From Tubulanus polymorphus (lineage: Eukaryota > Animalia > Nemertea), in contig NC_134032.1 in NCBI RefSeq assembly GCF_964204645.1, positions 10,404,275 through 10,468,274 of the forward strand: a stretch of DNA of 64,000 nucleotides, written 5' to 3'. Both the position numbers and the translations under genes were made by a program. This document shows positions 1-64,000 of the stretch, in pieces; position 1 is the first letter of the stretch; each line of letters begins with the position of its first letter. The notes beneath the pieces were generated by a model, which was not told where the DNA came from, did no database searches, and worked only from the letters and a program-made list of their open reading frames with translations.

Positions 1-1773
1 AGATGTCATCAACTGGCGACTCGTTAATCTCAGAGAAATGCAATTTATCCTCGGAAATACTGTTAGAATTGCGAACCCGGCGAGTGGACGCCATTTTGCA
101 TTAAAACTGCGAATTTGGACGTCAACGCTAAAATACGGAAAATGAATAAAATAGATAATATACGGAAATGGACTGATACTAGCTAATATATGGAACTGGA
201 TTGGATTATTACGGACTGAGGGATTTTAGCTTTTTTCCAGTATGTCTTAAATCGTTTTTAGGTCTTAATCTTTTTTGTGAAACTGGGCCAAGGGCAGAGA
301 CATTTAAGCTATCGTGGGTGGGCACCCTGGGGTCCGAGTCCGCCACGAGTACGGATACCGTACTAGGAATCCGCCCGACGCACAGGCACGCCGAGGTTAG
401 GAAACAAAACAGGATACACTAGGAACAAAACGCAGCCCAGGAGACAGGAACATGTTTCCGGGCGTTACCCTGTGCCGTGTGGTCTTCGAGAAATATTTCC
501 GGAAACAACGTTTCCGAGGTCGGCGTGCTGCTCAGCACGGTGCGCCATGTGTGCGTTGGGCTTCGGTCAATTCGAGCACCTGATCAAGGGGTCGCTCATT
601 GACAGTAATGATCTCCAAGGCTTGCATGAAAGCAGATAAAAGTAGGACTATTAGAAAAAAACTACACGTTTTAAATCTACCATTGAATATATTAATCGTA
701 AACATTTTTTTTATTCAGTAACATAACCTGAGTATAAAATAAGACAGCAGATTTTGAACTTAAGAATATGAAAATAGTATCGTTTTTTTTTACAGGGAAC
801 ACGATTACAAAAATGCTTCTACTCTGTATTACACTAAAACTAATTTACATATAAATAAAGATTTATAGTTGAGAACATTTTTCATTAAATTGATGAATTT
901 GGCCACGTCGATACAAGAGTTGTAGCGATGATATCGTAACAGATGTTGTATTCAAACAAGCCTATGCACGTATAAAGAATTGTGCAAGAATGACACTAAA
1001 TGTAATGATAAAAAAGATGATAATCATAACAAATTGAAATTATACAAATGATAAAATATAACAACGGATATAACAAACTATTTCAGTGGCGTTGATACAA
1101 TTAAAAGAGTTAATTACACTTTAACAAAATGGACCCAGTTCGATCCAGTTATGAGATATCACTTGACCTTAGGGTTAACCTAAATTAACCCCGCTAGTAT
1201 TTAGTTGTACAAATATAATAAAATGGTTTCAATTTCAATTAATTTCGGCCAATTGGCCTTTTTGGAGGGTCTAGATTCTGGTGTAACCGCAACTTCACCC
1301 CGCGATTCGTTGCTTATGTGGAGACACCCGCATTCCCGGTTGACGATGTATCCAGGAAATGTAAATTCACCTGAAGTAACATTATAGCCTAACCTAACCC
1401 TAACCATATCGTATTCAAGTCATTGAGGTATTTTTCATCACTGGATATATCAAAATGCCCCATTACCGAAGGGCAATAATTCGAATAGAGTCAACGCCCA
1501 GGTTCGCTAAGTTGTAAGGAAAGTCATAAAGCGTAAAATGTAAAATTGATTAAGACACAGGAGCGTTTTAAGCACTTTTTTCATTATAAAAAATCATCAT
1601 CCCTTTTTTGTTTGTTTTTTCAAAACCTGAGAATTTTTACCCCGCCATTAAAGTTAAGTCATTCGATTGAAAAACTCTGAAATTATGTCTACAACTTTAC
1701 CGGCCCAGAATGTCTGGTGTTCTGTGCACCCATCATCCCCTAACCCTTGTGAATTTTTGTCTACGTCATTGTT

Positions 1774-1915
1774 CTGGGCCCAGTTGCACAGTCATTGCTT
1801 ACAGCTAAGAAAAGTCTAAGACCAACTAAGTTCTTTTCATCTAACAACTTAAGACTTTTCTTAAGATTTTAAAACCACATCTGAACTTAAGTCAGAACTG
1901 TGAAACTGAGGCCTG
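1774..1915. mobile_element. MITE, PIF/Harbinger-like, family 1
   Basis: Imperfect TIR ggcccagttgcacagt...actgtgaaactgaggc flanked by CTG/CTG. Internal similarity to the 24114 and 58051 copies. Confidence 0.75.
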
Positions 1916-1919
1916 TGAT

Positions 1920-2441
1920 TTAGGGGCATTTAGCATTTCCGCCTGAGCATGTCAGCCCCTTTCCAACCACGATCAAAATCGAGCCCAAACAAATCTGTGC
2001 CAAACTGGCCACGACCCCGACCCCTAGAAGCGGGTCGACGACGTGATGGGTGGCTGCGCTAGACCTGTTGTTCTGTATGAAGAAGCCGGTACTTATGAGC
2101 ACGTGTCCGAGTATCAGGCTAACGAGATAACATACGAACAAGATACAATTATAGACAGTAAGAGCAATTGCATAGCCATAAATGCTCCTCATATACTTGT
2201 TATTGTTTGATTTGACCGCGTAGGCGATCAAAGCTGCAAACGCGATAGTTCCACACGGGGCGTACGTCTGGTAGGCGAAGTTGAACGACTTGACGTAGAG
2301 GCCGATCTCGACTCCGAGATTGATCGTGGCCAGCACGACTATGATTATGGCGACCGAGCTGGCGATTTTGGCTGCTGTTTCGTCCAGTTTCGGGCCGCCG
2401 CCTTCGGCATCATCAACCTTAGATCCATTACAGTTACCCAT
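1920..2441 (-). CDS. Small 4-TM membrane protein, array copy 1 (subfamily A, 173 aa); family unassigned, MS4A/tetraspanning-like topology
   Basis: Intact ORF with four hydrophobic segments and motifs shared with five paralogues (INLGVEIGLYV, YQTYxP, LILGH, HHVVDPLLGVGV, AQI.LG.ILIVVGK). Starts MGNC. Splice acceptor 7 nt before ATG and matching donor near 3753-3758. Confidence 0.85.
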   Translation of the reverse strand: MGNCNGSKVDDAEGGGPKLDETAAKIASSVAIIIVVLATINLGVEIGLYVKSFNFAYQTYAPCGTIAFAALIAYAVKSNNNKYMRSIYGYAIALTVYNCILFVCYLVSLILGHVLISTGFFIQNNRSSAATHHVVDPLLGVGVVASLAQICLGSILIVVGKGLTCSGGNAKCP

Positions 2442-4766
2442 CTTTCAACTAGAAATACAATTATGAATTCAATTTAAACATCATCATTATTATCAGTAAT
2501 TATTCCTTAATTTGCGAATGATTATGAATCATAAACGATGAATTAAATGAAATGTTGAATATTGAAATTTATATGTATTACAGGGTGAACCTGTTTAAAA
2601 AGTATTCACCACTTTTGGCAGCAACCAGACACTTTACTCTTTCACCCACACATTCACACATCCGGTCTTGCTAAATTTCATGATCGTAAGGACAAAATCA
2701 GAGGCGGACCCAGTGGGCGAATTGTTAAAGAACTTGCCATTTCTGATATTAGGTCACTTCCACACTCAGGGACATTCAGCTGTTCTATTTTGTCATAACA
2801 GAACCTCTAATCGTGACAAAATTGTAGCAGGACGGAACTTGTCACTTCCCAAAAGCCACTTTCATGTCCATAAAGCAATATTAAGCGTACACTCGCGCTG
2901 AAATCCGCCAACTTTTTGTTCGTTGACAATGTAAAAAGAGCACTTAAAATTGGATGGATTTTTTCAGGTCACACAAGCCCCCCTGGATCCGCCCTTGGAA
3001 ATAGGTATACATTGCATGGTTGAGGTATATTGATCCGCAATGTTTCTAATACTTAAAAAAATCAAATTTTCTTGGAAAAATCAGATATTTGAAATAATTA
3101 AAAGTTTCGAGGGTTGATGATTCAAAACCTCTGGTAAATTTGTCATAAACGTAATACGGTTTTAGTCAGTAACTGGACCGTGGACTAATTCATATTCATT
3201 GGCCAGTATTATCGCTATACAATTACCCGAATATAAAACAGTCCCGGCTATCATTTATCTAAACCGGTTATGGGTTTGAAAAGTGGACCGCCAATCCAGT
3301 TTTTGGTTGAAAAGTGGGCCAACGATTCAAAGTCGTTACAATTGCAGTACAGAGATTCGAAGTGGTGCTAAAATCATACGCGACCCTTTATTTCGAAACA
3401 AAGATCTATTCGCGTAATTCACCGAAATAGAATTGAAATATATCTATACATATGTGTGTATTCATACTATATACATATACATAGGCCATTACCATACAAC
3501 TCAATATTCAATCACTCAATAATTAATACGTTACATCACAGCTGTGGTCAATGTTCCTTGAATCCTGGTTATAACCATAGAACTCAAATCAAATTTGATT
3601 CGAATTCTAAGTTATAACGTAACTCCCTGCTACATTTCTCTGCGATTGCAGGGAACGTGTCAGAATGTTCAATATTTTCTAACTTAGCGTGTTCCCCGAG
3701 TCAGTGTGGGCCAAGTCTTTAAAACTGTGACCCTTATTTTGAAACCGATAGTACTTACTTTTCTATTCCTTCGAATCCGGGTGTTCAAATATAGTGTCAA
3801 CGCTGTTTCTACGCTATAATTACGTGTGGTTGTATAATTACGCTTTATAACGTTCTCGCCTCACGACAGAAGAGAGTCAATAACGTCCTGTACTACGTCG
3901 CGCTTGTGGCAAGTGCGCGAGGACGTGCTCTGTATAATAAGCTGGTGTTGCTAAGGAGTAACCAAAGCGTATGAATAACTTTTTTTTTACTCGAAGGCGG
4001 GGCCACCTTGACTGAGTTTCGAGCGTTAATATCAAAGGTATCAATCGAAAATGCCAGAAGTTATCGGTGGTGTTTTGTTATTACGTCTATATGGAGGCCT
4101 GCGTTTCTTTGAATAAAGCAAATGTTCGTGAGAATGCCCCCGGAAAATACCACAGGGGCCTCGCAAAAGTTTTTGTCCCCAGTATCCTAGGTATGGGATT
4201 CTGGGGTCAAAAACTTTGTGTCAGGTCCCGTGGAAAATATGTAAACATAAAAAGCAGAGTTTTTGTCATGGGTTTTTTGGGGATATTAAATATATTCTAG
4301 CCGCAAGGGGAGTTGAATTGAATTATATACAATTTGGCTATTAATATTGTTGGTCGGTACCTAAGGATATATATATACATATTTTGTAACGCAATTATAC
4401 AATTGTTAAGTTGTAGCTTACGATATGTTCTATGATGATAGTGGTGAGTTTCAAGGTCATTAGGTTTTGAAGATGGTCACCAGGCAAGGCCGTTTTTGCA
4501 GGGGGCAATGTGGGCATTTGCCCCCTAGAAATTTTGGAAAGGAGCCCCTTTTTGCAAATATCATTGTTATATCCTATAGAACTGCCCGTTTTGGGTTTCT
4601 CTTCCCCCTAAGATTCAAATGCTAGGGCGCTGTCAGGGGCGTAGCATCCTTAGCCGCCGACCGCGATGTTCACCTCGGTCATTATTAAGTTAGTACAATG
4701 GGACCTTCTACAAACGACCTTTCCATGCTACGCGTGATTTTCGTGGTTTGTGAGAATTGAGATTTT

Positions 4767-5759
4767 TCATCGAAACAGTCTTTTGAGATTCTGTCTGAAT
4801 TTTAAATTTATAGAAAGGTAGACGACGAAATTCAACGCCGAATCGAGAACCACCAGAAACAGACCGGCCTTTCTGGCGTACTGTTTGAAATCGTCTGATT
4901 TGAACGCGAAACCCGCCGCACTCGCGACTCGATCCACGCAAGCTGGCGTTTCGCATATTGTAAAAATCAGTAGTATTGCCATCACCATTTTATCGGCTTG
5001 TCGGTCGCTACGGCTGGACTTCGGCGAGGACACGGCCGCCAAAACTACCGAACGCCGCGAACGAGCGATATGGATAGAATTGAGCAGGCCTAGGTTCGTA
5101 GCGTAAAGAACGACCATCGGAAAACCGACCAAGAATCCGAAATAGACGATCATATCAAAGCGAGCGTAAGATGCTGGTTTAGGTTTTACAATATACGGCG
5201 CCACTAAATCGAAGGAGCAGCGGTGAACGCTTTTATATTCAAGACCGGACAGCCAGTATCGTGGAACGTGACAAACGATGGAAATTAAACACGTGGAAAC
5301 GACGTTGATTTTGCAACATTTCCACGTCAGCACTCGCCTGGACCAGAGAGGGAATCTTATATTCAGGAAGCGATTCACGGAAATATAGGCGGTTATCCAG
5401 TTTCTGATTTGTTGCGTGATGAAATACAGAACGACAGTAGAGTAGGCCAGTTTGGCGTCGATATCGTTGTCTTTGTACCTGAAAACCAGATTCCCGAATC
5501 GTATCCTGTACCGGACGTGTCTGACGAAAAAGTACACAAGACAAACAGCCAGAAACGACATGTCGCAACACGCCAAAACCTTCAAGATTCTAATCGATAC
5601 CACCGCTTGTCGTTCGAGGCCGAACGCGAATAAACTGAGCACGTTACCAACTATGCCGAAAACGCAAATGGCCCCAATTCCGTATACGTACAAGTTATGA
5701 ACGAACACGTATTTCAATCTCACGGGTGGACAGTCCATATACCCAGATACGTTCACCAT
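4767..5759 (-). CDS. Intronless class-A (rhodopsin-like) GPCR, FMRFamide-receptor/Srw-like orphan
   Basis: 330 aa with 7 hydrophobic helices, TM1 GN, TM2 LAxxD, TM3 VNRF (DRY variant), TM6 CETP and TM7 NFVVY. Confidence 0.88.
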   Translation of the reverse strand: MVNVSGYMDCPPVRLKYVFVHNLYVYGIGAICVFGIVGNVLSLFAFGLERQAVVSIRILKVLACCDMSFLAVCLVYFFVRHVRYRIRFGNLVFRYKDNDIDAKLAYSTVVLYFITQQIRNWITAYISVNRFLNIRFPLWSRRVLTWKCCKINVVSTCLISIVCHVPRYWLSGLEYKSVHRCSFDLVAPYIVKPKPASYARFDMIVYFGFLVGFPMVVLYATNLGLLNSIHIARSRRSVVLAAVSSPKSSRSDRQADKMVMAILLIFTICETPACVDRVASAAGFAFKSDDFKQYARKAGLFLVVLDSALNFVVYLSINLKFRQNLKRLFR

Positions 5760-6074
5760 CGCTTTCTATAGCACAGGGAAGTCGCATAGATTTATGGTTA
5801 CACTACACATGTATATACGTTCAGTCCCTTCGGGTCTTAAGACGTTACTGACATATCTTGGTGTCGTATTTAACGCCAAACATCAATTTAACGCATCGTT
5901 TGTATGAAGCAGCACCTTTTAAAATCTCTTAAAATGTATTGCATTTATTGCTCTGTCGGGCGTTTAATGTTTCCTAATGGAAAATTGTAGATCAATGCCG
6001 CAATTTGATTCAGCTAAACTTATCCGTCATGATGTGAAATACCGGTACCTGGTACTGTATATGTTATCGTGTCT

Positions 6075-6375
6075 ACGCTGAGATTACCTGATAAAATATA
6101 TCATTTAAAAGTAGATTCAGAACTTGCAACTGAAACTGGCCGATGGGGGATGAAAATACGGAGAGATGATAGGATTTGTCCTCATTGCAACACGGCTCTA
6201 GAGGACGAATTTCATTATTTCTCATGTTTTCCAGTCTAAGTTTTAAGGGCCAAATATATTGACAAAAGATTTTATGTGTATCCAAAACCAGTATAAATTC
6301 TCCTCGCTCTTGCATGCAGAAGAGAAACGTGTATTATTTTTTCTATTTTTGTCACTCATATTGTCAAAGACCTTC
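6075..6375 (+). mobile_element. Degenerate 3' fragment of a non-LTR retrotransposon ORF2
   Basis: Translates RFRTCN/ETGRWGMKIRRDDRICPHCNTALEDEFHYF, a typical C-terminal CxxC..EDEFH zinc-knuckle region of invertebrate LINEs. Confidence 0.7.
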
Positions 6376-6903
6376 AGTTTTTCTTGTTGCTATGTACGGG
6401 TGGTGCGACATCCGGGGATATGAAAATTTGAATTTATTCAGAAAGTCTTTGTTCTTTATTCTGTAAAATTGTGATGAAAGTGACCAAAATATTCACATGA
6501 TTTACAAGTATTGGCGGATTTAGGACGGTATCTCTTGGTGTGAAACGTAGGATGAATAACTGTTGGGGGAAAACGGAATCTTGCAAACTAACTAAGCTTA
6601 AGACTCTAGTAGTATAAATGATGCGTGTGTTTATGTACATCACTAAAATCTTTGTCGTTTTCTAAAAGTTTAATTTTCTACTAATATTTGTAAATACTTC
6701 ATATAGTTTTTCTTCATGTACGATAGAAATGGTTGGAGTGTAAATAGATAATTCGTACTATTTCGCAAAGGAAAACTGACAGGATTATTAATAGTTTTAT
6801 GTATTCTGATGCAAGTAGTCCATCATTTCGTTAACGACAGCCATCCACGACATTATGCCCTCATATATATCTATGGATTGAAGGCCTAATAGATGGGAGT
6901 AAA

Positions 6904-7938
6904 ATGAACTCCACCGTGACGGATCGCGCGAACCGATTTGGCGGTTTAGCCTATGCTCGTCCGGCTCGCGAGTTTTTCTACACATATCTGTTTACGCCGA
7001 TTCTTTTCGGCGGAACTTTCGGGAACTTTTTCGTAGTCGCGGTGTTCATTAAGCAAAACGAGTGGAACAAACCCGGTGTCATCTATATGTTCTGTTTAGC
7101 TATAACAGACGGCTTATATTTGATGGCGTCCGGTCTTCCAGTTTGGCTTATATACGGTCTTCTGTCGATGTCTGGAGGCAGATATAGTATCGATGTTACT
7201 ATCCTCAGCCAAGCAAGTTGCAAAACATTAGGCATCGTACTTTTTTGGAGTTTAGGCGCGTCAGCGTTCATCACGATAACCATGACATTCGAACGCTTTT
7301 GCGCTATTCAATACCCGCTGCAAACATTGCGTGTAACGCAGAAGATGCGGGTCGTGTTTTTGTCGTGCGCCGGTTTGCTTTTCGCCTTACTCGAAGTCAG
7401 GCAAGCTTTCATATTTGAAGTAGCTCCCGCAACCAGCGGGAACCCTCATAAACTCCTCTGCACTGAAAACCGCTCGATTGATGATGAAATCTTGTTCTCA
7501 ATTCGCTATCTCTTATTAATTATAGGTTACTACGTTTTACCGTCGGTCCTACTTTTAGTGATAAACGCTCTGATATGTTTAGCTTTATTCCGAGCGCGTT
7601 GGTCGTCGCCATCTGACAACCGCGCATCTCTGAGCACCGGCGGCAAGCGACACGAAATATCTATCAGTATAACGCTGATGACTGTGGCTACGATGTTTAT
7701 CCTGTGCAATTTACCCATGATTTCTGGACTTTTCTACGGTTATTACGTGGTAAAAAACCCGCATTTGACAAGTCGTCGGGACAAAGCGAATCTTGGTGAA
7801 TTGTATTGGCTTTGTTCTAGCATACCATTCGTAAACAACGCCACAAACTTCCCTCTTTACGTCATCAGATTGTCCTATTTTCGCAGGCATTTGTGTGAAA
7901 TGTTCTGTTGTTTATGCCGCCGTTCAAAAAGAAAATGA
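6904..7938 (+). CDS. Intronless class-A GPCR, peptide-receptor-like orphan
   Basis: 344 aa with GN, LAITD, Cys at top of TM3, FERF, ECL2 Cys, CNLP, NFPLY and a C-terminal CCLC palmitoylation-like cluster. Confidence 0.88.
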   Translation: MNSTVTDRANRFGGLAYARPAREFFYTYLFTPILFGGTFGNFFVVAVFIKQNEWNKPGVIYMFCLAITDGLYLMASGLPVWLIYGLLSMSGGRYSIDVTILSQASCKTLGIVLFWSLGASAFITITMTFERFCAIQYPLQTLRVTQKMRVVFLSCAGLLFALLEVRQAFIFEVAPATSGNPHKLLCTENRSIDDEILFSIRYLLLIIGYYVLPSVLLLVINALICLALFRARWSSPSDNRASLSTGGKRHEISISITLMTVATMFILCNLPMISGLFYGYYVVKNPHLTSRRDKANLGELYWLCSSIPFVNNATNFPLYVIRLSYFRRHLCEMFCCLCRRSKRK

Positions 7939-9628
7939 CAACTTGAATAAGAAAATCAAACTTTTCAAGATTTTCGTTAATTCATAAATTTCTGTTAAAT
8001 GCAGTCATCAATTTGATGTATGTAACTGCCGACTTCTGCCGTCTAAACCGTTAGATATCTAGACGATCGTGATTATTTAGCGAAATCTTGATGCCCGTTT
8101 TCCACGCATGGTGCATGTCCGCGGGTCAGGTGAAATTTTGTTTGTTCATTATCAAACATACATTTTCTTAATCTTGCGAGGAGAATAGGTGAAGTGTAGG
8201 CGATCAGTTATTTTAAGGATAATCTATCGATTATCCGATGATGGCTCAGATAGAATATTGACAGCTGAATTAAACCTTGGAGTAAAATAGCTCCAAACCA
8301 ATAGCTTTGTAAAATTGAAAAAGAAACTTGTAGAAAATAACGAATTCATTTGCCAGATCGTGGGTTTCGGCCAGCAGTGAGCGAGAAAATTTTATCAAAG
8401 TTTGCGGAAATTTGAGAAACTTGAGAAAGTTAAATTCTATAATCAACAGCCTTCCAGCAACACCATATCGTAATCATTTCGCTTTGCATTACGGTGATGC
8501 CCATGGCTCACAAGAAATAACGGGTCTTCTTTTCCAACACCGCGGTTACACCTCTGCGGTTAGAGTAATGCCCACATGCAATCTTGTACGAGCAAGAAAC
8601 CGTAAAAACGATGTTACGAGAAACACGTTTGTTCCAGTGTTCCCTGCGTCTGGGTTGCGCATAATGGGTCGATTCAAGCACTGGATAAAAGCATCGCGCC
8701 TTGACTGTTGTAATCATCTCCAAACGTTGGATGAAAATCAGATAGAACGATTATGGATATAACTGTTTATAAATCTACATAAATTTTATATTATCGTTAG
8801 TGCATTTCTTCACAGTTAACAAGTAAAAATAAGACAGCAGATTGAACTTTGAGATATGAAAATAATACGTGGGTTTTTTTATGGAGAACACAATACAGAA
8901 ATGCTTCTACTCTGTAGTACACTAATTTATGTATAGAAAAGATCATACTTGAGAAACTTGTTCATTTAAATTAATGAATCTAGTCAACGCAGATACAGGA
9001 ATTGTAGTTGTAATACCATTAAAACAAGCATATATAGAAAATTAATATACGAAATGTAATGATACTAAATATAACAATAATACAGATAATGGTCCTAACA
9101 AATTGCAATCATATAAATAATAATACAATGATGGATATCACAAGCTATTACGGTGTTATTGATACAAGTAGCTTTCTTTATCGGGGTAAAATTTGTAAAA
9201 GTTGTAAAGTCCGAATCAGTTAGACAAAATCGATTCGGCCCAGTGATGAACTACGGTTTGAACTTAGGGTCTACATAAATTTACTGTGTGATCAGTTTCA
9301 GAAAACTCTCAAAATCAATTCAATTTTTTCATTAATTCAGTTACATCTATTTGAAATCAAGCCATTTTCTGGAAGTGAGTCCAGATACATATTTAGTTTT
9401 AACCGCAACTTCACAGCCGAGAATTCGCTGTTTGTGTGGAGACACCCATCCCCGGTGGGCAGTACTTCGAAATATGGCTTGGCTGCGAATATTGACAAGA
9501 GTCGTTTCATTGGAATATAAAACTCTGAAAAAGATCAATTTTGCCGGCCCAGGATAGCTAGTGATAACGGATTATCGATTCAGAGCACCCCGCGCATCAT
9601 CCATGGCAAAACACAAGTTCTTGTTCAT

Positions 9629-10168
9629 TTATGACCCTAAAACGGCGCATTTCGTATTTCCTCCCGAGCATCTCAACTTCTTTCCAACCACGATCAAAAT
9701 TGAGCCCAAAAAAATCTGGGCCAAACAAGCCATGACCCCGACCCCTAGAAGCGGGTCGACGACGTGATGGGTAGCTGCGCTAGACCTGTCTTTCTGCGTG
9801 AGGAAGTCCGTATGAAGCACGTGTCCGAGAATCAGACTAAATAGATAGCATACGAAGAGCATACAGTTATAGACGGTAAGAGCAATTGCAGCGCCATAAA
9901 TACTTCTCGTAGACTTGCAGCATTTGTTCGACTTGACCGCGCAGGCGATCATTAGTGCAAACCCGATAGTTCCACACGGGATGTACGTCTGGTAGGCGAA
10001 GTTATACGACTTGACGTAGAGACCGATCTCGACTCCGAGATTGATCATGGCCAGCGCGATTATGATCTTGGCGACCATGCCAGTGATCTTGGCTGCGGTT
10101 TCGTCCAGTTTCGGTCCGCCGCCCTCGGCATCATCAACCTTAAAGCTGCTACAGTTCATGTTACCCAT
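9629..10168 (-). CDS. Small 4-TM membrane protein, copy 2 (subfamily A, 179 aa)
   Basis: Paralogue of copy 1 and nearly identical to copy 4. 5'UTR intron donor at 11649-11654. Confidence 0.85.
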   Translation of the reverse strand: MGNMNCSSFKVDDAEGGGPKLDETAAKITGMVAKIIIALAMINLGVEIGLYVKSYNFAYQTYIPCGTIGFALMIACAVKSNKCCKSTRSIYGAAIALTVYNCMLFVCYLFSLILGHVLHTDFLTQKDRSSAATHHVVDPLLGVGVMACLAQIFLGSILIVVGKKLRCSGGNTKCAVLGS

Positions 10169-12738
10169 CTTTCAACTAGAAATACAATCATAAATCCAAC
10201 TTAAACATTATCATAATTAGTGATTGTTCCTTATTTTTCTAATAATTATAAATCATATACGATTAATTCAATTAAACTTTGAATAGAAGTGTCCAGGTGA
10301 ACATGTTTTAAAGTTTTCTTCCCTTGTGGCAACAGGCATCCAAATAAAATTTCATTTTCACCCACACACACGGTTTTCTACTACAATGTTTCATGATAAA
10401 TAATGTAAAATCAGGGGCAGAACCAGTGGGATAATTGTGAAGAAGTTGTCACATCCCAAAAGGGAACTTTAATGTCCGAAAAGGCGGTCACTTCCAAACC
10501 GAGGGGATAATCAAACCGTACACCTCTAGCTGTTCCTCGGAGACAAATTTTCTTACAGGTCCTGAACTTGTCACATCCCAAAAGACACGTTGATGTCCAA
10601 AAAGCAATATTAAGCGTACACTCGCACTGAAATGCACCAGCATTTTGCTTGTTGACAAATTGAAAAAGGACGCTAAAAACTTTGTTGGAATTTTACAAGT
10701 TTGAATATCCGTAGTCTAGCAAAAAAGTACAAATCTCATTTACTAATCATTGCGAACATTTTCGGGGGTTACATTTTCCCTCTTCGGGCATAGTGCATAG
10801 ACTTTGACATCACACTGGTATTTTATGTGAAAATAAGACAAAAGCTAATTACAAAGAATTTTGAAATACATAGTAATGAGAAACAATGAGAATAAAAGGT
10901 ATGATTGACGAAAGGTGTTACTTACTCAGCGACGAACCTTAACTTTATCGTTTTACAAGTCTCACAAGTCCCCTGGATTCGCTCCCGAAAATAGATATAC
11001 AGTAGTTGAGGTTTATCGATAAACTAATTCATAGGGTTTCTTCACCAGCAATTTATAGAATATTCTAGGGAAGGTGATGATTCAATACCTCCGGTAAATT
11101 GGTCATAAACTAATGCTGTTAGGTCAGTAACCGGACCGTGGTTAATTTTTGTCAGTCATATTATTCATGTCGTCATCTACTCGTGTTAATTGGCTATATA
11201 TCATAGGTACACAACAACGCAAAAATTAAACACTCCCGGCTTTTATTTGCCTAAACCGGTTATGGGTTTGAAAAGTAGACCGCCAATCTATTAATCAATT
11301 TCAGTGAGTCATCGATTTACGAACAAAGAATTGAAATTTAACTATAAATACACGCATGCCATACAATCCAACTCAATATTCAATCACTCAATAATCAATA
11401 TGGTACACCCAACACCACTGCGGGGGTCTTGGTTCCATGAATCCTAGTTATTGGCTTAACCCAGGAGTAATTGGTCTGATTACACTCCAAGGCTTAACGT
11501 AACTCCCTGCTACAGTTCTCTGTGATTTTAAGCCTAGCTTTAGGGAACGAGACAGGTTTATTTTCTCACCACTACCTCAGAACGTTCGCGAATACGAGCC
11601 AAGTCTTAAAAACTGCGAGTCCCCCTATTCCAAACCGATAGTACATGTACTTACTTTTCAATCCCTCTGAATCCGGGTTTAAAAAAAAATGTCAACGCTG
11701 TATTCCACGGTGTTAAAGTACTATATAATAATAATGTGTGGTTCGGTTTTACAACGTTTTCGCGTGGTCGTATCGAACAGAGCTGTGTGTATGTGAGTAC
11801 TTAGTCACGCAGGCCACAGGCGCGTACACGGAAGCTCCGTATACGATCCGTTGTTGCCAGAGTAACAACAGCTTATGGTGAAAACCTGTTTACTCGACAG
11901 CGGTCACCTTGAGTTTCATAGAAGTGGCGGCAAAATAAGCCATGGGAGCACTTTAGAAATTGTTAATTTTTAAAATAGTTTCTCACGGTGGCTGTTCTCT
12001 AGGTTGCCAATCCTTGGGATAACTTTGATACCCATGGAACCGGGCTATCAGCAAAATCAAAAATATTAAACAATGATTCCTATTTTGGTATCTGTTTATG
12101 TTCATGGAATGTCATATGGTAGTCTTAATAAAAGAAGAGAAATAATTGAAAACACGCCTATTCAATAAGAAATACAAATGATTTAACAAATGATTCGAAC
12201 AACGTTACAAATTGAATTCTATTTCATTTGGTAATATTTCATATGTCTGTCTACTGTCTATGTTTTATGCCATCATCTTATTATGGGTCCAATGTTTTAA
12301 TTTGTATAGATATTTTATGTAAAGGGCTGTAAATAAATGTTATCATAATTAACATCACTATAGTTTTTTGTTTTGAGAATAAGTATGCTAAAATTTATAT
12401 AATATAGCTAATCATTTTTTAATTGCTAGAATATAACGCGAATTGAAAACATTGAAATCATTTAAGAAATCGCACTTTTTGGATACATTTTGCATCTTTT
12501 TTCGCAGAGTAAAATGCGGAATGTGGTGGGAATGTGGAAGCCACCAAAAATTAATTTCAAAGGTATCAAACGGAAAAATATGGTAGCATCGGTGGTGTTT
12601 TATTGTTACGAGTAGATACCTGAGTTTTTATGAATTTCTACGAAGTTCCGAGGAAACACAGATCAGTGTTATGTCATAAGGTGCATTTACTTTTCAGTTT
12701 GCATTGAAATGATTTGCTTGAGTAACTATACACTGTTT

Positions 12739-13326
12739 TTATTCCAAAGAGTCGACTTTATTGTGTCCGTGGCCGTTTAGGCGGCTTTGTTTTGTTGAGA
12801 TCAGTCGTCCTGAATTTCTTCTCAATTTCTTCCCAACCACGACTACTATCGCGCCCAAGAAAATCTGCGCCAGGCTGGAAACAACACCAGCTCCGAGTAG
12901 CGGGTCGACTACCTGATGAACGGACGGGTTGCTCCGTTCCGGATCCATAAACCAGCCTTTAGTGTTGATCAAAGCGTGGCCCAGAATCACCATCACGAGA
13001 TAAACGATAAACAGAATAACATTCTGAAAAATGATAATGATTCCATACGTGTATATCGATTTGAAAAAATCGTCGCGCATGTATTTCTTCAATCGATAGA
13101 TGATCGCAAATCCGTAACCGATACATCCACAGGGGATGTAAGTCTGATAGCAAAGGTTATACGACATAACGTAGAGACCGATCTCGACTCCGAGATTGAT
13201 TGTTGCCAGCACGACTATGATCACAGAAACCATGCAAGCTATCTGGGTAGCTGTTTCGTCTAATTTCACCCGTTCGGCATCAGCTTCATCGAATCTAGAA
13301 AAATTGCGGTTCATTTGGTTTCCCAT
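12739..13326 (-). CDS. Small 4-TM membrane protein, copy 3 (subfamily B, 195 aa; likely start MGNQ at 13326)
   Basis: Same motifs as the other copies. An acceptor (ttctag) just upstream of the MGNQ ATG places the track's longer start inside an intron. Donor near 13625-13630. Confidence 0.85.
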   Translation of the reverse strand: MGNQMNRNFSRFDEADAERVKLDETATQIACMVSVIIVVLATINLGVEIGLYVMSYNLCYQTYIPCGCIGYGFAIIYRLKKYMRDDFFKSIYTYGIIIIFQNVILFIVYLVMVILGHALINTKGWFMDPERSNPSVHQVVDPLLGAGVVSSLAQIFLGAIVVVVGKKLRRNSGRLISTKQSRLNGHGHNKVDSLE

Positions 13327-14299
13327 CTTCCGTCTAGAATTAAACATGATAAGCCAAAGTTCCATCGAGAACTATCTGTAACACAGGGACCGCAGGTTTA
13401 CACATAAGCACTTGCTACTCTATTCAAAAGGATGGCGTGGTGAGCGAGGTAAACCAGTAAGCATTCACATGAAAAAATATGACCCGTGCTAATAGTTGGC
13501 ACGGTCCAAATCTAGCCCACATCAAACAGGTACGGGCCCATTTAGCGCCAGTGTGAAAATAGGTGCAGCCCTCAGCCACGGACCAATTATCGACTGTAGT
13601 TTCTTTTCACCCAACGTAAACTTTACTTACCCTATACTCGTTTCTCTGCACTCTCTAATTATGTTGGGCTTCCGAAATTATGATTAGGTATATATTCGAG
13701 AGGTATATATCAGTATCAAACGAATGTAAACTGCGTAGATATTGAAATCAATAATCCTTGTATGCCTGATGTAAAACGTATATATCTGAAATAGCTTGAT
13801 AAGGTCACCTTGAAGTAACCTATGGTACACGGAAATAATGTCATGTTCGATATCTAATCAGTCGAGTCGTGTGGGGTAGTGTGATCCAAGTTCCCAACAA
13901 ATATATCTTCCGCGTCTTGACCTGTGTCAGCATATGCGCATTTTACCCTGGCTAGCTTTAGGTCGATTTGCACATCTAGAAATAGGATTCCGTGAATTCC
14001 CAAAGATTCCACCATTCCGTTTTTAACAATACAGACAGTGTTGTGAGGCATCTCGGGATTTACATTCGGGCGATGACTAAGAACACAGTGATTTTATCGA
14101 CGAGAAATCGTATTTCAAATGGTATTAGTTTATGAACTTTTAAGTTGAGAAGAATGTCAAAAATACTTTCAAATAGGCTAGATGCACGTGATTTGCTATG
14201 AACATATTTAGATTTACAATCCATTGGAAGTAGAATTAATGTACTATCGTCACAAGGGACGTTCATTGAGGAAGTAATTTAAGGGTTTCGACTGGGTAT

Positions 14300-14603
14300 A
14301 TTCAAACCCCCAGAAAACAACTGGCTTATTAAATGATTATATCTTAATCAAGCTGTTATCATAGTTTACTTTGATTGCATTTTGTGTGTTAAGGGTTGAC
14401 TGTGAGCATATTATTTTCTTTATTGCATTTCTCTTTTTTTCTTTTCTCTTTTGAGGGGCCTGTTTTATACAAACTATTCCTTAGTTTCTACAGGCCCCTC
14501 CAGGTCTAATTTACTGTATTTTGTATTATGCTTTGTACACTATGCTGTAAATTATATTTGAAAAATAAAGTGTTCAAATCAAAATCAAATCAAAAAATCA
14601 AAT
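14300..14603 (+). mobile_element. LINE 3' tail (CR1/L2-group-like)
   Basis: Stem-loop gaggggcctgt (14453-14463) / acaggcccctc (14490-14500), then AATAAA and a (caaat)n tail. Confidence 0.6.
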
Positions 14604-14744
14604 AGTCTTTGGATTGCTTATAGATGACGCTGTTACCGACAGGATTTACAATAAATCTGTGTATTCTGATGTACGTAGTCCATCAGATCGGTAACGACAT
14701 CCATCAACGACCCTACCCTCATATATCTTTGGATTGAAAGGAGG

Positions 14745-15120
14745 ATGATGAACTCGACAGTGATTCGTGCGAACCGATTTGGCGGTTTAGCCTATGCTCG
14801 TCCGGCCCGCAAATTTGTCTTCACCTATTAGTTTACGCCGATTCTGTTAAGAGGAACTGTCGGTAAAATCTTTCCTAGTCGCGGTGTTCATTAGACGCAA
14901 CGAGTGGAACAAATCCGGCGTCATCTTCATGTTCTGTCTAGCTATAACAGATGGATTGTAAATGATGACTATGGGTGTTCATACCCGGCTTATATACATC
15001 TGCCGGGGACAGAGATATAGTATCGACATAACTGTTCGAAGCCAAGCAGGATGCAAACTATAAGCCGTCATACTTTTTTTGAGTTAAGGCGCGTCAGCGT
15101 TCCTCGCGATAGCCATGGCA
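14745..15120 (+). pseudogene. Truncated pseudogene copy of the 6904-7938 GPCR
   Basis: High nucleotide similarity to 6904-7287 and its upstream flank. Early in-frame TAG (ACC TAT TAG) and indels. Similarity then jumps to the parent's 3' flank (15150-15330 resembles 8415-8595), so TM4-7 are deleted. Confidence 0.88.
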
Positions 15121-16100
15121 GCTTTGTCAGCTTTCACGGTCATGTGACGCGAACTTGAAAAATCGTTGGATCTTATAATCAACAGCCTTCCAGCAACACT
15201 ATATCTTAATCATTTCGCTTTGCATTACGGTAATGCCCATGGCTACACAAGGAATCACGGGTATTCTTTTCCAACATTGTGGTAACCACCTCTTCGATTA
15301 GAGTGATGACCACATGCAATCACATACGAGCTGGACCGGGGCGTCTAACCTTGACCGTAAAAACCTCCTACCCTTTGTTGCAGAAGAAGATTGAATAACT
15401 TTTAGAATAACCTCTTTTAAAATTCTATATATGTTTAGAATAATTTATTTCGTTTATTAACCCATTTCTTCTCAATAACACGTAAAAACAACATAAGCAG
15501 ATAACTTTTGAAATCCTAAATCAATACACATGTAATGGGATTCATTCACTGAACACGATTACAAAAATGCCTCGTTTTGTACACAAAATATATAAATGAT
15601 TGTTTTAGAACATGTTATTTCTATGAATGAAATTTTAAAACAACGCAGATATCATAGTTATACTAACATGAATAAATGAACGTATGTACCTAAATGATAA
15701 TGACAAAAATAAAATAATAGATATAGCAGGAAAGCAGCAATAGTTGATTTTCTGCATTAATAATGACCTTGCTCTGATTGCGAATTTTTTGTCCACAAGT
15801 GTGATTCCGCTATTTTGTTCGCACTGCGCATTCTTTTTGCAGTGATTTACAAAACTGGACGTACAGGAAAGTCAAAGCCACGTCAAAATGATGAATCGAT
15901 GACATCTATAAATTTGCGAACCGTTTATCTAATACTTGAACCTGAGAATATTGGACCGGGAGTGAGTTTAGTCATTCGACTGAAAAACGTTAAAACCATT
16001 ACCGGCCCAGAATACTTGATGAACAAATGCCATCATTATTTTCTACGCGTTACTTCATCATCACCATCATCAAACCAACGCTGCCGAAATATAAGTATTT

Positions 16101-16646
16101 TTAAAAAGGTTTCTTAATTTCGAGGCATTTCGTATTTCCTCCTGAGCATCTCAACTTCTTTCCAACCACGATCAAAATCGAGCCCAAACAAATCTGGGCC
16201 AAACAAGCCACGACCCCGACTCCTAGAAGCGGGTCGACGACGTGATGGGTAGCTGCGCTAGACCTATCTTTCTGCGTGAGGAAGTCCGTATGAAGCACGT
16301 GTCCGAGAATCAGACTAAAAAGATAGCATACGAAGAGCATACAGTTATAGACGGTAAGAGCAATTGCAGCGCCATAAATACTTCTCGTAGACTTGCAGCA
16401 ATTGCTCGACTTGACAGCGCAGGCGATCGTTAGTGCAAACCCGATAGTTCCACACGGGATGTACGTCTGGTAGGCGAAGTTATACGACTTGACGTAGAGA
16501 CCGATCTCGACTCCGAGATTGATCATGGCCAGCGCGATTATGACCTTGGCGACCATGCCAGTGATCTTGGCTGCGGTTTCGTCCAGTTTAGGCCCGCCAT
16601 CTTCGACATCATCAACCTTACATCCATTACAGTTTCTGTTACCCAT
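16101..16646 (-). CDS. Small 4-TM membrane protein, copy 4 (subfamily A, 181 aa)
   Basis: Core almost identical to copy 2. Candidate 5'UTR donor at 17003-17008. Confidence 0.85.
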   Translation of the reverse strand: MGNRNCNGCKVDDVEDGGPKLDETAAKITGMVAKVIIALAMINLGVEIGLYVKSYNFAYQTYIPCGTIGFALTIACAVKSSNCCKSTRSIYGAAIALTVYNCMLFVCYLFSLILGHVLHTDFLTQKDRSSAATHHVVDPLLGVGVVACLAQICLGSILIVVGKKLRCSGGNTKCLEIKKPF

Positions 16647-17450
16647 ATTCCAGGCCTAAACAAATATGATTATCATCCAAGCATTAGTATCATAATCGTT
16701 ATTATTACTATTACTGTGAGCCAATGATTTTTGTATGTTTTTGTTTTTTATTTGTAGTAACCAGATTACTAAATTTAGATAATGCTGCAATTTAAAGTTT
16801 GATTTTAGGTAGTTAGCCGATCTAGATATCAGATGATTCCTGCTTCTGGTCAGTGTATAATATATCAAAAATACCAGGCTACACTGTATAGTATTACCTG
16901 GATGAAACTGAAAAGAATATGTTCATTTTCCCGAAATGTTCCCCGATTGACCCGATCTAAGATTGCAACCCTACTTTCAAATCAAACGTTTATATTATCG
17001 CTACTCACTTTTTCCGTCCTCCTTTTGAATCTGTATTGTTTATTATGGAATTTCAACACAATATTCAGTGCTTAGTATTAATCTTTAGGTGTGGCTATAT
17101 TTCTGTTTCTGAAACAACGTTCTCGCGTCACGACATAGAGGAATCAATATACGACAACGTACGTATATGGAACTACGCAGTAACGTACTTGAAAATAGCA
17201 TAGCTTCGTCACGCGAACAGGCTTGGTTGTTGAACTGTAGATGCTAGAGTAACCAGACAGTTTACTCGATAGGGGTCACCTTGATAATAAATCCTCATTC
17301 GTCAGGTGTACGTCCGTTGGCAAGGTGAGAATGTTGTTCATTGTCAAACATAAATCTCCTGGCCCGGTTTCAAAGAGTATAAATCCTCCATTTGGGTGAC
17401 AGCCATCAGTAATAATCAGCAACACCATGGTGACAAATTTCAAAACGTGT

Positions 17451-17565
17451 CCAGGGCCCAGTTTCACAAAAAGGTTTAACTCTTAAATCGATTTAATTTC
17501 TTCATTTATTCAATTTATCTTAAATCGATTTAGGCCTTAATCCTTTTTGTGAAACTGGGCCCTGG
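17451..17565. mobile_element. MITE family 2, apparently nested in an older related element (~17358-17602)
   Basis: Perfect 24-bp inverted ends ccagggcccagtttcacaaaaagg / cctttttgtgaaactgggccctgg. A half copy lies at ~243-289. Confidence 0.85.
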
Positions 17566-18270
17566 GATCATTTTGCATCTGCATTTATGAAACCCAGCCC
17601 TGAATCTAGAAAAGAGAAATGGTGAAATTTGGGCGATCTGAAGGATGGGCGGATTGTCCGAGGATGGATGACACAGAGAGCCGATTGAAAGCTGTATTAG
17701 ACCAATGAGCTTTGTAAAATAAGAATAATAAACTTATATAGAAAGTTACGAATTTATTGGACCGTGACTTATTAAGAAGAGCAAAAAAACATTCATCCGC
17801 AACGTATTGTTATTGTCGACCGTGTGACACCAAGGTTCAATGTTATGATTCATAAGATAATTGTGTTCGGATTCTTAACACGGATATCGTCACAACAAAT
17901 TCATGTCTCTGTGTATAAGATAGATATCTTTTTATTTTCATCTGAACACGTAATCGGAAATAACGAAGGCATATGAATAAATATACAATAAAAGTTATCG
18001 TGATCCCGATGATAAGGTTATAATAGGAATTGATATCATAAAACATAAGAAAAAGTCCCGCTTCCCAAGAATGGCTTTGTGTCATGATAAATGATCTAAA
18101 AAATGAATTTCTTTAAAAAACGCCATAGATTTAAAGGAAATATGCATCTTAGTCGGATTTATTTCGTTTATCAAACTCATAGTGGGTATTCGACAACAAC
18201 TCTTGGTGGAATTTTACACACACGTTTCAGCTTAACCGAGTTCGGAGACAGAGTCTGAAACATTTTCTTT

Positions 18271-18816
18271 CTAAATGGGTTCGTTATTTGTAACGATAAG
18301 CTGTCCTCGATATCTGATCTTTTTCCCAATTACGATCAGTATCGCACCCAAACAAATTTGGGCCACGCTGGATACGACACCGACCCCGAGAATTGGATCG
18401 ACTATGTGATGGACGGCCGGGGTGTTTCGTTTGATTTCCGTGAACCAGCCGGGAGTTTCCATCAAAACGTGGCTCAAAATCAAGGTCATAAGATAGCAGA
18501 AAAACAATATACAGTTATAGACGGTGATGACGATGCCGTAAATAAAGATCGATTTAATGATCCCCGATTTGTTTTTCTTGATTCCGCTAGAGGTCACTGC
18601 GGCGAAAGCGATAGTTCCACACGGGGCGTACGTCTGACAGCAAAGGTTAAATGTCATGACGTAAAGACCGATCTCGACTCCGAGACTGATTGTTGCTAGC
18701 AGTATCAGGAAACCAGTGACCATGGAAAGGACCTGTTTCGCAGTTTCGCCTATTTCAATCCTTTCTCCGTCGACATCGTCGTTATACGACATTCGCCTGG
18801 TAATTTGGTTTCCCAT
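18271..18816 (-). CDS. Small 4-TM membrane protein, copy 5 (subfamily B, 181 aa)
   Basis: Same motifs, with cag acceptor directly before ATG. Donor at 19433-19438. Confidence 0.85.
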   Translation of the reverse strand: MGNQITRRMSYNDDVDGERIEIGETAKQVLSMVTGFLILLATISLGVEIGLYVMTFNLCCQTYAPCGTIAFAAVTSSGIKKNKSGIIKSIFIYGIVITVYNCILFFCYLMTLILSHVLMETPGWFTEIKRNTPAVHHIVDPILGVGVVSSVAQICLGAILIVIGKKIRYRGQLIVTNNEPI

Positions 18817-20071
18817 CTGTAAGAAAGGGATAAAGAGTGTACAAGGCTACATCGAATAACAGCTAGTCGTGCGGTCATGCGCTCTTATCACGTGCAATGC
18901 CATATCGACGGTCAAACACGATGGTCGATTTACATGACGAATCCCTGGAACCATATTTCATATCTTTTGTTTTATGTATGGCAAGTCTCCTACACTGAAG
19001 GATAAAATGATCTACACCACGGGACATTCATAGGGGTTTTCACCAAGAACACAGTTCTATATATATAGTCACTAAATGCGACCAGGACTCGTAAACGAAA
19101 TCCACCATAGCTGGAACGTTGTAATTAAGTCCCCCGCACCACTTTAGGGACAAGGGTTTTCCAAAAATCCGTGTTATCTTCACGGCGTCTGCGCGTGAGA
19201 GATCTGTTCTATACAGTCACTCCATACACACAGCTGTGAGGGGAGAGTTCACCACGAACCCAGGCGAGAGGAGTCCATATATTTATTCATCATCCACACC
19301 AGTCCATACGGTTCTTGGTGTACTCTCGGTCACCTCACATAAATATCCGTGGGAGTTACTACAGTTAAAGCGGAGTATCTGTGTGTGAAGTAGGAGCGAT
19401 CTGCAAATATTTACTAAACTGTCGGTACATGTACTTACGTTTAGTTTTTCGACTCCAAATAGAGCGAGAGCAGGAAAATCGATATTTCTGATGTAACAGT
19501 CACGTGACGAAAGTCATGCGCGGTTCTTTTCGATAGTAGCCATGAACTTACATAGACGATTAACCCGACAAATATCGCGATTGCAAATATCGGACAGATT
19601 TATTTTTAAGTCTTCGTAATAAATTTTCTTACGCGCTGATTTCATAAATCATATTAACCTTAATTGATAAAATTTCATACAAGCGTCGTGTAACATATAC
19701 CGGTATTTATGCCCGGCGAGAAGAAAAGCATTTTACAAAAAAAGTTACATGCATCTTACAGTCGTCATGCAGCCATTATAGCGATCGATTGCCCTCTGAA
19801 AGGATTTAAACTTGTTTTAGACGTGTTGAAAAAAGGTGTAGGAACTTCTCCCAGAAAAAAACCTGAATCCTAACCATTTTACAATCGACTGACGATTTTT
19901 GAGATGTCTTTCTGATATGCTACTGGCGGTGGCGACTTGCAGTCGTATCCTTGGGCGTTACGGCAGCAATTCGTGCAGGTATCAATTTGCTGTCTGTACC
20001 TACCCTTAGGTAATCTACCGCCTGAACCGACGATCACCTTTTGCGAAGTCTTGATGCTCGTAGTCCGCGCA

Positions 20072-20272
20072 TGGTGTAATTTAGAGGTGATGGGGGACGA
20101 ATATCACTTTTTTCACGTCTGCCCGCATTTCCAGGAATTCAGAGCTAGATACATCCCGGAGCGCTATTGGAGATTCCCCAATAGCGTCAAGTTGTACAAT
20201 TTATTCAATTAAAATTGCCAAACCCTTAAAAAACTGGCGTTGTATATTACGCAAATGTTTAATACATTTCTA
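20072..20272 (+). mobile_element. 3' fragment of a related LINE ORF2
   Basis: Translates CNLEVMGDEYHFFHVCPHFQEFRARYIPERYWRFPN..KL, matching the 6.2-kb fragment. Confidence 0.7.
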
Positions 20273-21049
20273 ATGACGATAAATGTTGTAATGTATATTA
20301 TAAAATACTTTTGTGCTCTGTGCAGTTGTATAGTTGTGGAGTAAATTAATTAATTGTAATTGTAATTTTGCCTGGGTCAGGTGACAAATGTTGTTCAATT
20401 TCAAAAGGAATTCCTTGAGTCTTGAAAGGAGAATTAATGAAGATAGGACGGTACGTTTTTTCAAGGATGGCTTTTGTCCGAGGATGGTGATACAGACAGC
20501 GCATGGGCAGGCATTAGACCAAGCTAGAAAAAAATAGAATGATAAACTTGTAGCAATTTACGAAATTATTTGAACTGTAAATTTCTACGAGTAAAAAAGC
20601 TACATGCGTACCAATTATTGCCTGAATTCAGGGCAGTGACGCCAATCTTAGCAACGGTTGGATATTATCATTTACAGGCTTCTATCGACAAAAATTGTAT
20701 TCATTTCAAATACCGACATTATCACATCAAATTCAGGTCTCTCAGAAATGTTTTTTCTTTATTTTCATTTAGCACAAAATCGGAAATAACAAGTACGTAT
20801 GAATAATATGTACAACCAATTTAATTGTATTGTCAATAACATCATAATGATGGCTTTTAAGGATGAAATCAGATAAATCCATTTAAAAATAAACGCGATT
20901 GATAAAGGATAATATACAAAAGCTAGTTGGATTCATCGGGCTCCGAATCAATATTCGACACCAACTCGGAGTATGTACAGTTTTTCCAGGGTCCGTCGTA
21001 TATTACTTGAATTCGTTGGACTGCAGTCCTCGGCGAACTATTATCGTTT

Positions 21050-21601
21050 CTAAATGGGTACATTATAAGTAACAATACGTTTCCCTAGGTATCTGAATTT
21101 TTTGCCAATTACGATGAGTATCACGCCGAAGAAGATCTGGGCCGCGCTGGACGCGACACCGACCGCGAGAAGTGGATCGACAACGTGATGGACGGCTTGG
21201 GAGTTTCGGTTCTTTTCCGTGAACCAGCCAGGAGTTTCCAACAATGCGTGACTCAAAATCAGGGTCATAAAATAGCAGAAAAACAATATACAGTTGAAGA
21301 CGGTGATCAAGATGCCGTAGGTAAAGATCGATTTGATAGTTCTCAAATTGTTGTTCTTTATTCCGCTAGAGGTCACTGCAGCGAAAGCGATAGTTGCATA
21401 CGGGGCGTACGTCTGATAGCAAAGGTTAAACATCATGACGTAGAGACCGACCTCGACTCCGGTGTTGATTGCAGCTAGCGGTACTATGGCAAGAGCGACC
21501 GCGGAAAGGATCTGGCTCGTAATTTCATCTATTTCGATCTCCTCCTCTCCTCCGTCGACATGATCGTTTTCAGAAGATCGATCGATTATCTGGTTTTCCA
21601 T
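21050..21601 (-). CDS. Small 4-TM membrane protein, copy 6 (subfamily B, 183 aa; starts MENQ)
   Basis: Closest to copy 5. ATG at 21601 aligns with paralogue starts and follows an acceptor. Donor at 21887-21892. Confidence 0.82.
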   Translation of the reverse strand: MENQIIDRSSENDHVDGGEEEIEIDEITSQILSAVALAIVPLAAINTGVEVGLYVMMFNLCYQTYAPYATIAFAAVTSSGIKNNNLRTIKSIFTYGILITVFNCILFFCYFMTLILSHALLETPGWFTEKNRNSQAVHHVVDPLLAVGVASSAAQIFFGVILIVIGKKFRYLGKRIVTYNVPI

Positions 21602-23099
21602 CTTAAAGACAAGAATAAATATGAAAACCAAGAACCCACAGCTTCTTCCGTGTCTGTTGTAAGTCTACTTTGGAGGCACGGGAATTTTTCCTAATCATAT
21701 ATAGTTCGTTCTAGCAATGAGCATGGACGTATAAACTAGTTCTCCTGTAATCTAGTCCATGCATCGAGCAGCATTGCTCATAGTCATTCCACATCTTAAG
21801 GCTGAGCGATTATGGTTGAACGTGCAAAGATACCTATATCAGATAAGAAGGTTTTTGCACAAACGCGTAGGCCTAGTGCCCTGGGTACTTACGTTTCGTT
21901 TTTCGACTTCGAGCGTGTCAATTCCCACCAGTAGATCGATGTTTCTAATGTATCAGTCACATGAAAGTCATGCTCAGTGTTTATAGACTTTTTCAAGTTA
22001 TCGAAAACCTTGAAGATTTTTATCATGCGATTTTTGACATGTCCTAGAAAAATCGTTCCACAGACAATTTTTCATGCGCTTATTTAAAAAATCATATTCG
22101 TTGAAGTTGTGTGGATCGTTTGACCACGTTTTGGGTTTAAATCAACTTTGGACCCAGTTCCACAGTAAAAGTGGATTTAATCTAACTCTAATTTGACCAG
22201 TTACATAAATGAGGCCTTCATTTTGACGCTGACCCAGTTACTAAGTTGCCCGGTCTTTACCTATGAGACTATAACTACTATCAATAATACAAACTTTATT
22301 TTAAAACACTCAGTCATGTCTAATATCGTACCACTAGACATCTTTAACTATCATTTCGAAATAACAAGGTCGATAACACAGAAGTCACACTAAAATTAGG
22401 TCACCTCGTATCGCAAATACTGCTACGAAAAACATTATACGTAGTACTTCTAAATTCTCTATGTACTTATACCTATTTTTTCTATGGGCCAGTAGCGTGC
22501 AATTTTTAATAAACCCACGTTGTTAACCTTGTTGACTAAACCTCAAAACCTGGATCCAACCGCTGCAAAAATAGTATAGACTTTCCCATGAATTAATTGA
22601 CTTCATTGTTTTTAATGGATCTGAAATGGTTCACGGCCATATATTTGCGCGTCCTTATGGGACGGACAGGGGTCGGGAAACGCCACGAAAAAAAATTACA
22701 AGACAGTTGATTACGAACAAACAGCTTGACGCATTGGAAGAAATGTAAAATGTTCAGGGTAAGGTGCTTAGATCGAGCAAAGCGTCCGCTGTTTAGAGAA
22801 ATTTGCGAAAGTTTCAATTGCTGAAATTGTGGGATTCTGAAAAATAGAAATTCATAATTTCGGTTTATGCATTTACAACAATCTGTTCAGGGACTAGGTG
22901 GTACTTAAAAGAAAAAGGCTCGGTCCCAGAATCCAACGTCAAAAGATAAATCCTTCGAGGCCTACGTCGTCCTAAGCCTACGTCGAGGTAAAAGAACGCT
23001 ATTATCTATGGGGGCTGTTCGTTAGATCTTGCCCTAGGGTTCGACACGGTGAAATTATGATCGGTGGTCTTCTAACATCACTATAACATTGGGGTAAGG

Positions 23100-23330
23100 C
23101 GAAGAGTACGCAAGAACAGATTGGGTATGGTACGCAGTTCATTCCAAGGGCTTTCTCAAAAACACTTTCCTGCCAGGCAAGGTCGCAGGCAACTGTCTAA
23201 GAGAGCACCTACCACGGCGATGGACCGATGATATCCGTTCGCGGACAGACTTCGTGATGAAGTAGAGGCTGCTGATATCGGATGTTTGTGCTGCCCCCGC
23301 GCAGCCGATATGATGGTCAAAAGAAAAAAA
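23100..23330 (+). mobile_element. Degenerate RTE-clade LINE 3' end
   Basis: Translates GKVAGNCLREHLPRRWTDDIRSRT, resembling the RTE C-terminal GKVEGKRxRGRPRRRWxDDI motif. Ends in an A-rich tail. Confidence 0.6.
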
Positions 23331-23714
23331 CTATGACGACCTTCTTGTTCTCTATGATTTCAACGAATCAATGAAATACATTCGGCTACAGTGACGACAA
23401 GGCCTGTTCATTAGAACTAAGAATACTTCTATTTTCGATTGATAGAATTACGGGATGGTTTGCCAACTACAAAAAGGAGTGTCAGGGCGCAGGCGTAGTA
23501 TCGGCAGTCAAAACCATCGTAAGCGAAAATTTCCAATCGATAATGACTCATAATGTATGGTTCACAAACCACTACCAACAATTATCGGAAGATACCGATA
23601 TCTAATCTGATAAAACGTGAATCGCTAAATTCATTAATTCGCTGCCGTTGTCATCGATATAGATATGCAGTTTACTCAGATGTTCGATCAGCGTCATTGA
23701 AATTATTACTAATT

Positions 23715-24113
23715 GAGTTTTTCGAATAATTTTCGAACAACGTCTGTACAAACAGTCAGATCTTGCGGTTGTAGCGAAATAACGGCTTTTGAATTTTCAA
23801 ATATAACGCTCGTCGTCTGGTGGTCAAAATGACAGTTAAATTTCGAATTTTCAAATACAACGCTCGTCGTCTGATGGTGCAGTGGTAAAACGACGGTTAT
23901 TTTGTAATCTTTTAACAAATCGTTCATCATCTGGTTAATCTATCACCACGCCATGGTTAAATGGCGGTTTATTCAAATTTTCAAAATAACGTTCATTTCG
24001 GTTAAACGCCAGTATACGGAGCGTCGCGAACTTTCGGGACTGGCTGAAGTCGTCTGGTCGAAATTAGGAAATGGTCGTTATTTTTTCGAATTTTCAAATA
24101 CAACGCTGGTCGT
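23715..24113. repeat. Degenerate ~54-bp tandem repeat (gaattttcaaatacaacgctcgtcgtctgg)
   Basis: Units near 23791, 23845, 23974 and 24088. The last is interrupted by a MITE. Confidence 0.75.
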
Positions 24114-24259
24114 CAGGGCCTATTTCCATAGTCATGGCTTAGACTTAAGACCACAGCCTAAGACCATGTTAGTTATATAGCCAATCTAACAACTTAAGGC
24201 CAACCTTAAGACTTAAGCCAATATTTGAACTTAAGTCTCGACTGTGGAACTGGCCCCTG
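24114..24259. mobile_element. MITE, PIF/Harbinger-like, family 1
   Basis: TIRs with CAG/CTG flanks. Near reverse complement of 58051-58193. Confidence 0.85.
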
Positions 24260-24831
24260 GCAGGGGTGGATTTTGGGGTTTGGTCGCAGGAGTCCGGGCC
24301 CCTACCTTCGCACTGAGGTTGCCCCTTTTCGTCAAGACTGAGATCATCTAAACGTACAAGTTTGACATTCATCCTCACTGCATTTGCATCTTTTAGGATG
24401 TATATCTTCAAATATATATACACCGATGGGTGTACCATAGTGGCCCTTGACCTGACTGCCTTATACCCAAAGGATGCTGTTTCTTTTCTTTTGGACACTG
24501 GCTTCCCCAGCTCCACCCCTAAACTCCGCCATTTCTTTTCAAAACAACGCAACTGAATTTCTGAATTTGCAAACCGAGTCATCCCACCATAACCCTAGCC
24601 TTCAACTCCGACGAAAATTCGCGTAGGCAATAGTTTTTCGTACCGTACAAATTCTCCTCACGGCAGAAATCAGAAAACAAACATTACATCGGTACCACGT
24701 GACTCGATACTTTGCCATAGGTTTGCTTTTTTTCTCTTAATTGTTTGCGCAGAATTTAATTAACGCGATCGCGAACAGCCGTAATGTAAATATTACCAAT
24801 TATATGTGAACCCCCTATTTATAACAATATG

Positions 24832-24903
24832 TATAAATATCGCGTACAGTTTGAGTTTGAGGCAACTTCAACAGTCGCAGTTTGGAGTCTCTCCTCTCAA
24901 CAG
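24832..24903 (+). promoter_or_regulatory. Candidate TATA box and non-coding first exon of the FN2-laccase gene
   Basis: TATAAATA at 24832-24839 and a strong donor CAG|GTAAGA at 24903/24904. An acceptor (ttacag) lies 1 nt before the ATG at 25952. Confidence 0.5.
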
Positions 24904-25951
24904 GTAAGAAATTTCATCTGTCACATTATTTTTTTCATTCAATATAGATATTAAAGAATTTAGAATCAAGTTTTTAAATTCGGTTACCGTAAGTAATGAA
25001 ACCATTTTACAGTTGCTATAGCAACCGTTTTGTAGGGTACTTATGTCCTGCATTGTTGGGTCAGTTTTTCTCTTCTCTATAAACTTTTTGTGATGCGTGA
25101 TTTCATCACCGATCCCGAGACAGATTTTGAAAACTTCGGCAACATTTAAACCGCTTGAATCTCTAGTTTTTAGTTGCGTAAAATTAATTTCTCAATTCCG
25201 CAACAATGCGACATGTGAGCGATACAAAAAAGTGGTCAAGTTTGCCACACGCGTTCATATTTGGGGTACTCAACTTTAAAGCTGGTCATTTTCACTGAAA
25301 GATTTTGAAAAAAACTCCCCCTTGAAAATGAAATTTAAGATTTTAAGATATTTAGCCAAGTTTCCATTTCAAGGCTATTTCATGGCAGGTTACTCAACTT
25401 AATAAATCTCGTTATTTTTTTTGGAAAGATATTCGAAAAATTCAAACATTTCTAGGCCCCTTTTTAATGGAATTCAAAATTTTAAGATATCTTGCTGACT
25501 TTTTATAGCGGCGTGTCTTTTGTCATTCCGAGATTCAGCGCTATTTTCGACGTGCCTGTTTCACCTCTCGGGTGTAGTTTGTTTTCATTTTCACTACGAT
25601 GGTCTCTTCTGAAAAATGGTTTTTTATTCAAATGAAAGTACGTTGAACGGTAACTGCCACTCGTCTCTATATTCTACGCTGCGAGTTAGATAGGAAATCA
25701 AAATGGCTTAACCTCGTACATCAAATGATTCGAGGTCTTTACTTACCAATAAGTGAAATCCAACAAGTTCTACCGCCTAATATGTCACAAGAAGCAAATC
25801 CAAGTGATGACTACAATCTTCACATCCCTAATACGATGTATTTTTGAATTTCTTTAAAAAGTACTCAGTTAAATTGAGTCCACACTGCAACTGATATACT
25901 GGATAAAGAATTGAACCGAATAGTTGTCTTAGATTAATTAAACATTACAGA

Positions 25952-28900
25952 ATGCTGCACGTTTCGGTTATTGTGGTGACGATTTTCGTTCAAGCGATTG
26001 ATGTGGTATCGGGTCACGGTGGAGCTATTAACCTCTACCCAGGACAGCCCGCTCCAGGTAAGAACATTTTGAAATAGTTTTCACAGATTTTACAAACAAT
26101 GTTGGTGATGTCATAGGGGGATTTACGAAGGAGGCAATCTTGGGGTCATTTTGATGTTTTCCTTGAGGGTTAGACTTCTTAGGAGGAGGTAAACTTCTTT
26201 CCAGGGGACGGAGCCTTAAGGGGATAATTTGAGACTAGAAAGGCATCCATCTTTTGACGAAAATGGGTTATGACGTCATGGAGGATTTTTCGAAGCGACA
26301 GTGAAGTGAAGTTTTTTCGAAGCCACATTTCAAAGGGATGAATAGTTCAATGATATTCTCACAGAGTTTTAATGAAACGAAAACGATTAATTTTTTAATC
26401 AAAAATTGAATAAATAGATTAGGTCACTGAATTAGCTGCTTTATTTCTTTATTTTCAGCTGCACCTAATTTGATTCGTGAGTAATGAAAAACGTGTTTTC
26501 GCATGGGTTATCGGTTGCATGTAGTAGTGCTAGGCAATGTGTTACACACTATGCATATTGTTGAATTAGTAGTTTATTTTACCTTATTTTTATAGCATTT
26601 TATTCTTAACACAGTCTAAATGCATATGTCTGATGTATTTCCAATCTAATAACATAATGTACATGATATAAAGATCTGAAATGTATCCAACTAGCACACC
26701 TAGCGGGTACTCAATTGCCAGAAGAGGAACCTCTACTGCGGCATCTGATATATTGCTAGAAAAGTGAACTAATTATGCGCACCACTCGGGGGTCCTCGAC
26801 TGCCAAACGAGGAATCCTAGGCGTATTTACCTTGATATTTTCTTTTGAGTACATAATTTAGAATTAAAACTAGGATATCAGTGCCGCGCACATGTGGATC
26901 CTATAAACGCCACATTTGATCTCTAATAACAGATATCTTGTAAAATCTAAGATAATTACTTATCGGACTATCCGACTAGGGATCAGGCGGATCCCCGTTT
27001 GCTAGTGGCAATTATCTTTAAAAGTAACTTAAGTCTTTTGCTGTCACCACTCGGTAAAATATCATAATTGATATATTATGTAAACCTACTGCAAAGTATA
27101 AAACTCCTAAATGCTAACTTAATAGGCTTACTCGTAACCCAGGCCATGGTAAACTCGATCGCATATATAAAATAAATGAAATGAAAATAGATATGAATAT
27201 AAATTGGTTGAAATGAAAATCTATCGTGACAGAGACCTATTCGGGGAAGCCGTGTGTTAGCCAGTACACGTATAATGGAGTTACATACAAAAACGAATGC
27301 ACGAAAGCCAGTTACACGAAATACTGGTGCGCAACATCAACCGACTTCCCGGTTAACTCCAACGCCTGGAGCGTATGCGGTGAGTATAGTTGAAAATAGG
27401 AAACTTCAAGTCACATCGAATGAAATAGTAGATGAAAAAAAGAAATGTTCAATTTTTCTCTATATTCCCGTTTTTGTAGACCACGATGTCGGCGTTAAAA
27501 GTTACACTCGTAAGTTTTAATTTGTAAAATTATCCAAGAACAAGAAGGCAAAAATCGGAATTCTCCTCACAAAACTCTGAAGCCGAGTTCAGTTTATTTC
27601 ATAATGTTTAATGGAATTGCGTTGTTGATTTATTTGCGGCGGTACAGTTACGAAAAAAGGCCGAAACTGTTATTTCCCGTTTCTCTACAACGGTAAACAG
27701 CACTACTCGTGCGTCGAATGGGAAAAGACCGGTAAAAAATGGTGCCCGACGTCGAGCATTTATTCCAGTTATGCGTTCACATGGAAAAATAAATGGGAAT
27801 ATTGCAGTAAGATTTAAATTTGAAGTTTAAACTGAGGATCTATCTGAAACGTCTTTCTAACCGTCTCGGGATATGGATTTATACTTCTGTAAAACAAAAT
27901 CTTTAAGCAACTCTGGTACTAAATTGAGTAACGCCTAGCTTAAACTGAACTTATCTTTTGACCATCAAACTTAAACTATTCTAAATTTCACCTCGAAGTT
28001 ACTCTATAGTCTTTAGCGTAACTGAACGTAACCTGTTAATCAACTTAACTAACCCAATTATTTAACTGCTCTTTAAGTTGATATGGCTTTAATCAATACA
28101 GAAATCCGGTCGTAAACTGATTAAAAGTATAAAAATAACTTAATGGAAAATTTGAAATGTTCAGTTGTTGGAGCATTTCAAAATTTCAGCAATGGCTTTA
28201 GTCATTTCAAGTGTTTCTACTTAAGTTAATGTTCGCAGACCATTCATCCTCAGTTATTCATAAAATACTTTTCAATTCCAGTTGCTGCTTTTTGGTGTCA
28301 GTACAGCTTATTTTCCGAATCTGCAAAGATTGTACAATTTTTATGTATGCATGCTTTTTTCTGAATGAAATCTTTTTCAAAAGTTATCGATAACGATACC
28401 ATCGATCATAGATTGAGTTCCTTATACTGGAATTCATGAAAAGAACAGTTGCATGGTTGGCTTACTAATGAATCAACCCTTCTCGAAGATGGCTGCCTGT
28501 ATAAATCATTTATGATGTCATCAAACCCAGTGTTTCTCGTGGTGTTTACGTGCTTATTCCTTCGATGATGTCATGAGGGGAATGTAGAGGCAGGCATCGT
28601 TCATTTCATGGTAGCAGCCATCTTTGATATTGACGTTTCAGAGAAAGATAAGAAAAAAGGCGGTTCGGATGAAAGCTCTGAGGAGGAAAAAGATGACTCT
28701 TATAGGATTCCAGGTAAGCTGGGCCCTTATAGGTTAGAAATGCGTGAAATACTATAAGACGGATCGAATTTGTAGTATGTTTGTAGAATTGCCTATTGCC
28801 ACTAGTCGGTAATCTGGTGGGATAGGTAGTGCTCTAAAGCTGGTTAGAACATTTGACCTGCCCAGATTTGGGATTAAGGGATGGTATCTTAAATCGGGTA

Positions 28901-31900
28901 ATGGCTATTCTTAGAAACCCTATAATCTCAGAATAGGTAGACCTACTGTTAGCGATGAGATCATATGGAACCTGCCTTTTTAAGTCAGGTTCCAGTCAGT
29001 CTCCAGAATACTGACTGAGGTTGTCCTAGATGAGCCAAGCCATAGACTGGAGGGAAGAAATAAACTTAGACCTGCCTTATCTTCAATTTTAGCGCCTGCT
29101 GTACCCTATGACCCACTTTATCCTCGTACCTGTAACCCAAACGATAAGGTTTGTGTGATCACGCTGGTTGTGGAAGAACATCTGACAATGGTTTACAATA
29201 AAGAGTTGATGACCGCTAAAAACGGAAAACTTCTTGATAAGGCAAACAATATTGTCGATTCAAACAAGGTAAGAAAAGTACCAGAAAAAAAAGATTTGAT
29301 GAAGGGTCTTCTACTCCTCCCCATTTTCTCTCTCTCTCTCTCTCTGTTTACCCTCTCTTTCCAGGCCCCCTCGTCTTTCTTCTCGTCGTCCCATATCACT
29401 CTTTTCTCCTTCCACTATTTCTTCCCATTCTCTCTTATCACAAACCTCTATCGCCTTAAACCCCTCTGACCCAAGCTACATGTTACAAAGATTTACCTCG
29501 ATAATTGAATCAAGTCTTATTCAATTTCTATTCCAGGTTATTGTCGGTGACAACTGGTATTTGCCACGTAGGGCTATAGTCGTCAATGGGACACTCCCGG
29601 GGCCGCGACTGGACGTTTACGAGGGGCAGAAACTTGTCATCAACGTCCATAACAAAATGTTCAGCGACTCCACGACTATCCATTGGCACGGGCTTCACTC
29701 CAAGTCTACCCCCTACTTCGACGGCGCTTCGTTCATCAATATGTGCCCGATTCCACCCAGTCTGATCGTCACAAGTCCGATTATGGCGGCCCCCTACGGC
29801 ACACATTGGTACCACACGCATGTCGGGTTCCAGATGGGCGACGGGATGTTCGGACCGTTGATAGTGCATAAGAAAAACGCCCCTCAATACGCAGGGGATT
29901 TCGTGATGACGCTTGCTTTGTGGAATCACCATCACGGCACGAACGAATGGTTCCTTTACGAGGAGAATCACAAGATGTTCTCACAACTGAACAAAAAGTA
30001 AATTTGACTTGAATGTTTTATAAAAGATCTTTTGAACTATGATCAAGTCCAGACAACTCAATAGACCACAATCCACTGTCCAGGCCCAAGTTTCAGAGCT
30101 CTTTATTAAGATTTGGCTCTAATTTCAAATCATTGGAAATAAGGACTCTTCTATCTTCACGCACAACTTTGGAACTGTATCCAAATCTTAAGTTTTTTCC
30201 TCACTGTTGAAACGACAAGTTAAAATTCACTTCGTTCTTTCCTACAGATATCACAATGAAACTAAATTCCGTCGATTTTCGAGCGGTTTAATCAACGGTA
30301 AAGGCAGGTTCCAGGCAGTAGACGGTACCTTCATCACGGACGGACCTTTGGAGACGTACACCGTCGAACCGGGCAAGAAATACCTGTTCCGTATCATCGG
30401 CGCGCAGGCGCACAAGCAATTCGCCGTCAGCTTCCACGGTCATCAGTTCCAGGTTGTGGCGTCAGATGGCGCCGACATCAAACCGTTCATGGCCACGTCT
30501 GTCATAGTAAGCGGGGGCGAGCGATTTGACGTCATTTTGACGGCCGACCAACCCGTCGACAATTACTGGATCGAAGGTTACACGAAGGATAACTGGAAGG
30601 CCCACGCGATCTTACACTATAACGGCGCCCCCAACGCCGACCCGACTGGTCCATTGAGAAATCCGCTCGTTTGCTCGGCCGCGAAACCTTGCACCGAAGT
30701 CTGCGACTACCCGAAACCGAAATCTTCGAACATCAATTGCGAGACCTTCGGAACGATCAAGTCTCTACCGGCCGTGCCGCCGCCCGCGATGACGCACAAT
30801 TCCCCGAAAGACATCTTCTTGAATTTCGGCCGCCCCGGTTACACGGGTAAAGGTCCACCTACGATCAACGGCATTCAATTCAAATTCCCAACGACGTCCG
30901 TCCTGAGCGACCCGAATACCGGTATCACGGAATGCGACCCGTCGAAGTGTGGTACGGACAAGCTTTGCGCCTGTACGCATCATTATCATATCCGTAAGGG
31001 TTCCACTATACAGATGGTGTTCATGAGTATGGGCAAGGGCCGCGGCACGCACCCTATACATCTTCACGGTCACTACTTCAGCGTGTTGAAAGTCGGTTAC
31101 CCTCGAGTGGACGCGAACGGCAAATTCCTCGGTGATAACTCGGATATCGTCTGCGACGGGTCGTTCTGCAATCAGGGCAGTTGGAAGGATCCCGCCTGGA
31201 ACAAACAAATACCGGGTCTCAATTTGGTCGATCCGCCGCTGAAAGATACTCTGAATATCAAACCAGGTGGCTACGCGGTCGTGCGCTTCAAGGTTTGTAA
31301 ATAGATAAGATATTTTTGATTTCTTCAATGGGAATTAGGTTATGTAGGAATCGAGGATCTGGCAGATTGGACAGGGTGAAGTCAAGCTCCCGAAGTGATG
31401 TAGGGTCCATTAGGTAGCACTAGTGGTGTGAGGATGTTACTCTATAACGGGTAATTGGGGAACTGGCAATGCGACTGTGGCAATCGAGGATTCATCAGGG
31501 GCGCTAATGTGAAGTCAGAATTACAAAATATGAAACTATGTATACCGATTTATATAATACTATCAGAGTTTAAACGATATGAATAATTTTCATATGAAAT
31601 TTTCACAAGATCACTGAAAAAAACAGCGTAAAGAGGCATTAAAACTATAATAATGCTACATTAAGGACTGCTTCGAAGCAACAGTAATACGTAGCTTGTA
31701 CAAGAAGTCAGCCATCAGAAAATTAACAAAATGAAATAAAGAGACATACTAATAAGGCGAAAAGACATGATACAGATCAGGAAACTTATTACTTTCGTGG
31801 CTTTTGGAAATTAAGAAAGTGACGATAATCTTTTTTTTTCTTTGATATCTTCTTCAGGCGGATAATCCGGGAGTTTGGATATTGCATTGTCACATCGAAG

Positions 31901-32362
31901 AACATTTGGCTGGAGGTATGGCGCTGGTATTCCTGGAAGGTCAGGAAGAATGGAATGTACCGGACGAGTTTCCTCAGTGCGGTCACTACACACCTTTCTT
32001 TACTCGAAAAGCTGCCAAAATGAGTAAAAAACGTTCGCAGCTCAGGTAAGCCCGATTACTCGTTCATACCTTCACATATAATTCACATTTCGAATGCTTC
32101 CACTGATATCCCCATGACATCATCAAAAGTCCTATTCATATCCCCCCTGAAAAGATGGCTGTCTGCATGAACCCCTTCACGATTTATCCGTACATAGACC
32201 ATTCTTGTAGACATGAATCATCAAATCATCCAAAAGACCCATTCTAGACAGATGTTAGTAAATCCCCCTAGACATGGTCAATTCTTCCCTGAAACTGGCC
32301 TAGCAGTGCCCTCGTCATTCAAAATTTCTTTTTCTTCGGTTATTTTCAGAAAACGGTCATAA
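25952..32362 (+). CDS. Secreted laccase-type multicopper oxidase with two N-terminal FN2 domains (~804 aa)
   Basis: Exons 25952-26057, 26459-26476, 27233-27379, 27480-27509, 27648-27806, 28642-28713, 29093-29268, 29537-29997, 30248-31292, 31858-32045, 32350-32362. All introns are GT-AG and the frame is continuous (2415 nt). Signal peptide [21 protein letters not shown]. Copper motifs [17 protein letters not shown] and [12 protein letters not shown]. Confidence 0.9.
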
Positions 32363-33384
32363 CCAGACGCGGAAACAAACGTTTGAACAATATACGCATT
32401 GATTTACACTTTTATCATATTAATCCTATAACTCTTGCTACTTGAATTTCAACATCAGAATATAAAGCTTGATGATAGAAATCACGAGAAACAACGATTC
32501 CAGACGTTTTTAACTCGTTACTGTGACAGTATTTGGAAATGCTGGTAGATTCGGAAAGCAGTGAATACTTTCACATTTTCTTTGAATCGAACCGACTTCC
32601 CTGTGGTTTTCTTTATCGAAGCCGTCCAACATTCGTCAGTGGTCATCACTAAAGTTTTTCCTTTCATAGGATAGAAAAGAACATTGATAAAGATAAAGCT
32701 AATTTTCTAAGATCAACAATTCCAATTTTATTTTTAAAATATATCTAACATGCAATTCATTGACTTAAAAAAAAAAATTCATTTCTATAACATAAATATC
32801 TTTTTCTCAATGAATAAATAGATAGACACAATAAAGAAGATGATTGAATTGGGCTAGGACTTTAAAAAAAGTGGTTTCAACTTTCGGATAATCTGGGTCC
32901 AGTTTGCTTGAAACCTCTGGGCCAGTTTTATAGGCTCATGTCAACTTAAATCCGGGACTAACTCAATTTATCGGCAATTAACAATTGAGTTCTCCTGAAT
33001 TTAAGTTAATGCTAATCTATAAAACTGGGACCTGAACTTGCTTTTAATCGGAATGTAAAATGATCTTTCAATTTATTGAGACCACTCACAAAATTAGCTA
33101 GAACATCTAGCACCGTTTCAGAGATCCGAACAAAGTCTGTGTCTGGAGTTTACTAAATCATTTCACTAATATTTGACTTAAAGAGCAAAATCCAAACTCA
33201 GATCTGACTCCTTTTTCATAGTTGATGGTTAAATTTGATTCCATGTTAGTCAAAATTACGGTAATTCCTAATATAACTATCTCTAGAGTTTTAAGTATCG
33301 AATGCAGGCATATGTGCTGATAAGTTCTGTGACTCCAGTATCAGTTGGGAGTCATAAAGATCTTCGCTATCATCGATGAATTTT

Positions 33385-36076
33385 CTAGACGGCTTTTTCT
33401 CCGGAGTTTTTGAGGAAAATGGCGGCACCGATACAAATCAACTCCAGCAACACTAAACCAATCGCCACTCCTATCACCCACGTGCTGTATTTGCTGACGT
33501 ATGACGTGATCAATGAGATGCAACTCTGCAATTAGTTAGATAATATTTATATAACTATTTATACAAAAATACATTACAATCATTAATCAAATTCATCTGT
33601 CGAATAGATCTTCATTGAATCGCTAGTTGGCAGTTTGATGATGTCATAGGAGGATTTATGGAGGTAGCCAGGTTTTTCGAACGGAGATTTGACGATGTCA
33701 CCATACCGGGGGACTTCAATCTTTTAAGGAAGCCCTGAAAGGGTTTATATGGGTAATCTCGTGATTTCATAGCAATTTCATGGGGTATTTATGGAGGCTA
33801 CTCATATTGGGGGATTTAAGGAGCAATTTAATGATATCACAGGAGGGGCGGTGGTGAAGCTTAGTCGGAGAGGTGGTTCAAGGAATTTTGACGATGTTAT
33901 TAGAGACAAATGGCAGCGATCTTTGCTCAATGGGAATCAGAAAAACATCATATACTCACGGTTTGGTAGTACGAGTTAGAAGTGGTCGGGTATTCAGGAC
34001 AGCTCGAGTTGACAGGGTTAGGGTAGCTAGGCGGCACGCTGGCTTTGTTTGAAAGGAAACAACACGATTCGGGAACTTGTTTCGATCCGCGGTTCCAGTT
34101 GGTGGCGTTCTGTAGATCGGTGTACGAGTCAACCCCGCAACATTCCAACTAGAAAAAACGATTACAATTTGCATAAATCATTGAGATCATTAAGCGTGTA
34201 AACATGTAATTCGATTGTCAATTTTAGTGCCTTTTCTCATTTTGTCAACGAACAAAAAGTTAGTGCATTTCATTGGGAGTGTACGGTCTGATTATCTCCT
34301 CAGTGCTGAGGTGACCTAATTGTTTGGACAACAAAGTGTCCTTTTAGGATGTGACAAGTTCTTCGAAACTAGCTTCTGGATCCGCCTTGCATTCATCTTT
34401 TTATAGACGTGTTTAAGGTACAATTTGATGACGTCATGGAGGCATTTTGTCAGAAAGGTCTATTGATGTATTGAGGTATTTGATGGAGGCAGCGATCCTT
34501 TCTGCCCCGGAAGGGATCATATGACAATATGGCTGTGATCTATAAACTTACTTGAATTTGGAGAGTTTCGACGAAAAGCGACGCGGCGTTTCCACTCCAG
34601 CTACCGGTGTAGTCGGTAACGATGACGGCCTTCAGTTTGGTTTTAATCGCCGGGATGGCGTCTTGCGAATAGATGCCAGCCAAGATACCAGCGGCTATTT
34701 GTAAAATGACAACCAGTGCAACGAGAATAGCGTACTGCAAGGGAAAGAGAATAATTCAGTAAAATTATGATTAGTTAGACGACCTCCTTCTCATTCGCAA
34801 TGATTTCAATGGTTCGGTAATATCATGAATGAAATACTTTATCGGTAAAGATAAGTCAGAATTCCATTGCAAAATGAATGTCAATAAACACATTGTGACT
34901 AGTTGCTCAGTACCCAGTTCCACAGTTGTGAGTTAGATTTAACTCTGAGTTAAAGTTAGTTCATTTTCAATGAGTTAACTCAGAGTAAAATCTTAATTCG
35001 GAACTGTGAAACTGGACCCAGATCGTTTAGATTCAAGACCAGTTAAGGATCATCCATTCTCAGTTTTATAGCCTAATAGCTTGATTGAGGCCAGTTTTAT
35101 GATTTAGGGCCAGTTTGACCTTATTCAAACACGATGCAACTGGGCCCAGTCAAGTCGAAAAACTTCATGGCTGCGAGACCTATTGAATGGCCCATAGAAT
35201 TGGATCTAAACGTCAAGGGTGCTCATTTAGTTTTTTCTTTATAACGTAAATCTTTTACTTCAAATAGTAATAGACAGTCGTTTTTCTATGGAAAGCAAAA
35301 TGGCTGCGAGATTATTGAAAATTCGAATATTACGATTGATATCTAAATTATTGAAATCTTGATTGAACTTACGATGGACAGGCAGAGTTTGTTTTCGCGG
35401 TAAGCGCCGCAGCATCCGAAGAATCCGAACACGAATATGAAAGCTCCGACTGCGATCAACACGTATATGGAACTAGCCAATAGACTGATAATACTGTCAT
35501 TTCCGGTGACTGGTATCATGTTGATCACCGTGGATACTATAGTTGAGTCGAAATACATAGCTATTCCCAAACCCAGCAGAGCGCCACCTACCAGCTGAAA
35601 TGGAAAACATAAGAAGTCGAAATTTATGCAAATGTATGCAACCACATGCAAATCGTGAAAATATCTTACATGGCGCAGTTTAATAGTAACGAGTATGATT
35701 TAAACGGGGCGAAACTTATTCAACTTCCAGATATCTTAATCTGACTACTATATAGTCAGATTTTTAGAACTGTGGGACTGGGTCCAGTCATTATATCTTA
35801 GACACAAAAATAGCTGCCTCATTAAATCCCGATTTGACGTCGTCTGTTGGTCTCTATAGAATTTGGCTCTAAATCGAACAATCTGTGATTATTAGGGTAG
35901 TGATGCAATTAGGAAAAGGAGTCTCGTGAATGGTTCGAATATCGTTTGACAATTCGATGACGTCACAGGGGGATTCGACGATAGCGACCATGTTTGTTGT
36001 AACGATAATCGATACTTACGAAGAACACGAGGTTAAACGCGCACAGGAAGTACTTCGCAAAAGTTGCCGTACACAT
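33385..36076 (-). CDS. Tetraspanin (263 aa)
   Basis: Exons 36076-36020, 35594-35373, 34734-34552, 34148-33960, 33525-33385, all phase 0. Contains KYFL..FN, FFGCCGA, large-loop CCG and PESCC motifs, and TM4 with E. Confidence 0.93.
34908..35021. mobile_element. MITE family 3 in a tetraspanin intron
   Basis: Imperfect TIR cccagttccacagtt...aactgtgaaactggacc with CAG/CAG flanks. Related fragments near 1130, 22149, 32895-33033, 44501 and 48823-48966. Confidence 0.7.
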
Positions 36077-39000
36077 TTTGATTCTGAAAAGAAAAACAAA
36101 CCGTTGAAACCGTTACTTTTGAATTTAAACAGTGTGTATAAATCTGATTATTTGGAGAAAAAAAATATTAATTTTTCTTTTGTCAACTGATAAAGAAAAT
36201 AAGATAATTGTTCGTATCATTGTCGTAAGTACCTAAAAAGCCAACTGAACTTCAATGCTTTAAACTAACTAAACTGCAGTGCCTAAAACCAACTAAACTA
36301 GATTCTCTAAAACTAATTTAACTTCACTACCATAAACCAACTTAAACTTTCGTCCCCAAAACCAACTAAACCTTAATACTTTAATTAAACTAACTGCCTA
36401 ACTGATAACTTACTTGTTAAGTTGGTTCAGAAAATTAACAGGATTTGTCTCTAAACCCTTATAGTTTACTAATTGATTTCATAGAATGATTATAGTGCGT
36501 TGTGTGCGTATGCTTGTTGTGACCGCGCTTGTCGTTGATATGACAACCGTCACACCCTGACCAGGCTGGCGCAATGCCCCGTCGTCAAAACAGGTCGCAA
36601 ATATATTTACTCAAATTATTGCCCGAAGATCCAAACACATTCTTGTTTTAACCCCTTAAACTAATATTCTCCCGTGCGTAAGTGCTTAGACCCTTACAAA
36701 TCAATTCCTTAAATAAACTTTTACTAGCAATTTGAGACGATAAAACTGTTCGGTTCTATTATCTAAATGTATTATTATTATCATTGTTGTCGTTGATTTC
36801 TGTCTTTGTTTTGTTCCATTAACAAAACACCAAACCGTTAATTTTTAACGCATTCTTTAAGACGTTGCACTAAAGCACCTTGGCCCATTCAGTTAACTGT
36901 TAATTCGAACCGAATTTGTTCTAGATATAGAATATTTCTAGAAATAAAATCTATCAATTAATGAACGTCGAAGTAAAATGAATATTAGAAATAATCATGA
37001 TTTTTCAATATCGAATATTTGATTATTCAAATACTTCATAACATAAATACTTCAAACTCACTATATCTGTGTTATGACGATAAATCTCTGAAAAATCCCA
37101 CAATAACGAAAGAATATTAAGTCTGAAAATGTTTCTTTGGTTATTCTTTGACTATTAGAATATACCGTAGTCGAAACGTCGAATAAACTATTACTTTTTG
37201 GAAACATTTTCGGACTTGATATTTTGTTTCATTATCATTGCTGGATTCCCTAAAGATCATCAATTATTGTACTGAAATTGCTCAATCATTTTACTGAAAA
37301 TGTTTACATTGTACGGAATGCTTGTACTAGATGATTTATAAAAGAATTCTAAGTGTAAGTTTTGACGACAAGGTCGAATTTATATCAAAGACAAAATGTA
37401 TTATTTTTATATGGTTTTCATATTATTCTTTTAGTTCCTGGTATTTTAGAATATATAATTGATGAAAAATACTAAATTCCTACCTTAGTTTCTCCTTATA
37501 ATTGCAATAAATTCCGGGTCAGTCCTGACACTACTATCCTGTTTGTTTCAGGATTTTGATCTGTCCACTGTCAGCACCGGCGTATTAAAGGTGTAATATA
37601 CGCAGGCCTAAACGTAATTGAGCAGTTGTTTTGAGCAGTACCTGCCAACTCACTACTGCTAGAACCACTGGCCCGAAACTTTGTTTTGGAGACTCGCCAT
37701 CAACAAACCGCTCGGACAATAGCAGTAGCCCGGTTTACTGTCACTAGTGACGTCAATAATTACGACCCCACCCGAGCAATTTATTAATTAATTTCGGCAG
37801 AGAGTCATCTATGCATGAGCACAACTCGTTCAACGCAAATTGGCACAACCATCAACAGACGAACTTATTTATATAATATTCGTTACAGTCTTTGATATCA
37901 TGCCCAGGAAATCACCTAACCTTACTCATGCACTGGCCACTAACGCCATCGAGTACTTACACCTTATTACCAACTGTAAAATTCATCAAACTAATTGATT
38001 TTTATCTGCGTATTATGTACATCGCTTCATACGTGTTATGTTAACACTGAAGTCAAAATGAACAAATTCCAAATACTAGAAATTAAATGCCCTTTTATCC
38101 GAAACACCCGCACAAAATTCTTAAAACCGTTTTTCCGAACTAGAACAAGCGCGCACAAATTTACCCAACTAATAAAATAAAGAAAAACAGCTTGACACAA
38201 CTTACCGAATTTATCGAAGCCGCTTCCAAACTTCTTTAAGTCCTTTTGTATACGTCGCTGTATAATGCGTTTGTATGTGTATGCGCATCTATGTATGCTA
38301 AATATTTGTTAATTTGTAAATCGCTTCATTTGTTTTAACTTCTATAATCTCCGTTTTCGTTTTTGCGCTCTAACTCTAAGCAACTGTATTTTCGTCGAGC
38401 AATAAAACATATTCTATTCTGTACACGGAAACCGCGTTTTTCGCGGCTTACGCGTGAATGCTACTACTTAACTTACAAATATCGTAAAGACTCTTGTACC
38501 GCGTTAGACGGTATATTTGAATGTATTGTTCGCGCAAGGGTTCTTCAAGAAAAATAATAGATCAAAACAATTTCACCAAAATAAAAGTTGTTGAAATGAA
38601 ACGTTCTGAATTCAGTTCTGAGGAAAAACTCGAATTCAATGAAATTATTTGATTGACTGAAACATCCAACCAATTTCTGGCGCCCACTCTAAAACCAAGT
38701 TTCAGCGAACAGATTGACTTAATTTCTTTCCCTCAAGTGGAATCGATTTAGGAGTTAATTTCCTCTGATATTTCGAAATAGATCTCAATATTCTATTGTC
38801 ATTGGCAAAGATTGAGATTAATGCAAAAAGTCATAATGAAAAAATCATTAGAATGCAACTAATTCGCAAATTACTTTGACGTCATATAAAGGTTTATGGA
38901 TGTAGCTTTCTTTGCAGGTAGTAAAGGCTTTCTATAAGATATGGGGGCATCCTCTCTAGCAGCACCTTTCACGATTAATGTAATCAATTACAAGTCTAGT

Positions 39001-39159
39001 TTTAGTTTTGGGGTAAACGTACTCACTAAATTCGAACGAAAAATATATTACTGAGTACGACCCCAGGACCCTTCCGAGTCATCGAGATAAATAAAATTAA
39101 TTTTCGGTGAGAAAAAAACTCGATTTAGGAAATAATCGTTTTCATTTCCGACCGATGCT

Positions 39160-39600
39160 TTCGTTCGCGGCGGCTCTTCGAAATTATCGCGCCGTTGTTT
39201 CCGCGGGTTGTTAATGTAAATTCGTTGTCGTTTGGCGCTAAATCGGCTTAAATATCTTCCCCAACCGTTCGGAATCGGCTCACCGGTCGGGTAGGCGATA
39301 TTTACGCAGCCTGAAACCGAAGATCCCCGGCGACATCGCGCGGTGTGTGCTCTGCGCAGCTGGAGAAGCAGAATACCCGGATTATTCACGCCCGTTCACC
39401 GAGATTAGGCGAGATTAGACGAGAATTGCCGAGACTCGCTGTTTGTTCAACGGATTTCAACTATTACCGCGGTTGCTGTTGGTGGTAAGCGTCATTTGAA
39501 TAGCGCGCACCTGCAGCAATATGGTAATTAGACCCGACGCGTTCTGATTGGTCGATCGGATCGTTACGGACCAAATATGGCAGAGGTAAACGGCCGCATC
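39160..39600. promoter_or_regulatory. CpG-rich stretch with CCAAT box upstream of osr, between divergently oriented tetraspanin and osr
   Basis: Local GC/CpG enrichment against an AT-rich background, and ctgattggtc near 39544. Confidence 0.35.
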
Positions 39601-39652
39601 TTCATCTGAGTTGCAGACGAATATCTGGAATTTACGCCGGACGTTTTCAATC

Positions 39653-42356
<2,704 letters not shown>

Positions 42357-43424
42357 AGTGGATTTTGCAACGAACATCGAGCCCTCAGATTCTAGAAATT
42401 TATCAAATGTTTTGTGTACAAATATATGAAATATTCGAAAATGTCGACTGTAAGACATTTACTGAAAATCGCTCTCAATCCGTAAAGCCTTTTTAGATCT
42501 TCAACTTATCAACGTTTCAATAAAACAGAAAAGAAAAGAAAAAACATTTTATGAAGCTAAATTTCTCCTGAAAACACACAGTAAAAGTAAATTGAATAAC
42601 TGACTCAAGATGATGTCTGATTTTTTTTCATATATCCTTTTTTAAGGTTCGGTGGTTTCAGCAATCGTCAACACAACATCGCCGAGACTGGACAGAAAAG
42701 TGTAGAAACGATGTGCAACGGTTCAAGTAACCACGTTTTAGTGAAATCCTGATAGACCTACACGGCTTGGAGAAAAATTTCATCTATTCGAAACCGAAAT
42801 ATCCTAGTGTTGATTTTTCAAAAGAACAGCGCCAGTGATAAACTGGGTCTCTCTTGATTTGATTCTACAGCATGTATACCGATTCAAATTAGTTAATTTT
42901 CGTAATCGTAACTTGCAATTGTTGATGTAGGTCCTGAATTCAAGTTACCTCAAAGAGTTTAGATAAGTTCATTTTCATGTATTTCAACTGAAACGGACTC
43001 GAATCTTTCTCGTTTTATCAATGTGGGATTCTCTGTCGTCACAACACGGACAGAGTGTTTCATCAATGGTTAATATTGAAATCAATTTTTTTATTAGAAG
43101 CATTTATTTCCAAGTCATTGAGTACAAATAAAACCTAGAATATTTAAATTCATACTGTCTTGCCACAGTATTTTGACCCGTGAGGGATATTTTTAGAAAG
43201 GACGGTATAATGCTATTGGACGATAATGGATCGGTCACTGGCAGGCGAGTGTGCGCTGGACTGTTACACGTTCTAATATGATTGTGTTTCGTTCCGAATG
43301 TCGTCATGGCGATACTTAACGGACTTTGACGACGATATAAAATCAGGACTTCAATTAAACAGCAACGCGCGAACCGACGATCACGTTTCAATTCGACCAA
43401 AGACGCTGAAAAGATGGCTATCTA

Positions 43425-43915
43425 CGTACTATCTAGAAAAGACGGCTGCCTTTTAAGAATCCCCTTTGACATAATCAAATCTACCCCTACGAACACTTCC
43501 AATCAAGATCTACATATATCTTACTATGGCTTTTAGAAATGATGGCTGCTCCATAATCCCCCTATGACATCACCAAATCACCTTTTAGACACTTTCAGAC
43601 AAGATGGCTACCTCCATATACCCCATATGACGTCATCGATTCACCCCGACACGTTTCCAGAAAATATGAAAGCCTTCAGAAATCGCACCACATGACATCG
43701 TCAATATATTCACTTTTGGACATTATGTTAAAAAAGACGTCGGCCTCCATCATATCGCTCTGTGACATCATCAAATCACTAGATACGGCAATATTAGCCA
43801 CCAGTTACGGAAAACAAAAGCCATTTCTGGTTGGTTTTTCATATCCCCCTATGACATCATCAAATCGCTAAATACGGCAATTTTAGCCGCCAGTTACGGA
43901 AAACAAAAGCTCTAC
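43425..43915. repeat. Degenerate tandem array of a dispersed ~60-70 bp repeat (aagatggctacctccat..atccccctatgacatcatcaaatc)
   Basis: About seven units here. Single or reversed copies near 26107, 26272, 28565, 32110, 33639, 34427, 38877, 40264, 45275 and 46325. Confidence 0.75.
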
Positions 43916-44389
43916 TGGCATTACTGGTTGTAAATACTCATTAATGATACACAATAGGCATCGCACAGATAACGATACTCTGTATTCACTATTATAAACA
44001 ATGGCAGATCTGCGTTGATACAGTTGATTGCTATAATGCGTTATATCAACGGTGAAGATATAATATATTAGTGCCGTGTCAAGGCAACCAGAAAATCTGC
44101 GCCACAACACGTGAGTCTCAACGAAACAGGTCACCGATGTCGTTTCAGCGGGTTTGTAATTACGAGTTAACACTTTACGTCAGCCGTCCCTTATCGCGAT
44201 CGTAAACACGGAATTTGAGGATTTTTCCAGTCCGGGTTTTGTGGCATATTAGAAAAATCCGAACCAGAAAATAACTCGTGCAGCTGGATTTAACTCAGAG
44301 GGATTTTTTTTCCGGGAGAGGATTTTTTTTTCAACATTTGATTTAGTTATCGTCGAACGACCCAAGCCGAGGGAGTTTTTAGTGTAGAA

Positions 44390-47300
44390 ATGTTGGAGGT
44401 AGACATAGACGTGGTAAGTCAGAAGAAAAAACTTCTTTGTAGTAATTAACAGAAATCTTGAGTTTAAGACGATGCTGTTTTGTTAAAGGCATTTCTAAAA
44501 CTGGGACCCAGTTCCACAGTTGCTATTAGACTGAAATATATTCAAAATCAGTTAATTTATTGTTACTTAAGCTAGATTCAGCCCACGCAATTCTAGTACC
44601 ATAGATAAATATTTTAGAAACAATTCAAAACTATTATTTCATTTTAAAGAAATCGCGTAATTATCAAAATTATCAATGTTATGACGACAAAGAAAGCGAC
44701 AAAATTATCAGAGCATAATGAAACAAAATTTATCAACGTCATGAAGGTTACTGTTTAGTAGAAAAACATGTTTTCAAAATTTTCTTCAATTTCTTGACAT
44801 TAATTCAGTAATTTTTCCACTGTATAGTATATCGTATAGAATACAAGGCCACGGTGTTTCGCTTATTTCCTTAAATGAATTAAGCTGCTAGACTGGATTA
44901 ACTATAGGGGATTTAAGAAGAATTAACGCGTATGTCGATTTTATAACCGTGTCATTAAGATAGAGCGCTTGTCGAGACGCGCTTCACGGGTCCGGAGTTT
45001 ATTCGGCAGTTGAAAAGTTCACAGTTTAAAATCATTGCCCATACCGTTACAAGTTCATTAAATGATTTAAAATCAACCAGGCATACCTTATCTTCAAAGT
45101 CCACTTAATTTTCTAAACCTCAATTTTCATTTATGGAATATACGTATGATTCAGCAACCTCTGTGGCGCCCCCAGCCGACGATTTCAAGAATTTCAATGA
45201 ATACCTTCATTAGGGATTCACGCATTTTAAATAACTATATATTTCTTGAATGATCGTAATTACAGGAAATGTGATGATGTCATAGGGGGTTTGTGAGGAG
45301 GCCATAGTTTGTGGAAGGATCTAATAAGGTCTTATTTAATGACGTCATACGTAGAAGGCTTTATAGTGTCAGCCATTTTTCGGATGTTTTCTTACGCGAG
45401 AACGTCAATTGGAAAAATGAAGTATCTGTTTTCATAACGCCTCCTGTACAAAAGGTTCTGAAACGGGTTTTTTACGGTTCAGTGAACTAACAGTAGTATC
45501 TACACCGGGGCTAAACGAGTTTTGTTGGCAGTACTGTGAGCGGTATAATAGGTCTCAGCACACCAGGACTTGACTATTAAAACCTGATTAATCAACTCAG
45601 TATACTGGAAATTACGTGTGAGAACAAAAAACCATTAAATCCTAGCGGAATGCATTATTGTATTGAGCATTGCAGGAAATCAATTGAGCGAAACGTTATT
45701 TAACGGCAAAATTCTTCGACATAAAAAAACGAAATAAAACAACTTGAAGATAGGAGGCCGCTGTGGTTGAGAATGTTTTCAGCGCATTATTTTCTAAATG
45801 CTATTGTTTTAAGATTTCTAGATCTTCGCAGATATTAGCAGCAACTGTGGGATTTTTCCTCAGTTTTGGAAAACCTTGGTTCTTTGCTCCTAATTTCAAT
45901 GAAAATATTTTCTCTAAGTATAGGGCCTATACTGCTATACATACGGTTGGGAGAGACTTTGGAAGGGACTCAAAGGGTTCAGTAAAGTGTAAGTTTAACG
46001 AAACCATAGGTATTTCAGACATTGGGTTCAAACCCTGTACATTACCGCGTAGTGTCCCCGGGCAACTTATCCTCAGGAGTAAATGGGTAGCTGGTTTGAT
46101 TAGACGACTCCTGACTGAGCACCTAGCAGCTGCTCGGATGTTACTTCTCAACAGGGAGAGATGACTGATAAATGTTTAGAGCTGGGGGTAATAATACCAA
46201 TATAATGGAATGCGCCGTTGAACATAGTATCACGGTGAAGAGGGCGCTTTAGAAATCAAACCACTATTACAATCTCATATTACATCTTTCTGGAAGTGTC
46301 TTTATGATATACTTGCCTACAAAGGTGTCATAGAGATATTTATGACGGTAGCCAGTCTTTTTCTCAAAGGGTCTACGCGCTACCTAATAATCTACTGATG
46401 TCATATACTAGGTAATCACGGAGGTAGCTATCATCATTCCAGGATGAATCTACTTATTGTCAAAGGACGCTCGACTAATAGAAAATGTTGGCGTGTCTCC
46501 TTAGAAACGACCGTACCTCCCGCGTAGTAAGATCCTTTGACGACCACGCACGGGGTATTGTCAACAAACTATCCGGCATTGTGATCTAAACAATACGTTT
46601 TCATCAGTAATTCATGTAACTGCGGAAACAGCCCCAGTTTGCGGCCCTTCAATAGAAACTGTATATTACAACATGGTTATTAGTATATTAGGTAGATATC
46701 AACAAGTAAACTGTGGATTTTACGCACAGCTAGGGATTTATTTAATGCAGTTGAGTCCGAGGCCAGGTAAACAATTTTCAGGTATATATATTCGGATAGA
46801 ATACTGTAGGGACTCAGTTGGGGTAAGATTCTGAGTCAGTAGACTCAGTCTCTCACTCGGTAACGTTGAGTCCGGTAAAATCCAAACCCAAGTTAGCGTC
46901 AAATACTGAATAAGAGTTTGTGAAATAATATACAGTAGACTCTGTTTCTAACTGCGATAACGTTGAGACTGGCTTAATAATCCTTCCCCGAGCTCTGTCC
47001 CTTATATTGGAGACAATACCTGGTAAATTTGAGACCGTTTAATATTCGCGGCTGCCGATAAGAATGCCAAGTAAAAGGTTTGGGAGCCGAGCACAACTTT
47101 TACGATTCAAAATCTGTGTCGGGATAAGTGATAACTAACTTAGTCAGCACTGGTTGGGTTTAGGTAACTCATTCTAGTTCAGTTGGATTATTTGGAAGCC
47201 CTTTCTTTCTCTGTCTAAATCAGAATGCACAAGGAGCTAGTCTAGAGCTGTCGTTTGGACAAGACCACGATCAAAAACAAACGGATAATGGTAATTCGGC

Positions 47301-50300
47301 TGCGAATACAGAAAAAAGCCAAAAAGTTGTAGATGAAAATGCTGATGATTATGAAACTAGCGACGATAAACGAGAAAAGAAGAAACCCGTTACGCCAGTT
47401 GAGAACAAGAAGCGAGATACTGCACCTGTAGCGACAGGAGGCGAAGAGGGCCGTAAAAACCAGGAAAATAACCAAGAAGAGACGATTCATCACAGATCGA
47501 AGAAAACTAAGACTGCTAAAGCTACGGGAGGCAATCAGCATCAGAAAAATAACCAAGAAGAGACAAGTGATAGGCAGAAGAAAAAGAAGACCGTTAGCGT
47601 TACGATAGGAGGCAGTGGGAACCAGGAAAATAACCAAGAAGAGAGAAGTGATAGGCAGAAGAAAAAGAAGACCCTTAGCGTTACGATAGGAGGCAGTGGA
47701 AACCAGGAAAATAACCAAGAAGAGACAAGTGATAGGCAGAAGAAAAAGAAGACCGTTAGCGTTACGATAGGAGGCAGTGGAAACCAAGAAAATAACCAAG
47801 AAAAGACAAGTGATAGGCAAAAGAAAAAGAAGACCCTTAGCGTTACGATAGGAGGCAGTGGAAACCAGGAAAATAACCAAGAAGAGAAAACTGGTAGATC
47901 GAAGAAGAAGAAGAAGACTATTAACGTTACGACAGGAGGTAGCAAGGACCATGATACAGATAAGAAGAAGGACAAAAAGACGCTAGCCATTTCGATCGGG
48001 TTCGGGAACGACAAGGACGACGCCGCGAAAGAGGGTGACGACCGCGATCAGGACGATAGCGGAAGTGAAGGAGGTGAGTTACGCGTTATTTCTCCGCCTT
48101 ATCATAGCTCGCTTGCCAGGGCTGGCTCACTAACATCGTAATCCCTGCGAATTAATCTCCTGCACGACACGTAACCGCTGTATAGCGAGCAAGTTTTTAC
48201 TTTTTGAAATATCCTTTTAGAGGCTTTACTTTTGAGAATAGCAGGGCTTATCTTTTGAAATATCCTTTTACGAACAGGGTTTCATTATCAGAATATCCCC
48301 TTAGGCTCAATTTTGAATTTTATATCATTTTGGAAGCGGGGCTTTAATACTTCAATCATCCCCTTAAAACGTGTGACCTACGTTTACACTAAACTTCAAT
48401 TTTCGTTTAAACATATCCATTTTACGAGCTCGCTTATTTTAAATCCGCGAATGAATATGTACATAAGCGCACGCTCTACGGGCCTGTTATTCAACTCCCC
48501 ATTAAAAGCGAGACCACTTTTGATTCCTCGAATAAATAAAGAAGAATGTATATAGCATATCATACGTGTATGTGCATACGTTGGCCTGCAGAAAGCGTAA
48601 CCAGTTGATTCTTATCAAAGCCGTGCGTGTTTGGATAGTTCTTTCTCAATTTCTCATGGATAATTCGGAAGAAACCGAGCCGGTTTCCTCTCGTAAGTCG
48701 TACTTTCACTAGGCCACCTTTAGAATCTAACTTCAACCTGGAATTTTATAGGGAAATACTTAGTTGTTGAATGAATAGGGAATGTTTGGACGATCCCTTA
48801 ACTTCGATGACTAACAATATTGAGCCAGTTGCACAATCAGGATTTGGATTTGAGACCAATCTCGGAAATAGAATATCAGCCAATTTTACGATAGTCTTTG
48901 GATGAGTCCTAACATTCTAGACCATATTTGGACTTAAATCAGGGTCCGAATGTGCAACTATAGGCCCGAACGAAACCTTAGTAAATCATTCTATCGACTT
49001 ATCAACTAACATCAATTATTTTTCTCTTTCTCGCTTACCTTTTCTTCATATAGCTGGCTTTCTGTAGATGCTTGTGGAGAATTTACATGGTAACCCCTTA
49101 GAACACTCCACATTTATGGTAACATGGTAACCCGTTAGAATACAACATACCCTAAAATCGCATCATGGCAGTCGAGGGCAATTTTTCTTATAACGTTAAC
49201 TGACAAAGAACGTCGGAAAATACCGATTTGAATTTGAAATTTGAAAACAAGGCGTTTCGAAGAAAGGATTCGAATCGATAGAATTCGCCTCAAATATGAG
49301 TAGAATTAGCGAAAACCTTCCCTCCCGTAGCGGTGGACCAGGTTCCGGTTGGTTATTTGCGACGCTTAATGCTAATCGCCGCTTTCTCAAGGTCGTTAAA
49401 GAGAGTCGTCGTCTTGCCTCCGAACAGACGGCTGGCCATGGCTACCAGGTCGGCGTGTTCACGAAACCCGAAGTGCTCGCTGGTCCCGCCAGCTCGATGG
49501 AGACGCCGGAGTCCGGTGATATAACCAGCGATGAGGAAGGCTCCGAAAACCAAATAGCCGATGTCGAAGTTACTATAAAAAAGACCGATTACAACCTTAA
49601 CGAAATGGAAGTATTTATTGAGCCTAGCCGGCAGCCAGCATGTTCTGCCGATGCGGATATCAGATCAAATGGAGGTGAAGGTCATATGGACAACGTCTCT
49701 TTGACATCCTCTCTTTCCACAATCGCGAACACGGAAACACGTGATGAGCCGACCGGAAGTGACGACGAAGAATGGGACCTCGATAAATTGACGGCTCCAC
49801 CAGAACCCGAGACATACGACGCTCAGAAAATGAAAGATGGCTCCTGGCTATTCGTGACATTATTTTCAACGCGAAAATTCCTCAAGGCCAAAGACACTGA
49901 CGGACACCGAAACGACGAGAATTTCATCCACAGTAGCGATACTGAAAGCGACATGATCGAGCTTGAAAACGATTCAGACAAACCGTCATCACTATCCGGG
50001 GAAGCTCTCGCTCGTCTCGGTAATTCGTCGACCGACATTACCGTCAAGGATCGGGAATTTCCGGCGCACCCGAGGCGAGTTTCCGCCGCGTCGACGGTTT
50101 TTAGCGAGAACGAGGCCGCGTGCGTCGAGCGCGTTATGGCGGAAGCATCGGAACGGACGAACTCCGACGTGTTCGAAAACGACGATTGGGACTACACGAA
50201 TTGTCTACATACCAGCCATCTCGAACCGGGCGATACAGAGCCCGAGATGATGTCGGTACGTGGAGGTGCAGTTGACGATATGAGTCCCAATGAAAGCAGG

Positions 50301-53300
50301 CCTGATTCAGAGAATGATAAGAAACGGATACGAAATGAGGTTGAAACAACAGACGAAACTAAGGAGATCACATCAAATGTGATGGCTTATAATGTCGAAT
50401 TAGACCAAAGCGAAATCGATGAAAGGTCGATTCCGAACGAATTGAAAACGAACAATACGGATGTATTCGAACGCGATTCGAACCTCATAGAGAATTCATT
50501 ATTGATGTCTTCATCACCTGAACATACTAGCCGACACAGTCCTGTTGACAGTTCAAAGGGGGATATGTCAAGAGATGGATTTCTGGGTGGATCTGGGAGC
50601 TGTAAAGATGCTGTTCTAGATACGAATAACATGGACGATGTTGTAGATTGTGGCGACGATTTATCCAAAACTCAAGACGTGGATGGTGACGAAAGTGGAA
50701 AAACCGATGACGTAGTCGGCGTAGAGTTAACGAATACCGATGACGTAGATGATGATAAATCTACGAAAACTGATAATGTCGATGATAACACGACAAACAC
50801 AGATTGCGTAAGCAATGAAGAAGAAGCCAAAACTAATGACGTAGTCGATAAGGGATCAGTGAATACCGATGATGAAGATAGGTATGAAATAACGAAAACT
50901 GACGACGTAAATTATGAAAAGGAATCTGGAATCGACGACGAAGATGGCAAAGAAAGCCCTAACCAGGGAGATCTTTCCGAAGCGCAAATTAATTACGTAA
51001 ATTATGATACAAAAACTGCTGACGAAGATGAACATAACTCTAACACTAAAATTAATGCTGATGCGGTAGAAAGTAATGGTGAGAAAAGCGACGAAATGGC
51101 AAATGGATATATTTCAACAGGGAGTTACGGGAATGTAGATTCTGATGAAACTTCAGCTCACGATGAAATACAGCACTGTGTAGTGATCGAAGGTGTTGCT
51201 TCTAAGTCGTCACTCGGTGACGCACGTAACCAATTACAACAAATTAGCGAAAACAGAGACTCGCAGGAAATCACGTATTCACAAGTTTCAAAGCGCGAGC
51301 CGCCGGTTGATACTAGTCAGAATATATCAAATTCAGACAACGGAGTTTATAACTGTAGCGATATCGTGGAGGAACATTTAACTATGGCAACTTCTGAGAA
51401 ATCGGATTCTGGATTCAATGCGATAGGGACCGCAAATACTGGTGACGTAGTTGGTGGTAACATCCTAAAAACGGGAGACGCGCGTGGCGACAATCCTGCT
51501 GAGACTGCTGACGAAAATTTCACGGAATTTGGGGAAAATGAGGTATTTCTGGCAAATGAACCGGGAAATGTTATAGTGGAGAATTCTGAGGCGTTAAATC
51601 CAACAGAAAGTCGATCAGATACTAACAATATCGATAAGGTGCCGCTAGACGGCGCACTAGGTTTGACTGCCACGGAGGAACACGATTTTCAAAAGTCCAC
51701 GGTCGATTCCGAAAAGGATGAAGCAACTCTGTTGGATTTAGGGATGGAAAATGGAGAAATCAAAGATGTTTTTGTAAATGGTTCGAATAATAAGCCAGTC
51801 ACAGTACAGGAACATAAAAGTGCCGAACCTGATTTAGCCAACGACGTGACTGACCTTGACGGTCAGGAAATAGGATGCAGAATATCGGTTTGTAAACAAG
51901 AAGAACAAATCCATAGCGAATTGTCGATCTGTGCCCAGGAAGAAGGAAAGTCATCGAGTGGGGAATACGGTGCAGACAATTCGCAACTCACACCTGATAA
52001 AAATGGAAGAAATGTAACAATGGAGGAGACAAGGATTGAAGATGGAAGAGCTGAACGTGACCTTATATCGAAAGAGAATTTGGAATTACAGCTGGACGAA
52101 AACAATAAAGGTACCATCGGAAATTTCGATTTGGACCTTAATTCGGAACAAGTGCAAGACAACGGTCATGGAATTGATGGTGATTTGAAATTGAAAACCG
52201 AACCCAATAAGTTCAATGGGGAAGACCGTGTAAATTCTGGCCTATCAGGCGATACGAATGGCAACAATACAAACACCGGCTTATACCAAAATAACATTCT
52301 TTCTGGTCACGTCGATGGAATCACGGTGGTAGATAATGCTTTCAAAGGGATGGATCTAGGTGAAAAAGATGCTAAAATCGGCCAAGTAGATTCAGCCTCC
52401 AACGGATTGGAGATGGATAGCGTAGTCCAGAGTGAAATATCTCAGGATATCGAGGGAATACGCTTCGGTCAGGATGTTACCAGGGACAAGAAAAGTGACA
52501 TATCCGATGAATCGAATACAACAATTGCCGATAAGCAGTCCATTAGTGAAAAACACGGTGCTGAAAGTGTAAAGACTTATTCGAGCGTAAAAGAGATTTT
52601 TGACAATGACGCCACCAGACCGTCACCCCTCGGTGAATCGATCAGCTCCAGGGGGCGCCATGTGTCTCTGAACGCGTTAATCCCGACGAGATACAGCCGA
52701 ACTCCGACTTACAACGATAGTAATCGCTTGAGCCCGGGATATGTGCATCCCAACCATCGATTGTCAACGATGACCGACTCATCCAGACAGTCCCCACTCA
52801 CCGGAGTCTACTCGCCCCTGAGTTACACAACAGGCGTGTCTGACGGTTCGAATCCCGCTAGCGAGCTGCTTCTCACGTCAGACGGAGCTAACAGCGCGAG
52901 TTTATTGGGAATAGACCGCACTGAAATGAGCAACGAGCCAGGGTTCAACCAAGCCAACAATTACAATATCAATCTCGATAACAGTTTGTGCATGTCGGAC
53001 GATATTGACACTGGTATAACCACGCTTTTCGGTGCGACCCGTGAGAATGCCGATAATGACGTCATCGCAGGACGTGATCAGTCGCGTGATAACATAAGCT
53101 TAGAACTGGGTGAGTTTCGCGGATCGGGCGTGCGACAAGAGTTGGAAAGAAGGCCACAATTCTACGACAATCCCAGCTACGAGGCGGATGAGGAAGAACA
53201 AAATGGCGTTGTCGATGAAAGCGAAAGTTTGCACACTAAAGGCGGCGGCCGTGACGGCAGGTCATTCGTACCCTCATCGAAGTTGAGCGCTAATTCGTTA

Positions 53301-56300
53301 GCCATCCCGACCATTAAAAAACATCGCTGGAGCGTCATGAAAATCGATCAAGACGGCCACGTGATCAGCGAGGAGGACTATCTAGTGCCGTATCGTGAGT
53401 CGCGATGTAATTCGGCCGTCGTAGTTGATGATATTCGTGAAAAGCCGGATGCGGACGAGGAATGTAAAGCGGCCGACGGCGTTTTAGCCGGTGAAAATGT
53501 GGACGTTTCCGCGAATGTCGTCGTCACGGAAATCGAGCCAGTGACGAAAGCTGATGATGGAACCGACTGCTTAATATTAAAAGAATCTGCTAGCGTGGAT
53601 GAGCGCTATCGAAAATCTCAGCCGGAAGAGCTCACTAGATCAGCAGAAAATATTAGCACAGAAAATGGTACTGTGTGCAGGGGAAGCGAGTTATCGATAG
53701 ACAGCGCTGATATTCCGAAATATGGCGCTGAACTACCACCGACTAGTGATACCGATGTCACTGAGCTACCACTAAGAGCTTGTGCTGAGTCATCGACTAC
53801 AGATGGCGCTGATGTCGCTGAAATGCCACCAACGGTTGGCACCGATTTCACTGAAATATCACCGGCAGCAGACAGGAGTGCTGATATGAGTGAATTACTG
53901 CCTACAGACGGCGCTGATGTCATTGAACTACCACCGACAGACGGCAAAGTGAACGACTCTTTGGAACTCAGCAGTCAGCATTTTGGCGAAGATGCACATG
54001 ATAACTGTACTGATATAAAGGCTCCCCGCGGTACAGATGAGTCCCAAATTGAACCGAATGAATTTGTTATGAATGAGAAGATAATCATGAATTCAGATAG
54101 TCGGCGGATGTCTAATACATGTAACAGTGAAGCCGGTTCCGAGTTGGAAAAACATAACGCTGTGTCGAATATGGTCAGCGATTCTGTATCAAATGTTGGT
54201 ATCGATGAAAAGTGTAGCCACGATAAAGAAACGCCCACTCCGAATTTCAATGCGATCTTTTTAAACTCAAACATCGATACTGAGGTACAACCCGATTCAC
54301 CGCGCCGAACTTCAGGGTCAGAAAAGGATTCGGACTCAACACCAAATACTGGGAATATTGAAGGTGATGACTTGACCTTAACTACTGTGGTTTTCTCGGC
54401 CGATCTTACTGAAGACCCTTTGTTGAAAGATGGCGTGGAATATCCCTTACTTGACGATAGAATCTCCGAATTAACTAGAGATGGGGAGGATCCTTGCTAT
54501 CCGGTTTTAAAAACAACCGTCACAAAGGATGAATCCCAATCCGAGACACAAGACCATGCTCCTAGAAGTGAATGCTACCAACCTGGAGAGGAAAACGTCG
54601 ATACAAGTAACAAAATGCGCAGTGATAAAGTCAAATTGGAAAGCGCAACTCTTAAAAAGACGTACAACGACGACAAAGGGATTCCTTCAGCCAAAAGTGA
54701 AACTGAAAGAAATGAAGATCAGATGTCCATCATAAGTTTGGAAAATAAAGGCTCAAATAAAGTTTCAATGGAACCAGCCAGTGAAGGTTTAGGAGCAATC
54801 GATACTGAGAAAGTAGGCGTGGAACCGACATCGCCGCAGAAACGAGTAATTGACAGTTTTGACCCAACAACAACAGATGCCACGTTCAATCGACACGTTA
54901 AATTCAAAAACAACGGCCGAGATTTGCGGAAAGTAGATGACACTGGTAGTTTCGGCAGTTCAGACCAAGGTCACCGGAAGACAACTGGCAAAGAAGCGAA
55001 AATTGCGGTTAAAAATTCGAGGACTAGTACTTTGAATAAGCTCGGGGATAGGGCGGAGAGGGATTTAAAACCCACGCCACCAAAATCGACTGCAAGGGCA
55101 AAATCATCCGTTCGTACCCCGATTACGCGAACACATCCGCCACCGGTGTCCGAATCCGCGAAACGGCGACCAAGAACTAGCAACGCTATAGCAACGAAAC
55201 TGCATGGTTACGATTCCGTAGGTAACGGAACTGGGCGTAGCGCGGCAACGGTTGCGCGGGTGGCGGCGAGCGAGGAGGTGCCGCGATCAACATCAACAGC
55301 GAGAGGCGTGAAAAATACAAGCAGTAGGGATTTACGAGATAGAGTGAGCGAAACTTCAGCGGAACGAGCACCAACTGCGACCACGCGGCGCGTTTATAGG
55401 AATGCTACGCTAAAGACTCTGACTGTTACAGTGAAATCGTCTGCCGAACCGGGTCCGCTGAAACGAGCGAATACCGATTTATCCGCAGCGGCGACTAGAA
55501 ATCGTAGCCATAAAACTAGTCCTTACTTACAGAGACTTTTAACGCGGAGATTAGTTTCTCAAAATCCGGATTTCGTTCGACCGCATTTACCGAAACCGAA
55601 CAAGCCACCGGAGGTCGCCACTCGTGCCCGACCGGCGACGACTAGTGACGTCGTTGATAATAGTGACGTCAGAACAGCCGCCTGGTCCGATTCGGATTCC
55701 GGGCACGATAGTCCGCGGACTTTGTCGCGCTGGACGGAAAATACGGGCGAATCGCGAGTGACGTTAATCAGCTCGGCCTCGGAAATTGTCATGACGGGTG
55801 TCGCGAAAGGTAAAGAAATTCTCCCTGCTGTGTTTTTTGAGAAAAAAATCACAATTCTTTTTACGGCACCCTTGCGATAGAGTGCTAGAAAAACATGTTG
55901 CAATTTCACTTCACTTTCCCCTTGTTACTTTCATTCAAGCAATCACGGGTTCTGTGCGGTTATAATCGCGTATTTGAAACGAACAAAATAGGTCTCTTTG
56001 TGGTCATCCGTTGCACGCACGATTTTCCTGGACTAAGGTACGTAGTTCTTGGTTAGGTTCGACTCCGTAAAATCAGTTTATTTTCAAAGTCGGATATGAA
56101 CCGAGAACTATGGAACTGGGTCCTAAGTTGATACACGCACAAAAATATAAATATATAAACTAACCGGTTTGCAGTGTGAAGAATATTTTCTACTTTTCAG
56201 AGAGGAGAATCTAGCTATTTTTGCTGGCGACCAAGTGACATATATTCAAACGTTTGAAAAAGATTTGATATTAATTTTACATGTGTTCTTAATCATAGTT

Positions 56301-58672
56301 GTTCGTATCAGTTGAAAGAACAGACAATTTCCTTTTCGCCTAATCGATCTTTCTCTCCGTTTTTTTTCTTCGCAGACGAGAGCCCGAAAAGCGGTCGAAA
56401 GAAGCAGAAAGAATATTTCAAAGAGGAACTGAGACGTCTGCAAGAGGGACTGAAAAGAGAATCGTCGAAGATTAAGCCGCCGCCCGTGTAAGTAGGCCCG
56501 CAATGTCGGAACTGAGTTTACATTCTGTTTTACATAGAATACAAAATAAGCATACGTCATAACACAAATATCGACGACGTCATCAGAAATTGTTTACATT
56601 TCTATTTATAGACGTGAACACTTCCCGAATGTTTACACAGATCTACAGCCGTATTACAATACATATACAGTGAAATATTTAATTGACGAGGTATGCACTA
56701 GAGGGCGTTCATGTTCGATGGATTTGCTGGCATTAAACTTCTTAAGTAATTAAAAATACACAGGCCTGTTTTGGATTATAACAGTAGTATCACATGATTG
56801 GTATTGTTCATGTTGTTTGTGCGATTCATGATTTAATTTCCATCATATATCCTGCTCAAAATAGAAAATTAGTCCTGTTTTTTTAATTGAACTGTTTCAT
56901 TTTGTATCCCTTACAAACCAGACCCTGGTTAAAGCGATAAACTATCCCAATTTATCCTAATCTATCTTATATGTTATAAATAAACAGCATTTATCTTCTA
57001 TCTTATCCTTTCAATACAAAATTGATGGAATGTCATTGTTCTTAATTTGTGTTATTTTTTTAGGAAGAAGAGCCGATGACGCAACGGGTAAGTCGGGATT
57101 AAGAGATTGAGAAAGCCGACCACGAAACGTGTGGCTAATGGACTATCTATAGGTTAATATTGAAACGATTCTGAATTTCAGGATGAATCGGCAGTAAGCG
57201 GCGGCTCGACCTACAGGACTAGACCGACCGCTACCGGGTTGGTTGACCCGTGGATGGATCTGGACATGGACCGTGGGCTCTTACCGAAAATCGAACACAA
57301 AGATTCGGCGACTCCCAGAGAAAAGAAAAAGTAAGAAATCACCAACTATTTTTCAATTCTCATCTCTTGCACTTATTATCACCATGGTACTCCATGACGA
57401 CGAATTCTGTACACGCGATTTGCGGCAATATTACGTCATTGAATACTTCATCTGAAATCGAATGACGTCATAGTGGGTTTGCTAGTTTATGCTAAGCTAT
57501 ATTAAATTCACGTCACAGAGAAAAATGTTCCCAGATTTTGAAAGTTTCTATCTGTCGAGTTTACATCATCGATTTCGGCACCTCATTTTCCAGGAAACGC
57601 TCAAGCGAAAAACGGCCTCCGAAAGAGGGCAGCACACGTCTTCCAAAATTCCCATCGGTTAAAGTGGAAGGGCAAGATCTGGCGCGTGAGCTCACTTATA
57701 AAGATGTTCCGTCTTTAAGGTAGGATTACACTGGCGGCATTAGTGTATCCTCAACCATCCCCTTCTGGCAATCGACAGACTACCGCCATCCTTGAAATCC
57801 TGACCACCAAGACTTCACCAAGTCTCTTCTCTGAAACGAACCAAGCCTATTATATTTAAAAGTGAATGATGTTTTGTTTTACCAGATCCCATTGGTATTT
57901 ACAGACGCAATCGGGAGGGGGGGGGGGTATTCCAGGTTGCCGATTGCCTAGGGTGGATCTAGGCTGTAGATTAAGGCATTTTTGAGGCTCTAGATTATCT
58001 GATGGGGTTGGGTGGTTCCAGACTTCGAATTATCTAAGAGTGGTAATAGGCTGGGGCCAGTTCCACAGTCGAGACTTAAGTTCAAAAGTGGGCTTAAGTC
58101 TTAAGATTGGTATTTAGTTGTTAGATTGGCTATAGAACTAACATGGTCTTAGACTGAGCTTAAGTATAAGCCATGACTATGGACCGGCCCCTGTAGATTT
58201 AGGGGTGTTTTAGGCTGTATATTGTCTGATGGGGATAGGATACTTTCGGGCTGCAGATTGTCATAAGAGATGGGTTTAGGCTACAATCATATATATAACA
58301 GCAACATTTTGAATCTATTTTCACTTCAACATCTTTATTTACAGGGAAGATTTGAAGCGGTCATATAGTTTGAACGCGCAGCGCAAAATCGACGAAGATT
58401 ACACGAGAACGAAGCAGGATTTCTATCGCATGCAACTCGACCGAATGGAAGAGGTTCACCCGAGAAGTCGACCGCACATGCGCTCCGTATATTTCGCCTA
58501 TTTGCAGAATACGCCCGGTTCTAAGAAAGCCCTGTACGAATGCGTCGGCCAACTGGAAAAACACCAAGATCAAGAAAACGAAAACAACAATCATAAAGAA
58601 CAACCTCAAGAGCAGCAGGAGCAACAGCAACAAGAAAAACAATTTCAAATGGAAGTTCAAATACAAGCTTGA
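44390..58672 (+). CDS. Uncharacterised protein, isoform A (~563 aa): charged 27-aa-repeat N-terminus plus shared C-terminal region
   Basis: Exons 44390-44413 and 47224-48073, then shared exons 56376-56487, 56612-56690, 57064-57087, 57182-57330, 57594-57719, 58345-58672. GT-AG introns and a continuous frame (1692 nt). Confidence 0.7.
46020..46270 (+). mobile_element. Degenerate tRNA-derived SINE (Nin/Deu-domain-like)
   Basis: B-box-like gggttcaaacc, core caggagtaaatgggtagc and cagggag, and 3' end gggcgctttagaaatc..tattac. Confidence 0.5.
47458..47945 (+). repeat. Coding tandem repeat, 81 bp / 27 aa, ~6 copies (NQENNQEETSDRQKKKKTVSVTIGGSG)
   Basis: Unit starts at 47458, 47539, 47620, 47701, 47782 and 47863. 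Confidence 0.93.
49296..55809 (+). CDS. 6.5-kb coding exon (acidic, low-complexity, basic C-terminal part); splices to 56376 to give isoform B (~2443 aa)
   Basis: 2194-codon ORF with a phase-1 donor AAG|GTAAAG at 55809 that matches the phase-1 acceptor at 56376. Confidence 0.78.
58051..58193. mobile_element. MITE, PIF/Harbinger-like, family 1 (intronic)
   Basis: TIR gggccagttccacagtc...gactatggaccggccc with CTG target duplication. A neighbouring empty repeat unit reads aggCTGtagatt. Confidence 0.87.
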
Positions 58673-59629
58673 ATTAACCGATCAAATCCTTACAAACCCA
58701 CAACCCAATCACACACAGCGTATCATTCTTTGGTTTGCATTATGTAGATTTTCTCACATCGACCAACCAAATCCATCGATAGATGTAAGATCATTTTTGA
58801 CTAGCCTATTTGAATATGCAAATGACGATTCGGGTATTATCACCCGATCAAATTCTAGATTACACTACGTTACACGTTTACTAGAAAATACTTGGTTTTG
58901 AATTTGCAATAAATTTGAATATGAAATAAATTTGAATATGCAAATGAGGTACTGGACCGCTGACGAATATATTTCAGATCATGTTCAAACGTAAATGCGT
59001 TATAAATGTGGTATAACTTGTCGTTACGTTTAATCTTTCTTCACTTTTAAGGAAATAATCTTCTTTTGTACAGTCTTCAGTCCATTTTCACGAATTCACG
59101 AATTTATGATTCATACCTATAGTTAATGGAAATAAACATTACCACGTACGTATTGTATTCTTCAATTTAACTTTGTTCCATTCTCGATGTTTCACAAACA
59201 CTGGTAACTGATTAGCGCTTGATAATCTCAATTTTCTGCTGTTGTCGACTATACTTTTGTCTTAAATTTATTCGTTATTAACTGCATGTACTATATATTA
59301 TTTGAAGCAAATAATCTTAGGTTTTTGAAAAAAATCTGATTCCAGCGTCGAAGAAGCAATTTCTGTGATCTGTAAAAGTCTTGTTGTAAGATGTAAATAA
59401 TAAAACAGAGTGTCTATATTACTATACTTGAATCTATTTGTTTGTCTATCATTTATGGTAATCTGGCTGTGACACGGTTTATGAATTTATAGGATGTCTT
59501 GGGGTTAAATACATGCATTTACTTCCCCCCCCCCCCGGCCCAAGATGAATAGTTGATAGTCGTATTTTCGCGAATAAGATATTTCCAATTTTTAGGGTTC
59601 GAACACGATGCGATGATACGCCACGAAAG

Positions 59630-60607
59630 CTAACGTGCATATCGTGAAGTTTTGTTGTCACGAATTCCACTAATTCTTATCAAACGAACCAAAGTGTTTT
59701 TGAATTTTTCGTTCGCGATTGTAAAAACAATGAAATTCACGCATGAATTTAAAAGTGACGTAACCCCGTAAATTTCATTTAACACATCCTTGTAAAGTGT
59801 TAATCCGCCGATCTTACTGATGAATCCGGGCAGTTCAAGAACTGTGAATACGATACTCATTGTCAGCACCATTTTAGTGGCTTTCGTTTGATTTTCAGAC
59901 GATGGAATCTTCGTTGCTGACAGAGTTTTGCGTTGCTTACTTTTGACGCGTAAGACAACAATGAGAGCTATGTTCGCTGCCAGAACTAAGATGTTTGAAA
60001 TGAAAACACGGATGATTGGATCGACGTACCTATTCATGATAGTGTAAATCCGTTTATAAAAAAGCAAAGATGTGTAATGATCAGATCGAAACTCTTTATA
60101 TTCCCTTAACAATTTCGCCCTCATCGTAATCGGGTAGTAAGCGCTTATAGATAATGAGAGTATACCCGTAATGATGATAAGTGGCTTCAAGCTACGTTTT
60201 ACGCGGAGCGGAAAAATGATAGTTACCAATCTTTCACATTGAATTATGACGATCAAATAGTTTCGAAACATCAAAAATCCTTTAAAAAACATACTTCCCC
60301 ATATGCTTATGTACACCGGGGAAATTCGGTAATTAGGAAATTTCTTGATAGATTCGCCATACCACGCGTAGTGAATGTAATAACGAACTGAGAACGTGAT
60401 AAACGTTGCCAGCAAAAACATGATGTCGACGAGTGCGAGGCATTTCAGTAAATCGAAGCAGCGGTTTTTTGTTTTCTGTTTGTGAAATACGACGATAACC
60501 ATCGCGTTGAATATAACGCCAACTATGACTAGCGGAGGTACGATGTACGCGTAGCTAATCCAAGCGTACACCCTAACTGAATCGTAAACATATACACGTT
60601 TTTTCAT
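59630..60607 (-). CDS. Intronless class-A GPCR, chemoreceptor-like tandem copy 1
   Basis: 325 aa, 7 TM, LALVD, QCERL, LELP and NFIVF. Confidence 0.88.
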   Translation of the reverse strand: MKKRVYVYDSVRVYAWISYAYIVPPLVIVGVIFNAMVIVVFHKQKTKNRCFDLLKCLALVDIMFLLATFITFSVRYYIHYAWYGESIKKFPNYRISPVYISIWGSMFFKGFLMFRNYLIVIIQCERLVTIIFPLRVKRSLKPLIIITGILSLSISAYYPITMRAKLLREYKEFRSDHYTSLLFYKRIYTIMNRYVDPIIRVFISNILVLAANIALIVVLRVKSKQRKTLSATKIPSSENQTKATKMVLTMSIVFTVLELPGFISKIGGLTLYKDVLNEIYGVTSLLNSCVNFIVFTIANEKFKNTLVRLIRISGIRDNKTSRYAR

Positions 60608-61434
60608 CTTTTCGAAAAACCTGATTCGTCTGCTTTACGTAAGCCTTGGACGCGCCTATACCTGCTGAAACACCTAAACCCATGCGTAAATTCTTAACGG
60701 ACAATACACACAGCATGTAATGTACAGACTACGACTAATTCTGTCGCATCGGGAAGCAAATTACCTAATGTGTATGTCAAATGAACTAGATTTGAATACG
60801 CATCTGACGTACATTCAAAGCTTTTAGGACGAGAAAGAAAATGGACGTGAACACGGTTTTCACAAAATGTGAAAAGCCTATCGTTAGTTAAAATGTAAAT
60901 CAGCAGTTCACCACTATAGTGATCCACGACGCTCTACGATCCTAGTATGACAACTATATATGCTGACAATTTCTAATGATTTCCCCCAAATTCTCCGATC
61001 CACAAATTCTTCGAGATTATTTCTTACAATTCAATCTTGCTATCGACGATTTTTAGTTATCATCCTACCTAAATTCATATATATTCAATCAATTAAATTT
61101 AAATCGGAGCAAAAGACTTTTTAAACCGGATTCCCGACGTCGAAAGAAAAATCATTTTTCTCTGATCTGAAAAACTTGTTTCATCAAAATATACTCGTTA
61201 CATAACTATGAAAATAATTAGCTTATCATTTGTGGTAACTGTTTGGCTGTGACCCGGTTTATAAACATATTATATAGTATGTCTAGGGAGTCAATCGTTA
61301 GTCGAAAATATCTATTAGATAATCGATAACCAGTTAGCAATTAATCTTAGGCGAAAACGAATTTCCATCTTAATTTAGGATTCGAACAGCATACGATGAT
61401 ACGTCACAAACTACCGTTCATATCGTCTGATATA

Positions 61435-62367
61435 TCAGGTCATTTTCAATAAATGAAACAGCGTATTTCTGTATTGTTTATTCACGATTACATAAAGAAT
61501 GAAATTCACGCATGAGTTGAGGATCGATGTCCATCCGTAAATGTCGTTAGATACTCTATTGAAAGATGTACTTCCTCCGATCTTACCGAGGAAACCCGGA
61601 AGTTCTAATACGGCGAATACGATACTCATTGAAAGCGCCATTTTAGTGGCTTTCGTTTGATTTTGAGACGACGAAATCTTGGTCGCTGACAGAGTCTTAC
61701 TTTTGACGCATAATACAATAATGAGAGCAATGTTTGCCGCGAAAACAACGATATTTGAAATAATAACACGGATAATCGGATCGATGAAATTGTTCATTAA
61801 ATTATAAATTCGTTTATAAGGAGTGAAAGTAATGTAATGAACAAATCGAAACTCTTTGTATCTGCGCGACAACCTTGGTCTCATTGAAATCGGGTAATAG
61901 GCACCTATAGACACTGATAATAAACCCGTAATGATGACAAGTGGCTTCAAGCTACGTTTCAGATGAAGCGGATAAGTGATAGTAACCAATCTTTCACATT
62001 GAATTATGACGGTCAAATAATTACGAAACAACAGAAATCCTTTGTAAAACATGCTACCCCATATGTTCAAGTACACCGGTGAAATTCGGTAATTAGGAAA
62101 TTTCATGATTGATTCGCCATACCACGCGTAGTGGATGTAATAACGGACGGGAAACGTGATAAACATTGTTAGCAAAAACATAATGTCGACGAGTGCGAGG
62201 CATTTCAGTAAATCGAAGCAGCGGTTTTTAGTTTTCAGTTTGTGAAATACAATGATAACCATCACATTGAATATAACACCGACTAGGACTATCGTAGGTA
62301 CGATGTATGCTATGCCAATCCACACCAAAGAATACGTACTCAATCTCGGGTTGTTAGTTTTATTCAT
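61435..62367 (-). CDS. Intronless class-A GPCR, tandem copy 2 (first ATG at 62367)
   Basis: Close paralogue of copy 1 with a 3-aa deletion in ICL3. Flanks are also duplicated. Confidence 0.88.
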   Translation of the reverse strand: MNKTNNPRLSTYSLVWIGIAYIVPTIVLVGVIFNVMVIIVFHKLKTKNRCFDLLKCLALVDIMFLLTMFITFPVRYYIHYAWYGESIMKFPNYRISPVYLNIWGSMFYKGFLLFRNYLTVIIQCERLVTITYPLHLKRSLKPLVIITGLLSVSIGAYYPISMRPRLSRRYKEFRFVHYITFTPYKRIYNLMNNFIDPIIRVIISNIVVFAANIALIIVLCVKSKTLSATKISSSQNQTKATKMALSMSIVFAVLELPGFLGKIGGSTSFNRVSNDIYGWTSILNSCVNFILYVIVNKQYRNTLFHLLKMT

Positions 62368-62819
62368 TTTTGTTTTCAAAGTATCCGATTCATCTGCAGC
62401 TATCTAAACCAGGGAGCACCTACCAACTGAAACCGAATTTCATAACTGAAACGGTTCGTAGATTCTCATATCCCACAAAACACAGAGCTTAATTCGTGCA
62501 TAAAGTCACTATATTTGAGTCGGAGTCAGAGACACTTTATTCAATGTGAACGTCGAATATGATAAACAGTATGCAAACTACCTGATGAACATTCAAGGCT
62601 TTTATGACGAGAACGAAAATATGACACAGAGCAGTTAGATTGCTACAGAAAAACTTCGCGCATGCAGAAATTATAGCTTGCAATACAGAGCAGCTGATTA
62701 TAGTGATACATTTACACATAGAAATATGTACAAGTTTTATTCAGGTCGAAAAAAGTGTGATTCAAACGCTTCATGTTAGTCAGTATATATACACTGCGGC
62801 AGAAACGTAGCTGCATTAA

Positions 62820-63068
62820 TTAAATGCCTCCCTCTTCCAAAACTTCAATATCCGTCGTCTGCGAAACTGCGTTATCAATGCCGATGACGTCATCATTTTT
62901 TGTGCCGACTGGTCGGAAACAGCAAGGAGGCATGGTGAAGCATTCCCTCATTCCCGCACCCGGGCAACAGCAAATACTGCATCTATCCTCACACATATAA
63001 TAGGCCTTGTCCCCGGAGTCGACCTTGGAAAAAATTGCTTGATAAAAATTTTTCAACATGAATGGCAC
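62820..63068 (-). CDS. Possible small cysteine-rich protein (82 aa)
   Basis: ATG-initiated ORF, GC-richer than its flanks, with CEDRCSICCCPG...CFTMPPCC. AATAAA lies ~80 nt downstream. No recognised homology. Confidence 0.3.
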   Translation of the reverse strand: MPFMLKNFYQAIFSKVDSGDKAYYMCEDRCSICCCPGAGMRECFTMPPCCFRPVGTKNDDVIGIDNAVSQTTDIEVLEEGGI

Positions 63069-63627
63069 AACGTATTGAATGATTCATAAACCACTGAAAC
63101 ATATTCAAAATGGACGGCGCGGTAACGTATTGAATAAATTAACCACTAAAACACGTACAAAATGGGTGATGAAATATTCAAATAGTACGTGAAAAACTAC
63201 TGGTATATTCAAAAAAGCATGACAATACTACTAAACGTATCCATTTAAACTGATTGACGAATTGCAAATTCTGCCACGAGAAACTTCTTGAATTTAGAAA
63301 TTACGGTGCGCAATGGCGAAAGGCTTATGATGTATTGCCATGTAAGTTATAAGAAGTTTGAAATAATATATAACATAAAATCCATTCCCTTCCACAACAA
63401 TGCATTGAAAACATTTATATATCATTGAATATTTGATTTCATTACTTTTCGATAGTAGTCAAAAGCAGGTCTAACATAACTTTAATTAAGGTTTGCCTAA
63501 TTGGGCCCCTTAAAAACGACGAAACAACCAATGGACGCGCAGGTAAGGTGCAGGGGATGTATTTTCAACTTTTAGCATTCGAACCCGATACGTCACTAGC
63601 TATTATTATTCAAATCCTTGGTAATCT

Positions 63628-64000
63628 TCAACAAATAAATAAATGAAACAGCGTATTTCTGAATTGTCTACTTACGATTACATAAAGTATACAAATCACG
63701 CATGAATTGAAGAAAGATGTCCAAGTGTAAATTTGATTGAATACAATATTAAAAGATGCACTTCCTCCGAATTTAGCGAGGAAACCTGGGAATTCTAAAA
63801 CGGCGAATACAATACATATTGTAAGCACCATTTTAGTGGCTTTCGTTTGATTTTGAGACGGTGAAATCTTGGTCGATGAAAGAGTTTTGCGTTGCTTACT
63901 TTTGACACATAAGACAATAATGAGAGCAATGTTTGCCGCGAAAACAAAGGTATTTGAAATGATAACACGGATGATCGGGTCGATGTACTTGTTCATTAAA
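63628..64000 (-). CDS. Class-A GPCR tandem copy 3, TM5-TM7 only (5' part lies beyond the window)
   Basis: Close match to the 3' part of copy 2. Confidence 0.85.
   Translation of the reverse strand, partial: LMNKYIDPIIRVIISNTFVFAANIALIIVLCVKSKQRKTLSSTKISPSQNQTKATKMVLTICIVFAVLEFPGFLAKFGGSASFNIVFNQIYTWTSFFNSCVICILYVIVSRQFRNTLFHLFIC

What the first reader, a model, noticed from the sequence alone, without database searches (positions are those of the whole stretch)
25952..32362. FN2-FN2-laccase: a secreted multicopper oxidase with tandem fibronectin type II domains
Seen in sequence: short exons invisible to the ORF track encode a signal peptide and two FN2-pattern modules ([45 protein letters not shown]; [49 protein letters not shown]). 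They join in frame to a complete three-domain laccase with all ten His, the Cys and the axial Met. Established: FN2 modules bind collagen/gelatin (fibronectin, MMP2/9) or phosphorylcholine (BSP proteins), and animal laccases cross-link catechol-containing matrices. I know of no characterised laccase with FN2 domains. Inference: a matrix-targeted oxidase for curing a collagenous cuticle, tube, egg case or adhesive.
Basis: partly seen in the sequence, partly recalled or inferred. Interest (0 to 1): 0.85.

Follow-up and report, generated by a model that had tools for sequence, protein, structure and literature searches.

The report
Ribbon-worm laccase with fibronectin-II modules
A ribbon worm (Tubulanus polymorphus) has two genes for a secreted copper oxidase (laccase) carrying two small collagen-binding-type modules at its front end. 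I found this combination in no other protein or paper I could search, so it is a real but lineage-restricted gene-shuffling novelty whose role is untested.

Summary
At 25952-32362 (+) lies one GT-AG gene of Tubulanus polymorphus. It encodes a signal-like exon, two fibronectin type II (FN2) exons and a complete three-domain laccase.

- **Domains:** Pfam and solved-structure searches confirm both FN2 modules and all copper motifs.
- **RNA:** spliced contigs of one run join the first FN2 exon to the laccase.
- **Unproven parts:** inclusion of FN2-2 and the signal exon have no RNA support here.
- **Public model:** RefSeq's protein for this gene (588 aa) is truncated and lacks the FN2 part.
- **Paralogue:** a copy 6 Mb away (RefSeq, 790 aa) has signal, FN2, 30-nt micro-exon, FN2 and laccase, with identical intron phases. 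The tandem FN2 cassette therefore predates the duplication and has been conserved.
- **Origin:** the nearest FN2-less Tubulanus laccase has a phase-1 intron after its signal exon, which fits insertion of phase 1-1 exons.
- **Elsewhere:** no other laccase among about 270 closest relatives, no Atlas cluster and no paper shows FN2 with a multicopper oxidase.

Matrix targeting is plausible but untested. Verdict: new variant of a known kind, of moderate interest.

The parts
25952..26057 (+). Exon 1: start codon and hydrophobic signal-like N-terminus; ends in phase 1.
   Evidence: ATG, then a run of hydrophobic residues, then donor CAG|gtaaga. It matches exon 1 of the paralogue at 34% identity, E 2e-4, in colinear position. 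No RNA contig covers it. No signal-peptide predictor was run.
27233..27379 (+). Exon 2: FN2 module 1 (147 nt, phase 1-1).
   Evidence: fn2 19.7 bits, E 8.7e-4. MMP-2 FN2 4.1e-5 and CI-MPR FN2 9.1e-5. It is 56% identical to a 147-nt paralogue exon that scores 25.7 bits, over the cut-off. Its last 29 nt are spliced to the micro-exon in X4 contig 25.
27480..27509 (+).
   Evidence: X4 contig 25 joins 27379 to 27480 and 27509 to 28642, with GT..AG borders. The splice sites are good and the exon is in frame. The paralogue has a 30-nt exon at the same place, present in RefSeq protein P0151.
27660..27806 (+). Exon 3: FN2 module 2 (147 nt, phase 1-1). Probably a cassette exon; inclusion was not observed.
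   Evidence: fn2 38.3 bits and MMP-9 1.4e-12. It is 45% identical to the paralogue's module 2, which scores 28.0 bits. Its only in-phase acceptor is purine-rich and weak. No spliced X4 contig holds it; only unspliced DNA-like pieces of X2 and X3 cover 27626-27840.
28642..28713 (+). Exon 4: charged linker (72 nt, phase 1-1) ending ...YRIP.
   Evidence: Both borders are confirmed by X4 contig 25. The paralogue has a 60-nt exon that also ends ...YRIP.
29093..29268 (+). Exon 5: N-terminal Cys-x-Cys region usual in lophotrochozoan laccases (176 nt, phase 1 to 0).
   Evidence: Borders are confirmed by X4 contigs 25 and 26. It is 62% identical to a 176-nt paralogue exon. The same region follows the signal peptide in P0152 and P0156.
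29537..29997 (+). Exon 6: first cupredoxin domain with the HWH and HTH copper motifs.
   Evidence: Cu-oxidase_3 1e-31. Junctions are in X4 contig 26. Identical to P0001.
30248..31292 (+). Exon 7: second cupredoxin domain and most of the third, with HPIHLH.
   Evidence: Cu-oxidase 2.5e-28 and Cu-oxidase_2 1.3e-18. Junctions are in X4 contig 26. 100% identical to P0001.
31858..32045 (+). Exon 8: HCHIEEH-x4-M (type 1 copper Cys, His and axial Met); ends in phase 2 at CAG|gtaagc.
   Evidence: Cu-oxidase_2 4.7e-10. The acceptor is in X4 contig 26. The donor is inferred from the C-terminus of P0001.
32350..32362 (+). Exon 9, coding part: last 13 nt (R-K-R-S and stop).
   Evidence: Acceptor ttattttcag|A. 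The resulting end ...SQLRKRS equals that of RefSeq protein P0001.

Best explanation
This is one protein-coding gene of the ribbon worm Tubulanus polymorphus (NCBI LOC141910001, whose public model is truncated).

Product (shown). It has a hydrophobic signal-like N-terminus, one or two fibronectin type II (FN2) modules joined by a 10-residue micro-exon linker, a short charged linker, and a complete three-domain laccase-type multicopper oxidase with all copper ligands.

Origin (inferred from gene structure). A cassette of phase 1-1 exons was shuffled into the phase-1 intron that separates the signal exon from the mature laccase. This happened before a gene duplication that gave two copies on the same chromosome.

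Isoforms (partly shown). Every cassette exon is phase 1-1, so any of them can be skipped without breaking the frame. An isoform lacking FN2-2 exists.

Function (inferred, about 45% likely). The FN2 modules are a non-catalytic anchor. They hold the secreted oxidase on a collagen-like or other extracellular ligand, so that the quinones and radicals it makes from phenolic substrates act locally. Candidate sites are secreted mucus or tube material, basement membrane, egg envelope and wounds.
For: Domains and motifs.

RNA:
- X4 contig 25 joins FN2-1, micro-exon, exon 4 and exon 5. X4 contig 26 joins exons 5 to 8. All borders are GT..AG.
- The source-like DNA run X1 shows no such joints, so a retrocopy is not the source.
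- Database protein P0001 (NCBI, T. polymorphus) is identical from mid-exon 5 to the stop.

Conservation:
- The paralogue at C8:16.48 Mb (P0151, 790 aa, precomputed Pfam fn2 plus three Cu-oxidase families) has the same order, the same exon lengths (147 and 176 nt, 30-nt micro-exon) and the same phases.
- Module 1 pairs with module 1' and module 2 with 2'.

Tree: the two FN2-laccases are sisters (support 100). Next to them is FN2-less Tubulanus P0152 (support 99). P0152 has a phase-1 intron after its signal exon.

Anchor idea: the nearest solved and predicted relatives of the modules are the gelatin-binding FN2 domains of MMP-9, MMP-2 and fibronectin, and that of the mannose receptor. FN2-2 keeps the FPF, Y-x-G, WC and W-x-Y-C consensus.
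Against: - No RNA contig holds FN2-2, the signal exon or the first 118 nt of FN2-1. The FN2-2 acceptor is weak.
- Coverage was patchy, contigs only and one sample of unknown tissue.
- Signal-peptide status rests on reading the sequence.
- Nothing here tests ligand binding, substrate or place of expression.
- FN2-1 lacks the FPF motif and falls under Pfam's cut-off on its own.
- FN2 domains can also bind phosphorylcholine or other ligands (established for BSP/PDC-109 proteins), so collagen is not assured.
Confidence: 0.55

Rival explanations
1. In this copy FN2-2 is a decaying or rarely used exon. The protein actually made carries only FN2-1 plus the micro-exon linker; the two-module form survives only in the paralogue.
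For: The only RNA contig across this part goes from the micro-exon straight to exon 4. X4 depth is zero over 27530-27929. The only in-phase acceptor of exon 3 follows a purine run, whereas the paralogue's has a good pyrimidine tract. A search for short database proteins holding exon 3 found none.
Against: Exon 3 is an open 147-nt phase 1-1 exon with a good donor. It scores higher on fn2 (38.3 bits) than the paralogue's module (28.0 bits). It keeps all four Cys and the aromatic consensus despite an old duplication with path length 0.72. X4 also has zero depth over the first 118 nt of exon 2, which must be transcribed, so holes in these contigs say little.
Confidence: 0.25
2. The FN2 modules bind a non-collagen ligand, such as phosphorylcholine lipids, glycans or microbial surfaces. 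The enzyme would then be an immune or wound phenoloxidase, or a mucus-chemistry enzyme, rather than a matrix-curing one.
For: PDC-109, a phosphorylcholine-binding FN2 protein, is among the matches. FN2 occurs with many partner domains of varied function. The genome holds at least 65 FN2 modules, many in long arrays, which suggests a lineage-specific use of the module. From general knowledge, mollusc laccases have been linked to immune phenoloxidase activity.
Against: The best matches are the gelatin-binding modules of MMP-9, MMP-2 and fibronectin. There are no data on ligands here either way.
Confidence: 0.25
3. The oxidase part is not a phenol-oxidising laccase but a ferroxidase or ascorbate-oxidase-type multicopper oxidase, held on the matrix or cell surface by the FN2 modules.
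For: Automatic names of relatives include 'L-ascorbate oxidase' and 'ferroxidase'. Sequence alone does not fix substrate preference in this family.
Against: The closest named relatives and Atlas clusters are mostly laccases. No substrate-site analysis was done.
Confidence: 0.1
4. The FN2 exons and the laccase exons belong to separate genes, and the in-frame model is a coincidence.
For: RefSeq's model for this locus (P0001) starts inside exon 5 and has no FN2.
Against: A spliced RNA contig joins FN2-1 to exons 4 and 5. The paralogue's RefSeq protein holds both parts. All phases fit. P0001 lacks a signal peptide, which a laccase needs, and it starts where contig coverage starts.
Confidence: 0.03

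Closest known systems
Animal laccase-type multicopper oxidases (mollusc laccases; insect laccase-2 and other insect multicopper oxidases)
   Same: Three cupredoxin domains, all four copper-binding motifs, an axial Met, and an N-terminal Cys-containing region after the signal peptide. Identity to mollusc, Hydra and Lineus proteins is 36-42%.
   Different: None of about 270 closest relatives examined carries FN2. Here a 100-150 residue FN2 cassette sits between the signal peptide and the mature enzyme.
Tubulanus polymorphus LOC141910414 (P0151, RefSeq 'uncharacterized protein', 790 aa)
   Same: Paralogue on the same chromosome with about 65% identity. It has the same signal-FN2-micro-exon-FN2-linker-laccase order and the same intron phases.
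   Different: It has an extra 18-nt micro-exon (encoding PRGDVI) after the signal exon, and no intron before the last copper motif. Its FN2-2 acceptor is strong. Its public model is full length, whereas the window gene's is truncated.
Gelatinases MMP-2 and MMP-9 (FN2 triplet inserted in a catalytic domain)
   Same: An enzyme fitted with tandem FN2 modules, which in MMPs bring the catalytic domain to gelatin or collagen. These are the best sequence and structure matches of the modules.
   Different: The catalytic domain is unrelated (zinc protease against copper oxidase). The MMP modules are inserted within the catalytic domain, not at the N-terminus. Binding is not tested here.
Other modular laccases seen here: laccase with chitin-binding and CUB domains (P0105), laccase with a Hint module (P0125)
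   Same: They show that animal-type laccases do acquire accessory binding or processing domains.
   Different: The domains differ and sit at the C-terminus. The sources are unnamed assemblies.

Membership tests
Three-domain laccase-type multicopper oxidase | Three cupredoxin domains (Pfam Cu-oxidase_3, Cu-oxidase, Cu-oxidase_2) in order | tested here: met
   E-values 1e-31, 2.5e-28, and 1.3e-18 plus 4.7e-10, all over the cut-offs.
Three-domain laccase-type multicopper oxidase | Four copper motifs with ten His, one Cys and an axial ligand (HxH, HxH, HxxHxH, HCHxxxHxxxxM) | tested here: met
   HWH and HTH in exon 6, HPIHLH in exon 7 and [12 protein letters not shown] in exon 8.
Three-domain laccase-type multicopper oxidase | Secretion signal | tested here: inconclusive
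   Exon 1 is short, hydrophobic and conserved with the paralogue. No predictor was available, and no RNA support was seen.
Three-domain laccase-type multicopper oxidase | Oxidation of phenolic substrates with reduction of O2 | not testable with these tools
   Needs an enzyme assay.
Fibronectin type II domain (Pfam PF00040) | Score over Pfam's gathering cut-off (22.2 bits) | tested here: met
   FN2-2 scores 38.3 bits. FN2-1 alone scores 19.7 bits (not met), but its paralogous counterpart scores 25.7 bits and paralogue module 2 scores 28.0 bits.
Fibronectin type II domain (Pfam PF00040) | Four Cys at the spacing of the two disulfides, plus the aromatic core (FPF, Y-x-G, WC, W-x-[YF]-C) | tested here: met
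   The four Cys align with those of the MMP-2, MMP-9 and CI-MPR FN2 domains in both modules. FN2-2 has the full aromatic consensus. FN2-1 has SQY in place of FPF.
Fibronectin type II domain (Pfam PF00040) | Module encoded by a symmetric phase 1-1 exon, typical of shuffled extracellular modules | tested here: met
   Both exons are 147 nt and phase 1-1. The paralogue's are 147 and 150 nt.
Fibronectin type II domain (Pfam PF00040) | Binding of gelatin, collagen or phosphorylcholine | not testable with these tools
   Needs a binding assay.

The most novel reading that the evidence does not exclude
Tubulanus evolved, by exon shuffling, a matrix-anchored animal laccase. Skipping or including the phase 1-1 FN2 exons sets how many anchor modules the secreted enzyme carries. 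The two paralogues would be part of a ribbon-worm-specific system for oxidative curing of collagen-containing secretions (mucus tube, egg envelope or wound matrix).
Probability: 0.3. Interest if true: 0.6.

Novelty: new variant of a known kind. Interest (0 to 1): 0.42.

Why it matters
Laccases harden insect cuticle, and (from general knowledge) they are suspected in curing mollusc periostracum. How the reactive chemistry is confined to the right matrix is mostly unknown. A natural fusion of a laccase with modules that in vertebrates bind gelatin or collagen would be a ready-made example of enzyme targeting, and it can be tested simply (gelatin binding, oxidase assays, in situ expression).

It is also a clean textbook-style case of exon shuffling in a protostome: phase 1-1 modules inserted in a phase-1 intron, followed by duplication.

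It corrects a truncated public gene model.

The finding is confined to one genus as far as the data go, and no function is shown, so its importance is moderate.

Tried and rejected
Step left out:
- Exons were searched one by one by reference. The database proteins P0001 (this gene, truncated) and P0151 (paralogue) served where a full-length query was needed.

Searches that found nothing:
- P0151 residues 38-150 (the FN2 pair) against 5.8 billion proteins found only itself, from 3 candidates.
- Exon 3 as a 60-aa reference found no short proteins that might show its splice context. The word index may be too coarse, so this is not evidence of absence.
- phmmer and a Cys-pattern search of the four FN2 modules against the 150 best laccase representatives gave no hit. 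Pfam on the ten with long extensions found no fn2.
- Paper searches (fibronectin type II + laccase; FN2 + multicopper oxidase; nemertea or ribbon worm + laccase) returned nothing on such a fusion. Most hits were 'type III' or unrelated.
- A review of nemertean toxins had nothing on tubes, collagen or phenoloxidase.

Readings rejected:
- Alternative acceptor of exon 3 at 27647: out of phase with every upstream exon.
- X2 and X3 as RNA evidence: their pieces are unspliced, include introns and miss exon 6, so they look like low-coverage DNA.
- X4 depth at 25930-26129 and 28330-28529: it comes from repeat-like pieces with loose ends, not from exons.

Not done:
- No structure prediction or complex prediction; the sequence evidence was sufficient and no binding claim between proteins is made.
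Full report
**What is in the sequence.**

The window is animal DNA, about 39% G+C with short exons. With GT-AG borders and phase arithmetic the pieces form one consistent gene on the + strand.

| Exon | Coordinates | Content | Phase |
|---|---|---|---|
| 1 | 25952-26057 | Start codon, hydrophobic signal-like end | 0 to 1 |
| 2 | 27233-27379 | FN2 module 1 (147 nt) | 1-1 |
| m2 | 27480-27509 | Micro-exon linker (30 nt) | 1-1 |
| 3 | 27660-27806 | FN2 module 2 (147 nt) | 1-1 |
| 4 | 28642-28713 | Charged linker | 1-1 |
| 5 | 29093-29268 | Laccase N-terminal Cys region | 1 to 0 |
| 6 | 29537-29997 | First cupredoxin domain | 0 to 2 |
| 7 | 30248-31292 | Second and most of third domain | 2 to 0 |
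| 8 | 31858-32045 | Last copper motif | 0 to 2 |
| 9 | 32350-32362 | Last four residues and stop | 2 to end |

With every exon the reading frame is 794 codons; without exon 3 it is 745. Exons were handed to the tools one at a time by reference. Two database proteins stood in for full-length queries.

**Domain identity.**

- Pfam gives Cu-oxidase_3 (1e-31), Cu-oxidase (2.5e-28) and Cu-oxidase_2 (1.3e-18 and 4.7e-10) on exons 6-8.
- The motifs HWH, HTH, HPIHLH and HCHIEEH-x4-M supply ten His, the Cys and an axial Met.
- FN2 module 2 scores 38.3 bits on fn2 (cut-off 22.2). Module 1 scores 19.7 bits (E 8.7e-4), just below the cut-off.
- Against solved structures, module 2 matches MMP-9 (1.4e-12), MMP-2, fibronectin and PDC-109.
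- Module 1 matches the FN2 domains of MMP-2 (4.1e-5) and the cation-independent mannose-6-phosphate receptor (9.1e-5), end to end with the four Cys aligned.

**RNA evidence.**

Four runs of one study hold the stretch.

- X1 carries it whole and unspliced, so it is source-like DNA.
- X2 and X3 give unspliced pieces that include introns, so they are DNA-like.
- X4 gives spliced contigs.
- X4 contig 25 (160 nt) reads the end of exon 2, then 27480-27509, then exon 4, then the start of exon 5.
- X4 contig 26 (1818 nt) reads exons 5, 6, 7 and 8.
- All six joints have GT..AG borders and fall exactly on the model.
- X1 has none of these joints, which rules out a processed retrocopy as their source.

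So the first FN2 exon is shown to be spliced to the laccase. There is a 30-nt micro-exon with good splice sites, and in this contig it joins directly to exon 4, skipping FN2 module 2.

X4 has no depth over exon 3, exon 1 or the first 118 nt of exon 2. That stretch of exon 2 must be transcribed, so holes in these contigs prove little. The skipped isoform is real. The included one is unproven.

**Organism and public annotation.**

The exon 7 peptide hits a 588-aa protein at 100% identity. NCBI names it 'uncharacterized protein LOC141910001 [Tubulanus polymorphus]'. It begins at an internal Met of exon 5, where contig coverage begins. It has no signal peptide and no FN2, and it ends ...SQLRKRS, which fixes exons 8 and 9. 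The public model is therefore truncated at the 5' end.

**A paralogue with the same architecture.**

In the whole genome, module 1 has one close relative (55% identity), at C8:16487214-16487354. It lies about 2 kb upstream of another laccase exon at C8:16485044-16485358.

The fetched region matches every exon of the window gene colinearly:

| Window exon | Match in paralogue |
|---|---|
| Exon 1 | 34% identity |
| FN2-1 | 56% identity |
| FN2-2 | 45% identity, E 4e-8 |
| Exon 5 | 62% identity |
| Exon 6 | 76% identity |
| Exon 7 | 59% identity |
| Exon 8 | 82% identity |

- Both of its FN2 exons pass Pfam's cut-off, at 25.7 and 28.0 bits.
- Its exon lengths and phases match: 147, 150, 60 and 176 nt, with all cassette exons phase 1-1.
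- NCBI's protein for it (P0151, LOC141910414, 790 aa) carries fn2 plus the three Cu-oxidase families.
- P0151 reads signal, 6-residue micro-exon, FN2, 10-residue micro-exon, FN2, linker, laccase.
- The 30-nt micro-exon sits at the same place as in the window gene.
- In an alignment of the four modules, module 1 pairs with 1' and module 2 with 2'.

The tandem cassette thus existed before the duplication. The two genes are well diverged: about 65% identity and a path length of 0.72. Preservation of all Cys and consensus positions in both modules of both genes therefore argues for long-term selection, exon 3 of the window gene included.

**Origin.**

In a maximum-likelihood tree of 30 laccases, the two FN2-laccases are sisters (support 100). 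Their next relative is a Tubulanus laccase without FN2, P0152 (support 99). The Lineus longissimus homologue groups elsewhere.

P0152 belongs to a tandem array of four laccases on C9. Its signal exon is separated from the mature exon by a phase-1 intron. A string of phase 1-1 exons inserted into a phase-1 intron is the classical signature of exon shuffling. The genome offers ample donors, with at least 65 fn2 matches, many in long arrays.

**Is the architecture known?**

- None of the 150 best representatives of 1.84 billion proteins has an FN2 match. The few with room for one carry only Cu-oxidase domains, or else chitin-binding plus CUB, or Hint.
- Of the 120 best hits in the 5.8-billion collection, only P0151 has PF00040.
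- The FN2 pair as query finds only P0151.
- The 30 nearest Atlas clusters to the whole protein all carry only Cu-oxidase families. Those shown as nearest to the FN2 pair carry fn2 alone or with Peptidase_M10, Lectin_C or PhoD, and never with Cu-oxidase.
- Paper searches gave nothing on such a fusion.

These searches are not an exhaustive architecture query. The paralogue's predicted protein is already public, though unnamed and unstudied.

**How it most likely works.**

Shown: the gene structure, the domain identities, the FN2-1-to-laccase transcript, the conservation in a paralogue, and a frame-preserving isoform without module 2.

Inferred:
- Secretion, from the hydrophobic exon 1 and from the family's biology.
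- An anchoring role for the FN2 modules, by analogy with gelatinases, fibronectin and the mannose-receptor family. In those proteins FN2 binds denatured or native collagen (established knowledge), and they are the nearest relatives here.

On this reading the enzyme is held on a collagen-like matrix and oxidises phenolic groups there. I put about 45% on this specific function. About 25% goes to a non-collagen ligand with an immune, wound or mucus role, and about 10% to a non-laccase substrate class. From my own knowledge, members of the genus Tubulanus are described as living in secreted tubes. I could not confirm that in the papers held, so it is only a lead.

**Verdict.**

The structural interpretation is right apart from the missed micro-exon and the unproven inclusion of module 2. 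The functional interpretation is untested. This is a lineage-restricted new domain combination of two well-known families, of moderate interest.

Noticed in passing
window 26459-26476 (+): Candidate 18-nt phase 1-1 micro-exon in intron 1, with a strong pyrimidine tract and a gtgagt donor. It is the same length as the paralogue's micro-exon between the signal exon and FN2-1. No RNA contig covers it.
   Followed up: partly
L002 (G000:C8:16484000-16493999, - strand); P0151 residues 32-37: The paralogue's 18-nt micro-exon encodes PRGDVI, which contains an RGD motif of the integrin-binding type, just ahead of FN2-1. The window gene's candidate micro-exon has no RGD.
   Followed up: no
G000:C9:9297890-9314324; C1:30620906-30625372; C9:16183548-16194014; C1:20532034-20588073: The genome holds at least 65 fn2 matches, many in long tandem arrays of ten or more modules. 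Three near-identical pairs lie on C1. This looks like a large FN2 expansion in a ribbon worm.
   Followed up: no
G000:C9:5693330-5741767: Tandem array of four FN2-less laccase genes, one of them P0152 (LOC141910498). The genome has ten Cu-oxidase_3 loci in all.
   Followed up: partly
P0125 and P0105 (database proteins from unnamed assemblies): Laccase-type oxidases with unusual C-terminal additions. P0125 (974 aa) has a Hint module (E 4e-52). P0105 (1088 aa) has chitin-binding-like repeats and a CUB domain.
   Followed up: no
L002 (- strand), paralogue intron between FN2-2' and exon 4' (about 460 nt): A tandem repeat with a unit of roughly 48 nt fills most of this intron.
   Followed up: no
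window 49296-55880 (+): A single uninterrupted ORF of 2194 aa. It is acidic, rich in Ser, Asp, Thr and Asn and of low complexity, and it coincides with strong A and G skew. Not examined.
   Followed up: no
window 47242-48014 (-): Repetitive ORFs with a unit of about 25 residues, which suggests a tandem DNA repeat.
   Followed up: no
window 59630-60607, 61435-62379, 63628-63996 (-): Three similar intronless ORFs that look like seven-transmembrane receptors, in tandem. They are perhaps of the same kind as the orphan GPCRs that another note reports at 1920-21601.
   Followed up: no
window 26101-26137, 28507-28564, 29316-29358: Short repeat-like stretches where contigs of several runs end with unrelated loose ends. 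They inflate depth in the read tables.
   Followed up: no
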